DNA of 64,000 bases from an uncultured Planctomycetaceae bacterium (lineage in GTDB: Bacteria; Planctomycetota; Phycisphaerae; SM23-33). The stretch spans positions 387-64,386 of the forward strand of contig CAYRVX010000028.1 of assembly GCA_964427875.1 (NCBI GenBank), written 5' to 3'. The translations under genes were made by a program, and so were the position numbers. Positions 1-64,000 of the stretch are shown one piece after another (position 1 is the stretch's first letter; each line of letters opens with the position of its first letter). The notes under the pieces were generated by a model. That model saw only the letters and a list, made by a program, of their open reading frames with translations. It had not been told where the DNA came from and did not search any database.

Positions 1-1104
1 GTGGTGCTGTACGTGATTCTCGGCCGGGGCGGCCTGGCCGACCTGAAGCTGGGGGCCGTGACGTTCCCCCATGTCCTGTGCTGGGTGTCAGCCGTCACCA
101 TCCTCGTCCCGCTGTTCATTGCGATGCTCCAGGACGACGCCAAACGGCTGATCGCGTGGTCGTCGGTCGGCCACGGCGGCTACATGGTGCTGGGGATAGC
201 CTTCGGGACCACGCTGGGGGTCGCGGGAGGCCTGTTCCACGCGCTGAATTACGCGGCGTGCGTGGGGCTGCTGTTCCTGGCCGTCGGCGCCGTGGAGCAC
301 CGTACCGGGACGAGGGACCTGAACGAGCTTGGCGGGCTCATGAAGCGGATGCCCGTGACGTTCGCGACCGCCCTCATCGCCGTCTGCGGATTGATCGGCG
401 TGCCCCTGACGAACGGGTTCGTCTCGAAATGGTTCATCTACAAGACGCTCATCATGGAAGGCCACCCGTTCCTGGCGCTCGTCGCGCTGATCGGAACGTG
501 GGCGACGATCCTGTACGGATACAAGCTGATCCATAACGCCTTCCTGGGCCAGTTGCCCACCCGCTGCGAGAAGGTCGGGGAGGTCCCCTTCTCCATGCAG
601 TTGCCCATGGTCCTTCTGGCCGTGGCGGTGATCCTCTTCGGCGTGCTGCCGGGGATCCCGGTGAGGGCGATCAGCTCGGTCCAGGCGTCGCTCGGCCTGG
701 GATCGCTGGAGAGCGGGCTCTGGGCACTTCCCCCAGCCGTCGGCGAGCTCAACACGATCAACATCCTTTCGGGCGTGGTTGCGTCGCTCGCGATCGTGTA
801 CGTGATATTCGCCCTGGCGAAGAAGGCGCGCCGCGTCGACCAGTTCGACAGCTATGGGGCGGGGTCCTACGTGCCAACCGACCGGTATCAGTACAGCGTC
901 AACTTCTACCAGCGGGCCCACGAGCTCATGGGGCCGTACCTACGCGACAGAGTGGACGACTTCTACGGCTGGCTCGTGGCGAAGGCCGAGGGCTTCTTCG
1001 AGGAGGCCCGGAAGATCTACACCGGCAACGTGAACAGCTACGTGGCTTACATCGTCATTCTCCTGGCGCTGCTGATCCTCTTGAAGATGGGAGGGCAGTT
1101 GTGA
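1..1104 (+). CDS. Complex-I-like antiporter-type membrane subunit (NuoL/M/N / EchA / HyfB family). C-terminal part only; 5' end lies outside the window
   Basis: Long polytopic hydrophobic ORF running from base 1. Motif 'WSSVGHGGYMVLGIAF' resembles the conserved NuoL/M/N/MnhD helix. Directly followed by NuoH/B/C/D/I-like genes in Ech order. Confidence 0.7.
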   Translation: MVLYVILGRGGLADLKLGAVTFPHVLCWVSAVTILVPLFIAMLQDDAKRLIAWSSVGHGGYMVLGIAFGTTLGVAGGLFHALNYAACVGLLFLAVGAVEHRTGTRDLNELGGLMKRMPVTFATALIAVCGLIGVPLTNGFVSKWFIYKTLIMEGHPFLALVALIGTWATILYGYKLIHNAFLGQLPTRCEKVGEVPFSMQLPMVLLAVAVILFGVLPGIPVRAISSVQASLGLGSLESGLWALPPAVGELNTINILSGVVASLAIVYVIFALAKKARRVDQFDSYGAGSYVPTDRYQYSVNFYQRAHELMGPYLRDRVDDFYGWLVAKAEGFFEEARKIYTGNVNSYVAYIVILLALLILLKMGGQL

Positions 1105-2018
1105 TGATCGCTGCGAGCATGGTGACGAGGATCGTCTTCATCGTGGCGCTGCCCGTCGTCGCCTTCCTGGTGGCGGTCCTGTTCCTGGGCCTGTCGAGGA
1201 AGATCACCGCGCGGATCCACCGGAGGTACGGGCCGCCGCTTTACCAGCCGATCATCGACGTTGTGAAGCTGCTCACGCAGAAGGAGAACATCTCGCACGG
1301 CATCCTGTTTGACCTGGGCATACTGCTGGGCCTTGCCGGTGCTCTCCTGACGATCGTTTTCATTCCGGCGGGCGGGATACACCCGCTCTCCACGTCGGGT
1401 GATTTTCTGGTGGTCCTCTACCTCATGCTGCTTTCGCCGCTGGGCCTGGCGCTGGCGGCCGGGGCCTCGGCGAACCCGAACGCGAGCATCGGCGTCTCGC
1501 GCAAGTTCATCCTTGCCCTCGGCTACGAGGTGCCCTTCCTGATGGCGGCCCTCGCCGTGATGACCCGCTTCGAGACGACCTCCCTGGTCGAGATCGTCTC
1601 CACGCAGCGGGGCTCCATCCTGGACTGGGCGGTCTTCGCGGTTCCCCTTCCCGCCGCGGCGACGTTCCTGATCCTGCCGGCCATGCTGGGGATCAGGCCG
1701 TTCGACTTCGCCGCCGCCCCCCAGGAGATCGCCTCGGGTCCCATGGTGGAGTTCGGCGGCAAGTACCTCGCCTTTGCTGCGATCCAGGGCGCCTTGCACA
1801 CGTACATCGTCCTGGCGCTGTTCGTCGATCTGTTCCTCGGAGGCGGGGCCAACATCCTGACCTTCCTCGCCAAGATGCTCGCGGTCTTTTTCGCCGGCAT
1901 ATGCATCAACGCGGTCCTGCCCAGGTTCCGCGTCGAGCAAGGGCTGAGGTATCTCTGGAAATGGCCCGCGATCCTGGCCTTCCTTGGCCTGCTGATTGTG
2001 GCGTTGGGGCCGGAGTAG
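1101..2018 (+). CDS. NuoH/EchB/HyfC-like membrane subunit of the complex-I-like module
   Basis: 305 aa, about 8 TM segments. N-terminal 'RKITARIHRRYGPPLYQPIIDVVKLLTQKE' matches the NuoH 'R.GPN..G..GLLQP.AD..KL..KE' signature. Overlaps the upstream gene by 4 nt. Confidence 0.8.
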   Translation: MMIAASMVTRIVFIVALPVVAFLVAVLFLGLSRKITARIHRRYGPPLYQPIIDVVKLLTQKENISHGILFDLGILLGLAGALLTIVFIPAGGIHPLSTSGDFLVVLYLMLLSPLGLALAAGASANPNASIGVSRKFILALGYEVPFLMAALAVMTRFETTSLVEIVSTQRGSILDWAVFAVPLPAAATFLILPAMLGIRPFDFAAAPQEIASGPMVEFGGKYLAFAAIQGALHTYIVLALFVDLFLGGGANILTFLAKMLAVFFAGICINAVLPRFRVEQGLRYLWKWPAILAFLGLLIVALGPE

Positions 2019-2022
2019 ACAC

Positions 2023-2586
2023 ATGGACAGGGAAGATATCCTAAAGACGCTCAAGAGCCCCGCCAACTGGGGCCAGAAGTACTCGCTGTGGGCGGTGTAC
2101 TTCTGCACCGGCTGCGGCGTGGTCGAGATACCTCCTGTCATCACTTCGCGCTGGGACGCCGAGCGCTTCGGCGTCCTGCCGATGGCCACGCCGAGGCAGG
2201 CGAACCTCTTCCTGATTACGGGGTACGTCTCGGTCAAGACGCTGGGGGCCATCATCAGGACCTACGACCAGATGCCGGACCCGAAGTACGTGGTGGGCTT
2301 CGGCTCCTGCCCGGTCAACGGCGGGATGTACTGGGACTCCTACAACACGATCAAGCACCTCGACAAGTACCTCCCGGTCGACGGCTGGATCGCCGGATGC
2401 ATGCCCCGGCCCGAGGCGATCTTCGTGGCCGTGGTGCATCTCTGGCAGATGATCGACAAGGGAATGGCGACCGGCTACGAGCGGTACAGGGAGAACTATG
2501 AGTACTACGCGAGGAACCAGCGGGAAGTCCTGCCGCACCTGGCGAAGTTCGCCGGGGCCGAAGCGGCGGCGGGGCCGAGCAGTTAG
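2023..2586 (+). CDS. NuoB/EchC-like Fe-S subunit (20 kDa / hydrogenase-small-subunit-like)
   Basis: 'FCTGCGVVE', 'GFGSCPVNGGMY' and 'GCMPRPEAI' give the four Cys of the N2-type cluster, with CxxC as in Ech/hydrogenase small subunits. RBS 'GGAG' 7 nt upstream of ATG 2023. Confidence 0.8.
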   Translation: MDREDILKTLKSPANWGQKYSLWAVYFCTGCGVVEIPPVITSRWDAERFGVLPMATPRQANLFLITGYVSVKTLGAIIRTYDQMPDPKYVVGFGSCPVNGGMYWDSYNTIKHLDKYLPVDGWIAGCMPRPEAIFVAVVHLWQMIDKGMATGYERYRENYEYYARNQREVLPHLAKFAGAEAAAGPSS

Positions 2587-2592
2587 ACGGAC

Positions 2593-3075
2593 ATGATCGA
2601 AGAAGAACTCAAGAAGGCCATCGAGCGGGGCATCGAGGGCGCGGCGGCGACGGTCGCGAAGGCCGGCCGCCTCGTGGCCACCGTGCCCAAGGCGGGGGCG
2701 GTCTCCGCGCTCATCCTGCTTAGGGCGCGCGGCTTCGAGCACCTCTCCGCGATCTCCTGTACGGACTGGATCGAGCAAGGGGAGTTCGAGCTCGTCTATC
2801 ACCTCTGGTCTTACAGGGACAAGGTCCACGTCATGCTGAAGACGCGCCTGCCCAGGGCCGACCCGCGGAGCGTGACGGCCGTGCCCGTCTTCCAGCACGC
2901 GCAGACCTACGAGCGCGAAATACACGAGATGTACGGAGTGCACTTCGAGGGCAACGGCAGGCTCACGCCTTTCCTCCTCGACCACTGGCAAGGGCCGCCG
3001 CCGATGAGAAGGGACTTCGACACGCGACAATACGTTCAAGACACTTTCGGTTCGACTCCGTCAGCAGAGGAATAA
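2593..3075 (+). CDS. NuoC/EchD-like 30 kDa subunit
   Basis: 160 aa. 'FEHLSAISCTDW...ELVYHLWS...REIHEMYGVHFEGN' matches the NuoC/HycE-N family pattern. Confidence 0.75.
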   Translation: MIEEELKKAIERGIEGAAATVAKAGRLVATVPKAGAVSALILLRARGFEHLSAISCTDWIEQGEFELVYHLWSYRDKVHVMLKTRLPRADPRSVTAVPVFQHAQTYEREIHEMYGVHFEGNGRLTPFLLDHWQGPPPMRRDFDTRQYVQDTFGSTPSAEE

Positions 3076-3078
3076 GAA

Positions 3079-3375
3079 ATGCTTACGGAAGAAGAAGTGA
3101 TCCGGGTGATGTCGAAGACCGCGCATCCTGAAATCGATTACAGTCTGCTCGACCTGGGCATGATCAAGGAAGTTGTTGTTGAACAAGAGACGGTAAAAGT
3201 AACCATAAACCTGCCCTTTCCGGAGGTACCTATAAAGGACCATCTTGTTCAGATTGTAAAGGATGCAATAGCTGAGAAGCATGAGCGTGCGGCAGTGGAG
3301 GTGATCTTCTCTGTTATGAACGAAGCGGAGCGGGAAGAATTCAGAAGGAAGGCCCGGGACAAATGGAAGTTGTGA
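3079..3375 (+). CDS. DUF59 / MIP18-family (SufT-like) small protein inserted in the operon; conspicuously low GC
   Basis: 98 aa. 'EEEVIRVMSKTAHPEIDYSLLDLGMIKEVVVEQETVKVTINLPFPEVPIK' fits the DUF59 core (DPEl..sl.dLGli..v.v....v.v.mtlT.p.CP), although the usual CP Cys is absent. GC roughly 48% against ~68% in flanking genes. Confidence 0.6.
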   Translation: MLTEEEVIRVMSKTAHPEIDYSLLDLGMIKEVVVEQETVKVTINLPFPEVPIKDHLVQIVKDAIAEKHERAAVEVIFSVMNEAEREEFRRKARDKWKL

Positions 3376-4505
3376 CGCACGCCTCGAACAAGGAAAAAAC
3401 GGGTTCCGCGAGGGAGCTGGAGCTATATTTCGGTCCGCAGCACGTCGGCATGGTGGGCAACTTCGGCATCGTGCTGACCGTCGAGGGGGACACGGTCGTC
3501 AGGGCCCGCTCGAACCCCGGGTACCTTCACCGGGGCTTCGAGAAGCTCATGGAGTACCGCACGTACATCCAGAACTTCCCATTGGTCTGCCGCCTCAACG
3601 TGATGGACCCCGACCCCAAGGAGATGGTCTACGCCATGGCGGTGGAGGACCTGGCGGGACTCGAGGTACCCCGGAGGGCACATTACATAAGAACCATCGT
3701 CCTGGAGATGTCCCGGATAACCTCCCACCTGTTCTGGCTGTGGGGCTTCGGCAACCTGCTCGGCTTCGACACCATCGGCCAGTGGGCCATGGGCGACCGC
3801 GACTACTTCCTCGACGGTTTCGAGATGCTCTGCGGCGGCCGCGTGTATCACACCTACATCTGGCCGGGCGGTGTGCGACGCGACCTGCCCGAGGGTTTCG
3901 ACGAGAAGCTCCGCTTGGCCCTGGACAACCTCGAGAGGATGCTCCCGGACTACGACGAGGTCTTCTTCAACAACCGCATCTTCGCCGACAGGACCCGCGG
4001 GATCGCTCCCTTCACGCGAGACCAGGCCGTATCCATGGGCCTGACCGGGACCAACCTCCGGGCCACGGGCGCGGACGTCGACGTCCGCCGGGACGAGCCG
4101 TACGCCGCCTACGCCGAGCTCGACTTCGACATCCCCACGATGGACGGCGGCGATTCCTACTCGCGCGCGGTGGTGATCCGCCTGGAACTGGAGCAGAGCA
4201 TATCCATCATCCGGCAGGCCCTGGAGCGGATGCCCGGCGGGCCCGCCTGGAAGAAGACGCCCAACCCGTTCAAGTGGGTGATCCCGCCGGGCGAGACCTA
4301 CGTGAAGATCGAGTCGGCCAGGGGCGAGGACGGCATGTACCTGGTATCGGACGGCAGCGACAAGCCGAGAAGGGCCTTGGTCAGGGGGCCCTCTTTCCCG
4401 GCGGCGATCCTGATGCTCGAGAGACTGCTCGAGGGGGCGAGCCTCTCCGATGTCGGCCATATCATGCTGAGTCTCAACATCGCGGCGCCGGAGGTGGACA
4501 GGTGA
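3363..4505 (+). CDS. NuoD/EchE-like 49 kDa large subunit lacking NiFe-binding cysteines (complex-I / Ehr type)
   Basis: 'YFGPQHVGMVGNFGIVLTVEGDTVV' followed by 'PGYLHRGFEKLMEYRTY', which is NuoD-like in place of the hydrogenase RxCGxC. No C-terminal DPCxxC. Only 2 Cys in 380 aa, neither at a ligand position. Confidence 0.8.
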   Translation: MEVVTHASNKEKTGSARELELYFGPQHVGMVGNFGIVLTVEGDTVVRARSNPGYLHRGFEKLMEYRTYIQNFPLVCRLNVMDPDPKEMVYAMAVEDLAGLEVPRRAHYIRTIVLEMSRITSHLFWLWGFGNLLGFDTIGQWAMGDRDYFLDGFEMLCGGRVYHTYIWPGGVRRDLPEGFDEKLRLALDNLERMLPDYDEVFFNNRIFADRTRGIAPFTRDQAVSMGLTGTNLRATGADVDVRRDEPYAAYAELDFDIPTMDGGDSYSRAVVIRLELEQSISIIRQALERMPGGPAWKKTPNPFKWVIPPGETYVKIESARGEDGMYLVSDGSDKPRRALVRGPSFPAAILMLERLLEGASLSDVGHIMLSLNIAAPEVDR

Positions 4506-4530
4506 TGGCAGCAGACGGAGTCAACCCAAG

Positions 4531-6390
4531 GTGATCAGCGAGAAAAAAAGCATCTTCCGGCCGTTCGCGGCGCTGAAGTACCTCCTTCGAAAGCCGCATA
4601 CGTTCTGCTTCCCCTTCCAGCAGAAGCCGACGGCGGACAGGTACCGGGGCCTTCACATCAACGACAGGGAGTCCTGCACGGGCTGCGGCAACTGCGCCGA
4701 CATCTGCCCCAACCAGGCGATCACGATGGTAGAGCAGCCCGACGTGGAGACCAGGCCGGGCAAGAAGAACGAGCTTCCCCAGGTGGACTACGGCCGGTGC
4801 TGCTTCTGCGGCCTCTGCGTGGACATCTGCCCGCCGGGGAGCCTTTCGCTGGCCAAGGACTTCCTCCACATCGCCCCGAGCCCGGACAGCTTCCTGGCGT
4901 ACACGCCGGACAGCGAGAAGTCCGGCGACGAGGCCTTCGTGGCGCGGTCGGAGTACTCCATCCTGAAGGCAAGCCTGGCGCACCGGCTGGCCGACAACGC
5001 GGGGTTCGTATCCGAGATGGATTACTCGCTCGTGGACTTCGAGCGGGTCCCCATGGAGGTCCTTCCGGCGGAGCAGAGGAAGGGCTCCTTCGTGGAGATG
5101 GTGAGGGGGTTCTCCGAAGACCAGGCGCGAAGGGAGGCCTCGAGGTGCCTGGAGTGCGGCCTGTGCGAGGACGCCTGCCCCGCCAACATGGGGATTTCTG
5201 ATTACGTCCGCGCGATCTGGGAAGGCGACGAGGACGAGGCCGTCAGGGTCATTTACGAGAAGAACCCCCTGCCGGGCATCTGCGGGCGGATCTGCACGCA
5301 CAAGTGTGAGGAGGCCTGCGGCATCGGCAGGCGGGGGGAGCCCGTCGCCATACGCTGGCTGAAGCGCTTCGCGACCGACCATCTTCCCGGCGAAAGGCTC
5401 CGGCAGATTCTGGGGACCGGGCCCGCCAAGGCCGGGCAGAAGACCGTGGCGATCGTGGGGGCCGGACCCGCCGGCCTGAGCTGCGCCTACTATCTGGCCG
5501 TCGCCGGGTATCCCTCCACGATCCTCGAGGCCCGGCCGAAGCCGGGCGGGACCATGCGCTACGGCATCCCCGAGTACCGGCTCCCGTATGATGCGATCGA
5601 CAAGGACGTCGGCTACATAGAGTCCGTCGGCGTCGAGATACGATGCAATACCCGCGTGGGCGAGCACATCACCATCGAGGAGCTGCATAGAGACTTCGAT
5701 GCGGTCTTCCTCGCCACCGGATTCCACGTGGGGCGAAGCACCGGGGTCGAGGGAACCGACCACGAACACGTGTTGCAGGCCATCGACCTCCTGGGCGACA
5801 TTACCGAGGGCAAGGAGGTGACGGTCGGGAAGAAGATCGTGGTGATCGGGGGCGGCGACGTCGCCATGGACATCGCACGCAGCATGGCCCGGCTACAGGT
5901 GGAGAGGTACGGCCATGCCGACACCACCTGCTGCTGCCTGGAATCTGAAGACATCATACCCGCCACCAGGGAGGAGATCGACGAGGCCCGGGAGGAGGGC
6001 ATAGCGATTTGCACCTCACGGGGTCCGGAGAGGATCGAGATAGAGTCCGGCAGGATCAAAGGGCTGCACACGGTGGAATGCACGTCCGTCTTCGACGAGC
6101 AGGGCCGGTTCAGCCCCAAGTTCAATCGGGAGGACAGGCGGTTCTTCGAAGGGGACATGGTCATCGAGGCGATCGGCCAGGCGCCGGACCTCTCCTACAT
6201 ACCCGAGGGGCTCGACGAGAAGCTGGAGAAAGAGGGCCGCCGGATCAAGGTGTCGCAGCAGTTCCAGAGCAGTGTCCCCTGGCTCTTCGTGGGCGGCGAC
6301 CTGATCGAGGGGCCGGACGTCATCCACGCCATCGCCAATGGCTACGAGGCGGCCAAGGGGATAGCCGGCTTCCTCGAGGGCCAGCCATAG
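4531..6390 (+). CDS. Fusion protein: NuoI/EchF-like 2x[4Fe-4S] ferredoxin domain joined to a GltD/NfnB/SudA-like NAD(P)H-dependent FAD oxidoreductase domain
   Basis: N-terminus has 'CTGCGNCADICP' and 'CCFCGLCVDICPPG' (NuoI). Then 'CLECGLCEDACP' and 'CGRICTHKCEEACG' (GltD-type clusters). Then Rossmann 'KTVAIVGAGPAGLSCAYYL...GGTMRYGIPEYRLP' and a second 'IVVIGGGDVAMD'. 619 aa in a single ORF. Confidence 0.8.
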   Translation: MISEKKSIFRPFAALKYLLRKPHTFCFPFQQKPTADRYRGLHINDRESCTGCGNCADICPNQAITMVEQPDVETRPGKKNELPQVDYGRCCFCGLCVDICPPGSLSLAKDFLHIAPSPDSFLAYTPDSEKSGDEAFVARSEYSILKASLAHRLADNAGFVSEMDYSLVDFERVPMEVLPAEQRKGSFVEMVRGFSEDQARREASRCLECGLCEDACPANMGISDYVRAIWEGDEDEAVRVIYEKNPLPGICGRICTHKCEEACGIGRRGEPVAIRWLKRFATDHLPGERLRQILGTGPAKAGQKTVAIVGAGPAGLSCAYYLAVAGYPSTILEARPKPGGTMRYGIPEYRLPYDAIDKDVGYIESVGVEIRCNTRVGEHITIEELHRDFDAVFLATGFHVGRSTGVEGTDHEHVLQAIDLLGDITEGKEVTVGKKIVVIGGGDVAMDIARSMARLQVERYGHADTTCCCLESEDIIPATREEIDEAREEGIAICTSRGPERIEIESGRIKGLHTVECTSVFDEQGRFSPKFNREDRRFFEGDMVIEAIGQAPDLSYIPEGLDEKLEKEGRRIKVSQQFQSSVPWLFVGGDLIEGPDVIHAIANGYEAAKGIAGFLEGQP

Positions 6391-6447
6391 AGGCCGGTCG
6401 GGCTGTCACACCCGAACCGATCTCGCGGCATGTCGTCACGGGGCGTC

Positions 6448-6855
6448 TCAGAATCGACGCAGCCGCAACCTGCCGAACTGCGCGAGCGTCTGCGTTTGCC
6501 AAACCAGCGCGGTCCTGATCCTCGCAACGTCGATCGGGTTGTGCTCGTCGGTGATCACCGCGCCGCGGTCGGTCGCCAGGTCCAGCCGCCGGGTGACCGG
6601 CTCGTAGGCCGGCGGATCCACGTCGCCGGCGTCCTCCTGACGGAAATCGGCCCGGCGTTCGTCATGGTCGCCTGCACGCAGGCGGGCGAAGAGGCACTCG
6701 CCCATAGCAGGAAACTCGATGAGGCAGGCCCAGGCGACCTCTCCGCGGCGGAGAAGCTGAAGCGCGATGTGCGCCTTGGCGCCCAGGCTCGTGGAATGCG
6801 GCAGGCATCCCGACATCGCGCATGGTTCAAACGCTGTTACCTGCGTTTGAACCAT
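6448..6855 (-). CDS. Hypothetical Cys-containing small protein (very uncertain; the region may be non-coding)
   Basis: 135-aa ORF from ATG 6855 with an AGGA-type RBS 8 nt upstream on the minus strand. The start codon lies inside a 14-bp hairpin stem. No recognisable domain. The opposite-strand ORF is equally GC3-rich. Confidence 0.15.
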   Translation of the reverse strand: MVQTQVTAFEPCAMSGCLPHSTSLGAKAHIALQLLRRGEVAWACLIEFPAMGECLFARLRAGDHDERRADFRQEDAGDVDPPAYEPVTRRLDLATDRGAVITDEHNPIDVARIRTALVWQTQTLAQFGRLRLRRF

Positions 6856-6866
6856 GCCATTTTTCC
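6819..6866 (+). terminator. Perfect 14-bp stem / 10-nt loop hairpin followed by CATTTTTCC. An intrinsic-terminator-like element on the + strand that also overlaps the candidate start of the minus-strand ORF
   Basis: 6819-6832 'gcatggttcaaacg' pairs with 6843-6856 'cgtttgaaccatgc'. The T-run is at 6859-6863. Confidence 0.35.
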
Positions 6867-6947
6867 TGCAATCCGCCGATTTTCGTTCTGCAAAAGGACC
6901 CGCGAGATGTATATGCCTGCTACGGGGGGACCATAAGGAAAACAGGT

Positions 6948-6982
6948 TCTTCGCCAAAGAGCGGTACACTCTTTGGCGAAGA
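6948..6982. repeat. Perfect 14-bp inverted repeat with a 7-nt loop (tcttcgccaaagag-cggtaca-ctctttggcgaaga), sitting immediately upstream of an AAGGAG RBS
   Basis: Read directly from the sequence. Followed 7 nt later by AAGGAG (6990-6995). Confidence 0.5.
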
Positions 6983-7001
6983 CCCCGAAAAGGAGACCTT
7001 C

Positions 7002-8075
7002 CTGGCCATCAAGGCCAGCCGCATCTACTCGCACCACCATCCCGATGAAGGCGGCATCCACCTGTTCGGGCGCGGGGTGCCCATCATCCTCGACGCGCTG
7101 CACGGGAGAGATTACTACCGGGAGGATCTGCATCCGATCATCAGCTTCGCGGACGGCAAGACGCACCGCCGCGGGGACGTTATCGAATTCCGGACCAGCC
7201 CGCTGGCCGACTTTGTGTCCGCCGACGTCCCGGTGGGGCCGTTTCTGCCCGCACCGCCGGAGCCGGGGATGACGCGCAAGGGCAGCCGGCGGCAGGTGCT
7301 GCTGGTGAAATCGCCCACGCTCGACGTTGCCGATTACTTCGTGCTCCAGGACATCGTCTACGGTCCCGCGGCCAGCCAGATCAACCTCCCGGTCTTCTGC
7401 GGCAAGCCGCAGGTAGCCGCGGGCGGGAAGGCGAACCGGGTGCTGCTGCCGCCCATCGATTCGCCGAACTACGGCGTGGCCACCGATCTGATTTTCCTTT
7501 CCCCGACGGCGCCGGACATCGCGGTCTCGCCCATCACAAAGGGCGAAGGCGGCAAGTACGCCTGGGCGATTTCCGCCCGCCAGCCGGCCGGGCGGAACCG
7601 GGCGGTGGTGATCTACCCCCGCGACAAGGAGATGGCGCCGCCGACCGTCGAAGTGCTCGAAGCGCCCGGCGCACTGCGGCTGACTTCCCCGGGCCGACGC
7701 GCGGTCGATTACGTGGTCGCCGCCGCCGGGGCGACGTCGACACAGGCGCGAGATTTCCGCTTCACCGGCCGGTGCGGCGTCGCCCGCCTGCGCGGCGGGC
7801 GAGTGAACGTGTCCCTGGTGGACGGTACGGAGATCCGCTGCCGCCAGATCGGCGTGTTCGGGAAGGGCCCCGCGTGGCTGTCACAGACGGCCGCGGGCTT
7901 CACCGGCGGCGCCGAAGGACCGCAGCGCGACGTCTACCTGCTCCTCGGGCGCCAGTGGACCAGCGATCTTGTGCTCACCCTCAACGGCAAGCGTCAGAAG
8001 CTCAACTCGCCCAACGGCATCCTCGCGGTCGCGCTGCCCGAAGGGCGCTGCAAGTTCACCATCGAGAAGCCGTAA
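7002..8075 (+). CDS. Hypothetical protein. ORF is open from 6822, but coding-type GC3 begins near 7000, and a CTG at 7002 follows the AAGGAG RBS
   Basis: Long ORF to 8075 with high GC3 from about 7000 onward. The upstream 6822-6990 has low GC3 (~59%) and contains two hairpins. No domain recognised. Confidence 0.45.
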   Translation: MAIKASRIYSHHHPDEGGIHLFGRGVPIILDALHGRDYYREDLHPIISFADGKTHRRGDVIEFRTSPLADFVSADVPVGPFLPAPPEPGMTRKGSRRQVLLVKSPTLDVADYFVLQDIVYGPAASQINLPVFCGKPQVAAGGKANRVLLPPIDSPNYGVATDLIFLSPTAPDIAVSPITKGEGGKYAWAISARQPAGRNRAVVIYPRDKEMAPPTVEVLEAPGALRLTSPGRRAVDYVVAAAGATSTQARDFRFTGRCGVARLRGGRVNVSLVDGTEIRCRQIGVFGKGPAWLSQTAAGFTGGAEGPQRDVYLLLGRQWTSDLVLTLNGKRQKLNSPNGILAVALPEGRCKFTIEKP

Positions 8076-8143
8076 GCGAAGTGACACGGCCGGCCTCTGC
8101 TAATGGCAGACCCGAAGAGGCCCTTGAGAGAAAGGAGTAGACC

Positions 8144-8935
8144 ATGCAGATCAAGCTGTTGATAGCACCCATGGGGTGCCTGCTTGCGCTGACGGGCGCC
8201 GCGCTGGCGGCTGCACCGATCACGCTGGTGGAGAATGGCAAGCCGGCGGCGGGCACGCTGCTGCTGGTGGGGCGGAGCACGTTGAGCGAAAAGCATAAGC
8301 TGGTGCCGCCGACGAAGCCGGAGGGCCTGCGCATCGTCACCTTCGCTCGCGGCGTGGCCATCCTCGGAGAGGTGAAGCCTGCCGGAGCGGACAATGTCCG
8401 CCGCGAGGTGGACCGCGGGACCTTGCACGGCGTCTATGAGTTCCTGGAGCGCCTCGTCGGATGCCGCTTCTTCATCCACATCCCAAACGACCCGGACTTC
8501 GGCACGGTGACGCCGGTGGTGAAGACCCTCGCCGTGCCGGCTGACTACAAGCTGGAATTGGCGCCGGACTTCCCGTACCGCGCGGCCGCGTTCCCGCATT
8601 GGGGAGGTAACCTGGCTTGGATGAGGGTGACGCGCGAAGGCGCCGGCGTGGGCTCCGGCACCGGTTTCGCCGGCATCAACCATACGGACAAGTGGTTCGG
8701 GAAGCGATTCTTCAAGGACCACCCGGACTGGGCCGCGCTGATGGCGGAGGACGGGACGCGCCATCGAATGTACGCGTGCTACTCGCATCCCGGCGTGCTC
8801 CGGGCGCGGGTGCAGGTGACACAGGATGTCTATGACGGCAAGGGCGGCTGGTTCGGCGAACACTGCCATCCCGGGCCGAAGTGGATCGGATTCGAGCCGG
8901 CGGACCTCCAGCCGCCGACCGGCCGGCCATCGTGA
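8144..8935 (+). CDS. Secreted DUF4838-like protein, apparently truncated (N-terminal module plus the beginning of the TIM-barrel-like region only)
   Basis: Signal peptide. 'ITLVENGKPAAGTLLLVG...EGLRIVTFARGVAILGE...GVYEFLERLVGCRFF...PDFPYRAAAF' parallels the N-terminus of the full-length DUF4838 protein at 26487-28748. RBS AAAGGAG upstream. Only 263 aa. Confidence 0.5.
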   Translation: MQIKLLIAPMGCLLALTGAALAAAPITLVENGKPAAGTLLLVGRSTLSEKHKLVPPTKPEGLRIVTFARGVAILGEVKPAGADNVRREVDRGTLHGVYEFLERLVGCRFFIHIPNDPDFGTVTPVVKTLAVPADYKLELAPDFPYRAAAFPHWGGNLAWMRVTREGAGVGSGTGFAGINHTDKWFGKRFFKDHPDWAALMAEDGTRHRMYACYSHPGVLRARVQVTQDVYDGKGGWFGEHCHPGPKWIGFEPADLQPPTGRPS

Positions 8936-10152
8936 TCGGCGACTGTGCGGAGACCCGCCGGGCCGGCATCGACGCGGCGAAGATCCCGGTCGAGGGGTTT
9001 GTCGTCAAGACCGCGGCGAACCGCGTCTACCTCGTGGGCAGCACGCAGGCGCTGCCTGTGGCAAGGGCGAACGACGCCGCGGCCTGGGCCGTGGCGGACT
9101 TCCTGGAGCGGTTCGTCGGCGTGCGCTGGTATTGGCCGGCGCAGTACGGCGGGCGCTCCGTTCCTCGCCGCACCTCGCTGGCCATCGCCCCGGCCCATTA
9201 CCGCGACCAGCCCGTATTTCGCTTTCGAACCATGTATCAGGACTGGTACTGGCTCCAGGCGCGCTCGTTCGATGAGCAGTTGCGGGCGGTGCTTCAGCGC
9301 GTGCCAAATGACCCCGGGACCGCCAATGATCTCGGGCTGGCGATGGTCAGGCTCGGCAGATTCGATGAGGCCATCACCCACTACAAGAATGCCCTGAAGA
9401 TTCTGCCAGACAATCCCGACATCTTGTGTAACCTCGGCTTGGCATGGGCAAGGAAGGGCGAACCGGATAGGGCGATCGACTGGTTGGCCAAGACGCTTGA
9501 GACGGAACCGGGGCATCCCCGTGCGCATGCCAACCTTGGTGTGATCCATAGCCAAAGGGGCAGACATGCCGACGCGGCACACCACTTCAGCGAAGCGCTC
9601 CGGACCGACGCAGATCACACGATGGCCCGAAATGGACTGGTAGCTGCCATGCTCCGGCGGCAGGAGGGCCCCGGTATCCTCGCCACGCTCTTGAAGTCGA
9701 TCCAAACTCGCCCAAACGCCGCACTGCACCGCACCGTTGCGGATGTCCTGGCCCACCAGGGAGAATTCGAGGAGGCACTCCGTCATTACCGCCAAGCCGT
9801 CCGGCTGCAACCTGAATGGCCTCCAGCCATCGATGGGTTAGCTTGGCATTTGGGTACTTCCCCAAAGCCCGAACTGCGGGATCCTGTGGAGGCCGAAAGA
9901 CTTGCCCTGTCGGCCTGTGAGCTGACGGGTTACGATGCCCCTTACCCTGTGATTGCCCTGGGCGCCGCGCTCGCGGCCCAGGGGAAGTTCGCACAAGCCG
10001 TTAGGGTTGCGGAGAAGGCCATGTCTCTGGCAGAATCCGCAAAGGATGTGCCGCTGGCCAAGATGATTGCCGAGGGAATCCGGCACTACAGGGCGGGTAG
10101 GCCCTATCGCCAGGCCGCTCCCGACATGCGACAGCCAGCAACCCACCAGTAG
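8881..10152 (+). CDS. Chimeric protein: DUF4838-type N-terminal module fused to TPR repeats
   Basis: 'PAIVIGDCAETRRAGIDAAKIPVEGFVVKTAANRVYLVGST...VADFLERFVGVRWYWP...PVFRFRTMY' followed by at least 5 TPR-like units (for example 'AITHYKNALKILPDNPDILCNLGLAWARKGE'). Overlaps the previous ORF by 55 nt in another frame. Confidence 0.5.
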   Translation: MDRIRAGGPPAADRPAIVIGDCAETRRAGIDAAKIPVEGFVVKTAANRVYLVGSTQALPVARANDAAAWAVADFLERFVGVRWYWPAQYGGRSVPRRTSLAIAPAHYRDQPVFRFRTMYQDWYWLQARSFDEQLRAVLQRVPNDPGTANDLGLAMVRLGRFDEAITHYKNALKILPDNPDILCNLGLAWARKGEPDRAIDWLAKTLETEPGHPRAHANLGVIHSQRGRHADAAHHFSEALRTDADHTMARNGLVAAMLRRQEGPGILATLLKSIQTRPNAALHRTVADVLAHQGEFEEALRHYRQAVRLQPEWPPAIDGLAWHLGTSPKPELRDPVEAERLALSACELTGYDAPYPVIALGAALAAQGKFAQAVRVAEKAMSLAESAKDVPLAKMIAEGIRHYRAGRPYRQAAPDMRQPATHQ

Positions 10153-10513
10153 GGTGTCGGCCTGTGGGACATGGGACGGCCCGTCTGAATGGTGCTGGAC
10201 CTACCCGAGAGCGACGCCGCGACGTGAGGCAAGGAATGGAGTCACAGTCGATCGCTGCACACGAACATGCATTCCGCGATGGTTCATCCTCGCCAGAGAG
10301 CCCGAATGTCAGTGTGGTCCGTCCCGGGTGGCAATGTACGGCTGGCTGGTCCCCGCCGGGACGAGCCCGACGGTGATGCCAAGGCCGCACCAGCCGCCGT
10401 CAACTGACCGCAGCCGTGAACACGGGCGCCGTGCGCTGCGTATTTGACCGGAAGGGCCGACGGCAGTAGCATGTTCGAGACAGGACCTCCCCGGTCGCGA
10501 CAGGAGTCTTGGC

Positions 10514-10915
10514 GTGAGCAAACTGGAAGAGACAGTGAAGGGCCTGAAATACGACGCGGACGGGCTGATCCCGGCGGTCGTCGTGGACGCCGACAGCAAG
10601 GCCGTCCTGATGGTGGCCTACATGGATGAGACGGCCCTGTTGAGCACGATCCGCACGGGCAAGACGCATTTCTGGTCCCGCAGCCGACGGGAATACTGGA
10701 TGAAAGGCGAAATCTCGGGGCACACGCAGGAGGTCAAGGCCATCTATACCGACTGCGATAAGGACACGATCGTTATCGAGGCCATTCAGAACGGAGCGGC
10801 GTGCCACGAAGGGTATTTCTCCTGCTTCTACCGCCGGCTGAACGCCGGCGGCGAATGGGACGTTGTGGCTGAGAAGGTCTTCGACCCCGACAAGGTATAC
10901 AAGCGCGGTGAGTAG
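10514..10915 (+). CDS. hisI: Phosphoribosyl-AMP cyclohydrolase
   Basis: 133 aa. '[41 protein letters not shown]...[13 protein letters not shown]...CDKDTIVI...[14 protein letters not shown]' is the classic HisI pattern. GTG start. Confidence 0.85.
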
Positions 10916-10960
10916 AGCGGTTGGGAGCCCGGCACAATCGGGCACGCAGCCGCAAGCGGC

Positions 10961-13264
10961 ATGAAATCACAAGGTGTGCCATCCGAGCCAGGCGAGCCGC
11001 GTCCGGGCGCCGAGCCCGTGCGCTACGTGCTGGCGGCGGCGGGCTTGCTGACCGCCGTGGCACTGGCTCTGGTTTACCTTTCGCCGGACCTCGCCTCCTG
11101 GGCGCGAACGGCTCTAGGGACGGCCCAGCTCGTCCTGGTGGGCGTCTTTGTCGCCGAGCGCGGGCGCCGGCTCCTCCTGGCCCGCCGGGCGAAGCAGTTC
11201 CTCCTCGAACACTGGATGGACCTGTCCCTGCTGGGCGCGGCGGCCCTGCTGGTCGTGCTGGGGCTCGCCGCGGGGGGACGATTCCTTCCCGCCGCGGCGA
11301 TGTACGTCCTGCTGTCGCGAAGCTGGCTGCTCGTGCCGCGCCGGCGGCTGCCGGTCGCCCTGAACGTCCTGCTGGCCCTGACGGGCGCCGTGGCCGTGGC
11401 AGCTCTTGTCCTGGAGTACGGCTTTCACGCCCCGCCGGTCGACCGCAACGTGCTTCACGCGGTGCAGACCGTCGTGGTGGCGGTGTTCATCCTGGATCGC
11501 ATCGTGCGCCTGGAGTCGGCGCCCAGCCGCCCGGCATATCTGAAGGACAACTGGGTGGACTTCGGCCTGATGGTTGTGGCGGCCGTGGCCATCACGGTCA
11601 CCCGGCACCTGCACGGCGAGATCCTTTCGGCCGGGGCGCTGTACGTCATCATCACACAGGTCTACATCCTCATCTCGCTGGTCCTTCGGGGAGTAAGCGT
11701 GAGCCTCGACGTCGCCGGCAGCGGCGTTCACTCGACGTGGCTGCTGATCGGCAGTTTCGCCGCGATGTGCCTGGTGGGCTCGGGCCTGCTGACACTCCCG
11801 GCCGCCACACAAATCACCCAGGCGCCCACGACGCAAGCGGGGACGCAGAGCAGTCAGATCACCCGACAACTCGGGGAGCCGATCTCCTACGTGGACGCTC
11901 TTTTCACGGCCACCAGCGCCACGTGCGTGACGGGGCTGGTGGTGCGGGACACGGGGGCCGACTTCACGCCGTTCGGCCAGGCGGTGATCCTCGGGCTGAT
12001 CCAGATGGGCGGCCTGGGGATCATGCTGTTCGGCACGATGCTGGCGCTGCTGGTGGGCAAGGGGCTTACCGTCCGCTCCAGCGAGGCGCTGGGAGAGATG
12101 ATCGGCACGGAAGGCATCGGCCGGATCACGCGGATCGTGAAGTTCGTGGTCGCCGTCGCGATCGGATTCGAGGTCCTGGGGGCCGTGCTGCTGTATCCCA
12201 TGTTCGCCTCGGCGCAGGGCCCGGCGGTGCCCACAGCGGGCCGGGCCCTGTGGGACAGCGTCTTCCACAGCGTTTCGAGCTTCTGCAACGCGGGCTTCGC
12301 GCTGTACGGCAGGAACATGATGGCCGGCGCGCCGGAAGGCTGGTCCCAGCCGCTGCGGGGTCACTGGCAGGTCCTTGGCGTGATGGCCCCGCTGATCGTG
12401 GTAGGCGGGCTGGGCTTCCCCGTGATCGAGGACTGCGCGAAGTACTTCCGAGCGCTGCTGGTCCGGCTCGTGGGGCGAGCCTTCCCCTCCGGGCACAGGC
12501 GGATGGGGCGGGCGCCGAGGCTTTCCCTGCACTCCAGGATGGTCCTGTCCGTCAGCGCCGCGCTGATCGTGGCGGGCGCGGCGGGTCTGCTGCTGCTGGG
12601 GCCCAGCCGCCGGACGGGGAGGCAACAGATCGGCCGAGTTCCACTGGCCGGCCCCGACGGCCGGGTCCAAGAGGACCCGTCACGGTGGCGGAACATGCCC
12701 ACCGGCGGGCGCATCGGCGCGGCGTTGTTTCAGTCGGTCTCGGCGCGGACGGCCGGCTTCAACACGATCGACATGCGCGACGACCTCTCGGACGCCAGCC
12801 GGCTGTGGATATGCGGGCTGATGGTCGTTGGCGGCAGTCCGGCCAGCACGGCCGGCGGGGTCAAGACGGTCACGGTCGCGATCCTGCTGCTGGCGGCCTG
12901 GTCGATGATCCGGCGCCGCAACGCCGTCGAGGCCTTCAAGCGAACCATCCCGGTGGTGCTCCTGCGCCGGGCCGTGACCCTCTTCATCCTGTACCTCGCC
13001 CTCGTGGGGACGGTGACGCTCCTGCTGTGCGTGGCCACGCCGGGCGGGGATTTCATGCGGCTGCTCTTCGAGGCGTGCAGCGCGTGCGGGACGGTCGGGC
13101 TGTCCACGGGGATCACGCCGTCGCTGTCGATGTTCGGCAAGATCGTCGTGATCGTCGGGATGTTCGCCGGGCGGCTTGGGCCGCTGACGCTGCTGCTCGC
13201 CCTGACCGCCAGGATCCGCCACGTGAGATACTCCTATCCCTCGGAAAACCTAGTCATCGGGTGA
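10961..13264 (+). CDS. trkH: TrkH/KtrB-family K+ transporter with an ~270-aa extra N-terminal membrane domain
   Basis: Core 'FTATSATCVTGLVVRDTGADFTPFGQAVILGLIQMGGLGIM' and 'FQSVSARTAGFNTIDM...GGSPASTAGGVKT' match TrkH selectivity-filter repeats. 767 aa, against ~480 for a typical TrkH. Confidence 0.85.
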   Translation: MKSQGVPSEPGEPRPGAEPVRYVLAAAGLLTAVALALVYLSPDLASWARTALGTAQLVLVGVFVAERGRRLLLARRAKQFLLEHWMDLSLLGAAALLVVLGLAAGGRFLPAAAMYVLLSRSWLLVPRRRLPVALNVLLALTGAVAVAALVLEYGFHAPPVDRNVLHAVQTVVVAVFILDRIVRLESAPSRPAYLKDNWVDFGLMVVAAVAITVTRHLHGEILSAGALYVIITQVYILISLVLRGVSVSLDVAGSGVHSTWLLIGSFAAMCLVGSGLLTLPAATQITQAPTTQAGTQSSQITRQLGEPISYVDALFTATSATCVTGLVVRDTGADFTPFGQAVILGLIQMGGLGIMLFGTMLALLVGKGLTVRSSEALGEMIGTEGIGRITRIVKFVVAVAIGFEVLGAVLLYPMFASAQGPAVPTAGRALWDSVFHSVSSFCNAGFALYGRNMMAGAPEGWSQPLRGHWQVLGVMAPLIVVGGLGFPVIEDCAKYFRALLVRLVGRAFPSGHRRMGRAPRLSLHSRMVLSVSAALIVAGAAGLLLLGPSRRTGRQQIGRVPLAGPDGRVQEDPSRWRNMPTGGRIGAALFQSVSARTAGFNTIDMRDDLSDASRLWICGLMVVGGSPASTAGGVKTVTVAILLLAAWSMIRRRNAVEAFKRTIPVVLLRRAVTLFILYLALVGTVTLLLCVATPGGDFMRLLFEACSACGTVGLSTGITPSLSMFGKIVVIVGMFAGRLGPLTLLLALTARIRHVRYSYPSENLVIG

Positions 13265-13268
13265 GATC

Positions 13269-13955
13269 ATGGAACGTTTCGCTGTCATCGGACTGGGCCG
13301 GTTCGGCATGCGGCTGGCGACGTCGCTGGCCGACGCCGGGGCGGAGGTCATCGCCATCGATCGCGACCCCGACATCGTGGAGGAGGTCAAGGACCGCGTC
13401 ACGCTGGCGGTCTGCCTGGACGCCACCGACGAACAGGCCCTCCGCGCCCAGGGCATCGACAAGGTGGACGTCGCGATCGTGGGGATCGGGGCGAACTTCG
13501 AGGAAAGCGTCCTCTCGACGGTGATTCTCAAGCAGATCGGCGTGCCCCGCGTCATCAGCCGGGCCACGACGAGCACTCGCGGGCAGATCCTCTCGCGGGT
13601 CGGGGCCGATGACATCGTCAACCCGGAGCGCGAGTCGGCCGCCCGGTGGCGTACCCGCCTGCTCGCACCGACTGTGCTCGAGCGGAGCGTGCTGGCCGAA
13701 GGCTTCAGCCTCGCGCAGGTGGAGGCCCCCGAGAGCTTCCACAACCAGACGCTGGCGGAGCTGCACGTCGGCTCCCGCTACAAGGTTCTGGTGGTGGCCT
13801 TTCGACGAACGATCCGGGAAACAGATGAAAGCGGACAGACGCGGACCCGCGAGACGCTCGTCAGCGCCCCCGGGCCGACCAGCGTCGTCGAGCCCGGCGA
13901 CGTGCTGGTGCTGATCGGCAGCGACGAGGCCATCGAGGCCTTCCCCACGAAGTAA
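13269..13955 (+). CDS. trkA: TrkA/KtrA NAD-binding regulatory subunit (RCK domain)
   Basis: 'RFAVIGLGRFGMRLATSLADAGAEVIAIDRDPD' Rossmann fold plus a C-terminal RCK_C-like region. Lies 4 nt after the trkH stop. Confidence 0.85.
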   Translation: MERFAVIGLGRFGMRLATSLADAGAEVIAIDRDPDIVEEVKDRVTLAVCLDATDEQALRAQGIDKVDVAIVGIGANFEESVLSTVILKQIGVPRVISRATTSTRGQILSRVGADDIVNPERESAARWRTRLLAPTVLERSVLAEGFSLAQVEAPESFHNQTLAELHVGSRYKVLVVAFRRTIRETDESGQTRTRETLVSAPGPTSVVEPGDVLVLIGSDEAIEAFPTK

Positions 13956-13960
13956 CAAGC

Positions 13961-14046
13961 CTCGAGGCTCTCAGCTATCAGCTCTCAGCAAGAGGCCGGA
14001 CGCTCGCCGCAATGTGGCTGAGAGCTGATCGCTGATAGCTGACAGC
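13961..14046. repeat. Long imperfect inverted repeat between the convergent trkA and rpiB genes (candidate bidirectional terminator)
   Basis: 'ctctcagctatcagctctcagc' ... 'gctgagagctgatcgctgatagctgacagc'. Arms of about 20 bp around a ~27-nt loop, with no clear U-tract. Confidence 0.35.
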
Positions 14047-14550
14047 TTATCTCGCGTCCCGGTCGTTCCTGGCCAGGCCGTTTCCCTCCTCGTACAGGGC
14101 CGGGTCCTTGCCCTGCTCGATCCACGCGATCTTGCGGACGCGGCGCTCGTGCCGCCCGCCGGGCTCGAAGTCGGTGCTCAACCAACTGGACACGATCCGC
14201 CGGATCAGCTCCTCGCCGAGCACGTCGCTGGCCAGGCACAGGACGTTCGCGTTGTTGTGGCGGCGGGACATCTGCGCCGTCAGTTCGTCGTGACACAGGG
14301 CGGCACGGACGCCGGTGACCTTGTTGGCGCAGATGCTCATGCCGATCCCGCTGCCGCAGACCAGGACGGCGAACCGGGCCTTGCCGTCGGCGACGGCGCG
14401 GGCCGCGGGATACGCCAGGTTGGGGTAGTCGCAGCTCTTGGCGCTGTTGGTCCCCATGTCGAGGACGTCGTGGCCCTGTTCGCTGAGCAGGATGGCCACC
14501 TTCTCCTTGACGGCATGCCCGCGGTGATCGGCGGCAAGTGCGATCCTCAT
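14047..14550 (-). CDS. rpiB: Ribose-5-phosphate isomerase B
   Basis: 'MRIALAADHRGHAVKEKV...VLVCGSGIGMSICANKVTGVRAALCHD' is typical of RpiB/LacAB. It forms the last 168 codons of a longer open frame. Confidence 0.85.
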   Translation of the reverse strand: MRIALAADHRGHAVKEKVAILLSEQGHDVLDMGTNSAKSCDYPNLAYPAARAVADGKARFAVLVCGSGIGMSICANKVTGVRAALCHDELTAQMSRRHNNANVLCLASDVLGEELIRRIVSSWLSTDFEPGGRHERRVRKIAWIEQGKDPALYEEGNGLARNDRDAR

Positions 14551-15665
14551 GGCAGTCCTTTGCTCAAAGCGGTCCGAATGGCCCTTTCGATTCGCCTGGC
14601 GGTACGTCGATACACGACGGGTCCGCCGCCGATGGGATCCGCGACGTCGCCGCGAGCGTCCAGCTTGCGGACCTTCTCCGCGGCGTCCGGTACGAGGCGG
14701 ACCACCTCGGCGATGTGAGAATCCGTCATGCAAAATACCACATCCGCCTCCTTTATCAACTCCCTTGTCAAGATTCGGCTGTGATGTTTGGAGATATCGG
14801 CCCCCAGCTCGTCGGCGGCCCGGACCGCTGCCGGCGTCGCCCGCGCTCCGTTCAGGCCGAAAGCGCCCGCCGAGAGGACCTTCACTCCTCTGTGCGGCAA
14901 TTGCCTCACCTCGCAGTCCAACCGCTCTGCCAGGAGCTTCTTCGCCAATCCCTCGGCGACGGGACTGCGGCACGTGTTGCCCGTGCAGACGAACAGCAGC
15001 GTCCGCTCCCACATGCGTCTGATCGCCGCGGCGTCCCAGACGCCCTCTCGAACGACCCTCCAGCCGCTCTCGTCGCATCGGACGATCGTGCTGTCCATTC
15101 CGTACCGCGTCGGTCCGCTGTCGATCAGGAGGTCAATCCGGCCGTCCAGCGCCGCCAGCACGTCCTCGGCCGTGCAGGGCGACGGCCCGCCGGTGAGGTT
15201 CGCGCTCGGCGCGACGACCGGCAGGGAGACCTGCCCAAGCATTGCCCGGGCCAGTGGCTCGTCGGGGCACCGCAGGCCAATAATCCCCTTGGCGCACAGG
15301 CGATCATACAGCCCCGCGCGGCGGCGCAGCTTCGCATCCGCCAGTCTCCCGCCCGTCGGCACCAGCAGCGTGACCGGCCCCGGCCAGGCCTTGTTCATCA
15401 GCCGCCGGGCCGAGTCCGGCACGAGCTTGACGTACCGCCTCGCGTCGCCGGGCTTGCCGACGTGCACGCTGAACGGCCGCTTCGGGCGGGATTTGAGCTC
15501 CCGCAGCCGCTCCATCGTCTCGGCGATGGTCGCCATGGCCGCAATGCCGTATACCGTCTCCGTGGCGAAACCGACAAGCTGCCCCTCGCGCAGGGCCTTC
15601 GCCGCCTGCCGCGCCGCGGCGGAAACGTCCTTCTCGCCGGTCACCTCGATCACACGGGTCGACAC
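14547..15665 (-). CDS. Fusion of L-threonylcarbamoyladenylate synthase (TsaC/YrdC/Sua5-type) with a low-molecular-weight protein-tyrosine/arginine phosphatase
   Basis: N-terminus 'VGFATETVYGIAA...KSRPKRPFSVHV' is the YrdC fold. C-terminus 'LLFVCTGNTCRSPVAEG...DPIGGG' gives the LMW-PTP CX5R P-loop and the DP motif. Overlaps rpiB by 4 nt. Confidence 0.8.
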   Translation of the reverse strand: MSTRVIEVTGEKDVSAAARQAAKALREGQLVGFATETVYGIAAMATIAETMERLRELKSRPKRPFSVHVGKPGDARRYVKLVPDSARRLMNKAWPGPVTLLVPTGGRLADAKLRRRAGLYDRLCAKGIIGLRCPDEPLARAMLGQVSLPVVAPSANLTGGPSPCTAEDVLAALDGRIDLLIDSGPTRYGMDSTIVRCDESGWRVVREGVWDAAAIRRMWERTLLFVCTGNTCRSPVAEGLAKKLLAERLDCEVRQLPHRGVKVLSAGAFGLNGARATPAAVRAADELGADISKHHSRILTRELIKEADVVFCMTDSHIAEVVRLVPDAAEKVRKLDARGDVADPIGGGPVVYRRTARRIERAIRTALSKGLP

Positions 15666-15828
15666 CGATGGCTCCTCTAGGAGGCCATTATCCCGGACGG
15701 GGACGATCCGTCAAGCGAGCCAAGTCCGTGGGGCCGTGCGACCGCAGGACCACAAGATCACAAGAGGGCGGCGCCCGACGGGATTCGGCAATCCCCCATC
15801 CGCTTGTCTGGAGCTTGTCAAGGAGCAA

Positions 15829-17892
15829 TCACTTCAGGGCCTTTGCCGCCTCGGCGACAAGGGGGGACTCGGGATACTTCTCGACGAGCTGTCTCAGCGC
15901 AGCCTTCGCCTGGTCGTCCTTGCCCAGCCTGCGATAGGCCTCGGCGGCGAGCAGGAGCAACTGCGCTGCGTAATTGGAGGCCGGGTTGACCTTTACGAGC
16001 GTCCTGGCCTCGAGCGACGCCTCTTTGTATCGCTTCTGCCTGAGCTGCATCCGGACGACCAGCAGCGACCAGTAGCCCTCAAGCTTGTCCAGCGGGATGT
16101 CCATCTCCCACTGTTCCATGAACCCCGCGGCGTCGGCGAACCTGTCCTTGCGCAGGTAGTCCTCCACGTGTCGCGCGTAGTCCCCCTTGGTGATCTCCAG
16201 GCGCGCGACGTTGACCTTCGGGCCGTAACCGGCCGTCGTGTAGGCCTTCCTGGCTTCCTCGTAGTCCCCACGGACCCGCCAGACGTCGCCGATGCCGATC
16301 TTCGCGCGCCGGATGGCCGAGCCGGTCGTCAAGGCCCCAAACTGCCGCACCACTCGCTGGAAGATGCTCATCGCGCCCTGTGTGTCGCCCAGGTCTATCA
16401 GGCTGACGCGGCCGGCCCGTTCGGTCATGTCGGCCCGAACGGAGGCATTGCGGGTCATCTCGGCCGCCTTCAGAAAGGTCGCCTGGCGCTGCTTGGGCTC
16501 CATGGCCTCGGCGATCATCGGCACGACCTCGCTGATCAACGACGGCGGGGCTGCTCCGCGGGCGATGAAGGCCTCTCCGGCTCGCCTGACGGCGTCGCCC
16601 GCCCGCGCACGCTCCAGCAGCAGGATCGCCTGCGCGTTCGCCTCGGCCGTCAGCGCCGCAAAGTCGTACCCGCTGACGATCCGGGCGTGCTGGACGACGC
16701 TGTCCAGCCGGTTGGCCGCCACCTGATCCCACGGGCGGCTGACGAAGATGCGGTTCGTCCGCGTCAGCACGCCGCGATACGTCTTGGCCGACAGGCTCAC
16801 CGTGTGCTCGCCGGGCATAAGGTAGACGTGCTCAGCCTTGGGCGAGGCGGCCTTCTGCCCGTCACCGAAGTCCCATTGCAGGTCCACTTTTCGGCCGAGG
16901 TTCCCCACGGTCATCGCACGAAAGACCCACCGCTGATAGTAGCGGTTCTGAAGAAAGGTCTCGCCGCCGTAGCTGGGGATGAAGTCGACGCCCATGCTCT
17001 TGCCGTATTGCTCCATTGCCCCCGGGGCCGCCCGGAAGACCGGCGCAAAGGACTTGGCGGGGATCGGCCAGATCCGCTTGTCCCCCGGCGCCTGCCAGGC
17101 CGCCACCGCGATCGGGTCGCCGGTGACATTGACGTGATAGAACGTCAGCTTGTGAAGGCCCTTGTCCAGTCGGACGTTGCCCCGCATGCGAATGTCGCGC
17201 TGGGGCAAGTGATGCCCGCCGTTGGCAACGACGAGCTCATCGTCCACCAACAGGAACGACGCATCCTGGCTGGAGCAAGCGAAGTTGTACTGCCCCGCGG
17301 CCGGACACTTCAGGTAGGCGGTGAAGCGGCTGGCGATATTGCTCCGCGGCCCGAAGGGATTGTGCCCGAGGAACACGTTGCTGCGGAAATCCCGCCCGAG
17401 CAGGCGCTTGGCCTTCGCGAAGACCTTCTGCACCTGCGGGAGGGTCTTGATCCCCCCGCCGGGATGCAGCCACGTCTCCAACAGGACGCCGCGGCGGATC
17501 TCCAACGGCTTGGTGACCGGCGGCGGGTTGCGATTGCCGAAGTACACGTAGAATCTCCTGCCCACGCCCCGGAGGGCGAAGGCGACCCGCACCTGGTCGC
17601 CCGGGCCGACCATGAGCACGCGAGACGGCACCAGCGTCCGCGCCGTGGTCGCCACGCGGATGTCGCCGCCGTCGGGCTTGATAAGCCCGCCCGTGGGCAT
17701 CGCCACGACGGCGATATCGTCGCCGCCCAGGCGCGTCGGCTTGTGGGCCGGAACGTCCACCGCCCGGCGGCACGGCCAGAGATTGTTCCACCACGCCTGC
17801 GCGGATGCAGCCGGCGATACGGCCAGCAGCACACCAGCCGCAAGCAGGCTTGGCAAACAGCGCTTTGCGGACATGGTCTTTGGCAACTTCAT
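15829..17892 (-). CDS. Secreted protein with PKD domain and C-terminal TPR repeats
   Basis: Signal peptide 'MKLPKTMSAKRCLPSLLAAGVLLAVSPAASAQA'. PKD motif 'LQWDFGDGQKAASPKAEHVYLMPGEHTVSL'. TPR-like C-terminal third. Confidence 0.6.
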   Translation of the reverse strand: MKLPKTMSAKRCLPSLLAAGVLLAVSPAASAQAWWNNLWPCRRAVDVPAHKPTRLGGDDIAVVAMPTGGLIKPDGGDIRVATTARTLVPSRVLMVGPGDQVRVAFALRGVGRRFYVYFGNRNPPPVTKPLEIRRGVLLETWLHPGGGIKTLPQVQKVFAKAKRLLGRDFRSNVFLGHNPFGPRSNIASRFTAYLKCPAAGQYNFACSSQDASFLLVDDELVVANGGHHLPQRDIRMRGNVRLDKGLHKLTFYHVNVTGDPIAVAAWQAPGDKRIWPIPAKSFAPVFRAAPGAMEQYGKSMGVDFIPSYGGETFLQNRYYQRWVFRAMTVGNLGRKVDLQWDFGDGQKAASPKAEHVYLMPGEHTVSLSAKTYRGVLTRTNRIFVSRPWDQVAANRLDSVVQHARIVSGYDFAALTAEANAQAILLLERARAGDAVRRAGEAFIARGAAPPSLISEVVPMIAEAMEPKQRQATFLKAAEMTRNASVRADMTERAGRVSLIDLGDTQGAMSIFQRVVRQFGALTTGSAIRRAKIGIGDVWRVRGDYEEARKAYTTAGYGPKVNVARLEITKGDYARHVEDYLRKDRFADAAGFMEQWEMDIPLDKLEGYWSLLVVRMQLRQKRYKEASLEARTLVKVNPASNYAAQLLLLAAEAYRRLGKDDQAKAALRQLVEKYPESPLVAEAAKALK

Positions 17893-17988
17893 GATGGACG
17901 TGTATCCTATCGTATCATAACATGCCGCGTCCGCGTTGGGCTGCTGCTAATGCTGAAACGGCGGACAGATGGGAGAGTTCCGAGGCCG

Positions 17989-18567
17989 ATGAGGCGCTTC
18001 GACGGCGTCATCTTCGACATGGACGGCACGTTGATCGAGCCGCTGCTGGACTTCCAGAAGATCCGGGGCGATCTGGGCGTGCCGGCCGAAGCGGGCATCC
18101 TCGAGACGCTCGATGCGATGGAGCCGGACCTGGCCCGTCCCCTGCGTGAGCGGCTGATGGCCCACGAGCTGGCCGCCGCGCGAAGGGCGAAGCTCAACCC
18201 GGGAGCAGGGGAGATCCTCAGCGAGATTCGCCGCGCCGCCCTCAAAACCGCCCTGCTGACGCGCAATGCCGCCGAGGCGATGAAGATCGTCCTGGAGCGG
18301 TTCGACCTGAAGTTCGACCTCACCTGGTCGCGCGAGCACGGGCCGATCAAGCCCGAGCCGGACGGCGTGCTTCGAGCCTGCCGCGAGTTGGGGATCGACC
18401 CGGGGCGATGCGCCTGCGTGGGCGACTTCCGCTACGACCTCGTCGCCGCCAACGCCGCCGGGGCCGTCAGCGTCCTCCTGGCAAGAGGCGATCGGCCGGA
18501 CTTCGCCCACCTCGCCGATCACGTGATCTGCGAACTGGCGGAGCTGGCCGACATCCTGGAGCTGTGA
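17989..18567 (+). CDS. HAD-superfamily hydrolase (phosphatase-like)
   Basis: 'GVIFDMDGTL' motif I and 'CACVGDFRYDLVAANAAG' motif IV-like. It is the only credible part of the 1259-aa artefactual ORF 14788-18567. Confidence 0.7.
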   Translation: MRRFDGVIFDMDGTLIEPLLDFQKIRGDLGVPAEAGILETLDAMEPDLARPLRERLMAHELAAARRAKLNPGAGEILSEIRRAALKTALLTRNAAEAMKIVLERFDLKFDLTWSREHGPIKPEPDGVLRACRELGIDPGRCACVGDFRYDLVAANAAGAVSVLLARGDRPDFAHLADHVICELAELADILEL

Positions 18568-19794
18568 ATGGCCTATCTCCCCCTCGCCAACCTGCTGCAC
18601 CACAAGCTCCGAAGCGCCCTGAGCGCACTGGGCATCGGCATCGGGATCTGCATGCTGATCACGCTCAGCGGGCTGGCCCGCGGGAGCCTCTTCGAGATCG
18701 CCGAGCGGCTGGAATCAGTGGACGCCGACCTGATCGTCTCGCCCCGCGGCTGGGCAGAGAACACCGCCGACAAGTCCGGCAGCGCCCTGTCCGACAAGTA
18801 CGCCCGGAAGATCCTCGAAACTCGCGGCGACCTCGTCGCCGAGGCGGTGTGCGTGTTCCTCTGGCCGATGAAGCTCGCCGGGCAGGACCACCGCGCCGCC
18901 GGCGTCGATCCGGGCCAGTGGCACGTGCTGACGGGCGGCAGGAAGCTCGCAGAAGGCCGGCTGTTCGATCCGAACGGCCGCTTCGCGCGGTGGCTGGAAG
19001 ATCAGCTCCTGGCCCCCGCCGAGGCCAATGAGGACGAGGAAGAGATTCTCGACATCGCCCCCGAGCAGTTGGCCCATCCGGATCACAACGGCCTGGAGCT
19101 GGTAATAGACTCGCGCCTGGCGAAGGCCGGCGGCTACCGCGTCGGCCAGACGGTGCGCTCGGCCGGGCACGACTGGAGGATCGTCGGCATCGTCCCGGCC
19201 GGGGTGATGACGCGGGTGTTTCTGCCGAGGCGGACTGCCCAGTTCCTCTTCGGCAGCGGCGACATCACCAGGAGCACGATGATCTTCCTGAAGCTGCGGC
19301 GCGGCGTCGATATCGGCCCGGCCGCCCGGGCGATCGGCAGGAGCATACGCCACGACGTCATCCCGCTGACGCGCTATCGCGGCATGCTGGTCGAGAAGTT
19401 CGGCATCCTCTTCGTCTACGTGGACATGGTAAACGCCATCGCGCTGGCGATCTCGTTTTTGTTCATCATGATCACGCTGTATACGATGGTCCTCCAGCGG
19501 ACTCGGGAGATCGCGATCCTCAAGAGCTGCGGGGCCGGCGACTGGTTCATCCTCCGCCAGGTGCTGGCCGAGTCGCTCATCCTGACAGGCGTCGGGACGT
19601 GCGCCGGCATCGCCTTGAGCTTCGCGGCGGGCTGGGCCATCGAGACGTACAGGCCGCTGCTGACAGTGACGATAACGTGGCACTGGATCGCCGTCGCCGT
19701 GATCGCCGCGGCGGCGGGGTCGCTGGTCAGCGGCCTGTACCCCGCCTGGCGCGCCACGCGGGTGGACGTGCTGGAGGCGCTGACACTGGAGTGA
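18568..19794 (+). CDS. ABC transporter permease, FtsX/MacB/LolE family
   Basis: N-terminal TM, a large periplasmic loop, and three C-terminal TM segments with 'ILKSCGAGDWFI...AESLILTGVG'. Start overlaps the stop of the previous gene. Confidence 0.8.
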   Translation: MAYLPLANLLHHKLRSALSALGIGIGICMLITLSGLARGSLFEIAERLESVDADLIVSPRGWAENTADKSGSALSDKYARKILETRGDLVAEAVCVFLWPMKLAGQDHRAAGVDPGQWHVLTGGRKLAEGRLFDPNGRFARWLEDQLLAPAEANEDEEEILDIAPEQLAHPDHNGLELVIDSRLAKAGGYRVGQTVRSAGHDWRIVGIVPAGVMTRVFLPRRTAQFLFGSGDITRSTMIFLKLRRGVDIGPAARAIGRSIRHDVIPLTRYRGMLVEKFGILFVYVDMVNAIALAISFLFIMITLYTMVLQRTREIAILKSCGAGDWFILRQVLAESLILTGVGTCAGIALSFAAGWAIETYRPLLTVTITWHWIAVAVIAAAAGSLVSGLYPAWRATRVDVLEALTLE

Positions 19795-19806
19795 GACCGT
19801 CCGACA

Positions 19807-20496
19807 TTGCCTGACATGGTCGACGATGAGAACATCCTGACCGCGACCGAACTGCACAAGAGCCTCGGCAGGGGGCGGGCTCGGGTGCACGTGCTTCGAG
19901 GGCTGGACCTCGCCATCCGGCACCGGGAGTTCCTTGCCGTCATGGGGCCCAGCGGGTGCGGCAAGAGCACCCTGCTGCACGTGCTCGGGCTGATGACCCC
20001 GCCCGACGCCGGCCGGATCGCCCTGAACGGCCGGTGCGTGGGAACGTCACCGTCGCTGCTGAACGCCCTGCGGAGGGAGCACGTCGGCTTGGTCTTCCAG
20101 CGCTTCAATCTCCTGGGCGAGCTTACCGCGGCGGACAACGTGGCGATCTCCCTTCGCGTTCGCGGCCTGCGGGGCGACGAGCACTCGGCGGAGCTGTTCG
20201 AGACGCTCGGCGTGAGCCACGTCGCCGGGCGCAAGCCCTCGCAGATGTCGATAGGCGAGCAGCAGCGGGTGGCGGTCGTGCGGGCGCTGGCCCATCGCCC
20301 GGCGCTGCTCCTGGCCGACGAGCCCACGGGCAATCTCGATTCGGCCAACAGCGAGACGCTCCTGGAGCATTTCCGCCGGATCAATCGACAGGACGGCCAG
20401 ACCATCGTTATGATAACCCACTCGGCCGAGGCGGCCGGATACGCCGACCGCGTCGTCCACATGAGAGATGGCAGGATCGTTGACGAGCCCGGCTGA
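19807..20496 (+). CDS. ABC transporter ATP-binding protein (LolD/MacB-type)
   Basis: Walker A 'GPSGCGKST', Q-loop, signature 'MSIGEQQRVAVVRAL', Walker B 'LLLADEPTGNLD'. Confidence 0.85.
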   Translation: MPDMVDDENILTATELHKSLGRGRARVHVLRGLDLAIRHREFLAVMGPSGCGKSTLLHVLGLMTPPDAGRIALNGRCVGTSPSLLNALRREHVGLVFQRFNLLGELTAADNVAISLRVRGLRGDEHSAELFETLGVSHVAGRKPSQMSIGEQQRVAVVRALAHRPALLLADEPTGNLDSANSETLLEHFRRINRQDGQTIVMITHSAEAAGYADRVVHMRDGRIVDEPG

Positions 20497-21274
20497 GAGC
20501 ATCCCGACCGGCGCCGCCCGATCGGAGGCCCGCGCCGACGGCGTCTCCGTGGGCCGGTGGTTCGCCTTCTACGGCCTGTGCCTCCTGGTCGCCGGCGCTG
20601 CCCTGGTGGTCCTGCTGTCGCGGGAGCAGTGGTCGTGGGCGGAGTGGCTGGATCGGCCGGGGCAGCTCCTGGCGACGGTCAGCCCGGCCGCGAAGCTCCT
20701 GGCCTTCGGGATCTATATCTCCCTGTGCTGCACGTTCCTTCCGCTGCCGGCGAACTGGATGGTGGCGGCCGTCGCGATGCGGCAGACCGCCGTGGCGCCG
20801 AGCCTCTGGGCCACGACCGCCCTCGTCGCGGCCGTCGGCGCGCTGGCCTCGACCCTCGCCAACCTGAACGACTACCACCTCTTCACGTGGATGCTCCGCC
20901 ACCGTTGGATCGGCAAGGTCCGCGACACGCGGATGTACCGCCTCTCGGCGAGGTGGTTCGCCCGCTCGCCGTTCTTCCTCCTGGTGATCTTCAACATCAT
21001 CCCCATCCCCGTGGACGTGATCCGCATGCTCGCGACGACGTATCGCTACCCCCGCCTGCCGTTCGCGGGGGCCAACTTCGCCGGACGCCTCCTGCGATAC
21101 GGCGTCATTGCCTGGGTGACCTACTGGCTCGGCGGCGAAGGCAAGTGGGCCGTCCTTGCGCTGCTGGGGCTGGCCGTCGTGCTCGCGGCCGGCAAGGTCC
21201 TGCCCGCGGCGATTCGAAGGAACCGTCGGAAGGCGCCCAACGCCGGCGCGAGTGAGCTGTCTACCGTGAAGTAG
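20468..21274 (+). CDS. VTT-domain (DedA/TVP38/TMEM64-like) membrane protein
   Basis: 'CCTFLPLPANWMVAAVAM' and 'IFNIIPIPVDVIRMLAT' resemble the re-entrant VTT motifs. Multi-TM protein. Confidence 0.5.
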   Translation: MAGSLTSPAESIPTGAARSEARADGVSVGRWFAFYGLCLLVAGAALVVLLSREQWSWAEWLDRPGQLLATVSPAAKLLAFGIYISLCCTFLPLPANWMVAAVAMRQTAVAPSLWATTALVAAVGALASTLANLNDYHLFTWMLRHRWIGKVRDTRMYRLSARWFARSPFFLLVIFNIIPIPVDVIRMLATTYRYPRLPFAGANFAGRLLRYGVIAWVTYWLGGEGKWAVLALLGLAVVLAAGKVLPAAIRRNRRKAPNAGASELSTVK

Positions 21275-21302
21275 TGCTGTCGTTCCCCTTGGAGCAGAGA
21301 AC

Positions 21303-22109
21303 ATGGCTGGCAAGATCGCGGCAGGGATACTGGTGGCGTTCCTTGTGCCGGTGTCTGGCGGCCTCGCGCTGGCCACGCCGGCCGGGGGCCCCACCTCCGC
21401 CCCGGCCGTCGGCCCGGCCGAGATGAAGATCCTCAAGGGCCTCGAAGCCGCCGGCGAGAAGCACAAGACCATCCGGGCGGACATCGACTATCACGTAGTC
21501 AATCGCGAGCTCGGCGACAGCGAGACACGCACCGGCTGGGTCGCCTACAGCAAGGGCGACGCCGAAACGGCGACGAAGTTCCGCGTCACGTTCGAAACGC
21601 TCAAGCTGGGCAGCGGCAAGAAGACCCGCGAGCAGGTTGACTACGGCTTCGACGGCCAGTGGCTCACCGTCGCCAAGCACAAGATCAAGAACATGACGCT
21701 CTACCAGCTCGCCGCCAAGGGCCAGCGAATCGAGCCCCTGCGAATAGGCAAAGGGCCCTTCCCCCTGCCCTTCGGCCAGAAGGCCGACGACGTGGCGAAG
21801 CACTTCGAGGTCAGAACACGCTCCCCGCGGCCGAACGACCCGAAAAACACCATGTACCTCCGCCTGACGACCCGACCGGAGTTCGCCAGGAAAATGTCCG
21901 TCCAGCGTCTGGATCTGTGGATCGACCGCGCGACCCACCTGCCGGTGAAGATCCGCAGCCGCGACAAGAACAAGAACGACACCACCGTTACGTTCGAGAA
22001 GATCCGGACGAATCAGGACGTTGCGGCCAGCGTATTCCACGTCCCCCGCAAGCTCGGATGGGAAGTCGTCCGCCGCCCGCTGAAGGGCGCGAAAAACATC
22101 GGCCCGTGA
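21303..22109 (+). CDS. LolA-like outer-membrane lipoprotein-sorting/carrier-fold protein
   Basis: Signal peptide followed by a ~240-aa beta-rich domain directly after the LolCDE-like ABC pair. The assignment leans mostly on context. Confidence 0.45.
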   Translation: MAGKIAAGILVAFLVPVSGGLALATPAGGPTSAPAVGPAEMKILKGLEAAGEKHKTIRADIDYHVVNRELGDSETRTGWVAYSKGDAETATKFRVTFETLKLGSGKKTREQVDYGFDGQWLTVAKHKIKNMTLYQLAAKGQRIEPLRIGKGPFPLPFGQKADDVAKHFEVRTRSPRPNDPKNTMYLRLTTRPEFARKMSVQRLDLWIDRATHLPVKIRSRDKNKNDTTVTFEKIRTNQDVAASVFHVPRKLGWEVVRRPLKGAKNIGP

Positions 22110-22177
22110 TGGCGACGTTTAGCGGCGGCCGGCCGGCGGCCGGCACGGCCGCCAGTAGCGACGCTCGCCTCGCCGTC

Positions 22178-23761
22178 TCAGGGCTGTGTCAACACCAATG
22201 TCTGGTCCGCCCGCACACCGGTCCTGCGGAGGACGCCCTTGCCGTGCGGCAGCGTGACCTCCACGTCGCAGGCTGATACGCTCCCCAGGCCGAAGTGGGC
22301 GACGGCCTCCTGGCCCGTGCAGAAGCCATGGCTGATGTGGATCTCCTGGTAGCCGAGAAGCGCGTCGGCCCGGCCGACCTTGCCCGCGGCGTACACCCTC
22401 ACCTTGGCGCCGATCCCCATGCGATTGACCGTCTTGCCCACGACCCGCACCCGGAGCCAGTGCCCGGCGGCGCCGCGGTTGAGGAACAGCTTCGTGGGCA
22501 GCTCCGGGAGCCAACTGGCCAGCAGCACGTCCATCCGCCCGTCGCGGTCGTAGTCGGCCGCGGGCCCGACCGGGAAGTAGGCCGTCGCCCTGGCGAGCGG
22601 CGGCACGTGGAAACGGAGCTTCCCGCCGCGTGCGGTCACGTTGCGGCAGATGAAAGGCTGGTCCCTGCCGCCGGAGCGGTATGTGGCGGCGACGGCGATG
22701 TCCGGCCAGCCGTCGTTGTCGAAGTCCGCGACCTCAACGTGAGCGTGCTTGAGGCGCATTCGCTCGGGCGTCCACGACGGGAAGAGGTATTTCAGCCCGG
22801 CGGCCTTCGTGACCTCTCGAAATGCAACGTCGCCGCCGCGCCGCCCGGCGTTGACGAACAGGTGCTGGCGAGCAGGCTGGTTGTGATCGACGACGACGAC
22901 GTCCAAACGGCCGTCGCGGTCCACGTCGGCAAACGCCGCGCCGCAGGGCGAGTCCTCCCGGCCCAGCGGGGCATACTGAAGCGATTGGGAGGCCGCGGAT
23001 TCGCGGTACGTGCCGTCGCCTTTCGACAGGAACAGCCTGTTGGCCTGGGAGGCGAAGATATCCGGCCAGCCGTCGCCGTTCAGGTCGGGGGTGATGACGC
23101 CCAGGGCGGGCAGCACGTCGGGCAGCCCGGCTTTGGCGGTGGCGTCCTCGAAGGCGAGCTTGCCCTTGTTGCGGAACAGGCGCGTGTGGCCGCCGGTCCA
23201 GCGGTCGCCGGTCACGAGCAGGTCGAGCAGCCCGTCGCCGTCGAAGTCCAGCACGCCGACGCTCCTGCCGCCCATGACGATGCAGGCGGCGTTGCCCCCG
23301 GAGACGTCGCGGAAGCGGCCCCGGACGTTCTCGAAGAGCTTGTTGGCCACCCGCAGGCCCCTTCGCTTGGAGTTGATCGAGACGAACAGGTCCAGGTCGC
23401 CGTCGTTGTCGAGGTCCACGAAGACCGCGCCGCTGGTGCGGGCCCGGACGGCCAGCGCGTCCTGTTGCGAAGGTCGAAACACGCCGCCGTCGTTGATCAG
23501 CAGCACGCTGGGCACTGGGCCCGCCGCCGGCTTGTACCGCTCCGCCGGCCGATCGCAATAGGTGCCCACGTACAGGTCGAGGTCGCCGTCGCCGTCGATG
23601 TCGCCGCAGGCCGCGGCGTGGGCCATGATGCCCGCCAGCGGCTTCGAAAGGCCCGCTGCGGCGGCCGCGTCCTCGAACGCAAACGGCCCTTCCGCCGCAG
23701 GGGCGGCGGCCGCGCAGGCGAGGGCGGCCGGAACGGCGAGAACGCCGAGCAGCATCTCCAT
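22178..23761 (-). CDS. Secreted FG-GAP / ASPIC-UnbV (CRTAC1-like) repeat protein
   Basis: Repeated 'DxDGDGDLDL' / 'DFDGDGLLDL' / 'DLNGDGWPDI' / 'DVDRDGRLDV' calcium-binding FG-GAP repeats. Signal peptide. Confidence 0.7.
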   Translation of the reverse strand: MEMLLGVLAVPAALACAAAAPAAEGPFAFEDAAAAAGLSKPLAGIMAHAAACGDIDGDGDLDLYVGTYCDRPAERYKPAAGPVPSVLLINDGGVFRPSQQDALAVRARTSGAVFVDLDNDGDLDLFVSINSKRRGLRVANKLFENVRGRFRDVSGGNAACIVMGGRSVGVLDFDGDGLLDLLVTGDRWTGGHTRLFRNKGKLAFEDATAKAGLPDVLPALGVITPDLNGDGWPDIFASQANRLFLSKGDGTYRESAASQSLQYAPLGREDSPCGAAFADVDRDGRLDVVVVDHNQPARQHLFVNAGRRGGDVAFREVTKAAGLKYLFPSWTPERMRLKHAHVEVADFDNDGWPDIAVAATYRSGGRDQPFICRNVTARGGKLRFHVPPLARATAYFPVGPAADYDRDGRMDVLLASWLPELPTKLFLNRGAAGHWLRVRVVGKTVNRMGIGAKVRVYAAGKVGRADALLGYQEIHISHGFCTGQEAVAHFGLGSVSACDVEVTLPHGKGVLRRTGVRADQTLVLTQP

Positions 23762-23770
23762 CTTTCTCCG

Positions 23771-25099
23771 CTAGGGGCTTCGCTCCGATTCGGGGATGTG
23801 GACAACCGTCAGGGCGCAGGCGTCCCACGAGGGCCTGCGCTTCCACGTGGCGGCGCAACAGCCCTGCCACGTGATGTAGAGCTTATCGCCCGCCGGCGAG
23901 ACGGCCGTGCTGAACGTGCCGATCGGCGTGTAGCCGTACTTTTCCTTCAGAAACGGATGCAAGAAGGCGAGGACCTTCTTCTTGCGAGTCTTGACGTCGA
24001 ACTGCACGACGGCTGCGCCGTCGCTGTGGCTGCCGCCGTGGGCGCCCGGGACGTAGTAGAGGTACCTGCCCGTCGGGTCGGCGTCGATGGTGGTGATGTA
24101 CGCCTGACTGCCCACGGCGGCCGGGCCGAGCTTCTGGACCTTCTCCGTCCGCGTGTCGAAGCGGTAGATCGCCGCCTCGCCCCTGGTCGACACGGTGTAG
24201 ACGTGTCCCTGCGGCGTCTCCTGCGTGGCGGCCCGCAGGCCGATCTCCGCGCTAAGCTCGACGGGCGCACCGCCCTTGGCGGGATCGTAGCGATAGAGCC
24301 TGCCGGCAAGGTCGGGAGTGAAGTAGACCCGCCCGGTGGACCTCGCGAAAATCATGTACCGCCCGGGCCCGCCGTGGCCGCGGTAGAGCAACTTCCGGGC
24401 CTTAGTGTCGTAGGCGAAGAACGTGTGCCGCTTGTCGCGGGTGTCCCCGGGCTGCGTGCTGCCGTAGAAGATCAAGCGCTTCGGGTCCAGCACGCTGCAC
24501 GGGATGCACTGCTTGCCCACCGGGCCGTGCGAGACGATCTCCGTCTTCCCGCTGGGCGGGTGGTGCCGGATGATCCAGTCGCCCTTGTAGTGGTACTCAT
24601 CCGTGGTCACCCGCGTGGAGCCGCGATGCGTGGCGAAGTACAGCCAGCCGTCGTCGCCCATGTCGATGCGGCTGTGGATCTTGCCCGGCGTGTAGTGGCC
24701 CTCGGGCATCTGGAGGACCTTGCGGAGGTCCACCAGCCGGCGGAGCTTCTTCGTGGCCGCGTCGTACTCGTAGACGAACGCGTTGCCCGCCGGGCCGATG
24801 TGGTCGCCGATGGCCGAGTAGTACTTCTCGCCGACGGCACAGCCGTCGCCCCAGTTCGACCACGGCTTGCCCCTGTACGTCTGGGCGGGGTAGTACAGGA
24901 AATCGACCGTCGGGGCCGCCTTGGCGACGGCGACGGGCTTCATCGACTCCGGCGGCCTCAGAAAGGCCTCCGTCGTGTCCGTGGCGACCTGCCTGCCACC
25001 CGGCAGCCGCGGGGGGTACTTCATCTGCCCGAGCGCCGCCGGCAGAGGGGCCAGCACGATGCACAGCAGGGCGAGACCGGTCTTCCTTGGGCGCGTCAT
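23771..25099 (-). CDS. Secreted hypothetical beta-propeller-like protein
   Basis: Signal peptide. 442 aa rich in Tyr, Gly and Thr, consistent with beta strands. No catalytic motif recognised. Confidence 0.5.
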   Translation of the reverse strand: MTRPRKTGLALLCIVLAPLPAALGQMKYPPRLPGGRQVATDTTEAFLRPPESMKPVAVAKAAPTVDFLYYPAQTYRGKPWSNWGDGCAVGEKYYSAIGDHIGPAGNAFVYEYDAATKKLRRLVDLRKVLQMPEGHYTPGKIHSRIDMGDDGWLYFATHRGSTRVTTDEYHYKGDWIIRHHPPSGKTEIVSHGPVGKQCIPCSVLDPKRLIFYGSTQPGDTRDKRHTFFAYDTKARKLLYRGHGGPGRYMIFARSTGRVYFTPDLAGRLYRYDPAKGGAPVELSAEIGLRAATQETPQGHVYTVSTRGEAAIYRFDTRTEKVQKLGPAAVGSQAYITTIDADPTGRYLYYVPGAHGGSHSDGAAVVQFDVKTRKKKVLAFLHPFLKEKYGYTPIGTFSTAVSPAGDKLYITWQGCCAATWKRRPSWDACALTVVHIPESERSP

Positions 25100-25108
25100 T
25101 TACGGCCC

Positions 25109-26404
25109 TCATCGTCTCCGGCCGGCCGGCGTGCCGGGGACCGCAATCTTGCCCTCCTTGGGTATGACGACGCTGTCGGTCTCGAAGTCCTCGGCCGTCG
25201 GCTTGAGCGTCTCGTTGTAGATGCCTGGCTTGGCCTTGGGGGCCTCCATCATGTCTCGCCAGGTGACCAACTGGCCCGTGTAGGTGCTGATGCGCCCCAG
25301 GACCGCGGCCGCGCTCGATTCGGCAACGGCCCTGGCCTGTTCCAGCGGCTTGCCCTTCAGGACGTAGTAGAGCACGTTGACCTGCTCCTGGAGGTGGCCG
25401 CTCTTGGCCACGGGCAGATCGTCGGGCCAGGGCGACTTTTTCGGCGCGGGCCCGTCGCTGCCGTTGGTGTGGCCCTTCTCGTAGACGAGGTCGTGCCCGA
25501 CCCAGTTCCAGCAGCCGCTGACCTGGCGGCACATGCTGTGGATGTGGACGCCGTCGCCGTAGTCGTAATCGATGCTGAAGAAGTCGTACATGTCTCCGGC
25601 CGGCCGGCGTGCCCGTCCGCCGAAGCCGGCGGCGCTGACGGGCGGGTGGCCGGCAAACCAGTTGGCGATGTCGATGTTGTGCACGTGCTGCTCGACGAGG
25701 TGGTCGCCCGAAAGCGCCAGCCAGTTCTGCCACGAGCCGATGAGGTCCGCCGGCGCCTTGGGCTGGATGGGCCCGCGGTGAAAGAAATGGCCCGCGCAAA
25801 AGGCGATCCGACCGGCATACAGCTTGCCCAGGGCCTTCTCGACGGCGACGGACTGGTGCGTGTCCACGAACCTCTTCTGGTGCCGCATCTCCGTGCCGGA
25901 GACGATCACCAGGCCCTTCTTCTTGGCCAGCTCGCCGGCGGCGATGACCCTCCGGCAGCCGGGCGGGTCGACGGCCACGGGCTTCTCGATGAAGACGTGC
26001 CGACCCGCCTTGACGCACGCCTCCAGGTGCAGCGGGCGGAACAGCGGGGCCGTCGCCTCCAGCACCAGCTCGACGCCCGTCTCAAGGAGCTTCTTGTAGG
26101 AGTCGATGCCTCCGAAGCAGCGGTCCTTCGGCACGCCGTACCTCTGCCCGGCCCGCTCGGCCCGGTCCTTGAAGTAATCGGCCATCGCCACGACCTTGAC
26201 GTCCACGCCGAGGACCTTGCCGGCCTCGACGTTGGACCTCAAGGCGCCCCCGCCGCGCCCGCCGCAGCCGATCAGGCCGACCTTGACGGTCCTGTTCTTC
26301 GCCCTGGCCGATACGCCGAGGACGGGCAGCGCGCCGATCGCCGCGCCCGCAGCGACGGCACCCTTCACAAACTTCCGTCTGGAAACCTTCGCGTGATTGC
26401 TCAT
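25109..26404 (-). CDS. Gfo/Idh/MocA-family NAD(P)-dependent oxidoreductase with TAT signal
   Basis: 'SRRKFVKGAVAAGAAIGALP' twin-arginine signal. 'VKVGLIGCGGRGGG' Rossmann fold. 'EKPVAVD' motif. Confidence 0.8.
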   Translation of the reverse strand: MSNHAKVSRRKFVKGAVAAGAAIGALPVLGVSARAKNRTVKVGLIGCGGRGGGALRSNVEAGKVLGVDVKVVAMADYFKDRAERAGQRYGVPKDRCFGGIDSYKKLLETGVELVLEATAPLFRPLHLEACVKAGRHVFIEKPVAVDPPGCRRVIAAGELAKKKGLVIVSGTEMRHQKRFVDTHQSVAVEKALGKLYAGRIAFCAGHFFHRGPIQPKAPADLIGSWQNWLALSGDHLVEQHVHNIDIANWFAGHPPVSAAGFGGRARRPAGDMYDFFSIDYDYGDGVHIHSMCRQVSGCWNWVGHDLVYEKGHTNGSDGPAPKKSPWPDDLPVAKSGHLQEQVNVLYYVLKGKPLEQARAVAESSAAAVLGRISTYTGQLVTWRDMMEAPKAKPGIYNETLKPTAEDFETDSVVIPKEGKIAVPGTPAGRRR

Positions 26405-26486
26405 CGGTCTTCTCCTTTCCGCGCAGGACCAATGCTGACGTCTACAGGCTACGCCGACGGGATCGCGCCGGGCAAGAGTGTTCGGT

Positions 26487-28748
26487 CTACTTCTCGGCGG
26501 GTTTCTCGATCAGCAGGACCGGGCGGATGATGCCGCCGAGGAACAGCTCCGTGATGCTGGAGTGATCGACGCGGACGGCGATGACGTTTCGGCCGGGCCT
26601 CGCCGCCGCGGTGATGTCCGCCTCGAAGGGCCTTCGCTTTCTCTCGCTGCGGTGCACCTCGCTGCCGTTGACGTAGACCGTGGCGTCCCCGTCCACCTCG
26701 GTGAAGAACAGGACCGGTTTGCCCGCAGGCTTGGGCATTTGCAGCGTGCGCCGGTACCACAGGATCGTCTTGCGGTCGGGCAGGTGCTGGGCGTGGAGCG
26801 TGTCGCTGAAGGTCCTCACCTTGCGCCATTTCGAGTCGTCGAAGTCGGGTTTCGCGTAGCCCCCGGCCAGGCCCGCGTCGGCCGGGTCGTAGGCCAGACG
26901 CCACTCATCCGGCAGGCGCTTAAGCAGCCGGTTCGGCGTCGAGGTCGCGGCGAGCCCGGCGGCGATCGGTCGGCCGAGGAAACGTTTGAGGTACGTCACC
27001 GTGTAACGGGTGCCGAGCCCCTTCTTGTCCTCGGCCTCGCACCGGGCGAGCAGGCGGCGGTAGACGGCGGCGGCCTTGGCGAAGTCGCCGGCGTTCATCG
27101 CATCGCGAAGCCGGCAATACTGGACCGCATTCTGGAAGCCCTCGGCCGTCATTGCGACGCGGGCGGCATACGAGGCGTCGCCCTTCGCCGCGTCGGACGC
27201 CTTCTTCAGCAGCCCGTCGAGCTTCGCCAGCATCGCCGGCGTGTACACCAGGTGCACCGAGAAGAAGCTGCCGGACTCGCACTTCAGGTCGGCGAAGGCC
27301 CGGTCGATGCTCATCCAGTACTGCTTCATCAGCGGCCCGGCCGCGGGGCCGTAGAACTTCAGGAAGTAGTCGTCCATGATCGCGGCGGCGTCCGCGTCGG
27401 GGCTGTAGGCCAGGCGAATGCTCAGGTAGATGTGCGGGCCGTAGATCTCCCAGTTGGCCAGCGTCTCGTTGTTGATCCCCAGGCAGCCTTTGCGCTTCAG
27501 GTACGGGATGTCGTGCGACCAGATGGAGATCTTCGAGAAGGGCACGAGGCATTCGGCGAGGTTGTAGTTGTACGTGCGGTAGCCCATCCTTTCGAGCGCG
27601 GCCGACCAGCCGTCGATCAGCCCCGCCAACTGCGTCCGCGAGGAGGAGTTCGGGCTGCCGATGCGGTGATGGCGCGAGTAGCGGATCGGGGCGATCCACG
27701 CGCAGAGGTTCTCCGAGACCTTCCGCCTGCCCGTGGGGGCCTGGGTGTAGTCGGCGTAGGCGTAGAAGTTCAGGATCGAATCGCCGCACGACTCGGCGAC
27801 GCGCCGCGCGACGGCGTCGTAGAAGTCCAGGTAGCGATTGGATAAGGACACGTGGCCGCTCGACGGCTCGATGACTTTGGGGTCGTCCTGCCTGCGGCAG
27901 GCGGCGCACTGGCAGTAGCCCCTGCCGTCGGGCGGCGAGATGGACGGGTTCGCGTTGCCCTTGCGGATTGCGGCGATGACGCCGTCGGCGAAGAGCTTGC
28001 GGAGACCGGCGTTGGACGTGCAGTACCACGAGCCTTTCCGGCGCCGGCCGTCGCGGAGCGCGAAGTACTCCGGGTGCTTCTCGAAGACGTCCGGCGAGAC
28101 GTACTTGGCCCATGCGTGGCGCATTTCGAACCTCTGGCCGCCCTGGCCGTTCCAGATCTTCCACACCGACCGGCCGGTCCACCCCGAGCCCCCGATGCTC
28201 CGGAGCCGCAGGCCGGGGGCGCCGCTGATGGCAAGCTCGCCGACCCGCAGCGTCCTGGTGCGCGGGTAGACCTCCCCCAGCGGGTGGTCCATGAAGTACC
28301 GGCAGCCCAGCTTTTCCAAAAAGTGGCAGGCCGCCTTGACGGTGGCCGAGGGGCACTGGCCGCCCAGCAGCACGCGGCGGCCGTCGCAGACGATCCTCAG
28401 CCCCTCGTTCGTGTCGCCGGGGATGTCGTCGAGCTTCAGGCCGGCCTGCACGGCCGCGGCGCCGACGTAGATGGCCGGTGCGCCTTTCGGCGCGGCATGA
28501 ACGATCGGCAGCTCGACGTCCGTGATCTTCCGGATCCACTGCACAAGGGTCTCTGCCGCGAGGTGATCATCCGCAGCGGGCCTTCGCCCACTTCTGCGCC
28601 CCTTTCGCGGAGCGTCATCGTCTCCGGCCCGCACGACGACGCTCGCGACGGCCTGGCCGTCCCGCACGAGGTCCATCGGCTCCGCCGCAGCCTGCACGGC
28701 GAGGACCGTCCCGGCCAGGAACGCCGCGAGCGATTTGACAGGGCGCAT
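26487..28748 (-). CDS. DUF4838-domain secreted protein (putative glycoside-hydrolase-like)
   Basis: Signal peptide then 'LVRDGQAVASVVV...EGLRIVCDGRRVLLGG...ACHFLEKLGCRYF', the hallmark DUF4838 N-terminus. 753 aa. Confidence 0.7.
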   Translation of the reverse strand: MRPVKSLAAFLAGTVLAVQAAAEPMDLVRDGQAVASVVVRAGDDDAPRKGRRSGRRPAADDHLAAETLVQWIRKITDVELPIVHAAPKGAPAIYVGAAAVQAGLKLDDIPGDTNEGLRIVCDGRRVLLGGQCPSATVKAACHFLEKLGCRYFMDHPLGEVYPRTRTLRVGELAISGAPGLRLRSIGGSGWTGRSVWKIWNGQGGQRFEMRHAWAKYVSPDVFEKHPEYFALRDGRRRKGSWYCTSNAGLRKLFADGVIAAIRKGNANPSISPPDGRGYCQCAACRRQDDPKVIEPSSGHVSLSNRYLDFYDAVARRVAESCGDSILNFYAYADYTQAPTGRRKVSENLCAWIAPIRYSRHHRIGSPNSSSRTQLAGLIDGWSAALERMGYRTYNYNLAECLVPFSKISIWSHDIPYLKRKGCLGINNETLANWEIYGPHIYLSIRLAYSPDADAAAIMDDYFLKFYGPAAGPLMKQYWMSIDRAFADLKCESGSFFSVHLVYTPAMLAKLDGLLKKASDAAKGDASYAARVAMTAEGFQNAVQYCRLRDAMNAGDFAKAAAVYRRLLARCEAEDKKGLGTRYTVTYLKRFLGRPIAAGLAATSTPNRLLKRLPDEWRLAYDPADAGLAGGYAKPDFDDSKWRKVRTFSDTLHAQHLPDRKTILWYRRTLQMPKPAGKPVLFFTEVDGDATVYVNGSEVHRSERKRRPFEADITAAARPGRNVIAVRVDHSSITELFLGGIIRPVLLIEKPAEK

Positions 28749-28789
28749 GATGTGACTCTCCCTTCCCTCACGATCCGCAAGAAAAGGAC

Positions 28790-30778
28790 TCAGGAACCGG
28801 CCGTGCCGCCGCTCAGGTCGTAGACGAAGTACGGGCGCATGCCGGCCTTGAAGAACTTGCCGTCCTTGGTCTCTCCCTTCCGGCCGGGAAGCGCGATGAG
28901 CGTCGGGTACCTCTTCTGGAGCTCGGCGTTGAGGCCGATGAGGTACAGCGCCAGGCCCGGGCCAAGCCGGGGATGGTACAGTTGCCCCGGGACGAGGTAG
29001 CAGGGGAACCGGCCGGTCCGGCGGTTCTGTTCGATCTCACCGAGGACGGCGGGAAGGTCGTTCTGGAGGATTCGGGCAACGTCGGTTCGCAGGTTTCGCT
29101 CGGCCTGTACCTGGATCGCCCTGGCGGTCTGCGGGTCGGTCCGCCCCGCGCGGTAGTCTTCCGCGGCCTGCTGCATCTGCCGCAGGAACATCAGGTAGGA
29201 CCGCGACAGCTTCTGGTAGGTCGCTTTTCGCCTCTCCTCGCTCGGGGCCTCGATGATCTGCCGGTCGATGTACCAGGCCGGCTCGGCGCGGATGACGGCG
29301 CCCTTGGCCTCGCTCTGCGTGACGATCAGGTGGTCCAGTGCCGCGTCGAACGTCAGCAGCGACTTGTCCGGAGGGATGAGTCCGTTCAGGTCTTCCCACA
29401 GTTTGATCCGGTCGGCATGCTGCCAGCGGATGGCGAAGTAGTAGTTCGTTCCCAGGTAGCACGGGATCGCCAGCACGACGACCACGACGACGACGGCGCC
29501 GGTCGCAACGTATCGGCCAAAGCGGGCAAGCAGATCCCACAGCGCCACGATGGCCATCGCGGCGGAGATGGCGATAAACGGCCCGAGGGGCCGCTCCCAG
29601 TACTGGTGCGGCCAGAGCGCGCCACGAAGGATGATCAACTGGAACACGCCCGGCATGAGGAACAACATCAGTTGGGGCGAGCCGCCGAACAGCCCGGCCG
29701 GCTCGGCGGCTTCGCGCGGCGGCTTCCGGCGGGCGTCCTTGGCCTTGGCGGCGGGTTTGCTCTTCCCGTCACGGCCGCCGTCCTGAGCGCCCGGCCGGTT
29801 CCCCGCGCGGAAACTCACAAAGCGAATCACGCGCCGGGCCACGTGCTGGGCGATGCCGATGATCGCAACGAGCAGCACCCACCAGGTGAAGTTCGTGAGG
29901 GCGAACTCCCAGAACCGCTTGAACCAGGCGATCCAGTCGAAATCCTTCATGCGCGCGGTCATCTCACCCCGGGCGGCCCGCCACGTGTACAGGTCGACGA
30001 TCCGCTGGAAGTCCCAGTCGAAGCCGACCAGCATGATGAGGAGCATGACCAGCCCCCCGGCGAGCGGCACGCCGATCAGCACGGCCAGGAGTGACCACCG
30101 CGGCCACTGCCTGCGTCGAATGCAGCGGAACACGTAGTGCACGCCGATGGCCAGCGCCCAGAAGTAGCAGTTCCAGGCCAGTTGCGTCATGATGAAAAGC
30201 ACGACGCCCAGGCCGACGAGATGACGCCTCTTTGGCTCCGGGCCGTCCTTGATCTCGCCGATCAGCACCAGGTAGAACCAGAAGGCCAGGAATCCCGTCA
30301 GGGAGACGCCCCCGCCGGCCCCGAAGTAGCCCGTGATGGGGAACACGATCCACAGCAGGCACGCCAGGATGGCGGTCCTGCCCCCGAAGAGGCTCCGCAG
30401 GATTCTCAGGAGAAGCAGCAGGGCGAGCAGGCCAAGAAAGAGGGACAGGGCCCGCAGCGACCACACTTCGGCGCCGAAGACCGCCATCACCAGCGCCAGA
30501 ATGAGGCTGCCGAGCTGCGGGTGGTTGACGTATCGCTGGGGGTTCTCCGGCGGCGGGTCGCCCACGGCCTGGGTCTTGAGGCCCCGGGTGTACCCCAGGC
30601 CGTACCGCACGTGGCACCGTGCGAACCACGGCCCGTCGGCCTGGCCCCAACTGTGCAGGCCGTCAAACGGGCGCGCAATGTCGCGAGACATGACCACGGT
30701 GAGCAGGACCGCCAAGGCGCCTCCCATGATCCAGAAATTCCGGTTCGGCCTGTCCGTTTTCGGGATGTCCTTGCTCAT
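28790..30778 (-). CDS. GT-C fold membrane glycosyltransferase (PMT/ArnT-like, GT39/GT83-type) with a large C-terminal soluble domain
   Basis: N-terminal half has about 11 TM segments and an Asp-containing first loop ('SRDIARPFDGLHSWGQADG'). The C-terminal ~260 aa are soluble. Confidence 0.55.
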   Translation of the reverse strand: MSKDIPKTDRPNRNFWIMGGALAVLLTVVMSRDIARPFDGLHSWGQADGPWFARCHVRYGLGYTRGLKTQAVGDPPPENPQRYVNHPQLGSLILALVMAVFGAEVWSLRALSLFLGLLALLLLLRILRSLFGGRTAILACLLWIVFPITGYFGAGGGVSLTGFLAFWFYLVLIGEIKDGPEPKRRHLVGLGVVLFIMTQLAWNCYFWALAIGVHYVFRCIRRRQWPRWSLLAVLIGVPLAGGLVMLLIMLVGFDWDFQRIVDLYTWRAARGEMTARMKDFDWIAWFKRFWEFALTNFTWWVLLVAIIGIAQHVARRVIRFVSFRAGNRPGAQDGGRDGKSKPAAKAKDARRKPPREAAEPAGLFGGSPQLMLFLMPGVFQLIILRGALWPHQYWERPLGPFIAISAAMAIVALWDLLARFGRYVATGAVVVVVVVLAIPCYLGTNYYFAIRWQHADRIKLWEDLNGLIPPDKSLLTFDAALDHLIVTQSEAKGAVIRAEPAWYIDRQIIEAPSEERRKATYQKLSRSYLMFLRQMQQAAEDYRAGRTDPQTARAIQVQAERNLRTDVARILQNDLPAVLGEIEQNRRTGRFPCYLVPGQLYHPRLGPGLALYLIGLNAELQKRYPTLIALPGRKGETKDGKFFKAGMRPYFVYDLSGGTAGS

Positions 30779-30802
30779 GGCGGTACCCGACGGGCGGTGC
30801 GG

Positions 30803-31441
30803 TCACTTCCCTCGTTTTCGCCCGGCGACCACGGCGTCGAGGGCGATCGGCCAGATCGGAAGCGGGGTCGGCCTGGAATAGAACACGTCAAACCCCCGCT
30901 CGGTAAGGAACCGCCTTGACGAACGGGGCGTCCACTGGCGAACGTGGCCGTAGTCGTAGTTGGCCTCCTTGAACATCAGCATCATCCGCCATACGAACTT
31001 CCAGGTCCGGTCGTTCGGGAAGACGATAATCAACTTCCCGCCGGGCCGGAGAATCCTGTGGATCTCGGCGACGGCGGCGTGCGGCTCGTGGAGGTGCTCG
31101 ATCACTTCCTGGAGCATGGCCGCATCAACACTGCCGTCGGGAATGTCCAGGTCATAGAGGTCGCCCCGGATCGCCCGCAGGCCGTGTTGCGAGCAGATCT
31201 CGATGTTCTCCGCGAGGTAGTCCACGCCGAACACGTCGGCGCCGGGGAACATTCCGGCCGCCATCTCCAGCGCGATCCCCTCGCCGCAGCCGAGGTCCAC
31301 GATCGTGTGGTCATTCCCGTCGAGCAGCGAAGCGGCGACCTTGTTGCGGTAGTCCCAGTACGTGCGTCCCAGAAGGCTCTTGGCGTACTGCTCCCGCTGG
31401 TACAGCGGCCGGTCCGATTTCTCTTCCACGTTTACGGGCAT
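30803..31441 (-). CDS. Class I SAM-dependent methyltransferase
   Basis: 'IVDLGCGEGIAL' motif I, 'DAAMLQEVIEHL', 'LRPGGKLII'. Confidence 0.75.
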   Translation of the reverse strand: MPVNVEEKSDRPLYQREQYAKSLLGRTYWDYRNKVAASLLDGNDHTIVDLGCGEGIALEMAAGMFPGADVFGVDYLAENIEICSQHGLRAIRGDLYDLDIPDGSVDAAMLQEVIEHLHEPHAAVAEIHRILRPGGKLIIVFPNDRTWKFVWRMMLMFKEANYDYGHVRQWTPRSSRRFLTERGFDVFYSRPTPLPIWPIALDAVVAGRKRGK

Positions 31442-31673
31442 TGTCGTGAGCGGTCCGACTGATCCACTATCGCCCTTCCGTCAGCGATCCATTAGACAAT
31501 CCTCCCTGATACAAAACGGGGATTCAAGCGGTCTCTGAAACCGGCGCGTCGGCGAGGCGAATCCGATCCGACGAGATCGCGGACCGGCCGTGCAATTCCT
31601 GCGAGAGGTCTCCCGGCGGTTCGGCCGATAACACCACTTGACAACGCACCGGCCCAAGAGCACCGTACACTTC

Positions 31674-32444
31674 ATGGCGGAAGGCACGAGAGAGCCCGGC
31701 GATCCGCGGCTGCTGATCATCGTTCCCGCGTATAACGAGGCGGACAGCATTCCCCGCGTCCTGGATGATCTGCGCAAGCACGTGCCGGAAGCGGACATCG
31801 TGGTGGTTGACGACGGCTCGACGGACAACACGGCCGCCGTGGCGGAATCCCTCGCCGCGGCCGTGCTGCCCCTGCCGTGCAACCTCGGCGTCGGCGGCGC
31901 CATGCGAACGGGGTACCTCTACGCACTGGAGAACGGTTACGACCTGGCCGTCCAGTTCGACGGCGACGGGCAACACCGGGCGGACCAGATCCGGCCCCTC
32001 CTGGCGAGTGTGGTGGCTGACGGCGTCGATCTGGCGATCGGCTCGCGGCGCCTGGGCGCCGGAAGCTACCGATTCTCCTTCGCCCGGTGGTTCGGTTCTC
32101 GCCTGGTCGCGGCCGTCGCGTTTCTCGTCACGCGTCTCCGGCTGACCGACCCGACCAGCGGCTTTCGGGCATCCTCGAAACGGATGATCGCCTTTTTCGC
32201 GAAGCACTACCCGCAGACGTATCTGGGCGACACGGTCGAGTCCACGGTCCTGGCGGCGCGGCACGGCATGAAGGTGCGGGAAACCGGGGCTAAAATGCGC
32301 GAGTCCGGACGCAGCAGCATCGGGAACATCATGGGCATTTTCCACACCATCTGCATTTGCCTGGCCATCCTGGTCGATTGCATCGAACGAAGGTTTCCCG
32401 ATCACGCCGAGTCCGCCACGCCGGATAAGGAGAGCTCATCATGA
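31674..32444 (+). CDS. GT2-family polyprenol-phosphate glycosyltransferase (DPM1/GtrB-like)
   Basis: 'LLIIVPAYNEADSI...IVVVDDGSTDNT' and 'DGDGQH'. The ORF can extend to a TTG at 31638, which overlaps a TTGACA hexamer. ATG 31674 is preferred. Confidence 0.75.
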   Translation: MAEGTREPGDPRLLIIVPAYNEADSIPRVLDDLRKHVPEADIVVVDDGSTDNTAAVAESLAAAVLPLPCNLGVGGAMRTGYLYALENGYDLAVQFDGDGQHRADQIRPLLASVVADGVDLAIGSRRLGAGSYRFSFARWFGSRLVAAVAFLVTRLRLTDPTSGFRASSKRMIAFFAKHYPQTYLGDTVESTVLAARHGMKVRETGAKMRESGRSSIGNIMGIFHTICICLAILVDCIERRFPDHAESATPDKESSS

Positions 32445-32881
32445 TCGCCGAGCTGGATATGCCCCTGACCCGCCGGCTGGTCCCGATGGCCCTGGCCATC
32501 ATCGTCGTCGCGGCCACCATCGAGATGATCCGTCGCCGAAAGCTCCGGGAGGAGTACGCAATCCTCTGGCTGTTCGCCTCCGCGGTCCTGGTGGTGTTTG
32601 CGATCTTCCCCGGCCTGGTCGTGCTGCTCAGTCACGTCCTGCGGGTCAATTACCTGACGATCATCGTGATGGCGTGCTTCTTTTTCCTGGCGATGATCGT
32701 GATGCACTTCGCCGTTGTGATCTCACACCAGGGCGAACAGATCCGCAAACTGGCCGAGCACATCGCCCTCATGGAGAACGAGCTTCGACGGGGACGCTCC
32801 TCGGCGCCCAAGGGCGCGGAGAACGCGTCGGAAGCCCCGTCCGAGACCGCCGGTGGGCCCGAGCCCTCCGCCGCCGGGTGA
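32441..32881 (+). CDS. DUF2304-like small membrane protein that typically partners polyprenol-P GT2 enzymes
   Basis: 146 aa, 3-4 TM segments. Start overlaps the stop of the upstream GT2 by 4 nt. Confidence 0.5.
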   Translation: MIAELDMPLTRRLVPMALAIIVVAATIEMIRRRKLREEYAILWLFASAVLVVFAIFPGLVVLLSHVLRVNYLTIIVMACFFFLAMIVMHFAVVISHQGEQIRKLAEHIALMENELRRGRSSAPKGAENASEAPSETAGGPEPSAAG

Positions 32882-32945
32882 CGCGGGCAGCCCTGAAAGC
32901 CCACTGCCGCAACGCGCGTGCGCTGCTTCCCGAAGGCCGGGGCGA

Positions 32946-33797
32946 CTACAGCTCGACCTTGGCCTTCCGGCCGAAGGTCTTGCGGATGTAGTACCACCGT
33001 ATCAGGCAGGAGGGGACCAGCAGCAGCACGCACTCGGCGAGGAAACACACGACGTCCACGAACCTCGGACGAATCCCCAGTCGCAGCAGCCCCAGCGCCT
33101 TGGCCTGGACCGTGCCCCAGAGCATTCGCTTCAGGTGCCGCATTCGCGCCGCGCCGGCGCTGATGCGATAGTTCAGGACCACGTCGTCGATCGCATCGAG
33201 CCGGCCGAATCGGCTCAGCTCCAGCCAGAAGAAGTAGTCGTCCGCCGGACGGAAACGCCCGTGGTAGCGGATGGCATGCTCTTGCACCACCTTCCGACGG
33301 AACACCACCGTCGGGTGCAGCAGGGGGCTGTGCCGGAGAAGTGACCCGCCGACGGCGCAGCGGCGCGTCACGTTCAGGTCCCGCCCGCCCGCGTCGATGT
33401 ACGTCAGCGAGCCCCCCAGCGCGACGATGTCCGGCTGGGCGTCCATCACGGCCAGTTGCTTCTCCAGCCGGTCTTCGACCGCGATATCGTCGGCGTCCAT
33501 GCGGACGACGTACTCGCCCCGGCAGACCTCCAGCCCGCGGTTCAGGGACGCGAAGATCCCCATGTTTCGCTCGTTCGTGAGGACCCGGATTCGCTCGTCG
33601 CGGCGGGCGTATTCGGAGAGGGTCCGGGCCGTGTCGTCCGTCGAGCCGTCGTTGACGATGACGAACTCGAAGCCGCCGAACGTCTGGGCAAGGATGCTGT
33701 CGACGGCCTGTCTGATGAACCGCCCGTCGTTGTACGTCGGCATCAACACGGAGGCCTTTGGCGGGGCATCCGGATCGCCTGTTCCCATAGGTACCAT
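32946..33797 (-). CDS. GT2-family glycosyltransferase
   Basis: 'ASVLMPTYNDGRFIRQAVDSILAQTF..FEFVIVNDGSTDDT' and 'VRMDADD'. Confidence 0.8.
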   Translation of the reverse strand: MVPMGTGDPDAPPKASVLMPTYNDGRFIRQAVDSILAQTFGGFEFVIVNDGSTDDTARTLSEYARRDERIRVLTNERNMGIFASLNRGLEVCRGEYVVRMDADDIAVEDRLEKQLAVMDAQPDIVALGGSLTYIDAGGRDLNVTRRCAVGGSLLRHSPLLHPTVVFRRKVVQEHAIRYHGRFRPADDYFFWLELSRFGRLDAIDDVVLNYRISAGAARMRHLKRMLWGTVQAKALGLLRLGIRPRFVDVVCFLAECVLLLVPSCLIRWYYIRKTFGRKAKVEL

Positions 33798-33863
33798 CGC
33801 TGCGGAATCTCAGGATTCGTGAGATTCGCGTGGTTCGTGGACTGCCGGTCGGCTCGAGTCTCG

Positions 33864-34934
33864 TTAGAGATGATCGGAGAATCCCGCGAGATTCCTTGAG
33901 TGCCACTTCCACGCGGTCTCGATGATGCTGTCGATGTCGGTGTACCGGGGCCGCCAGCCGAGGACCCGGGCGGCCAGGCCGGCGTCGCCTACCAGTTCGG
34001 CCGGATCGCCGGGCCGGCGGGGGGCGATCTCGAAGGGGATCTCCACGCCCGTCACGCGCTGAGAGGCGGCGATGACCTCGCGGACCGAGAAGCCCGCTCC
34101 GTTGGCCAGGTTGACGGCGACCGGGTCGCCGCCGGCCAGCAGGTAATCCAAGGCCTGAAGATGCGCGCTGCCCAGGTCGAGCACGTGGACGTAGTCGCGC
34201 ACACAGGTGCCGTCGCGGGTCTCGTAGTCGTCGCCGAAGATCTCCAGCGGCTCGTCGCGCCCGCCCTCGCGGGCCTCCGGGCGAGCGACCCGGAGAGCCT
34301 GACGCAGCACCAATGGGATCAAATGCGTCTCCGGGTCGTGGTCTTCGCCGATGGACCCGTCGGGCATCGCCCCGGCCGCATTGAAGTACCTCAGCGACAC
34401 CCATCTGAATCCGTAGGCGAGCTCGAAGTCACCGAGGATCTGCTCGAACATCGCCTTGGTCCGGCCATACGGGCTGATGGGGCGGATGCGGCACGACTCG
34501 TCGACGGGAACACGCTCGGGATGTCCATACACCGTGCAGGACGAAGAGAACACGATGTTTCGCACGTCGGCGTCCAGCATGGCCTCCAGCAGCAACAGGC
34601 CGTTGGCCAGGTTGTTTCGGTAGTACTTCCGGGGGTCCTCGACGGACTCCCCCACGTAGGCGTTGGCGCAGAAGTGCATGACCGCCGTCACGTCGTGCGA
34701 GGCGAAAACGCTTGCCAGAACGGCCTTGTCCCCTACGGAACCGGCGATCAACTCCACGTCTTCCGGCAGCGAAGCGCGGTGGCCGGTGGACAGGTCGTCC
34801 ATAACGACGGGCCTGCGCCCGGCCTCGATGAGCATCCGGACCACGTGGCTGCCGATATACCCGGCCCCGCCGCAGACGAGCACGGCCCCATTTCCCTGGC
34901 CGGCGGACCCGGTTCCCGATTGGCCGTCAGTCAT
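33864..34934 (-). CDS. galE: UDP-glucose 4-epimerase
   Basis: 'VLVCGGAGYIGSHVV', 'YGRTK' (YxxxK). The ORF extends to 34973, but ATG 34934 sits 4 nt after the stop of the upstream gene. Confidence 0.8.
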   Translation of the reverse strand: MTDGQSGTGSAGQGNGAVLVCGGAGYIGSHVVRMLIEAGRRPVVMDDLSTGHRASLPEDVELIAGSVGDKAVLASVFASHDVTAVMHFCANAYVGESVEDPRKYYRNNLANGLLLLEAMLDADVRNIVFSSSCTVYGHPERVPVDESCRIRPISPYGRTKAMFEQILGDFELAYGFRWVSLRYFNAAGAMPDGSIGEDHDPETHLIPLVLRQALRVARPEAREGGRDEPLEIFGDDYETRDGTCVRDYVHVLDLGSAHLQALDYLLAGGDPVAVNLANGAGFSVREVIAASQRVTGVEIPFEIAPRRPGDPAELVGDAGLAARVLGWRPRYTDIDSIIETAWKWHSRNLAGFSDHL

Positions 34935-36051
34935 TGCCGCCCACGTCCTTCGGCGCGTCGGTGGTTCTCTCAATGGGCCGGACGGGCAGGGTCCCGCCGA
35001 TGATCGTCAGCGGGAAGCACTGCATTTGTGGATATGCGTCCGTGATCTTGCGCATTGCCTCGTCGCGATCGGCGGCGCCGCGGGCAACGAACTGCGCCGT
35101 TCCGTCGCCCTGGCTGCCGACGCCCTTTCCGCCGTGGACGTTTGGCCTGATGTCCCCCATCGCCAGCAGCTCGTGCAAGATGGGGCTGCCAAGCTCCACC
35201 CCGCTGCCGGGGGCGATCAGCCGATCGAAGTTCTCTTGGGCCTTCACCATGAGCCGGCCAAGCCACTCCGCGTCGCCCGCTCCCAGCGCGCGGTAAGCCT
35301 CACGGACGATCGTCTCGTTGTTCGGCCCCAGACCGCTTTGCAGGTCCCGGCTGGAAAGGTATGCCGACTGAAGATCGGAGAGGATCCTCACGGTGTTCTT
35401 CTTGCCGGCCAGGTCCACGAAGAACATGTGGACCTCGCCTCCGGCAAAAACGGGCTCGACCCGGATCTCGGCGGACTTCTGGAACGTCAGCAGCACGGGC
35501 GTCTTGCCGTAGATGCAGGCCTGGTCCATCCGGCCGCACTGGCTGCCGGTGAGCCGCTCGCCAAGGTACGCCGCCTCCATCAGCTCGTGCGGGAACATCC
35601 CCAGGCCGTACACTTCGTCGAACGCCTTGGCCATCAGAATGCACACCGCCGCCGAGCTCGACACGCCCTTTTGCAGCGGCAGGTCCATCGCCGTGATACT
35701 CAGGTGGATTCCCCCGCCCACGCCCGGGCGGCTGGACATCTCGTAGGCGACACCCGCGCAGTAGCGAAAGAACTCCTTCTCATCCCTCGCCGCTTCCAGG
35801 AGCGTCTCGGGCCTCCAGTGACAGCTCATCTGCCGCCGCCGCCCGCTCGGGCGGCCGAGCTTGTCCGGCAACTGCGACTCGACCACGAACGAATCAGCCG
35901 GACGCGCAACCGCGGAGAGGCCCTGGTCCGTGCCGATCACCAGGCAGAAGCCCTTGTGGAGCCCGTACTCGGCCGCCCAGTCGCTGTGTTCGCCGAAGAG
36001 GCACAACCGGCCGGGAACAAACAGCCTGGTCTCGTCCGTCGTCTCTTTCAT
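34927..36051 (-). CDS. GHMP-family sugar kinase (galactokinase-like)
   Basis: 'PGRLCLFGEHSDW' (the GalK 'PGRVNLIGEHTDY' motif) and 'GVSSSAAV' (GHMP motif II). Confidence 0.7.
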   Translation of the reverse strand: MKETTDETRLFVPGRLCLFGEHSDWAAEYGLHKGFCLVIGTDQGLSAVARPADSFVVESQLPDKLGRPSGRRRQMSCHWRPETLLEAARDEKEFFRYCAGVAYEMSSRPGVGGGIHLSITAMDLPLQKGVSSSAAVCILMAKAFDEVYGLGMFPHELMEAAYLGERLTGSQCGRMDQACIYGKTPVLLTFQKSAEIRVEPVFAGGEVHMFFVDLAGKKNTVRILSDLQSAYLSSRDLQSGLGPNNETIVREAYRALGAGDAEWLGRLMVKAQENFDRLIAPGSGVELGSPILHELLAMGDIRPNVHGGKGVGSQGDGTAQFVARGAADRDEAMRKITDAYPQMQCFPLTIIGGTLPVRPIERTTDAPKDVGGND

Positions 36052-36173
36052 GACCGTGCCTCTCGTCGCCGGCGCCTTGGCAGCTCACCTGGGCGTATTA
36101 TTGCGGCGGCCGCGGGCGGCCGCAAGGTTCGTTCGGCTGCGCCCGGGCGCCGCCACGCCCGCCGAGAACCGCC

Positions 36174-37412
36174 TCAGTCCATCGAGAAATGCTCCGAGAA
36201 ATCCCGCACCCAGCCGCCCGCAAGGGCGTCGAAGTCGCGCTGGAGCGTGCGGAACCGCTCGGTCGACCAGTCCTTCCGGGCGATCGCGTCGCCCAGGGAG
36301 TAGGTCGGGAGCTTGAACATCAGGCTTGCCGTCGTCAGCGCCGTGCTGTTGCCGCCGATCACGATATCGTCGCTGCGCATCTGCGCGAGGATTCTCTCCG
36401 CCGCCTGCCCTTCGCCCAAAACGCGGACGCGCCCGGCGGCCACTTCGCTGATGGAGTCATACTTCCCCGGTACCTCCCGGGGATGCGGCTTGACGTAGAC
36501 GTCCAGCCCCTCGGCAACCAGCCTGCGGACGACGCTCTTGAGGAGATCCATGGTCTGCGGTCCCGGCAGGAAGCCGTCTTCGATCCAGGGCTGGGACAGG
36601 ATCAAGGCAGCAGGCCGGTCGGACGAGCGAGGCAGCAGGACCTTCTCGCCGACGGCGGTGAGGATCGCCTGGCGGTAGTCGGCCGCCACGTCGGCGTCCA
36701 GCGTCATGGTGCCGGTCGTCTCGTCCTGCCAGAACAGCAGCCTCCGCTCGACGGGATATGCCCGGACAACGGCCCGGAACGCCCACGTCCAGAGCAGGTA
36801 GGCCAGGCAGTCCAGCCAGTCGGTCGCGAAGATGCGCCCCTCGTCGGTCCGGTCCATTTTTCGGGCGAAGTTCCAGGACTCCCTGGAGGCGTAGGTGCTG
36901 AGCCCTTCGTCGAGGATCACGAACCGCACGTCGCGGGTCCGCAGCAGCCTCCAGGTGCTGATCTGCGCGAGGGTGAACACGGCCGCCCCCGGGTGATACG
37001 GCGAGGCGACGCGGAGAATCGGCAGGTGCCGCCGCGGGCGGCCACGCGGACCCAGCAGCCACAGCCGCACAAGGAGAGCCGCCATCCTTCCCACTTCCAG
37101 GACCCGACCCGCCCCCGGGCGGTCGAGGACCTGCCGGGCCGCGAGGAAGATGATCCTGCCGTCGGCCCGGGAGAGCGGCAGGTCGGCCTGGTCTATGAGC
37201 GTCCCTCTGCCCAGGTGCGGCAGGATCAGAACGACGCCCTTTCGCCGCTCGCCGTGGCTGCGAAGGCGGCTCACCCAGGCATCGGCTCCCATGGCATGCC
37301 AGGGCGAGGTGGCCGCCGCGATGAAGCCGAGGTCTTCCGTGGCAATAAGTCGCCGGATCTCCTCGACGGCTTCGCCGAAGCCCTTCAGCTCGATGCCAAC
37401 GGCCTGAGCCAA
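36174..37412 (-). CDS. Putative bacterial sialyltransferase-like glycosyltransferase
   Basis: Contains both signature short motifs of bacterial sialyltransferases: D/E-D/E-G ('VRFVILDEGLSTY') and HP ('YVKPHPREVPG'). Sits directly upstream of the CMP-nonulosonate synthetase and NeuB genes. Confidence 0.4.
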   Translation of the reverse strand: MAQAVGIELKGFGEAVEEIRRLIATEDLGFIAAATSPWHAMGADAWVSRLRSHGERRKGVVLILPHLGRGTLIDQADLPLSRADGRIIFLAARQVLDRPGAGRVLEVGRMAALLVRLWLLGPRGRPRRHLPILRVASPYHPGAAVFTLAQISTWRLLRTRDVRFVILDEGLSTYASRESWNFARKMDRTDEGRIFATDWLDCLAYLLWTWAFRAVVRAYPVERRLLFWQDETTGTMTLDADVAADYRQAILTAVGEKVLLPRSSDRPAALILSQPWIEDGFLPGPQTMDLLKSVVRRLVAEGLDVYVKPHPREVPGKYDSISEVAAGRVRVLGEGQAAERILAQMRSDDIVIGGNSTALTTASLMFKLPTYSLGDAIARKDWSTERFRTLQRDFDALAGGWVRDFSEHFSMD

Positions 37413-37584
37413 CGCATTCTCCTTGCGCCCGTCGACTGTCGGGATATCGGAAGGATTCTAGTGGATTCAAGGCAGGAATTCATCTGATGCAGCGTGGCCT
37501 CCGCCGACCAACGACCCTGGCGGCATGGAGAGAACCGCCCAAGAAACGCTTGTGAACCGCCCGGACCTGCTGATATAAGCACTG

Positions 37585-38835
37585 TTGGCCGCGCCGGAAT
37601 GGCTTTTCGTGCCCCGGGAGGAGCGCGACTTGCGGACGCAATCAGGGCCCAGCAAGCCGGAAGTGCTAGCCATCATACCCGCCCGCGGCGGGAGCAAGGG
37701 CATTCCGCGGAAGAACGTTCTTGCCCTGGCCGGAAAGCCGCTCATAGCCCGCACCATCGAGCAGGCCAAGGCAAGTGGGATCGTGACCCGAGTAGTCGTA
37801 TCGACCGACGACGAAGAGATCAGCCAGGTGTCCTTGTCCTGCGGCGCCGAGGTGGTGCGGCGCCCGGCGGAGATCAGCGGTGATGAGGCTTCCTCAGAGG
37901 CGGCGCTGCTGCACGTGCTCGAACACCTCCGGGAGACCGAGGGCTATCGCCCGGATCTCCTCGTCTTCCTCCAGTGCACGAGCCCGCTGACGCTGGCCGA
38001 GGACATCGACGGGACGGTCGAGGCCCTGCGCAGGCAGGAGGCGGACACGGCGTTGGCCGTCTCGCCGTTCCACTACTTCCTGTGGAAGACCGGTCCGAAC
38101 GGGCACGCCGCCGGGATCAACCACGATCCGTCCGTGCGCCTGCTGCGCCAGCAGCGCGAAGCGCAGTTCATCGAGACAGGTGCCGTCTACGTGATGAGGA
38201 CGGACGGGTTCCTGCGGCACGGCCATCGTTTCTTCGGGCGGACGGTGCTGCATGAGATCCCCATCGAGCGCCGGCTGGAGATCGACGAGCCGGTCGACTT
38301 CCAGATCGCGGATCTTCTCCTGAAGCGGCGCGAGCGAGCGGAGAAGACCCGGTCCCTGCCCCAGCCCGTGAAGGCACTGGTGATGGACTTCGACGGCGTT
38401 TTCACGGACAACAAGGTGGTCGTTCTCCCGGATTCCCGGGAAGCCGTCCTGTGCAACCGCGCCGACGGGATGGGCATACGCCTTCTCCGAGAGGTCGGCC
38501 TGCCCATGCTCGTGCTGTCCACGGAACAGGACCCGGTATGCCATGCCCGCTGTCGGAAACTCCAGCTTGACTGCCTCAACGCGGTCCAGGACAAGGCCCC
38601 GGTGCTGAGGGATTGGGCCGCGGATCGGGGGATTGCCCTGGACAAGACCGTGTACCTCGGCAACGACGTGAATGACCTGGAATGCATGGCGATCGTGGGA
38701 TGCCCGGCGGCGGTGTCTGACGCTCACCCGGCCGCCAGAAAGGCCGCCCGCATCGTGCTGTCGGCCCGCGGCGGACACGGCGCGGTCAGGGAGATCGCCG
38801 ACCTCATCCTTTCGCAGACAGGAGACGGTCAATGA
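37585..38835 (+). CDS. neuA: Bifunctional N-acylneuraminate (nonulosonate) cytidylyltransferase fused to a HAD KdsC-like nonulosonate-9-phosphate phosphatase
   Basis: N-terminus 'LAIIPARGGSKGIPRKN' (CMP-Kdo/NeuAc synthetase family). C-terminus 'VMDFDGVFTDNKVV...GNDVNDL' (HAD class IIIA, KdsC-like). Confidence 0.8.
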   Translation: MAAPEWLFVPREERDLRTQSGPSKPEVLAIIPARGGSKGIPRKNVLALAGKPLIARTIEQAKASGIVTRVVVSTDDEEISQVSLSCGAEVVRRPAEISGDEASSEAALLHVLEHLRETEGYRPDLLVFLQCTSPLTLAEDIDGTVEALRRQEADTALAVSPFHYFLWKTGPNGHAAGINHDPSVRLLRQQREAQFIETGAVYVMRTDGFLRHGHRFFGRTVLHEIPIERRLEIDEPVDFQIADLLLKRRERAEKTRSLPQPVKALVMDFDGVFTDNKVVVLPDSREAVLCNRADGMGIRLLREVGLPMLVLSTEQDPVCHARCRKLQLDCLNAVQDKAPVLRDWAADRGIALDKTVYLGNDVNDLECMAIVGCPAAVSDAHPAARKAARIVLSARGGHGAVREIADLILSQTGDGQ

Positions 38836-39710
38836 TTGACGCCGTGAGGATCGGCGAGCGTCTCGTCGGCAGCGGCCAGCCGGCCTACGTCGTCGGCGAG
38901 ATCGGACTGAACCACAACGGCGACGTGCAGGTCGCCAAGGACCTCATTGACGCCGCCATCGTAGCTGGATGCGACGCCGTCAAGTTCCAGAAGCGTACGC
39001 CCGAGCTTTGCGTGCCGGTCGAGCAGCGGCACCTGGTCCGCGAGACCCCTTGGGGCCTGATGACGTACATGGAGTACCGCGAGAAGGTGGAGCTCGGACA
39101 GGAGGCGTATGCCGAGATCGACCGCTATTGCACCCAGCGGGGCATTGTCTGGTACGCTTCCTGCTGGGACGAGGCATCCGTGGATTTCATGGAGCAGTTT
39201 CGTCCGCCGTGCCACAAGATCGCCTCCGCCTGCCTCACCGACGACGACCTGTTGAGGCACCATCGCCAGTATGGCCGACCGATCATCCTCTCCACCGGCA
39301 TGAGCACGCTGGAGCAGATCGACCACGCGGTCGAGGTGCTCGGCAAGGACGATCTGATCATCCTGCACTGCACCAGCACGTATCCGGCCAGGAACGACGA
39401 GATCAACCTTCGCTGCGTCCGTGCCCTCAGAGATCGGTACGGCGTGCCCGTCGGCTATTCCGGCCACGAAGTGGGCCTCCAGGTCACCCTGGCCGCGGTG
39501 GCCATCGGGGCCTGCTGCGTCGAGCGGCACATCACGTTGGACCGCACGATGTGGGGCAGTGACCATGCCGCATCCGTCGAGCCACACGGGCTCATCCGCC
39601 TCGTGCGCGACATCCGCGTCATCGAGCAGGCCATGGGAGACGGGCGAAAGGTCGTCTGGGACAGCGAAAAGCCTCTGATAGAGAAGCTGCGCCGCGTCGG
39701 GGGAGCTTAA
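38832..39710 (+). CDS. neuB: N-acetylneuraminate (nonulosonate / 9-phosphate) synthase, NeuB family, without the C-terminal SAF domain
   Basis: 'PAYVVGEIGLNHNGD...DAVKFQK' and 'ILHCTSTYPA'. 292 aa with no antifreeze-like domain. Overlaps the neuA stop. Confidence 0.8.
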   Translation: MIDAVRIGERLVGSGQPAYVVGEIGLNHNGDVQVAKDLIDAAIVAGCDAVKFQKRTPELCVPVEQRHLVRETPWGLMTYMEYREKVELGQEAYAEIDRYCTQRGIVWYASCWDEASVDFMEQFRPPCHKIASACLTDDDLLRHHRQYGRPIILSTGMSTLEQIDHAVEVLGKDDLIILHCTSTYPARNDEINLRCVRALRDRYGVPVGYSGHEVGLQVTLAAVAIGACCVERHITLDRTMWGSDHAASVEPHGLIRLVRDIRVIEQAMGDGRKVVWDSEKPLIEKLRRVGGA

Positions 39711-39782
39711 AGCGACGTTGCCGACCGGCCCGCCTTTATGTCCCCCGGCATGCCGGGCCTCCTACCGCGCTCTTTGGCTCGC

Positions 39783-41075
39783 TCAGCGGTTCTCTTTCGC
39801 AATCCGCCGCAAGAAGGCCACGCCTTCCGGGGCCTGCTGTCGCAGTTCCTCGGTCCTCTCGATGATCGCCCGTGAGAGCTCCTCGCGGGCCTCGAGGACC
39901 CTGCGCGCCTCCCGGACAACGTCGTCCAGGTGGATTGGCAGCGTCGCGATATCGAAGAGCCGCGTGGGGTAATCGTAGAGGTGGCACAGGGCGCGGGTCT
40001 TGTGGCTGTCGGCGCCCCACAGGAGGAAGGGCGTGCCGCCCAGCGTCGCCATGATCGAGGCGTGCCATCGACCCGAAACGAGCATGACCGAGCGCTTGAG
40101 CACCTCGATCAGCTCGGTATAGGGGCAATTGACAAGATCGAGCTTGGCCGCCTTCTTCCTCCTGGCCGCGCGGTTGACGCCCTCATGCGTCCGGGCGAAC
40201 CCGTCCACGACCACCACTTGGCGGCACACCTCCCGCAGCCGGTCGATCAACTCCGAGTAGACGTCGGCCACGTTCCATTTCACCGTGCTGGCGTCGCTTC
40301 GCATCCCCGCGGAGTCCCCCAGGCAGATAAACGGGCGGCTGAAGTCGACCAGTCGCTTCAGCTCCGCCGATGGCTCCCAGTGCTCCCGGGGGCGCAGCGT
40401 GAACAGCGCATCGGGGCAGAAACGGACCTCTCCCTGGTACCCGATGCGCCGCAGTTCGTCGATGGAGAGCGGCTCGCGAACGCTGACGTAGTCCAGCATC
40501 GGGTAAACCGTGCGGATCATCTCCTCGGCGTCGGCGTTGCCGGGGTCCACCGTGTGGTTGATGATCGCGCAGTACTTGCCGAAGTGCTTCCTGGCCATGT
40601 AGGCCATGAACAGCACGTAGAGAGCCCCGGGTCGGTATCTGCCGTCGGGCATCACGCCCCGTACGATGTGCCCCTCGGAGTTGATCACGACGCAGTCACA
40701 GTCCCGCAGGCAGCGGGCCTCGTATGGGAAGATCCGGCCGCCCAGCATCTGCTCGGCCGCGTGCTCGTACATGTCCAGCCGGCAGGGGACAGGCAGCTCC
40801 CGTGACTTCCGTCGCCTGAACTTTTCGGCCAACTCCTTTGCGCCCATCGAGATGATCACAGACTTGAGGTTCTGGATCATGCGCCCGGGAGGGCGCCATT
40901 GTGGCCAGCCGTCTGGCGGCGTATGCCACCGGAAGCTCCTGTAATCGATGATTCTGATCGGCATCGGTTCCCAGGCCTGGCGGATGAGTTTCAGCAGGGC
41001 ATCCGAGGTCGCGACGGAGCCGTAGTTGAAGCCCGTCCTCGTGTCACCCATGAACAACAGCTTCTTTTCCGACAT
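39783..41075 (-). CDS. Polysaccharide pyruvyl transferase family protein (CsaB/WcaK-like)
   Basis: Family-typical 'LLFMGDTRTGFNYG', 'VVINSEGH' and 'GRWHA' motifs. ATG 41075 has a GGAGAG RBS. The ORF extends to 41141. Confidence 0.55.
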   Translation of the reverse strand: MSEKKLLFMGDTRTGFNYGSVATSDALLKLIRQAWEPMPIRIIDYRSFRWHTPPDGWPQWRPPGRMIQNLKSVIISMGAKELAEKFRRRKSRELPVPCRLDMYEHAAEQMLGGRIFPYEARCLRDCDCVVINSEGHIVRGVMPDGRYRPGALYVLFMAYMARKHFGKYCAIINHTVDPGNADAEEMIRTVYPMLDYVSVREPLSIDELRRIGYQGEVRFCPDALFTLRPREHWEPSAELKRLVDFSRPFICLGDSAGMRSDASTVKWNVADVYSELIDRLREVCRQVVVVDGFARTHEGVNRAARRKKAAKLDLVNCPYTELIEVLKRSVMLVSGRWHASIMATLGGTPFLLWGADSHKTRALCHLYDYPTRLFDIATLPIHLDDVVREARRVLEAREELSRAIIERTEELRQQAPEGVAFLRRIAKENR

Positions 41076-41236
41076 GAGCGCTCTCCACAAGCAAGGAGCC
41101 CACGCGGGATCATACGATTTGCGTCCCGGTCGGCAAGCCACGGCCGGCTCGGCGCCCGGCGATGCGCCTGTGCCGCGCAGCGTCTTGATGACGGCCTCGC
41201 GGGCTCAGCACCGTCGCGGATCGGTCCCCCTTGGCC

Positions 41237-42532
41237 TCACGGCCCGCGGCATGCTTCGACCTCTCTGTTGAGCTTGTACCATGCCAGGCCGTTGGAGACA
41301 ACCGCCTGGAGCCCCATCCCGATGGCCATGGCGACAATCAGACCGTGATCGCCGTATCGCGACGCCAGCGCGAAGCTCAGCGCTACCGTGACGGCGCCCG
41401 ACAACACGGTGGAGACGGCCTGGGACCGCGTCTTCTTCAGGCCGTGGAGAATGTGGACGCCTTGCAGGTAGACCGTGTCGAGGGCACACGCCACGCCGGC
41501 TGCGATCAGCAGCGCAGGCGTCGGCGCGTACGACTCGGGCAGCGACAGATGCAGCACGAAAAAGGCGAAGTAGAGCCCGAGGTACATCACGAACACCAGC
41601 GCCAGGCTCGCCAGCATCGTGTTGCGGAGGATCTGCACCGCCTGTCTGGGGGCGCCGCGGCCGAAGGCCGCACCAATATCCGGGCGACGGGCCTCGAAGA
41701 GGGCGCGCGAGATCATCATGCCGGCCACCACAATCTGTGTGACGAGCGTATAGGGGGCAAGCTCCCCGAGCGACATGTATCGCGTTCCGATCCATCGCCC
41801 GCTCTGGCTTACCGCCCACAGCGCCAGCACGTGGAACGTCGTCGGCCAGGAGTACGACAGCGACTTGCCCAGCATGCTCCAGCGAAACCGGGCCCCTCGA
41901 AGGTACTTGCCCGCGTGGACCAAAACGATTGCGGCGGCCGCCCCCCTGCCAGCCGCCACTGCGATGATGCTCCGCAGGAATCCGTCCTCGACCCACGGGC
42001 CCAACGCCAGGAACGCCCCCAGGATGCCGAAGCCGCTCACCGCCGAGGCCACGAAGAACACGGCGGCATCGCCCCGGATGCGGATAAGCGTCAGCCCGAA
42101 GTCTCCGGCCACCAGAAGCACGACGACCAGCGAGACCCAGGTCTGGACGTCCAGCGACCCCAGCGAGATCGGCTCGATCACGCCGCCGAGACGAAGCACG
42201 CAGACGCACGCCACCAGCCCCAGCGTGACGAACCCCAGGGCGCCGAGGAGGGAGCTGAACAGCAGCTCCGCTTGACGGTGAGGCTGCTCGTAGTCAAAGT
42301 ACAGCCGACCCGGCGCCAGGTGAGCGTTCAAGGAGAACAGCGGCGTCAGGATCGCCACGGCGCTGACCATCAGGCCGAAACGCGTGAACTCCTCCGGCGT
42401 CAGCACGGCCACCAGGAACGGCAGAAGCAGGAGGTGCGCCGCCTTCTGGAGACTGCCCCCCAACAGATACAACGAAGTCCGGGCGAAGACCTGCCACCGG
42501 GAAGTGCCTGACCTGCCTTCGGGGGGCTTCAT
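41237..42532 (-). CDS. Wzx-like polysaccharide/oligosaccharide flippase (MOP superfamily)
   Basis: 431 aa, about 12 TM segments. Immediately downstream of the glycan-modifying genes. Confidence 0.6.
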   Translation of the reverse strand: MKPPEGRSGTSRWQVFARTSLYLLGGSLQKAAHLLLLPFLVAVLTPEEFTRFGLMVSAVAILTPLFSLNAHLAPGRLYFDYEQPHRQAELLFSSLLGALGFVTLGLVACVCVLRLGGVIEPISLGSLDVQTWVSLVVVLLVAGDFGLTLIRIRGDAAVFFVASAVSGFGILGAFLALGPWVEDGFLRSIIAVAAGRGAAAAIVLVHAGKYLRGARFRWSMLGKSLSYSWPTTFHVLALWAVSQSGRWIGTRYMSLGELAPYTLVTQIVVAGMMISRALFEARRPDIGAAFGRGAPRQAVQILRNTMLASLALVFVMYLGLYFAFFVLHLSLPESYAPTPALLIAAGVACALDTVYLQGVHILHGLKKTRSQAVSTVLSGAVTVALSFALASRYGDHGLIVAMAIGMGLQAVVSNGLAWYKLNREVEACRGP

Positions 42533-42806
42533 GGAATCCGATCCGCCATTCTTGCGCCACCTGTTCCTTGCCTTGCGTCGTCCGATCCCTGTCCGGCCGG
42601 CCTGAGAGCTTTATCGGCAAATGCGCTTTCGGAGTAGAGGCCGACAGCGGCCTTACTACGGATGGACCGCGGAATGCGTTCGGCTGCAAGTTGCGATCTC
42701 ATTGGCTGTCCCGCGGCCCGGCCGGGCTTTATTCCTTGATGGAGGTCCGCCCGAGAATACCATCGTCTTCATTGGATGGCCGATGACCACGCAAAGGAGA
42801 CCTCTC

Positions 42807-44300
42807 ATGAAACGGCGCGATTTCCTGAGGACTTTGGGCGCAGCAGCGTCGGCCCTCGCGGCGGGCTCGTGGCTTCGCGCCGCCGGGCCGGGCCGGCAGA
42901 AGCCCAACTTCGTCATCATCTTCACGGACGACCAGGGCTACCAGGACGTCGGGTGCTTCGGCTCGCCGCTGATCAAGACACCCCGGCTGGACCGGATGGC
43001 GGCCGAGGGAAGGAAGTTCACCAGCTTCTACACGCAGCCGATCTGCGGGCCGGCGCGGGCGGCGATCATGACCGGCTGCTACCCCATGCGGGTCGCCGAG
43101 CGGGGCAACGTCAAGAACACTCACCCCGTCCTGCACAGCAACGAGAGCACCGTCGCGGAGGTGCTGAAGACCCGCGGGTACGCCACGGCGATGATCGGCA
43201 AGTGGGACCTCGCCAGGCACGCGCAGGTGAACTTCCACCGCGACCTGATGCCCAACGCCCAGGGCTTCGACTTCTTCTTCGGCACGCCGACCAGCAACGA
43301 CAGCCGCGTGAACCTGTACCGCAACGCCGAGCTCATCGAGAAAAAGGCCGACATGGCGTCGCTGACGCGCCGGTACACCGACGAAGCCGTTAAGTTCATC
43401 GCCGCCAATAAGGGCCGCCCGTTCTTCGTTTACCTGGCGCACACCATGCCCCACACGCGTCTGGCCGCGTCGGAGCAGTTCCGCGGCCGGAGCAAGCGGG
43501 GGCTGTACGGCGACGTGATCGAGGAGATCGACTGGAACGTCGGGCGAATCCTCGACGCGCTGAAGGAGCGGGGCCTGGAGAAGACCACGTACGTGATCTT
43601 CGCCAGCGACAACGGCCCGTGGCTGATCAGGAAGGCCCACGGGGGCTCGGCCAGGCCGCTGCGAAGCGGCAAGGCCTCCACGTGGGAGGGCGGCCAGCGC
43701 GTGCCGTGCATCATCTGGGCGCCCGGGCGGGTCCCCGCCGGGACGGCGTGCGACGAGATCGCCTCGACGCTGGACGTCCTGCCGACCTTCGCGAAACTCG
43801 CCGGCGCCGCCCCGCCCGCCGACCGCGTCATCGACGGCCACGATATCTCAGACCTGATCCACGGCAAGCAGGGCGCGACCAGCCCCACCGAGGCGTACTA
43901 CTACTACCTCTACACGCACCTCCAGGCCGTGCGCAGCGGCAAGTGGAAGCTGCACCTGCCCCGCCCGGAATACCCTCCGTGGTGCGGGCGGCTGCACGGC
44001 CGGCACATCGACCGCAAGGACGTCTTCGAGATCAAGAAGCCCTTGCTGTACGACCTGGCGGCCGATATCGGCGAGACGACGAACGTCGCCGACAGGCACC
44101 CGGACGTCGTCAAGCGCCTGTTGAAGCTCACCGAGAAGGCCCGCGAGGACATCGGCGACTACGATCGCATCGGCAAGGGCGCCCGCTTCTTCGACGACGG
44201 GCCGAAGCGGCCCGACATGAACAGGTGGAAGGCCGCCAAGCGGCCAAGGAGGGCAAAGCGCAAGCCCGGAGCCAAGGAGCCAAAGGCGAGCGGCAGGTGA
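42807..44300 (+). CDS. Sulfatase (arylsulfatase A family) with TAT signal
   Basis: 'MKRRDFLRTLGAAASALAAG' and 'NFVIIFTDDQGYQDVGCFG'. Catalytic 'CGPARAAIMTG' (CxPxR). RBS GGAGA 6 nt upstream of ATG 42807. Confidence 0.85.
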   Translation: MKRRDFLRTLGAAASALAAGSWLRAAGPGRQKPNFVIIFTDDQGYQDVGCFGSPLIKTPRLDRMAAEGRKFTSFYTQPICGPARAAIMTGCYPMRVAERGNVKNTHPVLHSNESTVAEVLKTRGYATAMIGKWDLARHAQVNFHRDLMPNAQGFDFFFGTPTSNDSRVNLYRNAELIEKKADMASLTRRYTDEAVKFIAANKGRPFFVYLAHTMPHTRLAASEQFRGRSKRGLYGDVIEEIDWNVGRILDALKERGLEKTTYVIFASDNGPWLIRKAHGGSARPLRSGKASTWEGGQRVPCIIWAPGRVPAGTACDEIASTLDVLPTFAKLAGAAPPADRVIDGHDISDLIHGKQGATSPTEAYYYYLYTHLQAVRSGKWKLHLPRPEYPPWCGRLHGRHIDRKDVFEIKKPLLYDLAADIGETTNVADRHPDVVKRLLKLTEKAREDIGDYDRIGKGARFFDDGPKRPDMNRWKAAKRPRRAKRKPGAKEPKASGR

Positions 44301-44352
44301 TGGCCGCCCCCGGGTCGAGCCCCCCCCCGACGGTGGCAGGCACGGCGCGGGC

Positions 44353-44908
44353 TCACTCGTGGGGCAGATCGTCTTTCATCGCGCGGAAGAACCCGCCGGC
44401 CCTGGCGAAGACTCGTCCCCAGTAGGCGACCGATTCGAAGCGGCTGGTCTCCATGATCTGGCCGGCCGCGGAAACGCTCCGCCCGGCCGTCTCGACGAAG
44501 GCCCGGGGCGACTTCGCCGGGTCGTATCTGGCCACACCGGCCAGTTCGTCCACTGCACGCTCGATGTCCTCGGCCTTCTCCGGCACGTCGATGGCCCTTC
44601 GGGCCCGCCCGATCACCTCGGCCATGCGTCCGGCCTTTCGTTTGGCCTGGGAATCGGGCAGGACCGACTGGGCGTAGTAGAAGCACTTCTGCGCCCACGC
44701 CAGCTCCTTGCGAGCGGTTTCGAGCTTTCGCTCGTTGGAGAGCGCCGCGGCGGTGGGTTTTCCCGGCCATCTCGCCGGCCACGCACCGCGCCACCACGCG
44801 GGCTTCTCCATGACCGGCCGCGGCTTGGGACGAATGTCCAGCAGCTTATCCCATGCATCGCGATCCGGGTAGAGCCAACTACTCGGACTCTTCGTTTTCG
44901 CAGGCATC
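44353..44908 (-). CDS. Hypothetical protein
   Basis: 185-aa ORF from 'MPAKTKSP' with high GC3. No recognisable domain. The open frame extends to 44988. Confidence 0.35.
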
Positions 44909-45260
44909 TTCGCTGCCCCCCTCCGAAATGCCCAAACGGGCGGCCGGGCGGGCCACCAAACGATGGCCCGCCCGAAATCGTGGCCCAATGACTTAACCGC
45001 CCTTACCGCAAAGCTGCTGGTATGTCAAACTATTTGCACAGATCGTGCCAGCCGGCGCCGCTGGGGGCGAATCATCGGGCGTACCCGAACGAACGGATTT
45101 CGGCCAATAGAGTTACGGCGCGACTGATCTCTGGGGATTCTCAGGGACAGGCGAGGAATCCCGCGGAACTGGGGAGCCTGTGCCCACATCCGCGCACTCG
45201 GTGGGCAACCCGCCGCACTGCTGGGGCGTCGCCCGCCGCTCGTGCGACCGAAGAGACGGA

Positions 45261-46967
45261 TCAGTCGACGAGAAACGCTTCGATGGCCGCGGCGCAGGCC
45301 GAGACCGCGACCGCCGCACAGCCAGGCGTCGCCCGCACGCCGCCTACCCACGCTTCGGGAGTCTCGCTGAAGTAGGCCTCGCCCGGCTGGTACATCATCC
45401 GGTAACAGAACCGGCGAGCCTCGGTGATCTGCCCGGGGAGCTCCCGCGAACCGGCCGGCGTCGTTCGGCCGGATCGCTTCAACGCCTCGGCCAGGCACAC
45501 GGCTGCCAGAGCGGTGTGCAGAGTGGACGGCGGGGCGCCTGCGACGGTGAAGCCGCCTGCTTCGTCCGGAAGCGCCCCGCTTGCCAACTGGGAGATTCTG
45601 CCGCTGGGGTCCGTTCGGCCGTCGGCCGTCGCAGGCAGCACCGCCCTGACGAGACCGGCGCGGCAGGCCCACAGGCGAGCGGCGAAGTCCGCCGGCCTGA
45701 CTTGCGCGAAGGCCTTGCGCAAGCCCCGGACCCGCACCGCATTTTCCTGGTCTCCGGCCAGTGCCAGCAGTGCGATGTAGAGCCCTTCGGCGGCCTTCGC
45801 CGACCGGCTGGCAGCCGAAGACGGCCCGGCGCGGGCGAGCTCGGCCAGCAGGCCGCGATGGAGCTCCGCGCGGAGGCCGAGCATTGCCTCATCCGGTTCC
45901 ACCTCTGCGATCGCCAGCGCCAGCAGCGCCGTGGCCGCGAGGGTCTCTTCGGGCCGGCCGGCCTCGACCAGCGCCCGGTTCCCGCTTCGCCTGGCCAAGC
46001 TGGACGCGCATTTCGCCGCCGCGGCGGCACTGCGGGCAAACTGCCGGTTCGGATGACGCCCGGCAAGACGGGCCATGGCACAGGTGGCGTAGAGATGATC
46101 CGGCATCGATGCCGGCTGGTCGTCCCGGCAGTACCGGCCGTCCTTCGCCTGGTGCAGCACAAGGTACCTGCCCACCTGTTCGGTGGCGGCTTGCAGCGTG
46201 GGCTCGTCGATCCTCTTGCGGACGGCCAGGTCCTTCCCGCGGAAGAGCTCGACAGTTCGGCCGCCGGGAAAGCCGACGTAGTGTCGGGTCGTGAAGACCG
46301 CCAGTCGCGGCGGCAGAGAGGCGTTCTGCGGCGTGAGACGGTATCGCAGCATCGCGCCCCGCCGCATCTGCTCGGCGTCCAGGCCCAGGACATACCCCCC
46401 CGAGGGGAGCACCCATGCCAAGCCGCCGATCCGGCCCGACTTGCGCGGCGCCGAGGGGGCGGTCGCCGCCGCCCCGGCCGGTTCGCCGCGAGAGTACACC
46501 AAGCCGGTCAGGCCGGGAACGATCGCCGCGGCGAGGTCGGCCCGGTCCACCGGCTGCCGGCCGGAGAGGACCTCCACTTCCACCGTCAGGGCATCGAGGA
46601 CCTTCCGATCAACGCGATCGGGCAGCCTGGGGCTTCGCATCGCGGTCAACGCCGCCGCCAGCATGTTCCGGCAGACGGCCGCGCCGGTTCGCACCTGGAC
46701 GGCCACCACGGCGCCGCGGCTGCGCAGCGTGACGGCCACTGGATCGCTCCGGCCTCGCAGCGCCCGCAACTCGACGGGAATGGGCATCGCCTCGGGGCCT
46801 ATGCGATGCGTCAGATAGCGGTTCATGCCTTCGCGGGCCAGTTGAACAAGGGCCCGGCCTTGAGTGATCGTGAGCTTCGGCAGACTCCGAAGGCCCGTCC
46901 CGTCGGCCCGGGCCATTGGACAACAGAACCACAGCGCGACCAGTGACAGCCTCAGTTGGTTTGCCAT
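45261..46967 (-). CDS. Secreted hypothetical protein, Ala/Arg-rich
   Basis: Signal peptide 'MANQLRLSLVALWFCCPMARA'. 568 aa. No confident domain. Confidence 0.45.
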   Translation of the reverse strand: MANQLRLSLVALWFCCPMARADGTGLRSLPKLTITQGRALVQLAREGMNRYLTHRIGPEAMPIPVELRALRGRSDPVAVTLRSRGAVVAVQVRTGAAVCRNMLAAALTAMRSPRLPDRVDRKVLDALTVEVEVLSGRQPVDRADLAAAIVPGLTGLVYSRGEPAGAAATAPSAPRKSGRIGGLAWVLPSGGYVLGLDAEQMRRGAMLRYRLTPQNASLPPRLAVFTTRHYVGFPGGRTVELFRGKDLAVRKRIDEPTLQAATEQVGRYLVLHQAKDGRYCRDDQPASMPDHLYATCAMARLAGRHPNRQFARSAAAAAKCASSLARRSGNRALVEAGRPEETLAATALLALAIAEVEPDEAMLGLRAELHRGLLAELARAGPSSAASRSAKAAEGLYIALLALAGDQENAVRVRGLRKAFAQVRPADFAARLWACRAGLVRAVLPATADGRTDPSGRISQLASGALPDEAGGFTVAGAPPSTLHTALAAVCLAEALKRSGRTTPAGSRELPGQITEARRFCYRMMYQPGEAYFSETPEAWVGGVRATPGCAAVAVSACAAAIEAFLVD

Positions 46968-47360
46968 GGTGAGGGTTATAGGGCCCCGAGGCGTCGGAGT
47001 AAAGGGCCGAATCGGCCTTCCCGGGCCCTCTGAAAGGCGATGAGCGGCATTTTCCTTTCCTGCGAGGTGATCTGGACGGATGTGTCGTTCTTAAAAGGCT
47101 TTGTGTGTGTTCTCGCCCGGAAGCGGCCCGGGAGCGGAGAGCCAGGCCGCCGAGGCGCCCTGAATGGCCATTTCGGGCGTAAGAGGCGGGATGAAAAGGT
47201 TTTATCTCTCATCACCGGCCATCGCTGCGCTGCGGAGCGCCGACCCGGCCGGCCGCGGCAGGATGGTTTTTTTGTTGCATGTCGCTTTGGGCTGCTTACA
47301 CTTGTCGCGGACGGCAGTTCTGACGATCCTGAACGGCCGGAGGGCTAGAGGACGTCCGAA

Positions 47361-50030
47361 ATGGCGAACGTCACATACGACGACCGCAGTTTAATGGTGG
47401 ATGGCGAACGGATCTGGCTAGTCAGCGGCTCGATGCACTACTTCCGCCTTCCGTCGGCCTTGTGGAGAGATCGGCTGCTGAAGGCCAAGCGCGGAGGCCT
47501 GAACTGCATCTCCACGTACGTGGCCTGGAACTACCATGAGCCGGTCGAGGGCCAGTGGGAGACCTCCGGCGACAGAGACGTGGCGGCTTTCGTTCGTCTT
47601 GCGGAGGAGCTGGGTCTCTACGTGATCCTCCGTCCCGGCCCGTATATCTGCGCCGACTGGGATTTCGGGGGGCTGCCTTCCTGGTTGACGAGCAAGACCG
47701 GCGTGGTGTACCGCACCAGCAGTGCCGCATACAGCCACTATTTCGACAAGTACTTCCGACAGATGCTGCCGCAACTGGCCGACCAGCAGGTCAGCCGCGG
47801 CGGCAACATCATCCTGATTCAGAACGAAAACGGCTACTACATGACCACGATGCCGGATCGCCTGAATCACCTGGAGTTCATCAGCCAGTTGTTCAGGCGA
47901 AGCGGCTTTGAAATCCCCATCATCAACTGCAATCAGTTCTCCGATCCGCCCTTGCCGGACAGCATCGAGTGCGTTTGCGGCGGCCAGGACACGGTCCAGC
48001 GGCTCAAGCGCCTGCGTCTGCGCCAGTCGGGCGCGCCGCAGATGGCCATCGAGTTCTATACCGGCCGATTCGATGCCTGGGGCGGCGAGCATCATACCGC
48101 CGACGCCCGCGACACGGCCCGCAGGGCCATGGAGATCCTCGGCTGCGGCTCTCAGCTCAACTACTACATGTACCACGGCGGGACGAACTTCGGCTTCTGG
48201 GGCAGCCGCCTGAGCGACTCGGATGCCTCCTACGAGACCACCAGCTATGACTACGACGCCCCGCTGGCCGAAGGCGGCGGGCTCACCGAGAAGTACTACC
48301 TGACCCGCCTGGCAAATATGCTCGGGAACTACATGGGCCCGTTCCTGGCCCCCTGCATTGCGCCGATGCCGGCCGTCACCGTGCACGACTCGACGGCCGT
48401 GATGACTCTTACCGGTCCGGCGGGGTCGTGGGCGTTTGCGACCAACAACGGCCGCAGCGAGATCGATACGGCGCGGATCTGCCTGCCGCGAGGCGGGGAG
48501 CTGACGATTCCCCTGGGGACCCTCGGTGCCGCGGCAGTGCCGTTTGACCTGCAATTGGGGCCGAACAGGATGCTCGAGCGGGCCAACCTGACGCCGCTGG
48601 GTCTCTTCGGCGACAGCGTGTTGGTGTTTCACGGTCCCCCCGGCTGGAAGGCATGTATTCGGATCAACGGCCGGGAGCTTCGCGCCGCGGTGCCCGCGGG
48701 CGACGAGCCCGTGATCATCGAATTCGAGGATCTCCGGGTCGTGCTGGTAAGCAGTGATCTCGCCACGCGGACCTGGTTTGTGGAAGATACGCTCGTGTTC
48801 GGGCCGAGCTTCGTCGGCGAGACCCTGGAGGATATCAGGCACCATCGCGGCGCAAGGCAATGCGCCCTGCTGCCGCTGGGAGGCAAGCTGACGCACAGGA
48901 AGGCGGCCCCCGGCGGCAGGTCCTCCGCCCGGGCGGCGCCGAAGCTGAAGCCCTGGAAACGCGTCAGCGTATGCACCGAGCCTGTTTCCGCCGATCTCGA
49001 GTGGCAGCCGGTGGAGAGGCCTTGCGACGCCGACAAGCTCGGCGTCCACCACGGCTACATCTGGCACCGGCTGGAGTGGTCTGAGCCGAAGGCCCACAAA
49101 CGCAACCTGTTCCTGCCGGACTGCGAGGACCGCGCGACGGTCTACCTCAACGGCTCCCTGCTGGGAATATGGGGCCGAAGTGAGGACGCCTCCCGCCAGC
49201 CCATGCCCGCCTCCGTCAAGCGGGACCGGAACGTCCTGATCCTGCTGGTGGACAACCTCGGCCGAGTCGCTTCCGGCTGGCGATTGGGCGGAGCGAAGGG
49301 CCTGTTCGGCCACGTGTACGACGCCAAGGGCCTGCGGATTCGCCGGCCGAAACTCAAGCAACTGGAGAAGTTCCCGCGACGGATCGTGCCGCGAGGGCTG
49401 TCCCACCTCATCGACTCGCTGGAGTCCCTGCCTGTCTGGTCGCTGGACGTGGACCTTTCGCTGTCGGAAGTCTCGCCCGTGCACCTGTCGTTCACCGACG
49501 TGCCGTATCACGTGGCGGTGCTCTGCAACGACCGGACGGTGGGCTTCTTCCCCTGCAACGGGCGGAACTTCGGCGACCTCACTCTCGCCGCCGGCCTCCG
49601 GAAGGGCAAGAACCTCCTGCGACTGCTGATATGGGGAGACGTCGAGGCGAGTGTGGCGGAGAAGATCCAGTTCCACAGCCTCCTGAGCGCGATCTCCCAG
49701 GAGGCGACCGGGAGCTATCGGACGTGGCAGATGCCCACTCCCGGCGGACCCGTCGTCGGCAAGGACCAGCCGGCCTGGTACGCCTCGCGTTTCACGTATC
49801 AGCCGCAGGATCGCCCGCTGTTCGCACACATCGCCGGCGCGAGAAAGGGGCAGTTGTTCATCAACGGCCGCAACGCCGGACGATTCTGGACCGTCGGCCC
49901 TCAGCAGTACTACTACCTTCCGGAGTGCTGGCTGGCAGAAGACAACGAGCTGCTTCTCTTCGTCGAGCAGGGCGACCTGCCGCGTCGGACGCGCCTGGAG
50001 TTTCGTCCGCTCGGCCCGTACCGCGAGTAG
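47361..50030 (+). CDS. Glycoside hydrolase family 35 beta-galactosidase
   Basis: 'VSGSMHYFRLP...LNCISTYVAWNYHEP...DWDFGGLP' and 'IILIQNENGYY', which carries the catalytic acid/base NEN motif. 889 aa. Confidence 0.85.
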   Translation: MANVTYDDRSLMVDGERIWLVSGSMHYFRLPSALWRDRLLKAKRGGLNCISTYVAWNYHEPVEGQWETSGDRDVAAFVRLAEELGLYVILRPGPYICADWDFGGLPSWLTSKTGVVYRTSSAAYSHYFDKYFRQMLPQLADQQVSRGGNIILIQNENGYYMTTMPDRLNHLEFISQLFRRSGFEIPIINCNQFSDPPLPDSIECVCGGQDTVQRLKRLRLRQSGAPQMAIEFYTGRFDAWGGEHHTADARDTARRAMEILGCGSQLNYYMYHGGTNFGFWGSRLSDSDASYETTSYDYDAPLAEGGGLTEKYYLTRLANMLGNYMGPFLAPCIAPMPAVTVHDSTAVMTLTGPAGSWAFATNNGRSEIDTARICLPRGGELTIPLGTLGAAAVPFDLQLGPNRMLERANLTPLGLFGDSVLVFHGPPGWKACIRINGRELRAAVPAGDEPVIIEFEDLRVVLVSSDLATRTWFVEDTLVFGPSFVGETLEDIRHHRGARQCALLPLGGKLTHRKAAPGGRSSARAAPKLKPWKRVSVCTEPVSADLEWQPVERPCDADKLGVHHGYIWHRLEWSEPKAHKRNLFLPDCEDRATVYLNGSLLGIWGRSEDASRQPMPASVKRDRNVLILLVDNLGRVASGWRLGGAKGLFGHVYDAKGLRIRRPKLKQLEKFPRRIVPRGLSHLIDSLESLPVWSLDVDLSLSEVSPVHLSFTDVPYHVAVLCNDRTVGFFPCNGRNFGDLTLAAGLRKGKNLLRLLIWGDVEASVAEKIQFHSLLSAISQEATGSYRTWQMPTPGGPVVGKDQPAWYASRFTYQPQDRPLFAHIAGARKGQLFINGRNAGRFWTVGPQQYYYLPECWLAEDNELLLFVEQGDLPRRTRLEFRPLGPYRE

Positions 50031-50247
50031 AGGCTCACCGAGCGACGGCAGCGGTCCGGCCGAGGGGGCGACAGAACCGCCGCGGCTTTTCGCTTGAACT
50101 TCTGCGGAATTTTTGCTTGCTTGCCGTGATTCCGTCAACTAGGATAAGTTGCGGTGGCAGGATGGTTTCCTGCATTTCTTCGTCCGGGATCGACTAACGG
50201 ACCCGTTTTCATAACCGTCAAGCCGCGTCGTTGTGAAAGGGATCTTA

Positions 50248-50562
50248 ATGGCTACCGTGACCAAGAAGGAACTGGTGGACCGCATCGCCGACCAGACCGA
50301 CACCAAGCGGGTGGTCGTCAAGAAGATTGTCCAGGGCTTCCTCAATGAGATCATCAACGAGCTCGGCCGGGGCAATCGTCTTGAGTTTCGGGACTTCGGC
50401 GTCTTCGAGACGAAGGAGCGAGCCGCCCGCATCGCGCAGAACCCCAAGACGCTCCAGCGCGTCGAGGTCCCGCCGAAGAGGACGGTGAAGTTCAAGGTCG
50501 GCCGCCTTATGAAGATCAAGCTACAGGAAGGCTTGGCGAGAGATCAGGGCCTCCTGCCGTGA
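50248..50562 (+). CDS. HU/IHF-family DNA-binding protein
   Basis: 'MATVTKKELVDRIA..' plus 'RDFGVFETKERAARIAQNPKT...VPPKRTVKFK'. RBS AAGGGA 8 nt upstream. AT-richer leader. Confidence 0.8.
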   Translation: MATVTKKELVDRIADQTDTKRVVVKKIVQGFLNEIINELGRGNRLEFRDFGVFETKERAARIAQNPKTLQRVEVPPKRTVKFKVGRLMKIKLQEGLARDQGLLP

Positions 50563-50675
50563 GGCACTGCTCATCCCGCGCCTCCCGTGGTGTGAGCCTT
50601 TAACCGGACGTCCAGACCACCCCGGATACGCTGCTTACCGGCCCCGACGACCTCGCGAGAGGAACCCTACACACC

Positions 50676-50700
50676 GTCGCGGCGGAAACGCCCGCGACGG
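50676..50700 (+). promoter_or_regulatory. 8-bp stem / 9-nt loop hairpin (cgtcgcgg-cggaaacgc-ccgcgacg) about 20 nt upstream of the pduS-like start
   Basis: Read directly from the sequence. Function unknown. Confidence 0.25.
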
Positions 50701-50719
50701 CACTGATATACCAAGCGCC

Positions 50720-52051
50720 ATGGGCAGGGCGACGATCGAACAGATTGCTGCCGCCGGTGTTGTGGGCGCCGGGGGGGCCGGGTTTCCCACGCACGTCAAG
50801 CTCTCCGCCGAGGCCGACACCGTCCTGATCAACGCGGCCGAATGCGAGCCCCTGCTGCACAAGGACAAGGAGATCCTGCGCAGCTTCCCCGACGAGGTGC
50901 TCGCCGGGCTGGCGATCGCCATCGAGCTCCTCGGCGCCGAACGGGGAATCGTGGGCGTCAAGGCCAAGTACGCCGGCGTCATCGAAACGCTTCGCGGCAA
51001 GCTCGCGGGCAACATGGACGTCGCGCCCCTCCGCGACGCCTACCCCGCCGGCGACGAGCTCATTCTCGTCTACGACGTCCTCGGGCGCGTCGTCCCGCCG
51101 GGCGGCATCCCCCTGCACGTGGGCGCGGTGGTCATGAACGTGGAGACGGCCTTGAACGTGGCCGGCGCCGCCGACGGCCCCGTCACAAGGACGTTTCTGA
51201 CGGTCGCCGGGGCCGTCGCCAGCCCGGTAACGCTCCGCGTGCCGGTGGGCGCGTCGATCTCCGCGTGCGTGGCCGCCGCGGGCGGGCCCACGTGCCCGAC
51301 GCCCAATTACCTCGTCGGCGGCGTGATGATGGGCTACCTCGAAGACGACCACGACGCGCCCGTGGACAAGACCACCGGGGGCATCGTCGTCCTGCCGGAC
51401 GAGCACGTGGTCGTCCGCCGGCGCCGGCAGGACTGGAAGCAGATCGCCCGCATCGGCCGCAGCGCCTGCGACCAGTGCAGCTTCTGCACCGAGTTGTGCC
51501 CGCGCTGGCTGCTGGGTCACCCGATCGAGCCGCACCGGGCCATGCGGTCGCTGGGGTTCAATCTCGTCGGCGAGGCGAACGTGCGCGGCACGGCCTACTG
51601 CTGCGAGTGCAACCTGTGCAGCCTCTACTCCTGCCCGGAGGACCTCGACCCGAAGAACGTCTGCACGCAGAACAAGCGGCGGCTGGCCGCCGAGGGCGCC
51701 GCGTGGCAGGACCCGCCGTTCAACGAGCGCCGAGCCGAGCTGCACCTGAACGACCGCAAGGCCCCCATGAGGCGGCTGATGCAGAAGCTCGGCCTGACGG
51801 GCTTCGACAACGTCGGCCCGCTGGTTGACGCGGACGTCGCGGCCGAGAGGGTCGGCATCAGGCTCAAGCAGCACGTCGGCGCCCCGTGCGAGCCGGCGGT
51901 TCAGGTCGGCCGGAAGGTCGCCGAGGGCGACGTGGTCGCCCGGCCGCCCGTCATCGACGGCAAGCCCGCGCTCGGCGCGGCGGTTCACGCGTCGATCGAC
52001 GGCGAAGTCGCCGCCATCGAAGACGGCATCGTGTGGATCGAGAAGAGATAG
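50720..52051 (+). CDS. pduS: PduS-like cobalamin reductase / RnfC-family flavoprotein with two [4Fe-4S] clusters
   Basis: N-terminal 'GVVGAGGAGFPTHVKL' (RnfC/PduS NAD(H)-binding signature), SLBB-type middle, 'CDQCSFCTELCP' and 'CCECNLCSLYSCP' clusters. 443 aa. Confidence 0.75.
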   Translation: MGRATIEQIAAAGVVGAGGAGFPTHVKLSAEADTVLINAAECEPLLHKDKEILRSFPDEVLAGLAIAIELLGAERGIVGVKAKYAGVIETLRGKLAGNMDVAPLRDAYPAGDELILVYDVLGRVVPPGGIPLHVGAVVMNVETALNVAGAADGPVTRTFLTVAGAVASPVTLRVPVGASISACVAAAGGPTCPTPNYLVGGVMMGYLEDDHDAPVDKTTGGIVVLPDEHVVVRRRRQDWKQIARIGRSACDQCSFCTELCPRWLLGHPIEPHRAMRSLGFNLVGEANVRGTAYCCECNLCSLYSCPEDLDPKNVCTQNKRRLAAEGAAWQDPPFNERRAELHLNDRKAPMRRLMQKLGLTGFDNVGPLVDADVAAERVGIRLKQHVGAPCEPAVQVGRKVAEGDVVARPPVIDGKPALGAAVHASIDGEVAAIEDGIVWIEKR

Positions 52052-52074
52052 CCCCAACAGGACGGTCCGAGCAA

Positions 52075-52635
52075 ATGGCTACACCGAGATCGATTGGCGC
52101 GATCGAGCTTTCCAGCGTGGCGGTGGGCTACCGGGTCCAGGACGCCATGCTCGACGCCGCGGCCGTGGAAATCCTCATCGCCAGGACGATCTGCTCCGGC
52201 AAGTACTTCATCGTCGTCGGCGGTTCGGTCAGCGACGTGAAGGCCGCCGTCGCCGCGGCCCTTCGGGCCGGCGACGAGGCCGTCATCGACCACCTCGTGA
52301 TCCCCAACGTGCACGAGTCGGTCTTCCCCGCGCTTGGCCAGTCGGTCGTGATCGACGAGGACGAGGTCGGCGCGCTCGGCGTGGTGGAGACGTTCAGCGG
52401 CGTGAGCATCGTTGCCGCCGCCGACGCCGCCGCCAAGGCCGCCCGCGTCAAGCTGTTCCGCATCCACGTGGCCATGGCGCTGGGGGGCAAGGGCTTCTGC
52501 CTGATGACCGGCACCGTCGCCGACTGCCGCGCCGGCGTAGCCGCCGCCGCCGCCGAGGCCCGCCAGCGCGGCCTGCTCGTCGCCGAAGTCGTCATCCCCC
52601 GCCCCAACCGAGAACTGTTCAGCGAGTATATCTGA
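52075..52635 (+). CDS. pduT: PduT-like tandem-BMC-domain (BMC-T) microcompartment shell protein with the conserved Fe-S-ligand Cys
   Basis: Two BMC domains. 'IGAIELSSVAVGYRVQDAMLDAAAVEILIARTICSGKYFIVVGG' parallels Salmonella PduT '[44 protein letters not shown]'. C-terminal 'VIPRPNRELF' matches 'VIPRPHEAMW'. Confidence 0.8.
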   Translation: MATPRSIGAIELSSVAVGYRVQDAMLDAAAVEILIARTICSGKYFIVVGGSVSDVKAAVAAALRAGDEAVIDHLVIPNVHESVFPALGQSVVIDEDEVGALGVVETFSGVSIVAAADAAAKAARVKLFRIHVAMALGGKGFCLMTGTVADCRAGVAAAAAEARQRGLLVAEVVIPRPNRELFSEYI

Positions 52636-52707
52636 GGACGTTTCGCCGCTGCACCTGGGAATGGCCGGTCCGGGGAAATGAGGTATAATACGGGGCAGGG
52701 ACCGACA

Positions 52708-53196
52708 ATGCGCAAGCTGCACCTATACATCGAGACGTCCGTCTGGTCGCACTGGTACGCAGATGACACGCCCGAGCGGCGAGATGAGACAAGAGCCTTC
52801 CTCCGACGGTGTGCCGCTGCGCCGGATGACGTCGTCCTATACATAAGTCGCGCCGTTCTCGACGAGCTCGCGGCGACACCTGCAGAGCGAGGTGAGCAAT
52901 TGCTGGGGCTTGTGACGGAGTTCGATCCTGTTGTAGTCGAAAGCAGCAGCGAGGCGGATGATCTGGCAGCAGCGTACCTATCCCACGGCGCCATGCCCCC
53001 GGGCTCGCTTGTGGACGCCATGCACGCTGCTCTTGCGACCGTCCACGGCGTGGACGTGCTGGTGAGCTGGAACTGCCGTCACCTGGCCAATCTGTCTCGC
53101 AGGCGCAAGATCAACGCGGTGAACGCGGTCATGGGATATGCCGGCAACTTGGACATACTGACACCAATGGAGATCTTCGAAGATGCCCATCAGTGA
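52708..53196 (+). CDS. PIN-domain (VapC-like) ribonuclease toxin candidate
   Basis: 'KLHLYIETSVW' (acidic residue 1 at the strand end), 'LVDAMHAALA' (third Asp), 'SWNCRHLANL' (NxRHF-type C-terminal motif). RBS AGGGA. 162 aa. Confidence 0.6.
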   Translation: MRKLHLYIETSVWSHWYADDTPERRDETRAFLRRCAAAPDDVVLYISRAVLDELAATPAERGEQLLGLVTEFDPVVVESSSEADDLAAAYLSHGAMPPGSLVDAMHAALATVHGVDVLVSWNCRHLANLSRRRKINAVNAVMGYAGNLDILTPMEIFEDAHQ

Positions 53197-53389
53197 AGTA
53201 CAGCGCGAGGTCTGGCGAATCCGAAAGGAGCTGGACCGGAGGCTCGCGAAGATGACTCCCGAGCAGCGAACGGCACACTTCCGCGGGGTCTTCGACCGCA
53301 TCGAGGCCAAGTTCGGAATGAGGCTGAAGCTGAGACGGGCCCAGCCGGGGCAGCGGAGCCCCATCATCGCGGACCCTCCTCAGGAATAG
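53183..53389 (+). CDS. Small conserved protein, paralog 1 (candidate antitoxin/partner of the PIN protein)
   Basis: 68 aa. Overlaps the PIN stop by 14 nt. 'EVWRIRKELDRRLAKMTPEQ...KFGMRLKLR' shares about 45% identity with paralog 2. Confidence 0.5.
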   Translation: MPISEVQREVWRIRKELDRRLAKMTPEQRTAHFRGVFDRIEAKFGMRLKLRRAQPGQRSPIIADPPQE

Positions 53390-53505
53390 CCGCGCAGTAT
53401 CGGCGCGGCCGAGCTCTCCGACCGGCGGTCCTGTGCGGCGGGTCATCGTCTGGCAGGACAACGCGGCAAATGGATCAGCCGGACACCCAGATCGCTTGAC
53501 TGACG

Positions 53506-53703
53506 ATGAGCTACAGCAAGAGACAGATTGAGGTCTGGAAGGCCAGAGAGGAACTCGACAGGAAGCTGGCCGACATGACGCCACAGGAGATCATCGAGTA
53601 CGCCGATGGGGCCCTGGAACGTGCGCGTGCCCGGACCGGGAGACAACTGAAGCTGAGGGTCGCCGATGCCTCCCCGGACACAGCAGTCGAGGCGAATCAG
53701 TAG
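53506..53703 (+). CDS. Small conserved protein, paralog 2 (candidate antitoxin/partner of the HEPN protein)
   Basis: 65 aa. 'EVWKAREELDRKLADMTPQE...RTGRQLKLR'. Its stop TAG overlaps the GTG start of the next gene (TAGTG). Confidence 0.5.
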   Translation: MSYSKRQIEVWKAREELDRKLADMTPQEIIEYADGALERARARTGRQLKLRVADASPDTAVEANQ

Positions 53704-54989
53704 TGGCCCCGTCGCGTGAACAAGGCTCCGAGGTCTCCGTTTGGCCGCTGCTTTACCTGCGCGCGAACTGGGCCGGCCCGATGATCGACTGCTTCGACCT
53801 GGGTGTGAAGCTGATTCGCGCAGATTCGGAAACGCTCGCCAGGATGAAGGACATCGTGGGCCCCAACGCCAGGTTCCCAGGCCACTATGTGTTCGACAGT
53901 GATGTTCAGTGGCTCCTGGCGATCCCTGTCGCGCAGGAGGTCCAGTACGCCAACAGCGCGAAGCTGGGCATCTCGACACGGGAAGAAGTTGCTCGTGCGC
54001 TGGTGGACACGTTCCTGCTCTCTCTCCGGCTGGTTCGGCAAACGGCCGCAGTCTGTCCCGTATGGTTCGGCGCCAAGGTTGATCAGAACGGGTTGCACAC
54101 GCCGCTCGACTCAGACAGAACCAAGGACTACGAAGACCCGTGGTTGGACTGGGATCCGGGAAGGGAGTTCGGGGGGGAGACCTTGGAGGAAGGCGAGCTT
54201 GAGGCCACCGAGACGTTTGAAGAAGGCGACCTTGGGTCGATCGCTGACCTCTGGGACCGTCTGGTGCATTCCTTCTCACTGAAGGGCTTTCTTACCCAGG
54301 CGCACACGGAGATGTTCTGGCAAGAGATCGACAGGAGGGCAACTGGCGAGGCGGACGACTGGTTCCGGGCGCGCAGCCCAGCGATATCGGCCGACCCCGG
54401 CTTGGCCGAGCCGATGGTCTCTGTCTTGCGGCAAGACCAAGTGTGGCAACAGCGGCATTCTGAGGCATTCAGGAACACGCTCAGGGCCCGCCTCGACGAG
54501 ATATTCCTCCGCGCAACGCGGATCGGTAGGGCATTGGGGCTCTTCAACGAGGCATTCGGCTCCCATCCGGTAGGCGCCTTTCTGCTCATGTGCTTCGCCC
54601 TTGAGACGCTCTTCACCGTGGAGAAACCAAGTAACAGAAGGGGCATCACGTGCAAGTTGAAGAGGAGAGCGGCAGAGCTGCTCCGTCCCGGAGGGCAGGC
54701 TGGTAAACCCAAGGAGGTGAAGGACAAGGTAGGTCGCATCCTGAAGGAACGAGGCGATCTCGTCCATGGCAGCAAGCGGATGGATTGCGTACCTGAAAAG
54801 ACGCAGAGGGAGGCGGTTGACCTTACCCGCTTGAGTCTCCGGACCGTGCTGTCTCGGCCTGAGCTGCTGAAGCTTTACTGCGATCCCTCTACGTCAGCCA
54901 CACCCGGAAAGAAGGAAGACGTGGGCGGGTTGAGGGAGTTCTTCCGCAAGTTGGACGGTGGTGCAGGATGTTCCGGTGAAGGAAAGTGA
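53703..54989 (+). CDS. Large protein with a C-terminal HEPN (Abi/Apea-like) domain; N-terminal ~300 aa of unknown function
   Basis: C-terminus 'AFLLMCFALETLFTVEK...KRRAAELL...ILKERGDLVHGSKR' gives the HEPN Rx4H motif. GTG start coupled to the upstream small ORF. Confidence 0.5.
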   Translation: MAPSREQGSEVSVWPLLYLRANWAGPMIDCFDLGVKLIRADSETLARMKDIVGPNARFPGHYVFDSDVQWLLAIPVAQEVQYANSAKLGISTREEVARALVDTFLLSLRLVRQTAAVCPVWFGAKVDQNGLHTPLDSDRTKDYEDPWLDWDPGREFGGETLEEGELEATETFEEGDLGSIADLWDRLVHSFSLKGFLTQAHTEMFWQEIDRRATGEADDWFRARSPAISADPGLAEPMVSVLRQDQVWQQRHSEAFRNTLRARLDEIFLRATRIGRALGLFNEAFGSHPVGAFLLMCFALETLFTVEKPSNRRGITCKLKRRAAELLRPGGQAGKPKEVKDKVGRILKERGDLVHGSKRMDCVPEKTQREAVDLTRLSLRTVLSRPELLKLYCDPSTSATPGKKEDVGGLREFFRKLDGGAGCSGEGK

Positions 54990-55088
54990 AGATGGATGAA
55001 GACACCGTCGGCGTGCCTGCCCGGACGCGCGTCTCATCACGGCAGCGTGGTGGGTCGCAACGCGCGGGCGCACTTGTGGGTTGAGAAC

Positions 55089-55841
55089 ATGCGACTCAAG
55101 CAATTCATTCTGACATCCTCGATGGGCAAGCGGTTGATCGGTAAGGGCGTGGCGGCGCATCCGGTGATCCGGGACGTGCTGGAGTCCGGCACGCTGGTGA
55201 TCGTGGCCGGCACGACGAACGGGTACGTGGCCGAGGAGATCCTCGCCGCCACGGGGCAGCAGGAGGGCTTCACGCGCAAGGGCTTTCGCCGCGGCGTGAC
55301 CGTCCCGCCGGGCAAGAAGGCGCCGCAGGCGGAGTTCACCGGCGACGTGGTCCTGGTAAAGGGCGCCTGGCAGAAGGGCAAGGAGATCTTCGACGTCGCC
55401 GACGACCTCAAGGCCGGCGACGTAGTGCTCAAGGGCGCCAACGCGCTCAGCGCCGACCTGGGCCGGGCGGCCGTGCTGATCGGCCATCCGCAGGCCGGCA
55501 CCATCGGGGCGGCCCTGCCGGCCGTGCTCGGGCGGCGCGTCCGCCTGATCATCCCCGTCGGCCTCGAGAAGCGGATCTGCGACGACCTCGACCAGATCGC
55601 CGCGGAGATCAACGCCCCCGAGGCCGAGGGGCCGCGGCTGCTGCCGATGCCCGGCGAGCCGTTCACCGAGCTCGACGCGATCGAGCTGCTCTCCGACGCG
55701 GAGGCATTCCTCGTCGCCGCCGGCGGCATCTGCGGCGCCGAGGGCGCCGTCTGGGTCGCCGTCCGGGGCAGCGACCGGCAGGTGGCCGCGGCAGAAGAGA
55801 TCATCGCCTCCGTCGCCGACGAGCCGCCTTGCGAGGCGTAG
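55089..55841 (+). CDS. Hypothetical protein (Gly/Ala-rich alpha/beta; '[15 protein letters not shown]', '[11 protein letters not shown]')
   Basis: 250-aa ORF from ATG 55089. No family recognised from sequence alone. Confidence 0.35.
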
Positions 55842-55888
55842 GCGGCGCGCCCTGCATCTCTCCGTCGATGCCCGTGTGCGAGCCGCCC

Positions 55889-58800
55889 TTACGGCCCTTC
55901 AGGCGGATCGGAGTCGATCCACTCCAGGTCGAGTTCGCTGAAGACGTCGCCGACCCGCAGGTCCGTGACCTTGTCCAGCACGCCGTCGCCGTTGAGGTTC
56001 GCCAGGAACCAGTCCGCCCCGCCGCCGCCGGTCAGCCTGTCCCGGGCATCGTCGTAAAAGACCGTCACCGGCCCGTTGTCGGGGTCGGCGTTGAGGAAGT
56101 ACGGCCCGTTCAAGCCGCCGTCGGGCCCCGTGATGTGAGCCACTCGAGTCTCGAAGTCGTTGGCCGACGTCCACTCGGCCATGATCCCGCAGAGCGCAAC
56201 GAGGTCCTCGTCGTACACGGTGGTGCCGGCCACGAGGATGTCCTCGCCGGCATTCCCGACGATCCGGTCTGCGCCCTCGCCGCCGATCAGCAGGTCGCGG
56301 CCGGCCCTGCCGACGACCATGTCGTCGCCGTCGCCGCCGACGAGCATGTCGTTGCCCGCCCCGCCGCGGAGCCAGTCGTCACCGGTGCCGCCGAACATCC
56401 AGCCCATGACCTCCAGGTCCGAGTGGATCTTGATGCTGTCGTTGCCGGCCAGCCCGTAAACGATGACCTTGCTGACGGCGTCCGCGGCGCCCCGAAACCG
56501 GAAGACGCCCAGCTCCCAGATGATCGAGCTCGTGATGATCGTGACCCTGAAGTAGTCCTCCTGGGGCCCGATCATCACGTTGATGATGTCGTTCAGGGAC
56601 GAGCCCCTGACGACCAGGGCGTTGGTCCCGTCGCCGCAGGGGCTCTCGATGACGTGGACGGACCTCTCGCCCGTCCCCGTCACGGTCACCGTGACCGTGG
56701 CGCCGGCCGTGCCGCCGTCACCATCGCTGATCGTGTAGCTGAAGGTATCCGCGGCCGTCTCGCCGTCGGCCAGGCCCAGCAGCGCCCCCGACGTGGTGGC
56801 GTCGTAGCTGAAGCCGCCGTCGGCGTTCATGACCACCGTCGCGCCGAGGCTCGTGGCCAGGCTGCCCGTGCTCGTCACCACCAGCGGGTCGCTGGCGCCC
56901 GCCGGGTCGCTGTCGTTGGCCAGGACGCCGTCGCCGGGCAAGACGTTCAGCAGATCGAACATGTCGGCCGGATCGGTGGCGTAGTCGTCGTCCACCGCCG
57001 TCGGAGCGACGTTGCTCACGACCAGGTTGAACTGCACCGCGGACACGTCGTCGCCGTCGCTGGCGGTGATGGTGACGACCTGGGTCTCGCCCGGCCCGTC
57101 GGTCGTGTCGAACGACCAGCTCCAGGTCCCGTTGCCGTTATCCACCACCGTGCCGATCGAGGCCGACAGCGCCACCGTGTCGGCGCCCGGATCGCTCACC
57201 GTCCCCGTGTTGGCGGCCGTCTGGCTCTCGTCCACCGTCACCTCGGCGTTGTCCGCCGCGATGCTGGGAGCGGCGTTGGTGATCTCGACAGTGGCCGTGC
57301 CCGTATCGCTCAGGCCGGCGTCGTTGGTGACCTTCAGCGCGACGGTCTTCGAGTCGGGCCCGTCGAGGCCGGCCGCGGAGTAGATCGGGTTGATCCCCAC
57401 CTCGTCGCCGCGCTCGGCGCCCGCGCCGATCTCGCCGAACTGCCCGTCGCCGTCGAGGTCCCACTCGTAGGTGAGTGGCGGCGGGGGCTGGTTGGGGTCG
57501 GTGCTGCCGGAGCCGTCCAGCGTGACGGTCGAGCCCTCGGCGACGGTGTAGGGCCCGTTTGCATTGGCGACGGGCGGCTCGTCTTCGGCCGTCTCGATCG
57601 TCAGGTCCGAGAGCACCGGGCTGGTGCCGTCGGCGGCGGCCTTGAGCGTCGCCTGCACCTCGATGAACTGCCCCGTCAGCGAGAGCGCCTCGCCGCTCGT
57701 GACGTCAACGAAGGGCTCGCCGGCCAGGCCCGCGTGCGTCTCGGCGGCCCGGGCCTGCACGATGATGCTCTCGGGGACGGAGCCTTCCTCCTCCTCGTTC
57801 CAGGTGATGCTTCCCCAGGCGGTCCCGGCCTCGCCGCCGTCCTCGACCACCGTCCAGCTTCCCTGCCGCGACGTGGCGCTCATGGCGACCACGCCGGTCA
57901 TGTCGCCGAGGCCCTCCGACGCGGCTCCGGCGCCCAGGTTCACCACCAGATCGGGTGCGCCAGGCGCCGCCCGATTGATCCGGGACGCCGTGTCCGACGC
58001 GGAACTGATGGCCCAGACCTTTCCAGCCGCATCGACCGACACGCCGATGGGGTTCAGTCCGACCGCGGGCGTGGCCACCAGGACCCCCTCGCTGGTACGG
58101 CCGTAGACCCTCCCCAGGCCCCAATTGGCCACCCAGAAGCTGTTGTCGGCCGGTCTGACCGCCACCCCCTGGGGCGGGCCCGTGGCGCCCGTGTCAAAGG
58201 TCCTCACAACGGCGCCGTCGGTTGGTCTGATCTTCAGCAGGTTATTCCCTGAGGGATTGCTCACGAAAAGGTAGCCATCGGTGTCTATGCCCACACCGTG
58301 ACACTGGTTTCCCGTGCCCAAGTTGATCACCTGGGGGGTGGGGGTGTTGGTGTCGTAACGGAGGATGTTGGTCGAACCGGGCTGAGTGATCGACCAGAGC
58401 ACGCCGTTGGCGTCCAGCAGCCCGCCGTAGCCGCCGGCAATGGGGTTGATCTGAGAGCCGGGGATCGGCTCGCCGGTGACCCCGCTAATCTTCTCGTGGA
58501 TCTTGTCGACCGTGCCGCCGACCCACAGGTCGTTGTTGGCGTCGATGGCCAGCGTGCCGACCTCCTTGGCGGTTGTCCGCGTGTAGTTGATGATGGCCTC
58601 GTCCTCGGCCGTCGAGACGCCGCCGAGCGTGTCGGCCCCGCCGGCGTTGGTCCAGGCCAGGACGTTGCCGAGGCCGCTCGAGGTCCTGATCAGCCCGTCG
58701 CCGTCGCGGTCGATGGCCGTGTTGTAGTCGAACGGGCCCTGGAGGTACTCGCCGTTGTCGTCGGGCGTGAACGATCCGTCGCCGTTTTTGTCCCCCCGGG

Positions 58801-59254
58801 TCCCGCCGATCACCAGGGCGATCCGCGTGACCGACCCCATGCCGCCGGTGTCCTCGGCGATGTTGGCGACCCAGACGTTGCCGAGCAGGTCCACGGCCGT
58901 GCGGGCAGGGCTCTTGTCCATTCCGTCCGGCGCCGCGGCGTACTCGCCCACGATCGCCCCGGTCTCGCTGTGGATCCGGACCAGCGTGCCTCGCCCCGTA
59001 CAGGCGACGTTGACATACGGGAAGGGCTCCGCGATCGCGTTGATCTGCAACTGGTCGGCGGGACTGTCGTGATTCAGGTTGAGGGTCGCGCCCGCATCGA
59101 AGTCGTCGCTGGACGTATAGGTCCAGGCGCTGAGCAGCAGCCGCGGCTCCATGGGCTCGAACGCGGGCCGTTCGCTTCGCTCCCGTGCCTCGGTCGATCG
59201 CCGGCCGGCGGGCCACAGCAGCCCCTGCACGTACTTCCTCATCTTCGTAATCAT
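55889..59254 (-). CDS. Very large secreted protein with beta-propeller (NHL/YVTN-like), Ig/cadherin-like repeats and C-terminal RTX-type Ca-binding repeats
   Basis: RBS AAGGAG 6 nt before ATG 59254. 'GGAGNDMLVGGDGDDMVVGRAGRDLLIGGEGADRIVGNAGEDIL' nonapeptide repeats near the C-terminus. 'VANANGPYTVAEGSTVTLDGSGS' PKD-like segment. Repeated 'GxxVWVAN' propeller blades. Confidence 0.65.
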   Translation of the reverse strand: MITKMRKYVQGLLWPAGRRSTEARERSERPAFEPMEPRLLLSAWTYTSSDDFDAGATLNLNHDSPADQLQINAIAEPFPYVNVACTGRGTLVRIHSETGAIVGEYAAAPDGMDKSPARTAVDLLGNVWVANIAEDTGGMGSVTRIALVIGGTRGDKNGDGSFTPDDNGEYLQGPFDYNTAIDRDGDGLIRTSSGLGNVLAWTNAGGADTLGGVSTAEDEAIINYTRTTAKEVGTLAIDANNDLWVGGTVDKIHEKISGVTGEPIPGSQINPIAGGYGGLLDANGVLWSITQPGSTNILRYDTNTPTPQVINLGTGNQCHGVGIDTDGYLFVSNPSGNNLLKIRPTDGAVVRTFDTGATGPPQGVAVRPADNSFWVANWGLGRVYGRTSEGVLVATPAVGLNPIGVSVDAAGKVWAISSASDTASRINRAAPGAPDLVVNLGAGAASEGLGDMTGVVAMSATSRQGSWTVVEDGGEAGTAWGSITWNEEEEGSVPESIIVQARAAETHAGLAGEPFVDVTSGEALSLTGQFIEVQATLKAAADGTSPVLSDLTIETAEDEPPVANANGPYTVAEGSTVTLDGSGSTDPNQPPPPLTYEWDLDGDGQFGEIGAGAERGDEVGINPIYSAAGLDGPDSKTVALKVTNDAGLSDTGTATVEITNAAPSIAADNAEVTVDESQTAANTGTVSDPGADTVALSASIGTVVDNGNGTWSWSFDTTDGPGETQVVTITASDGDDVSAVQFNLVVSNVAPTAVDDDYATDPADMFDLLNVLPGDGVLANDSDPAGASDPLVVTSTGSLATSLGATVVMNADGGFSYDATTSGALLGLADGETAADTFSYTISDGDGGTAGATVTVTVTGTGERSVHVIESPCGDGTNALVVRGSSLNDIINVMIGPQEDYFRVTIITSSIIWELGVFRFRGAADAVSKVIVYGLAGNDSIKIHSDLEVMGWMFGGTGDDWLRGGAGNDMLVGGDGDDMVVGRAGRDLLIGGEGADRIVGNAGEDILVAGTTVYDEDLVALCGIMAEWTSANDFETRVAHITGPDGGLNGPYFLNADPDNGPVTVFYDDARDRLTGGGGADWFLANLNGDGVLDKVTDLRVGDVFSELDLEWIDSDPPEGP

Positions 59255-59501
59255 CGGCTTCTCCTTTTCCCTCACCCCCGCGGGGAACGGATAGACGCGC
59301 ACTCGGACACTGATATCTACCGATTGGGTTTCTTGGCCGCACCACTATCGGACCAGAATTGGAATTATCCCACATCTTCCGGGGTTTTTCAAGCGCAAAT
59401 CAGGCCGGCGGCTCCTTTTCCGGCCTCCGTGCGGCGAGGAATCGGGGGGAGCGTAGCGTCTTCGGGGGCCGGCTTGGCGCCGCTTGCGGGGCGGGGGCGT
59501 C

Positions 59502-61343
<1,842 letters not shown>

Positions 61344-61450
61344 GAGGCGTGCTCCCGGATGCGACGAGTCATCCCAGCCGCACCGGCCGAGCCGACGCGG
61401 CGGCCATGGGTACTACGAAGAGTCCCTCGCGAGGTCCCCTCCGGAAGTGC

Positions 61451-63208
61451 TCATCCGGCCCGGGCGCGGTGGATCTTCCAGAGGCTCCGCCAGGTCGCCG
61501 AGACGCGGTCCATCAGGTCCATGTTCTGGAGCGACAGGGCCAGGTCGGCCCGAATCCTGTCGCGCTCGGACTCGCCGGCCTCGGCCTCCATGCGGCGCAC
61601 CTCGTTCTCGAACTTCTCGCGATTCGTGTACAGCAGTGCCAGCCGATAGTGCAGCTCCACGAGCCGCGGCTCGATGTCCAGCGCGCGGCAGAAGGCGTCG
61701 GCCGCCTCGTCCACCAGGTGCAGCTCCTGGCGGACCACGCCGAGCTTGATCCACGCCTTGGTGTAGGAAGGGCTGAGCCTGGCGGCCTCGTTGAACTGCT
61801 CCATGGCCGCGGCGTCCTGCCGCCGGGCCCTCAGCAGCACGCCGTAGCGGTACCGCAGGTCGGCGTGGCGCGGGTGGCGGTGGACCTCTTCGGCGTGGCG
61901 GTGGATCTGCAGGGGAAGCAGGTCGTCGCCGTCGAGGTCCGGGCCCCCGGCGGGCGCCTGCGTGCCGCCCGGAAAGCCGCCGGGGAAACCCCCGCTCGCC
62001 GCGGACCTCAACTGAAGCCTCGCCACCTCCGCCATCAGCATGGTGCTGTTGGGCTCGACGGCCCCGGCGAGATCGAAGCTGTTCCCGGCGGCGTCGCCCT
62101 CGCCCAGCGCCGATTGGGCCACGCCCATGCCGACGTAGCACGTCAGCAGCCGGTCGTTCAGCTCGGCGGCACGGTGGAACGCCTCGGCCGCCTCCTCCCA
62201 TCGCCCGTTGACCAGGTGATGCGTGCCGAGCTTGACCGTTGCCTCCAGGTACCCCGGCTGGAGCTCCAGCGCCAGGAGGTAGTTCCTCACGGCCCCGTCG
62301 TCGTCGCGGACCCGGCTGCACAGGTCGCCCAGGCGGACGTGAAGGTCGGCAAACGGGCCCTGCTGGCTGATCAGCCAGTGCAGGCGCTCGACGGCCTCCG
62401 GGATTCGGCCTTCGGCCACCATCGCTTCGACGTCGTCATCGACCAGCGCCCAGTTGTCGGGCTCCAGGGCGATGGCGGTCTCGAACTCGTCAACCGCTTC
62501 GTCGTGCCTCCGCGAGCGGAGATACAGGTGGGCCAGCGCCGAGCGGTAGCAGATCTCCCGCGGCTCGATGTCGCGAAGCGACTGATACTGCTCGATGGCC
62601 TCGTCGAGCTCGCCGGTGAGGACGCCGATGGCGGCGAGCCTCTCCCGGGCCGTCATGAACGACCCGTCCGCCGCGACCGCCCGGCGGTAGTACGCCGCGG
62701 CCTGCTCGGGCTCCAGGAGCTTCTCGAGGCAGAACCCGATGCCGAACAGCACCGCCGCCTCGGACGGGCGGATCTCGTCGGCAACCTTCAGGTGCTCCAG
62801 CGCGCCGGCGGGATCGCCCTTCTCGTCGCACGCCGACGCCAGCGCCGCCCGCGCCGACAGGCAGTCGCCCTTCGCCCGGCAGGCGTCGTCGAGATGCCTG
62901 ACGGCGTCGTCAAGCCGCCCGGCGCGGAGATGCGCCAGGCCGACCTGCAAACGCCGACCCGGACCGTCGTGCTGGGCCTTGGCGGGCGCGGCCGGCTGCT
63001 CGCCGTCGCCGGACGGCCACCAGAAGTAGCGGTCCAGCAGATCGCTCAGATCGCTGTCCACCCCCCGGCCGAGCAGCTCGAGTATGTAGCTCACGCGTCC
63101 GGTTCCCTCGGGCGCCCGGGGCCACGAAGACTTCGCCGGCCCGCCGGTCACGCCCGTCCAACGGCAACGTGGGCCGCGGAATACCCGCTCCCGCGGAATC
63201 ACCATCAT
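61451..63208 (-). CDS. TPR-repeat protein
   Basis: Multiple TPR units ('AAYYRRAVAADGSF', 'YRSALAHLYLRSRRHDEAVDEFETAIALEP', 'YRLALLYTN'). The start may be an internal GTG near 63093 rather than ATG 63208. Confidence 0.55.
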   Translation of the reverse strand: MMVIPRERVFRGPRCRWTGVTGGPAKSSWPRAPEGTGRVSYILELLGRGVDSDLSDLLDRYFWWPSGDGEQPAAPAKAQHDGPGRRLQVGLAHLRAGRLDDAVRHLDDACRAKGDCLSARAALASACDEKGDPAGALEHLKVADEIRPSEAAVLFGIGFCLEKLLEPEQAAAYYRRAVAADGSFMTARERLAAIGVLTGELDEAIEQYQSLRDIEPREICYRSALAHLYLRSRRHDEAVDEFETAIALEPDNWALVDDDVEAMVAEGRIPEAVERLHWLISQQGPFADLHVRLGDLCSRVRDDDGAVRNYLLALELQPGYLEATVKLGTHHLVNGRWEEAAEAFHRAAELNDRLLTCYVGMGVAQSALGEGDAAGNSFDLAGAVEPNSTMLMAEVARLQLRSAASGGFPGGFPGGTQAPAGGPDLDGDDLLPLQIHRHAEEVHRHPRHADLRYRYGVLLRARRQDAAAMEQFNEAARLSPSYTKAWIKLGVVRQELHLVDEAADAFCRALDIEPRLVELHYRLALLYTNREKFENEVRRMEAEAGESERDRIRADLALSLQNMDLMDRVSATWRSLWKIHRARAG

Positions 63209-63352
63209 TCCTATCGGCAGATGGCGGGGAGGGATAAAAGAAGTTCCAGTGCTCTGCGCTCTTCCTCGCCGATGGCGGAGCCGCAGCGTGCCGCCACGGT
63301 GCGTTTGGCCCCCTTTCGCCGCGCGCGCGGTCTGCCCTGCGTCGGAAAGAGC

Positions 63353-64000
63353 TCAGATCTCGACGCTGACGCGCTTGATCCTGGCCAGGTCGGCCACGCC
63401 GAGCCCCAGCTCGGCCGCCCGGCCAATGTGGAGCGGGTCGTTGTGAGGCTTTTGCATGCCATTCTCGCGCCGCTTGGCCATGATGATGTCCTCGAGCGTC
63501 GCGTCCAGGGCCACCGGGTCAACCGACGCGATGACGCCGTGGTAGTCCCACCGCGCCCGGGACGAGTAGCCGGGCCCGCGGTCGTACTGGCCGTACAGCG
63601 CGTCGGCGATGCAGATGCGGGTCTTGTCCTTGATCGGGCCGAGGGTGTTCAGGTCGGCGATGGCGGCGCAGCAGTTCCGGTGAAAGGCGCCGGCGTTCCG
63701 AATGCTGCCGAGGTGGTTCTTCAGGGCGCCGGTGGCGCCGCAGCGGACGTGGCTCTTCATGATGGGGACGTTGATGAGCACGTCGGCCTTGGTCAGTATG
63801 TCGGAGACGGCCGTCCCGACGGGGCCGGCCTTGACGCTCTTGCCGTAGCCGCCCTGGGTGCCGTAGATGCGAACGCCCTTGCCCTCGCGGTTGATCGTGA
63901 AGCCCGCGGTCTTCATGTCCTTGTCGGCGCGGTCGTAGACCACGATCTTGGCGGGGTCCACGCCGGCCTTGACCAGCCCGTTCGTCACCGCGTGGACCAC
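63353..64000 (-). CDS. DUF362-domain protein, C-terminal part (N-terminus lies beyond the window end)
   Basis: 'VLINVPIMKSHVRCGATGALKNHLGSI' matches the DUF362 core. The ORF runs off the window at 64000. Confidence 0.6.
   Translation of the reverse strand: MVHAVTNGLVKAGVDPAKIVVYDRADKDMKTAGFTINREGKGVRIYGTQGGYGKSVKAGPVGTAVSDILTKADVLINVPIMKSHVRCGATGALKNHLGSIRNAGAFHRNCCAAIADLNTLGPIKDKTRICIADALYGQYDRGPGYSSRARWDYHGVIASVDPVALDATLEDIIMAKRRENGMQKPHNDPLHIGRAAELGLGVADLARIKRVSVEI

What the first reader, a model, noticed from the sequence alone, without database searches (positions are those of the whole stretch)
1..6390. Ech-ordered complex-I-like (Ehr-type) module with a cysteine-less large subunit and a NuoI-GltD fusion as the apparent NAD(P)H input
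The gene order is antiporter-like, NuoH, NuoB, NuoC, [DUF59], NuoD, NuoI. That reproduces echABCDEF. The NuoD/EchE homolog carries 'GYLHRGFEKL' where [NiFe] hydrogenases have RxCGxC, and it has no C-terminal DPCxxC, so it cannot bind NiFe. The NuoB homolog keeps all four cluster Cys in hydrogenase-like CxxC form. The terminal NuoI-like ferredoxin is fused in one 619-aa ORF to a GltD/SudA/NfnB-like module: two extra Cys clusters plus two Rossmann GxGxxG motifs (FAD + NAD(P)H). This would give a compact ion-translocating oxidoreductase wired directly to NAD(P)H with no NuoEFG. Its electron acceptor is unknown: quinone, polysulfide or something else. Energy-converting hydrogenase-related complexes are known as a class. 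I do not recognise this fused NAD(P)H module as a characterised architecture.
Basis: partly seen in the sequence, partly recalled or inferred. Interest (0 to 1): 0.7.

Follow-up and report, generated by a model that had tools for sequence, protein, structure and literature searches.

The report
Bacterial MBS-type ion pump, NADH-fed
The window holds the last seven genes of a 14-gene bacterial relative of the archaeal sulfur-reducing respiratory complex MBS, whose ferredoxin-docking subunit is fused to a flavoprotein that probably oxidises NADH; this family is widespread, has been noted in the literature, and has not been studied biochemically.

Summary
Window 1-6390 encodes, on the + strand, an antiporter-like C-terminus, NuoH-, NuoB-, NuoC-like genes, a DUF59 gene, a NuoD-like gene and a 619-aa NuoI-GltD fusion.

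The "Ech-ordered compact module" reading comes from the window edge. A 99.9%-identical metagenome contig (L085) shows an ArsR-type regulator gene and eight more genes upstream. These encode Mrp subunits E, F and G, MbhD- and MbhE/MnhB-like proteins, a NuoK-like protein, a 495-aa antiporter-like subunit and the start of the 621-aa one. This is the mbx/mbs gene order.

Every subunit tested is closest, among solved structures, to Pyrococcus furiosus MBS (6U8Y).

- **Large subunit.** It lacks all four NiFe cysteines (N79, D82, A374, E377), including the two that MBS keeps. It also lacks the complex I quinone His and Tyr.
- **NuoB homolog.** It aligns without gaps to MbsJ, and all four cluster cysteines match.
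- **Fusion.** It is a conserved family: thousands of homologs, a full-length match to NCBIfam PRK13984, and a mention by Degli Esposti (2015) for Thermotoga and proteobacteria.
- **Cofactor.** The NADPH-binding YRR motif is replaced family-wide by L-E-x, which predicts NADH.

Best reading: an NADH-driven, ion-translocating MBS-like reductase. The acceptor is probably sulfane sulfur but is unproven. It is a new member of a known, uncharacterised kind.

The parts
1..1104 (+). C-terminal 367 aa of a 621-aa antiporter-like subunit (MbsH'-like). The gene starts upstream of the window.
   Evidence: PF00361. NCBIfam PRK08668, profile positions 250-611 of 613. The full 621-aa protein from L085 matches 6u8y_X (618 aa; here read as MbsH') over residues 10-617 versus 8-616, E 7e-80.
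1104..2018 (+). Membrane anchor of the peripheral arm (NuoH/MbsM-like, 304 aa).
   Evidence: PF00146, E 4e-59. The gene is called at this start in L085.
2023..2586 (+). NuoB/MbsJ-like subunit carrying the proximal [4Fe-4S] cluster (187 aa). Cys at positions 28, 31, 96 and 126.
   Evidence: Ungapped 157-residue alignment to 6u8y_J, E 6e-69, 235 bits; the next best hit scores 135 bits. The four Cys align with MbsJ C25, C28, C93 and C123.
2593..3075 (+). NuoC/MbsK-like subunit (160 aa).
   Evidence: PF00329, E 2e-28.
3079..3375 (+). 98-aa DUF59 protein with no cysteine, on a low-GC insertion of about 340 bp (roughly window 3060-3400). Its stop codon overlaps the start of the next gene.
   Evidence: PF01883. 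GC 48% and GC3 0.57, against 64-65% and 0.84-0.91 for the neighbouring genes. Absent from three 83-90% identical operons (alignment A2) and from L001-L016. Present at the same spot in L086, L087 and L088.
3363..4505 (+). NuoD/MbsL-like large subunit (380 aa) with no NiFe ligands: N79, D82, A374, E377. It has V31 and V80 where Thermus Nqo4 has H38 and Y87.
   Evidence: 6u8y_L E 1e-103, 350 bits; Nqo4 249 bits; MbhL 143; HycE 98. Alignments; residue numbers. The first 15 residues are encoded by the insertion.
4531..6390 (+). 619-aa fusion. Residues 1-112 are a NuoI/MbsN-like 2x[4Fe-4S] domain. Residues 113-170 are a conserved linker. Residues 171-290 are an NfnB/GltD-type 2x[4Fe-4S] domain. Residues 300-619 are the FAD and NAD(H) Rossmann domains (GAGPAG at 310, GGGDVAMD at 440, L470-E471-S472 in place of YRR).
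   Evidence: Pfam and NCBIfam matches. PDB hits 6u8y_N for residues 2-112; 9bov_A, 9n5u_A and 8oh5_C for roughly residues 174/212-618; 4ylf_B and 5jca_L for residues 171/172-618. Invariant Cys in alignment A1. Motif alignments. Residue numbers.

Best explanation
The window carries the distal half of a 14-gene operon. The operon encodes a bacterial MBS/MBX-type respiratory complex, probably from a Phycisphaerae-like planctomycete. An Mrp-derived membrane arm has two antiporter-like subunits plus MrpC-, E-, F- and G-like, MbhD-like and MbhE/MnhB-like subunits. It is joined through an MbsM-like anchor to a peripheral arm of MbsJ-, K-, L- and N-like subunits.

**Shown.** The subunit set, its order, and its closest similarity to P. 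furiosus MBS. The loss of every NiFe ligand. The absence of the complex I quinone His and Tyr. The MbsJ-type CxxC motif with MBS spacing. A conserved fusion of MbsN to an NfnB/GltD-type flavoprotein.

**Inferred mechanism.** NADH, rather than NADPH, donates a hydride to the FAD of the fused module, because the YRR phosphate-binding motif is L-E-S here. Electrons then pass one at a time through the module's two [4Fe-4S] clusters, the two clusters of the MbsN domain and the proximal cluster of the MbsJ homolog. From there they reach a substrate in the chamber formed by the MbsL, MbsJ and MbsM homologs. By analogy with MBS, that reduction drives Na+/H+ export through the Mrp-like arm.

The most likely acceptor is sulfane sulfur (polysulfide), as in MBS. 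This is the weakest step.

The DUF59 gene is a lineage-specific, laterally acquired add-on. It is either an accessory subunit or an assembly factor.
For: **Full operon.** L085 is identical to the window at 13362 of 13375 overlapping bases.

**MBS is the best solved-structure hit for each subunit tested.**
- Large subunit: 350 bits, versus 249 for Nqo4.
- NuoB homolog: 235 bits, versus 135 for the next hit.
- NuoI domain: 89 bits to 6u8y_N, versus 63 or less for the other hits to that domain.
- 621-aa antiporter subunit: 273 bits, versus 216 for MbhH.

**Conserved gene order.** The order antiporter, NuoH, NuoB, NuoC, NuoD, fusion recurs in loci from Spirochaetes, Fermentibacteraceae, Planctomycetota, Bacteroidales (L006), Izemoplasmatales/Tenericutes, Gammaproteobacteria and Cloacimonadota. 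In L003 the NuoB homolog was not picked up by tblastn.

**Cysteines are dispensable in MBS.** The MbsL C85A/C385A and MbsJ C25A mutants keep full activity, and catalysis sits on the 3-Cys proximal cluster (PMC7684303). Loss of the two vestigial Cys is therefore compatible with MBS-type chemistry.

**MbsJ motif.** It is conserved without gaps.

**Nucleotide specificity.** NfnB Y310-R311-R312 hold the phosphate of NADPH. DsrL enzymes with YRR use NADP(H), and those without it use NAD(H), as shown experimentally (PMC7596348). The NADPH-type relatives shown have YRR where the window has LES. L-E is invariant in all 17 diverse family members.

**Link to sulfur.** T. maritima mbxA is induced 4.4-fold by S0 (PMC9431562). 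The literature says T. maritima MBX carries the gltD-type subunit (PMC4758237).
Against: - No activity data exist for any member.
- NADH to polysulfide offers only about 60 mV, roughly 12 kJ per 2 e-. This is my estimate from standard potentials; PMC8165549 gives 42 kJ for ferredoxin-driven MBS and 12 kJ for MBH. That is little for a membrane arm with two antiporter-like subunits.
- The window's subclade has lost both Cys that MBS retains, and its L1 region reads RLNVMDPD where most relatives have RICVPEPD. This could signal a different acceptor.
- No sulfur-metabolism gene lies next to the operon.
- AlphaFold gave no usable model of the NuoI domain or the linker (pLDDT below 50 for residues 1-170). 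The continuity of the Fe-S wire between the two modules is therefore assumed, not shown.
- Older papers assign bacterial Mbx a ferredoxin:NAD(P)+ role.
Confidence: 0.5

Rival explanations
1. Ferredoxin:NAD+ oxidoreductase, Rnf-like; this is the classical 'Mbx' hypothesis. Reduced ferredoxin docks on the MbsN domain, electrons run outward to the fused FAD and reduce NAD+, and this somehow drives ion export.
For: Genome papers annotate bacterial Mbx this way. A covalently attached NAD-binding module fits an NAD+ reduction site. Ferredoxin to NAD+ offers more driving force than NADH to sulfur.
Against: P. furiosus MBX was re-assigned as a sulfane reductase (PMC7684303). In this route electrons would never reach the proximal cluster and chamber, which is the only known coupling site in the MBH, MBS and complex I superfamily. 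Yet the MbsJ motif and the MbsL and MbsM homologs are fully conserved. No ferredoxin site can be assessed here.
Confidence: 0.15
2. NADH:menaquinone oxidoreductase. This would be an alternative 'complex I' in which one fused flavoprotein replaces NuoEFG and a remodelled chamber binds quinone.
For: The window's subclade has lost both MBS-type Cys and carries an invariant C76-R-x-N79 signature. NADH to menaquinone would power two antiporter modules comfortably. That planctomycetes generally make menaquinone is my own knowledge, not tested here.
Against: The positions of Nqo4 H38 and Y87 hold V31 and V80. None of the 16 family large subunits aligned has His or Tyr at these two positions, and positions 31 and 80 are V/I/M in the 120 clusters. 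The NuoB homolog has CxxC, not the tandem CC of complex I. The family occurs in T. maritima, in which no cytochrome or quinone requirement has been found (PMC9431562).
Confidence: 0.12
3. Flavin-based electron bifurcation or confurcation. The NfnB-like FAD would split or merge electron pairs between the Fe-S wire and a second partner.
For: The closest solved relatives of the flavoprotein module are bifurcating NfnB and StnC.
Against: No NfnA-like partner lies in the operon. The YRR motif of NfnB is absent. The Glu ligand of the NfnB proximal cluster (E117) aligns with an invariant Lys, K278. GltD and DsrL show that this fold also works without bifurcation.
Confidence: 0.05
4. A compact Ech-like six- or seven-subunit module. 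Alternatively, an assembly artefact that joins separate NuoI and GltD genes.
For: The six visible genes follow the echABCDEF order.
Against: The operon continues upstream with the full Mrp set. The fusion is found in thousands of homologs and in an independent assembly.
Confidence: 0.02

Closest known systems
Pyrococcus furiosus MBS (membrane-bound sulfane reductase, formerly MBX; PDB 6U8Y)
   Same: The 13-gene Mrp-type operon order. Best solved-structure hit for the large subunit, the NuoB and NuoI homologs and the 621-aa antiporter-like subunit. An MbsJ-type CxxC motif of identical length. No complex I quinone His or Tyr. No functional NiFe site.
   Different: MbsN is fused here to an FAD, NAD(H) and 2x[4Fe-4S] module, whereas MBS takes electrons from free ferredoxin. 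MbsL C85 and C385 are N79 and A374 here. There is an extra DUF59 gene. The host is a bacterium that I take to be mesophilic.
Bacterial 'mbx-like' operons of Thermotoga and proteobacteria (Degli Esposti 2015, PMC4758237); T. maritima 13-subunit MBX (PMC9431562)
   Same: An mbx-type operon in which NuoI is replaced by, or fused to, a gltD-related flavoprotein. The family is covered by NCBIfam NF010590/PRK13984.
   Different: Most members examined here keep both MBS-type Cys (L001, L002, L007-L009, L012, L015, L016). Many end in a rubrerythrin gene or domain. The window's subclade has neither of these features and adds DUF59. None has been purified.
NfnB, StnC, DsrL and GltD iron-sulfur flavoproteins
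   Same: An N-terminal 2x[4Fe-4S] domain (Fer4_20) plus FAD and NAD(P) Rossmann domains. About 230-270 bits to solved members.
   Different: YRR (NADPH) is replaced by LES, as in the NAD(H)-using DsrL-1 enzymes. The Glu ligand of NfnB aligns with Lys. There is no NfnA partner. The module is covalently attached to a complex-I-type ferredoxin subunit.
Respiratory complex I (Nuo/Nqo)
   Same: Homologs of NuoB, C, D, H, I, K and L/M/N. NADH as the likely donor.
   Different: No NuoEFG. CxxC instead of tandem CC in NuoB. No H38 or Y87. An Mrp-type membrane arm with MrpE, F and G homologs.
Ech hydrogenase and Ehr complexes
   Same: The order of the six distal genes. The lack of NiFe ligands fits the broad 'Ehr' label, under which Mbx is listed (PMC6349859).
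   Different: As I recall (not tested here), Ech has six subunits, one antiporter-like protein and all four NiFe cysteines. This operon has 14 genes and none of those cysteines.

Membership tests
MBS/MBX (Mrp-type membrane-bound sulfane reductase) | 13-gene operon in the order mbsABCDEGHH'MJKLN, with the full set of Mrp homologs and two antiporter-like subunits | tested here: met
   L085, the same genome, has MnhE, MrpF, MnhG, MbhD, MbhE/MnhB, NuoK-like, 495-aa and 621-aa antiporter-like genes, then NuoH, B, C, D and I homologs. The same order is seen in L081, L082 and L086.
MBS/MBX | Large subunit keeps two of the four NiFe cysteines (MbsL C85 and C385) | tested here: not met
   N79 and A374 sit at those positions. 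The same holds for the 120 nearest clusters. These Cys are dispensable for MBS activity.
MBS/MBX | MbsJ-type short CxxC loop, which leaves the proximal cluster with three Cys ligands | tested here: met
   Ungapped alignment to MbsJ with C25, C28, C93 and C123 all matched. The actual coordination cannot be tested from sequence.
MBS/MBX | Ferredoxin as donor and polysulfide as acceptor, with Na+ export | not testable with these tools
   The fused NAD(H) flavoprotein argues for a different donor. The acceptor is inferred only.
[NiFe] hydrogenase group 4 (Ech, MBH, Hyc) | L1 (RxCGxC) and L2 (DPCxxC) cysteines | tested here: not met
   HycE C241, C244, C531 and C534 align with N79, D82, A374 and E377.
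Respiratory complex I | Quinone-binding His and Tyr of the 49-kDa subunit, tandem Cys in NuoB, and a NuoEFG input module | tested here: not met
   V31 and V80. CxxC. No NuoE, F or G in the operon.
NCBIfam NF010590 (PRK13984, 'putative oxidoreductase', equivalog) | Whole-protein score above the curated cut-off of 946 bits | tested here: not met
   800.6 bits, E 7e-241, covering profile positions 7-608 of 611. The architecture is the same over the full length, but the score is below the equivalog threshold.
NfnB/GltD-type NADPH-dependent iron-sulfur flavoprotein | Fer4_20 domain with two clusters plus two Rossmann folds | tested here: met
   PF14691 E 8e-29 and PF07992 E 5e-25. Eight invariant Cys.
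NfnB/GltD-type NADPH-dependent iron-sulfur flavoprotein | YRR motif that binds the 2'-phosphate of NADPH | tested here: not met
   LES in the window and L-E-x in all 17 aligned family members. The rule comes from PMC7596348.

The most novel reading that the evidence does not exclude
The subclade with no NiFe-position Cys and a C76-R-x-N79 signature would be a distinct respiratory enzyme. It is found in Phycisphaerae and other Planctomycetes, Bipolaricaulota, Latescibacteria and Sumerlaeota. In it, a single fused NADH-specific flavoprotein does the job of the three-subunit N-module of complex I and feeds an MBS-like Mrp ion pump. Its acceptor might not be the polysulfide used by archaeal MBS. 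That would be an independent solution to coupling NADH oxidation to ion translocation in quinone-poor anaerobes.
Probability: 0.35. Interest if true: 0.65.

Novelty: new member of a known kind. Interest (0 to 1): 0.4.

Why it matters
Bacterial MBX/MBS-like operons with a GltD-fused MbsN occur in many anaerobic phyla, yet their donor, acceptor and ion stoichiometry have never been measured. If NADH is the donor, these complexes are a second, independent way of wiring NADH to a complex-I-type pump. They would also change energy budgets drawn for many uncultured fermenters, where they are now annotated as 'NADH-quinone oxidoreductase' and 'glutamate synthase small chain'.

The YRR to L-E-x change gives a concrete, testable prediction. 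For this particular window the value is modest. It is one more member of the family, with two lineage-specific features: loss of both vestigial cysteines and an inserted DUF59 gene.

Tried and rejected
- **Exact-sequence look-ups.** Look-ups of the NuoH and NuoD homologs found nothing. The DUF59 protein (P0121) did lead to the source-like contig L085.
- **Genome scan.** Cluster look-ups gave no organism names. Taxonomy therefore rests on named large-subunit hits: Phycisphaerae at 79% identity.
- **Structure prediction.** The AlphaFold model of the fusion was confident only for residues 171-619. The NuoI domain and linker had pLDDT below 50. No inter-domain geometry or fold search was attempted.
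- **Representative search.** The 50%-identity representative search was too coarse to survey motif variants. The 90%-cluster search was used instead.
- **Literature.** Searches for a biochemical characterisation of the fused enzyme found none in the held library. One 'Ehr' search was swamped by health-record papers.
- **Neighbourhood and RNA.** No tRNA, Rfam family, sigma-70-type promoter or convincing terminator was found in or near the operon. Downstream neighbours are not conserved among relatives, so they say nothing about the acceptor.
- **Considered and rejected.** An Ech-type hydrogenase, canonical complex I and an assembly frameshift.

Full report
**1. What is in the sequence**

Window 1-6390 carries seven co-directional, tightly packed ORFs with the codon bias of the host (GC3 0.84-0.91). 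The exception is a 98-codon ORF with GC3 0.57.

Pfam and NCBIfam assign the ORFs as follows:
- an antiporter-like protein, of which only the C-terminal 367 aa lie in the window;
- a NuoH-like protein;
- a NuoB-like protein;
- a NuoC-like protein;
- a DUF59 protein (PF01883);
- a NuoD-like protein;
- a 619-aa protein with a NuoI-type 2x[4Fe-4S] domain (residues 45-103), a Fer4_20 domain (185-284) and a Pyr_redox_2 flavoprotein part (305-599).

E-values run from 1e-10 to 1e-73, so chance is not an issue.

**2. The operon is cut by the window edge and is of the MBS/MBX type, not the Ech type**

The DUF59 protein occurs with 100% identity on a JGI metagenome contig (L085). That contig is identical to the window at 13362 of 13375 overlapping bases.

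Upstream of window position 1 it carries an ArsR/SmtB-type regulator gene. Genes for MnhE, MrpF, MnhG, MbhD, MbhE/MnhB, a NuoK-like protein, a 495-aa antiporter-like subunit and the first 254 residues of the 621-aa antiporter-like subunit follow it. With the genes in the window this gives the order of mbsABCDEGHH'MJKLN, plus DUF59.

Relatives with 83-84% identical fusion proteins (L081, L082), and the DUF59-bearing relative L086, show the same 13 genes.

Among solved structures each subunit tested is closest to P. furiosus MBS (6U8Y):

| Subunit | Score vs MBS | Other scores |
|---|---|---|
| Large subunit | 350 bits | Nqo4 249, MbhL 143, HycE 98 |
| NuoB homolog | 235 bits | next best 135 |
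| NuoI domain | 89 bits | 63 or less for other hits to this domain |
| 621-aa antiporter subunit | 273 bits, full length, to chain 6u8y_X | MbhH 216 |

The visible order does resemble echABCDEF, but only because the distal six genes of mbs and ech are arranged alike.

**3. The catalytic-site region**

An alignment with E. coli HycE, P. furiosus MbsL and 15 family members (numbering) gives these equivalences:

| Reference residue | Window residue |
|---|---|
| HycE C241 | N79 |
| HycE C244 | D82 |
| HycE C531 | A374 |
| HycE C534 | E377 |
| MbsL C85 | N79 |
| MbsL C385 | A374 |
| Nqo4 H38 | V31 |
| Nqo4 Y87 | V80 |

The true L1 equivalent lies about 20 residues further on.

Loss of both vestigial cysteines is a clade feature. 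All 120 nearest large-subunit clusters (58-97% identity) lack Cys at position 374. All have Cys76-Arg77, and 119 of 120 have Asn79. The named sources are Phycisphaerae, Planctomycetes, Bipolaricaulota, Latescibacteria and Sumerlaeota.

More distant fusion-bearing operons keep both Cys. These come from Spirochaetes, Fermentibacteraceae, Gammaproteobacteria and Izemoplasmatales MAGs. The two Bacteroidales MAGs and the Cloacimonadota MAG keep only the first Cys and have Tyr at the second position.

In MBS these two Cys, and MbsJ C25, can be mutated without loss of activity. Catalysis is assigned there to the proximal cluster, which has only three Cys ligands because the MbsJ loop is three residues shorter than in MBH (PMC7684303). 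The window's NuoB homolog aligns with MbsJ over 157 residues without a gap, and the equivalents of C25, C28, C93 and C123 all match. The feature that defines the MBS mechanism is thus conserved at sequence level.

**4. The fusion**

The 619-aa ORF has more than 7800 database homologs. Many are full length at 595-637 aa. A further group of about 748-774 aa carries a C-terminal extension that is a rubrerythrin domain in at least some members.

In an alignment of 17 diverse members the following are conserved:
- seven of the eight Cys of the NuoI domain are invariant (C49, C52, C55, C59, C90, C96, C100) and C93 is nearly so;
- the eight Cys of the GltD-type Fe-S domain are invariant (C206, C209, C212, C216, C251, C255, C259, C263);
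- both Rossmann glycine motifs are conserved;
- parts of the 58-residue linker are conserved.

NCBIfam holds a full-length model (NF010590/PRK13984). The window scores 800.6 bits against it, below the equivalog cut-off of 946.

In loci from MAGs assigned to several phyla the gene follows the NuoD homolog in the same operon order. The fusion is therefore genuine and old.

[quoted passage not shown] T. maritima's 13-subunit MBX is induced by S0 (PMC9431562). I found no biochemical study of the fused enzyme.

**5. NADH rather than NADPH**

In T. maritima NfnB the phosphate of NADPH is held by Y310-R311-R312. DsrL enzymes with YRR use NADP(H), and those without it use NAD(H). This was shown kinetically (PMC7596348).

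In the alignments shown, StnC (8oh5_C), 9n5u_A, 9bov_A and the P. furiosus Nfn enzymes (5jca_L, 5vj7_A) have YRR exactly where the window has L470-E471-S472. L-E is invariant across the 17 family members. An acidic residue at this place is the usual mark of NAD(H) preference. That last point rests on established knowledge of Rossmann folds and is an inference here.

The Glu that ligates the proximal cluster in NfnB (E117) aligns with an invariant Lys, K278. No NfnA-like gene is present in the operon. Both points weigh against bifurcation.

**6. How it most likely works**

Shown: the architecture and the motifs.

Inferred: NADH reduces the FAD. Electrons pass through four [4Fe-4S] clusters of the fusion protein to the proximal cluster of the MbsJ homolog. 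There they reduce a substrate in the chamber formed by the MbsL, MbsJ and MbsM homologs, and this drives the Mrp-like arm.

I favour NADH as the donor, rather than NAD+ as the acceptor. In this superfamily the only known coupling site is the chamber at the proximal cluster, and that region is fully conserved here.

The acceptor is probably sulfane sulfur, by homology and by the T. maritima induction data. Three points count against it:
- the driving force from NADH is small (about 60 mV by my estimate, comparable to the 12 kJ per 2 e- that PMC8165549 quotes for MBH);
- the L1 region of the clade has changed;
- no sulfur gene is adjacent to the operon.

Rivals are a ferredoxin:NAD+ oxidoreductase, an NADH:menaquinone oxidoreductase and a bifurcating enzyme.

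**7. The DUF59 gene**

The gene sits on an insertion of about 340 bp with 48% GC, in a 64-65% GC operon. The insertion removed the ancestral ATG of the NuoD homolog: ATGAGGGAG became GCGAGGGAG. It supplies a new start codon, which overlaps the DUF59 stop, and 15 new N-terminal residues.

The gene is present in some close relatives and absent in others:
- present in the contig that carries P0001/P0122;
- present in L086, L087 and L088, with 67% identity and a more host-like 60% GC;
- absent in L081, L082 and L083;
- absent in all distant operons.

The protein has no cysteine. Its role, as an accessory subunit or an assembly factor, is unknown.

**8. Verdict**

This is a new member of a known but biochemically uncharacterised family, the bacterial MBS/MBX-like complexes with a GltD-fused MbsN. 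It has three points of added interest:
- a predicted NADH specificity shared by the whole family;
- membership of a subclade that has lost even the two cysteines retained by MBS;
- a laterally inserted DUF59 gene.

Interest is moderate.

Noticed in passing
window 3060-3400: A low-GC (48%) insertion of about 340 bp carries a 98-aa DUF59 gene with no cysteine, between the NuoC and NuoD homologs. It replaced the ancestral NuoD start codon. It is patchily present among close relatives.
   Followed up: yes
L085 1734-2078 (about 5.2 kb upstream of window position 1): An ArsR/SmtB-family regulator gene lies directly upstream of the operon. It is conserved in L081, L082 and L086. Its second-best NCBIfam match is the sulfite-sensing BigR family, below that family's cut-off.
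   Followed up: partly
window 50720-52635: An RnfC/PduS-like flavo-Fe-S protein has its RnfC_N barrel at the C-terminus. A PduT/EutM-type microcompartment shell protein follows it. This looks like a fragment of a bacterial microcompartment locus, not an Rnf operon.
   Followed up: partly
window 33864-42532: A cluster for sialic/nonulosonic-acid-type surface polysaccharide: NeuB, a cytidylyltransferase, a polysialyltransferase-like protein, a pyruvyl transferase, a flippase, an epimerase/dehydratase and a GHMP kinase.
   Followed up: no
window 10961-13955: A 767-aa TrkH-family protein next to a TrkA gene. The listed Pfam match covers residues 578-747, and the protein appears to carry a long N-terminal membrane extension.
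   Followed up: no
window 6820-6857 (+) and 6948-6982 (-): Two long hairpins of 15-16 bp, each followed by a T-run, lie in the region after the operon. They may be terminators of the flanking genes.
   Followed up: no
L003 11788-12777; L006 11817-12806; L009 7847-8413: In the two Bacteroidales loci, a 329-aa gene that looks PyrD/DHOD-like (judged from its N-terminal sequence only) directly follows the fusion gene. In L009 a gene that looks rubrerythrin-like follows it. Variants of the fusion of about 748-774 aa carry a C-terminal extension that is a rubrerythrin domain in at least some members.
   Followed up: partly
window 3588-3590 (Cys76 of the large subunit): A cysteine immediately before the conserved Arg of the former L1 motif is invariant in all 120 nearest large-subunit clusters. 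P. furiosus MbsL lacks it. It may stand in for the lost C85.
   Followed up: partly

Follow-up and report, generated by a model that had tools for sequence, protein, structure and literature searches.

A PduS-PduT-type gene pair encoded apart from other microcompartment genes in an uncultured planctomycete: a probable satellite NAD+-recycling module

In the genome of an uncultured planctomycete, a gene for a PduS-type Fe-S flavoprotein and a gene for a PduT-type microcompartment shell protein lie next to each other in a neighbourhood that contains no other shell gene and none of the enzymes of a microcompartment. The question raised by this locus is what such a pair does when the rest of the compartment is not encoded beside it. 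The initial annotation of the window (the whole 64-kb stretch of DNA analysed here) offered two answers, namely that the pair is a satellite locus in charge of redox transfer for a shell whose genes lie at another site, or that it has a role independent of any shell. The first of these is supported by the comparison with relatives and by the literature, and no positive support was found for the second. A "non-canonically occurring PduS/PduT pair" has been analysed by Sutter et al. (PNAS 2024), who renamed it MNdh/BMC-T^SE (PMC11626177); we use these names for the two proteins (Table 1).

Table 1. The two genes of the pair and the spacer that separates them, in window coordinates.
Feature	Position	Strand	Length	Basis
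MNdh (PduS-type metabolosome NADH dehydrogenase)	50720..52051	+	443 aa	Pfam, RnfC structures, conserved cysteines, GC3
Spacer between MNdh and BMC-T genes	52052..52074	+	23 nt	
BMC-T^SE (PduT-type tandem-domain shell trimer protein)	52075..52635	+	186 aa	PF00936 x2, PduT structures

Both genes lie on the forward strand exactly where they had been placed initially, with the BMC-T gene starting at the ATG at 52075, and the product of this gene is identical to database protein P0001. The HMM search recovers the BMC fold of this protein in the form of two tandem PF00936 domains (Pfam, E=7e-38). The protein aligns end to end with PduT of Citrobacter (3pac, E=3.4e-40) and PduT of Salmonella (3n79, E=4.2e-37). 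The initial claim that it matches Salmonella PduT residue for residue is accurate with respect to the full-length alignment, which is interrupted by one 2-residue gap, and overstates the identity, which is 39.7% to 3pac. The pore cysteine, Cys40, is located within the motif R-T-I-C-S-G-K-Y and stands opposite Cys38, the cluster ligand of PduT (T-I-C-S-G-K aligned with T-I-C-P-G-K), in agreement with the ligand role that had been suggested for it. Among 28 aligned relatives, Cys40, Ser41, Gly42 and Lys43 are invariant, and the C-S-G-K pore motif is present in all planctomycete relatives (83 of 83), with a serine replacing the proline of the CP(G/S)K pore motif that has been called universal (PMC11626177). 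The invariant C-S-G-K motif might give the putative cluster of the planctomycete proteins properties unlike those of the CP(G/S)K proteins.

The preceding gene encodes a protein with the full PduS architecture that had been attributed to it. The Pfam matches are, in order, Complex1_51K (PF01512, residues 9-148, E=9.8e-44), SLBB (PF10531, residues 161-205), a 4Fe-4S dicluster region (Fer4_17, residues 249-310) and a C-terminal RnfC_N domain (PF13375, residues 375-435). The N-terminal domain is of the FMN/NADH type, RnfC_N is a barrel-sandwich domain, and the order of the four domains is a circular permutation relative to RnfC. The closest solved structures are the RnfC chains 9eri_C and 7zc6_C (E about 1e-42), and the permuted RnfC_N domain is seen directly in the alignment, where residues 376-435 of MNdh correspond to residues 33-87 of RnfC. 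The glycine-rich loop of the FMN/NADH domain, AGVVGAGGAGFPTHVKL, lines up with the RnfC motifs and is at least 90% conserved in a set of 71 sequences. In the same number of sequences, all eight cysteines of the two 4Fe-4S motifs (C250/253/256/260 and C294/297/300/305) show 100% conservation. The second of these motifs, CxxCxxCxxxxCP, contains a 4-residue spacer ahead of the last cysteine.

Both proteins, which score below the curated NCBIfam cutoffs, are divergent members of their families and not equivalogs of the enteric proteins. For BMC-T, the score against TIGR02526 (eut_PduT) is 110.7 bits, with a cutoff of 250.3; for MNdh, the score against the rnfC subfamily is 218.8 bits, with a cutoff of 245.95. 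Relatives share 68-89% identity with BMC-T and 64-81% with MNdh.

Several observations indicate that the two genes belong together. A scan of the spacer between them detected no terminator-like site on the forward strand, and the two genes probably are co-transcribed. In 77 of the 82 loci of other organisms, the BMC-T gene is immediately preceded by a PduS-like gene, with intergenic gaps of 6-320 nt; three of the five loci that have no adjacent PduS-like gene are contig ends. These figures can be placed beside the 2024 survey, in which the MNdh gene immediately adjoins the BMC-T^SE gene in 97% of the cases (PMC11626177). The conservation of the ligand residues and the adjacency of the genes in relatives therefore identify MNdh and BMC-T as a real, conserved functional pair under strong constraint.

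The immediate surroundings of the pair are as described initially, with an HU gene (PF00216) upstream and a PIN-domain gene and a gene for an RTX/cadherin-repeat protein downstream. The toxin island beside the pair is inserted and has a low GC3; searches of the PIN island with PADLOC and NCBIfam returned no match. Genes for a GH35 beta-galactosidase and for sulfatases are found upstream of the pair and are consistent with a polysaccharide degrader. No tRNA gene was detected within the window or at the contig end. The solitary position of the pair next to an inserted low-GC3 island might suggest that the pair is the decaying residue of a microcompartment locus that has been lost. Almost no credence can be given to this explanation, given that both reading frames are intact, that the GC3 values of the MNdh and BMC-T genes (0.94 and 0.91, respectively) are like those of the native neighbouring genes, that identity to relatives remains in the ranges given above and that every ligand residue has been kept.

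The absence of BMC-H, BMC-P, aldehyde dehydrogenase, PduL and diol dehydratase genes from the 64 kb, a central point of the initial annotation, was confirmed by two kinds of search. With PduA, EutN, PduT and planctomycete PVM proteins as queries, phmmer searches of all six frames of the window returned the BMC-T open reading frame as the sole match. Pfam analysis of 54 open reading frames, which cover most of the 64 kb, detected no PF00171, PF06130, PF00596 or PF03319 and no second PF00936, and thus no aldehyde dehydrogenase, PduL, class II aldolase or BMC-P among the products of these 54 frames. The sequence of the window recurs without differences within a JGI metagenome contig of 75,761 bp and in two contigs of a second sample, and this made it possible to look beyond its borders. 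The JGI contig Ga0309839_1000158 (metagenome 3300028837) is identical to the contigs of metagenome 3300008516. Of the 10.6 kb of contig on the left, 7.4 kb were read; they encode the remaining part of a membrane complex of the Mrp/Mbx-like type, and BMC genes are absent from them. On the right, the source contig stops 1.2 kb beyond the window, and this segment contains just the remainder of a DUF362 gene and an 86-aa open reading frame. Altogether, no BMC-H or BMC-P gene is present between -7.4 kb and +65.2 kb in window coordinates; the isolation of the pair accordingly applies to this span of the source contig only. In the second assembly, the sequence breaks off within about 170 bp of this right-hand end. 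As the contig stops 12.5 kb downstream of pduT, the main locus of this organism was not found.

Planctomycetota are rich in members of this BMC-T family. A scan that included one genome per GTDB species identified BMC-T relatives in 545 genomes, and nearly all of the best 80 of these are planctomycete MAGs. The best 120 database matches listed for BMC-T have identities of 74-100%, and the few named sources among them are Phycisphaerae, Thermoguttaceae, Pirellulales, Planctomycetaceae and Planctomycetota. The neighbourhood comparison to which the initial annotation had pointed was informative in two ways: the adjacency of the two genes is widely kept, as detailed above, and the pair itself is mostly isolated. 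In 22 of the 24 loci with at least 9 kb of sequence on each side, no shell gene is visible, and three neighbourhoods (L004, L006 and L007) have nothing in common except the pair.

In eight relatives, by contrast with the isolated loci, the pair is located 0-10 kb from a canonical PVM main locus. In one of these (L031), the pair and two unrelated genes are followed by genes for DeoR, PduL, BMC-H, BMC-H, acetate kinase, BMC-P, aldehyde dehydrogenase and BMC-P. In a metagenome contig (L097), the pair abuts a PVM locus of the same type that ends with a class II aldolase gene, and in the remaining six (L069, L014, L022, L018, L025 and L012) the distance ranges from 1.7 to about 10 kb. A search with the aldehyde dehydrogenase of L031 matched two pair-bearing contigs (35,112 and 25,623 bp), in both of which the genes are already adjacent, and is silent on co-occurrence at a distance. 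The BMC-T proteins of PVM-linked loci are scattered among those of satellite loci in the phylogenetic tree; all of them form a single orthologous clade that has repeatedly lost or gained its linkage to the main locus.

The position of the window in this tree is of particular relevance, with its BMC-T falling into a subclade together with those of L012 and L009. The gene order of L012 is the same as in the window, that is, GH35, HU, PduS and PduT, followed by GlmS and TPR genes on the opposite strand. L012 then continues with a second TPR gene, an AbiEi-like gene, a SPOR gene and finally genes for a PF00596 aldolase, an RpiB-like protein and BMC-P, i.e. the tail of a PVM locus that starts 7.4 kb downstream of pduT. 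In L009, which encodes a BMC-T protein with 89% identity, the L012 order is retained up to the SPOR gene, where the contig ends. The window departs from the L012/L009 order after the TPR gene, the next gene being the DUF362 gene, after which the contig stops. In view of L012, a complete BMC locus may well lie shortly beyond the end of the sequence here, a situation that the initial annotation itself had said would make the pair ordinary.

The literature provides a ready place for such loci. A PVM satellite locus has been defined as a shell gene or genes distal from the locus that contains BMC-H together with BMC-P (Sutter 2021; PMC8217296). In the BMC-T tree of 2021, the PduT clade includes planctomycete T_pdut entries with the label "PVM (sat)" and lengths of 184-190 aa (PMC8217296 Supplementary Data 4), one of which is THTE_3178 of the cultured Thermogutta terrifontis (PMC8217296). 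In the PVM (fucose/rhamnose) microcompartments, 18 of the 20 occurrences of MNdh/BMC-T^SE are in satellite loci (PMC11626177). The assignment of the window pair to this category is supported because orthologous pairs adjoin PVM loci in eight relatives and are unlinked in most others, and because satellites prevail among the published PVM occurrences. The pair is thus likely to be the MNdh/BMC-T^SE module that recycles the cofactor of an aldehyde-oxidising microcompartment, most likely of the PVM type, from a satellite position at a distance from the main shell and enzyme genes, and we infer that this organism has a PVM main locus. The apparently orphan state of the pair is the norm for the phylum, and the satellite arrangement is the published explanation for it.

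Two other ways of accounting for the isolation of the pair have to be considered. One is that the organism encodes nothing else of a microcompartment and that the two proteins act together as a free-standing NADH:acceptor oxidoreductase. This would be compatible with the lack of any shell gene in those stretches of the 75.7-kb contig which were read and with the strong conservation of the pair as an isolated unit across hundreds of genomes. However, published work shows isolation to be the norm where a genome does contain a PVM main locus (PMC11626177), and eight relatives from different parts of the tree carry the same orthologues in physical linkage with PVM loci, which makes such an independent role quite improbable. 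The more general proposition, that perhaps many of the 545 planctomycete species also are devoid of a main locus and employ the pair as a shell-independent NADH-oxidising redox scaffold, is just as improbable.

The other possibility is that the pair serves a microcompartment of a type other than PVM, for example a fragmented ("FRAG") or MUF-type metabolosome with scattered shell genes. In the FRAG compartments of Planctomycetes, shell genes are found at up to six places (PMC8217296), the T_pdut clade includes FRAG, MIC and SPU satellites of other phyla (PMC8217296), and the 80 loci listed from a metagenome scan with PVM aldolases include no contig of the two source samples (Ga0111033 and Ga0309839), and hence no PVM gene from this organism. 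Nevertheless, every relative with visible nearby shell genes shows the PVM order (PduL, acetate kinase, aldehyde dehydrogenase, class II aldolase), and L012, a member of the same subclade as the window, has a PVM-type aldolase and BMC-P downstream of the pair. We therefore regard service to another compartment type as unlikely and retain the satellite of a PVM locus as the preferred interpretation.

Functional predictions for the pair can be derived from its homologues. The proteins of the C. botulinum GRM1 compartment exhibit NADH-dependent reduction of their Fe-S clusters, and their proposed role is the regeneration of NAD+ inside aldehyde-oxidising compartments, with electrons passing from FMN via three 4Fe-4S clusters to the outside (PMC11626177). 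In PVM compartments, NAD+ recycling has been described as proceeding via a lactate/malate-type dehydrogenase (PMC4207490, PMC8217296, PMC11626177). By analogy with the GRM1 proteins, the encapsulated aldehyde dehydrogenase would reduce NAD+ to NADH, which would then be oxidised at the FMN of MNdh, an enzyme that, to judge from its homologues, may dock to the BMC-T trimer on its lumenal side. The electrons are predicted to pass from the pair of 4Fe-4S clusters in MNdh to a third cluster of the same kind, which would sit in the trimer pore with three Cys40 residues, one per subunit, as its ligands, and to exit from this pore cluster to a cytosolic acceptor. As a result, NAD+ would be regenerated within the shell with no aldehyde diverted to alcohol.

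The neighbourhood of the pair contains no identifiable candidate for the external electron acceptor. A 250-aa protein (55089-55841), the counterpart of which is encoded directly after pduT in nine relatives, was considered as a third component or electron acceptor and rejected from the module. This decision was made because the protein belongs to a huge family that is represented in Anaerolineae in unrelated contexts, because it contains no Fe-S or flavin motif, and because a confident structural model (pLDDT 89.6) weakly resembles sugar-phosphate-binding eIF2B/RpiA-like folds.

A different function of the flavoprotein, that of a cobalamin reductase for a B12-dependent enzyme, is the classical role of PduS and corresponds to the original biochemical assignment of the Salmonella and Citrobacter proteins (cited in PMC4207490, PMC11626177). 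In the present case, this function is very improbable: neither diol dehydratase nor ethanolamine ammonia-lyase was seen in the window or in the PVM loci of the relatives, the PVM pathway relies on an aldolase, with no B12 enzyme known from it, and it has been argued that the role of MNdh in B12 metabolism is at most indirect (PMC11626177). Oxidation of NADH for the benefit of the compartment thus remains the favoured function of the satellite pair.

The practical consequence for annotation is that an isolated pduS-pduT pair in a planctomycete is to be read as an NAD+-recycling accessory of a PVM-type compartment and not as an anomaly. This type of locus is not new: it was included in the catalogue of 2021, and a mechanistic explanation followed in 2024. 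As a discovery, it carries little weight given that the module, the mechanism and the satellite habit of planctomycetes have already been published. What the present analysis adds is, first, the scale of the phenomenon. The pair has been reported 20 times for PVM, compared to 285 catalogued PVM loci (PMC11626177, PMC8217296), and relatives were detected here in the genomes of 545 species as against those 20 PVM occurrences in the 2024 survey. Second, about 92% of the pairs are unlinked when at least 9 kb is considered, within a continuum of arrangements that extends from fused to distant. The third addition is the clade-wide C-S-G-K motif of the pore.

Among known systems, the PVM microcompartment (Erbilgin et al. 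2014; PMC4207490, PMC8217296) is the one to which the relatives point, as their pairs are found beside the set consisting of DeoR, PduL, BMC-H, BMC-H, acetate kinase, BMC-P, aldehyde dehydrogenase, BMC-P and aldolase, whereas none of these PVM genes was seen on the window contig. RnfC (7zc6, 9eri, 8ahx) shares with the window flavoprotein the FMN/NADH domain and two 4Fe-4S clusters. It differs in that the RnfC_N domain of the window protein is at the C terminus, that no rnfABDEG genes are adjacent and that the partner is a shell protein, whereas RnfC is partnered with a membrane complex. PduS and PduT of Salmonella enterica and Citrobacter freundii are homologous to the two window proteins, and the BMC-T alignment extends over the full length, with Cys40 equivalent to Cys38. 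Compared to these enteric proteins, however, the identity is only about 40% (to 3pac), the window pair is outside any 20-gene operon and the window encodes no B12-dependent signature enzyme. The closest counterpart is the MNdh/BMC-T^SE module of the C. botulinum GRM1 compartment (PMC11626177). The window pair differs from this module by the pore motif C-S-G-K in place of CP(G/S)K and by the 4-residue spacer before the last cysteine in the second cluster motif of MNdh; furthermore, it comes from an uncultured planctomycete, probably a Phycisphaerae-like one, and is known from sequence, whereas the biochemistry is that of the C. botulinum homologue. The two have in common the same four-domain flavoprotein with a permuted C-terminal RnfC_N domain and two 4Fe-4S motifs, a neighbouring gene for a BMC-T of the PduT type that carries a cysteine in its pore, and a satellite placement as reported for PVM.

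The genes upstream of the PduS-PduT pair are shared with Phycisphaerae-like relatives in the same order, namely a 568-aa protein encoded on the minus strand (with a weak N-terminal match to AMMECR1-like proteins), a GH35 beta-galactosidase and HU, followed by the pair. The HU gene closely precedes pduS in 12 relatives. Downstream, an inserted island of approximately 2.3 kb separates pduT from the next conserved gene. The GC3 of the island genes is 0.71-0.81, compared with 0.91-0.94 in the flanking genes, and the make-up of the island differs between relatives: one locus (L009) contains a single small protein only, and another (L048) combines PIN, small and 428-aa genes. The two small proteins and the 428-aa protein of the window have no family in Pfam or NCBIfam, and a PADLOC run yielded no matches for any of the four island proteins.

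Features of the window, with coordinates
Feature	Position	Details
Mrp/Mbx-like operon	1-6390	part within the window
Surface-glycan cluster	28790-42532	NeuB; CMP-sugar cytidylyltransferase fused to a HAD domain; polysialyltransferase-like PF07388 protein
Surface-glycan cluster, remaining genes	28790-42532	GT2 glycosyltransferases; pyruvyl transferase; flippase; methyltransferase; PMT_2 protein
Conserved upstream order	45261-50562	
BMC-T pore motif	52186-52200	residues 38-42
Inserted island	52678-54989	
PIN-domain protein	52678/52708-53196	island; Pfam match
Small protein 1 of two paralogues	53183-53389	island
Small protein 2 of two paralogues	53506-53703	island
428-aa protein	53703-54989	island
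250-aa protein	55089-55841	ORF from 54996

In nine Phycisphaerae-like relatives, pduT directly precedes the gene for the 250-aa protein. This protein is a member of a family that is very large and strongly conserved (5075 hits), and it shows about 65% identity to proteins from Anaerolineae, where no BMC genes are adjacent to the homologues. Sequence searches against Pfam, NCBIfam and PDB returned no match. AlphaFold models it with confidence (pLDDT 89.6), and the predicted structure has only a weak resemblance to the folds of eIF2B-alpha, ribose-1,5-bisphosphate isomerase and RpiA (Foldseek E=6e-3, TM 0.38).

A homologue of acetate/propionate kinases is encoded shortly downstream of the pair in five Pirellulales/Thermoguttaceae relatives of one subclade (L021, L025, L030, L035 and L056). 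Given its similarity to AckA, the acetate kinase of the main locus of the planctomycete/verrucomicrobial microcompartment (E about 1e-61), this kinase is a paralogue, and together with the pair it forms a three-gene satellite in that subclade.

The Mrp/Mbx-like membrane complex operon, 44 kb from the pair and with no sign of a connection to it, extends about 7 kb further left in an identical metagenome contig (L093). Preceded by an ArsR-type regulator, it encodes MnhE/F/G, MbhD/E and NuoK/L/M/H/B/C/D-like subunits, along with a FeS-assembly-P protein and a 619-aa GltD-like Fe-S flavoprotein, and is probably an ion-translocating complex linked to ferredoxin or NAD(P)H. The window also contains a surface-glycan cluster that suggests a planctomycete decorated with nonulosonic acid. 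Two independent metagenome assemblies of identical sequence (L089, 1-1183, and L090) stop 1.0-1.2 kb beyond the right end of the window, with break points within about 170 bp of one another; this near-coincidence suggests that the sequence there is repeated or varies between strains. A tRNA was detected neither at this point nor anywhere in the window.

The motif CP(G/S)K has been reported as universal in BMC-T proteins associated with MNdh, the PduS-type flavoprotein (PMC11626177), whereas the planctomycete clade, including the window and all 83 relatives, has C-S-G-K at the pore. A second invariant cysteine, Cys142, lies within G-G-K-G-x-C-L-M-T and has no aligned cysteine in enteric PduT.

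Follow-up and report, generated by a model that had tools for sequence, protein, structure and literature searches.

A VapC-like PIN gene and a gene for a protein with a HEPN-type motif lie next to each other in the 64,000-nucleotide stretch of planctomycete DNA analyzed here (the window), each in contact with a small open reading frame (ORF), and the two small ORFs are paralogous. The question is whether these are two RNase modules, each with its own member of one small-protein family, as the initial annotation proposed, or whether the small proteins belong to only one of the two effectors. We lean, with moderate confidence, toward a composite: two independent conflict-type elements in one conserved slot of a Phycisphaerae-like planctomycete. 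Of the earlier interpretation, the coupled PIN–small pair and the small–HEPN adjacency have stood; the two symmetric modules have not, and three layers are seen instead.

Layout of the locus

All of the genes are on the forward strand. The PIN gene (52708..53196, 162 aa) is overlapped at its stop, by 14 nt, by the start of the first small gene, small1 (53183..53389, 68 aa, "WRIR" type). A 116-nt spacer (53390..53505) leads to the second, small2 (53506..53703, 65 aa, "WKAR" main type), whose TAG stop has one base in common with the GTG start, at 53703, of the large gene (53703..54989), so that the junction reads TAGTG; the large gene encodes a 428-aa protein with a probable ApeA-like HEPN domain. 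These four ORFs, the two overlaps, and the gap were recovered as first described when the coordinates were re-derived. An in-frame ATG is also present at 52678, 5′ of the PIN start, but we place that start at 52708 because homologues begin at the MRKLHLYIETS position in the family alignment. Similarly, conservation among homologues of the first ∼25 residues of the large protein (..VSVWPLLYL.A.W) supports the GTG start.

The GC content of the cassette (0.58–0.64) is below that of its flanks (0.67–0.75). The slot that it occupies, with a BMC shell gene on one side and a conserved 250-aa gene on the other, is itself conserved. A promoter and terminator scan gave nothing exceeding shuffle expectation, and a search for inverted repeats found none that was operator-like. 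The spacer begins with a GC-rich hairpin at 53390–53408 (CCGCGC-agtatcg-GCGCGG), for which the predicted fold of the surrounding 40 nt is −14.7 kcal/mol. The spacer may also preserve the degraded 3′ end of a second PIN gene, as one of its reading frames (..NAANGSAGHPDRLTD DELQQETD*) is similar to the C termini of L-type PINs; this reading is suggestive only and not established statistically, because the shuffle test gives just 30–66 of 2000 and control frames reach similar scores.

The PIN protein and its probable small partner

The PIN assignment is upheld by a direct profile scan, in which residues 7–118 score 33.8 bits against Pfam PF01850 (cut-off, 23.6). A PDB sequence search with the PIN alone gave only noise. 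For the homologue P0190, whose PIN part is 52% identical, an AF2 model with pLDDT of about 95 in the PIN matched VapC/PIN structures in Foldseek (prob 1.0, TMt 0.60–0.73), the best matches being PcrIIC1, AF1683, and M. tuberculosis VapCs. Residues E9, E53, D103, N122, R124, and H125 are conserved in the family alignment, with Asp at position 9 in one member (P0207). Where a fourth acid would be expected, within S-W-N-x-R-H, all members of the family have Asn122, the positions being placed by motif and not by superposition; with Asn at this position in the whole family, nuclease activity is therefore not assured.

Beyond the window, a metagenome scan gave 368 relatives, and in ∼70 of the 77 loci that could be analyzed, the next gene is an ORF of 44–84 aa that overlaps the PIN stop by 8–26 nt. 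The same pair adjoins the rep gene of the Leptospira plasmid pLiSL47 and is present on the Thiodictyon plasmid pTs485 and on one viral contig; PGAP labels the plasmid PIN homologues "VapC family toxin." A search of the INPHARED phage genomes found no carrier of the PIN. Where the pair occurs without the large gene, it does so patchily and in unrelated neighborhoods. Across loci, PIN identity and small-protein identity co-vary, and the two are naturally fused in both orders, as small::PIN (P0190, P0192, and P0200) and as PIN::small (P0183, found in two samples). In one locus, L116, a small2-type ORF comes after a PIN::small1 fusion, and the locus lacks any HEPN gene. The PIN and its overlapping 44–84-aa ORF are an autonomous, widespread pair, and they have what is generally looked for in a type II toxin–antitoxin (TA) system, namely a co-oriented, coupled pair of genes in varied contexts that include mobile elements.

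The likeness to VapBC lies in the PIN itself (above the Pfam cut-off in the window and with a VapC-like fold in P0190), in the small, tightly coupled partner gene, and in the relative that adjoins a plasmid replication gene. The differences are several. The gene order is reversed, the partner lying downstream and overlapping the toxin stop, and the upstream neighbor of the window's PIN is a BMC shell protein, not an antitoxin with a DNA-binding domain. The partner is a predicted helical hairpin of ∼60 aa with no recognizable AbrB, RHH, Phd, or HTH DNA-binding domain. The PIN family has Asn as its fourth catalytic acid, then a conserved R-H, and its C terminus is extended by some 35 aa of conserved sequence (..GY...L.I.TP.E..); none of the NCBIfam VapC models attains its cut-off. 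Toxin-first type II systems are known (HigBA, MqsRA, and HicAB), as are fused toxin–antitoxin proteins such as those of the CapRel type. The pair described here resembles the former in having its toxin gene first and translationally coupled, and the latter in its natural single-chain fusions; it differs from all of them in toxin fold, and their antitoxins have a defined DNA-binding domain.

The paralogy of the two small proteins was confirmed (BLASTP E 2e-15), although their identity is 41% (26/64, ungapped) rather than the ∼45% first estimated. We regard the small genes as real because the family comprises 35 protein clusters and because dN/dS between orthologues is 0.12–0.28, indicating purifying selection; a lack of conservation, which would have counted against the initial annotation, is not what we find. 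Nor does the family match a known one: in Pfam and NCBIfam, none of the small proteins scores above cut-off, and the window's own two have no match in PADLOC. In the fusion model, the segment homologous to small1 is a predicted two-helix hairpin, with moderate confidence for this domain (pLDDT 61–75, pTM 0.73). Many of the small proteins have basic C-terminal tails.

The two genes appear to differ in their roles. Sequences of the small1 type follow, or are fused to, PINs from the clade to which the window's own PIN belongs (P0183/L116) and from L038, and small1 is probably the cognate, antitoxin-like partner of the window's PIN. In contrast, the orthologue of small2 in relatives is the only small gene that they have. 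The first 45 residues of small2 are 98% identical to the small gene that follows the PIN of the L014 type, and the synonymous divergence of small2 from L014 is 0.023 versus 0.245 for the adjoining BMC gene. Most likely, small2 is a spare or auxiliary partner of the PIN type and not the antitoxin of the HEPN protein, because most relatives have one small gene and because the arrangement with two also exists without the HEPN gene (L116). A recent tandem DNA duplication was considered as the origin of the two genes and rejected, as their DNA similarity is just 70% over 53 nt; it is also contradicted by the clades of the two copies, which are distinct and each go with a distinct clade of PINs.

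The small protein need not be an inhibitor. It could instead assist an atypical and possibly non-toxic PIN enzyme as a positive subunit or cofactor, such as two helices for RNA binding or targeting, in which case PIN and small protein would be a domesticated housekeeping RNase and not a TA system. The fusions in both orientations would suit such a subunit, as would the basic tails and the Asn in place of the fourth acidic residue. Moreover, the locus is vertically inherited, and its cassette is syntenic across fairly divergent genomes. Such synteny is unusual for selfish TA loci. Nevertheless, we think this reading unlikely, given that copies of the pair adjoin a plasmid rep gene and lie on a viral contig, that its occurrence is patchy and in unrelated neighborhoods, and that the small partner diverges very fast among relatives, as in conflict systems.

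The 428-residue protein and its HEPN-like core

The large protein is modeled by AF2 with pLDDT 87.7 and pTM 0.89 and consists of an N-terminal α/β domain (residues ∼1–135), an acidic disordered linker (∼136–172), and a helical C-terminal part. Conservation and profile alignment support a HEPN-like core at residues about 268–392 (54504..54878, forward strand). It includes the helix TRIGRAL..F...FALETLF, with E301 at 54603–54605, and the element R350-x4-H355-G356 at 54750–54770, which lies in a helical region of the model. Conservation across 69 homologues is 90% or higher at E301 (ALETLF) and at R350, H355, and G356 (ERGDLVHG), so that the Rx4H motif noted at the outset as Abi/Apea-like is near-invariant.

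Relating this core to known HEPN proteins required intermediates. The 428-aa protein has no direct match in Pfam, NCBIfam, or PADLOC; Foldseek with the full model against the PDB gave nothing with E < 0.2 and did not retrieve ApeA chains; and PDB searches with profiles of close (A1) or mid-range (A3) members of the family returned noise, apart from weak Csx1-Crn2 matches around the RxxxxH region. A profile of distant homologues (A5), tied to the window's family by hhalign of A4 against A5 (99.95% probability), matched ApeA proteins of solved structure (Ec4ApeA, 9.4e-6; Ec2ApeA, 1.4e-4; Ec3ApeA, 1.7e-4; Ec1ApeA, 5.5e-4). Through this distant-member profile, the window's R350/H355 and E301 motifs align with the catalytic RNxxxH and helix-1 motif of ApeA. 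In the A5 alignment, YklRSkiVHG stands opposite IYRTRNLIVH of Ec2ApeA, in which R502 is the residue changed in the catalytic mutant (bioRxiv 10.64898/2026.01.26.701840). One distant member of the family also matches HEPN_RiboL-PSP (5.2e-6), and 5 of the 69 homologues have a weak, sub-threshold match to Pfam HEPN_Apea; PADLOC run on 52 distant homologues gave few weak matches, none of them to ApeA. Direct searches thus gave no link to an established HEPN family, whereas the indirect route gave one, and the profiles of intermediate sequences suggest that the protein distantly resembles ApeA.

ApeA is an anti-phage defense that consists of a single HEPN protein, is activated by ligand binding, and cleaves tRNA anticodon loops. 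It works as a single protein. Its length is about 550–620 aa, comprising an N-terminal, a Mid, and a split HEPN domain (bioRxiv 10.64898/2026.01.26.701840). The window's protein is similar in its C-terminal HEPN-like domain, whose helix-1 (..ALE.L) and Y..R[SN]..VH motifs align to Ec1–4ApeA, in its multi-domain build with non-catalytic N-terminal domains, and in that members of its family occur as stand-alone genes. It is shorter, however, at 428 aa; it has an α/β N-domain and an acidic linker and not the three-domain architecture of ApeA; the alignment is confined to the HEPN helices, with no sequence match elsewhere; and neither PADLOC nor Pfam HEPN_Apea matches it. Its family also differs in that the nine genome loci found are all in Planctomycetota metagenome-assembled genomes (MAGs) or an unclassified MAG.

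The large family has 138 clusters in the representative library. In other Planctomycetota (L019–L025), the gene stands alone between housekeeping genes, and in L019–L022, L024, and L025, there is no small ORF upstream of it and no room for one behind the preceding gene. On a phage contig (L115), it lies between the terminase and portal genes, with no small ORF called beside it. Because the family occurs alone in these loci and its HEPN motif aligns with the single-protein ApeA, it would seem to have no need of a small partner.

History of the locus among relatives

In most close relatives, the order is PIN–small–large, with a single small gene that overlaps the PIN. The large gene is truncated or a stub in several relatives in which PIN and small are intact (L014/15/30/32, L016/17, L033, and L039) and is thus dispensable. 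Furthermore, the window and L014 have 81–90% nucleotide identity in their flanks, yet their PIN proteins are 52% identical, whereas small2 and the 5′ end of the large gene, taken as one block, reach 94.6%. The locus has a mosaic history in which swaps of PIN alleles were not tied to small2 or the large gene.

The same comparison bears on the original proposal of two back-to-back TA or abortive-infection modules, the PIN with small1 and the HEPN protein with small2 as its dedicated antitoxin or adaptor. The TAGTG overlap speaks for it. Throughout the window's lineage, small and large genes directly adjoin, with stop and start overlapping or nearly so; the junctions of relatives are comparably tight (L001 has an overlap of 8 nt, L005 has 10 nt between the genes, and L012 reads TAATG). 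The 94.6% identical block, shared despite differing PINs, also indicates that small2 and the 5′ part of the large gene travel together. The paralogous small ORF does then abut the HEPN-motif protein, as claimed, just as the PIN gene is translationally coupled to the ORF downstream. That each effector has its own partner is not borne out. The small gene follows PINs, in the ∼70 metagenome loci, on the two plasmids, and on the viral contig, and is fused to PINs in both orders; most close relatives make do with one small gene, overlapping the PIN. The HEPN-family gene is solo in L019–L025 and the phage, without space upstream for a small ORF, and HEPN proteins of the ApeA type act alone. Where the HEPN gene has repeatedly been truncated or lost, PIN and small are intact, and a small2-type ORF is kept with the large gene truncated (L014) or absent (L116). 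We consider the two-module proposal a little less probable than the cofactor reading above, and the "opposite gene orders," toxin first in one module and partner first in the other, a by-product of adjacency.

A genuine three-component system, in which PIN, small protein(s), and HEPN protein act together, is less probable again. The small protein might, for example, act as a regulator or adaptor common to both enzymes and couple PIN activity to HEPN activation, or the HEPN protein might serve the TA pair as its sensor or back-up effector. The order PIN–small–large is kept in several genomes whose large proteins are just 50–56% identical, and the genes are co-oriented with tight junctions, implying one transcript. 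However, every part is widely found without the others, the large gene has been lost repeatedly beside an intact PIN–small pair, and PIN alleles have been exchanged without regard to small2 and the large gene. Just as improbable is that the small family is a portable inhibitor or adaptor for two unrelated RNase folds, with small2 recruited to gate the HEPN protein or to couple PIN activity to it. If true, this would be a cross-wired tripartite RNase defense unit, and its antitoxin family would be new to science.

Discussion

The composite that we favor would have two elements. The first is a toxin-first PIN module: a putative VapC-like RNase whose active-site residues (E9/E53/D103/N122 plus H125) form an unusual set, and downstream of it, translationally coupled, a predicted helical hairpin of some 60–70 aa. 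The small protein would bind the PIN and most likely inhibit it; by analogy to VapB and FitA, conserved basic or aromatic residues of its first helix may reach into the acidic pocket of the PIN. What the data establish are the gene structures, the links between families, the pairing statistics, the fusions, the solo occurrence of the large family, and the mosaic history; toxicity, neutralization, and RNA cleavage are inferred. A second partner gene, small2, was probably left after the loss or replacement of a second PIN and may be retained as an extra neutralizer or anti-addiction factor. The second element would be the 428-aa protein, as a stand-alone sensor-plus-HEPN RNase, distantly ApeA-like, that is self-inhibited until a trigger sets off RNA cleavage, as in abortive infection, and that would need no small antitoxin.

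Several observations pull against the composite. The constant abutment of the small and large genes in the lineage and the joint travel of small2 with the 5′ block of the large gene would fit a functional link between the two, and both the Asn at the fourth acidic position of the PIN and the synteny across fairly divergent genomes also run counter to it.

The region is ordinary in kind, although made of unnamed families. It defines a widespread PIN clade in which the toxin comes first and a tiny helical partner second, with hundreds of metagenomic members and others carried by plasmids of Leptospira. Because the partner is still labeled "hypothetical" by the profile libraries and annotation pipelines now in use, the pair goes uncounted in TA and defense censuses. 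To the ApeA-like HEPN effectors, it adds a family centered on Planctomycetota, a phage-borne copy included. As they have one partner or two, include fusions of either order, and show swaps of PIN alleles, the loci form a clean natural series for the study of cognate specificity and of the retention of orphan antitoxins. Current ideas are not overturned by these findings; their worth lies in annotation and in the tractable experiments that they offer.

Results

The cassette comprises four forward-strand ORFs: a 162-aa PIN ORF (52708–53196), a 68-aa ORF (small1, 53183–53389) overlapping it by 14 nt, a 65-aa ORF (small2, 53506–53703) separated from small1 by a 116-nt gap, and a 428-aa ORF (the large gene, 53703–54989), whose GTG start lies within the TAG stop of small2. 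The small proteins are 41% identical over 64 ungapped residues (E = 2e-15). The initial annotation was thus correct on the four ORFs, their overlaps, and the small-protein paralogy, and its VapC-like PIN assignment passes the Pfam PIN cut-off (33.8 versus 23.6 bits). Small1, small2, and the 428-aa protein have no match at cut-off in Pfam or NCBIfam, and PADLOC matches were zero. GC content is 0.58–0.64 in the cassette versus 0.67–0.75 in the flanks. A perfect TATAAT hexamer lies at 52685–52690, 17 nt 5′ of the PIN start codon, against a genomic GC content of ~70%; a matching −35 hexamer is absent, and a consensus scan did not report the TATAAT. If used, it would leave a very short leader on the PIN mRNA.

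The PIN–small pair is an autonomous, widespread module. Distant PIN homologues (31–43% identity) lie in unrelated neighborhoods, followed by an overlapping 58–63-aa ORF and without the large gene. Scanning metagenomes with the PIN alignment as query confirmed 368 PIN relatives; 80 loci were kept, and in ~70 of the 77 analyzable loci a 44–84-aa ORF begins 8–26 nt before the PIN stop. On Leptospira interrogans plasmid pLiSL47 the pair comes directly after the replication-initiator gene, and PGAP names the PIN “VapC family toxin” and its partner “hypothetical”; the pair also occurs on Thiodictyon plasmid pTs485, with the partner unannotated, and on an IMG/VR viral contig. PIN and small-protein identities co-vary across loci: WRIR-type partners (small1) accompany PINs of the window and L038 types, and WKAR-type partners, which comprise small2 and the lone small gene of relatives, accompany PINs of the L001 and L014 types. 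The two genes also occur naturally fused, with the small part first in three proteins (small::PIN; P0190, P0192, and P0200) and the PIN first in P0183 (PIN::small).

Sequence divergence among the small ORFs is very rapid; between orthologues, dN/dS is 0.12–0.28. They stayed apart in a conservative iterative HMM search; pairwise phmmer placed 65 of 79 in one cluster, to which hhalign links the remaining cluster (n = 10) at 85% probability. As the initial annotation had proposed, the family appears uncharacterized: none of 20 small proteins scanned has a Pfam or NCBIfam model at cut-off. One member bears an NCBI name, its source being a Phycisphaerae MAG.

In the AF2 model of the fusion P0190, the PIN domain (pLDDT ~95) matches VapC and other PIN structures (probability 1.0, TMt 0.60–0.73), and the small part is modeled as two helices (residues 5–22 and 26–44, pLDDT 61–75). 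The best structural match is PcrIIC1, a Cas9-associated “pro-CRISPR” factor (8wmm_G, TMt 0.73), scoring slightly above classical VapC toxins. E9, E53, and D103 are conserved in the PIN family, and the fourth canonical acidic position is Asn, within an invariant S-W-N-x-R-H motif; catalysis, judged from these residues, is therefore plausible but not assured. That the small protein is instead a cofactor of a non-toxic PIN seems unlikely to us.

An exhaustive profile search recovered 138 representative homologues of the 428-aa protein. The nine genome loci of the family are all in Planctomycetota MAGs or an unclassified MAG. In six loci (L019–L022, L024, and L025), the large gene is solitary, flanked by housekeeping genes (arg genes, rsfS/argS); neither a PIN nor a small ORF accompanies it, and there is no space for one. 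Directly 3′ of the solo gene in L019 (5403–6760) are three small nucleotidyltransferase-like ORFs and one HEPN-like ORF, which by sequence resemble MNT/HepT-type pairs; if they are, the site may be a small defense/TA islet. A 35% identical homologue lies between terminase-like and portal-like genes of an IMG/VR viral contig (L115:2342–3730); with these labels read from the ORFs, it is an apparent phage-borne moron copy of the ApeA-like family.

The AF2 model of the 428-aa protein (pLDDT 87.7, pTM 0.89) starts with an alpha/beta domain, which an acidic, disordered linker connects to a helical C-terminal half; Foldseek against the PDB gave nothing significant. Across 69 homologues, eleven positions show conservation of 90% or more (R273, R276, A277, F293, L300, E301, L303, R322, R350, H355, and G356). 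The HEPN assignment runs through profiles in two links. A5, an alignment of 52 distant members, matches the window family by hhalign at 99.95% probability (E = 1.7e-37), and its profile matches solved ApeA proteins (Ec4, 9.4e-6; Ec2, 1.4e-4; Ec3, 1.7e-4; Ec1, 5.5e-4; Thr1, 0.019) in two segments, a ..rALeff...ALEaL helix and YklRSkiVHG on IYRTRNLIVH. By residue counting, the Arg of the latter ApeA segment is R502, the position of a published catalytic mutant. Weaker matches agree with this: HEPN_Apea (5 of 69 members), HEPN_RiboL-PSP (5.2e-6, one member), and Csx1/Csm6. On these links the 428-aa protein is predicted to carry an ApeA-like HEPN domain, and the C-terminal Rx4H motif noted initially (R350/H355) holds up. 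The protein nevertheless falls outside ApeA on models, size, and N-terminal architecture; the likeness lies in the HEPN segments, the helix and R..H motif, as seen via A5.

Close homologues are few (eight 90%-identity clusters, at 50–56% identity, in a 5.8-billion-protein collection), and every contig with one has the same order: GH35 glycosidase, HU, RnfC-like, BMC shell, cassette. The upstream string (window 47361–52635; also L001, L005, L013, and L014) reads as a GH35 beta-galactosidase, an HU-like protein, an RnfC/PduS-like Fe-S flavoprotein, and a 186-aa BMC-domain shell protein, thus placing the putative toxin/defense islet inside an apparent microcompartment-associated operon. Downstream, the opposite strand encodes a protein of 1137 aa containing domains of the PKD, cadherin, and haemolysin-type calcium-binding (HemolysinCabind) families.

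Most close relatives have PIN–small–large with a single small gene, which overlaps the PIN stop by 14–26 nt and abuts the large gene. Two small genes occur in only three forms among the relatives found: in L013, of the window's own lineage and identical in sequence; in L014/15/30/32, with a small1-type gene fused upstream of PIN, then small2 and a 90-aa large-gene stump; and in L116/117 (two independent samples), with a PIN::small1 fusion, a small2-type ORF, and a 250-aa downstream gene, the large gene being absent. The downstream gene (250–281 aa; window 54996–55841), whose 250-aa product has no Pfam family, enters further fusions. In one relative (L001–L004, e.g. L001:6001–7974), the large gene is stopless and reads in frame into its homologue, giving a 657-aa product (P0003) of a type found on 10 contigs from several samples; the small2-type ORF of L116 is likewise stopless and reads into it.

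Discussion

The locus does encode two effectors of RNase type, together with members of a small-protein family that lacks an assignment. The proposal that each effector has its own family member is unsupported, because the small family goes with PIN, the HEPN family is solo elsewhere, and the two-small layout exists without a HEPN gene. We therefore lean toward a composite of a PIN–small module, with small2 as a probable spare partner gene, and a separate, self-sufficient HEPN gene. The same observations make two modules, PIN with small1 and the HEPN protein with small2, improbable, although a functional link retains some probability, given the tight small2–large junction and the joint inheritance of these genes. 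A true tripartite system of PIN, small protein(s), and HEPN protein draws on the same junction and inheritance and is the least probable reading.

The cassette has a mosaic history. Between the window and L014, flanking genes are 81–90% identical in nucleotide sequence, the PIN region is unalignable (PIN protein identity, 52%), and identity reaches 94.6% across small2 and the initial 225 nt of the large gene; synonymous divergence is 0.023 in small2 versus 0.245 in the adjacent BMC gene. In the simplest account, two diverged PIN–small modules would once have stood in tandem, or one would have displaced the other's PIN; different PINs would then have been lost in different lineages, with orphaned partner genes retained. 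One frame of the 116-nt spacer (..NAAN..AG...RL..DELQQETD*) is similar to the C-terminal end of the absent PIN type, but a shuffle test gave only 30–66/2000 and control frames score alike, so that a PIN remnant here is suggestive only. On several independent occasions the large gene has degenerated, to the 90-aa stump of L014/15/30/32 and to stubs of 44–83 aa in L016/17, L033, and L039, with PIN–small intact in all cases. At the site of the 83-aa stub, L033 has a pair of 509–575-aa ORFs (1178–2905), transposase-like by sequence; were this correct, disruption by an insertion sequence might explain the loss of the large gene there.

ApeA is a single auto-inhibited protein that cleaves tRNA upon ligand activation. 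By analogy, self-inhibited, ligand-activated action could serve as a working model for the 428-aa protein, which would then need no antitoxin. PIN–small would be a VapC-like pair in toxin-first order, with a partner family not previously described and a putative toxin–antitoxin role, and the large proteins would be an ApeA-like HEPN family, centered on Planctomycetota, with a putative role in defense. Although unsurprising in principle, the pair and the family should be of use for annotation and offer a good experimental series.
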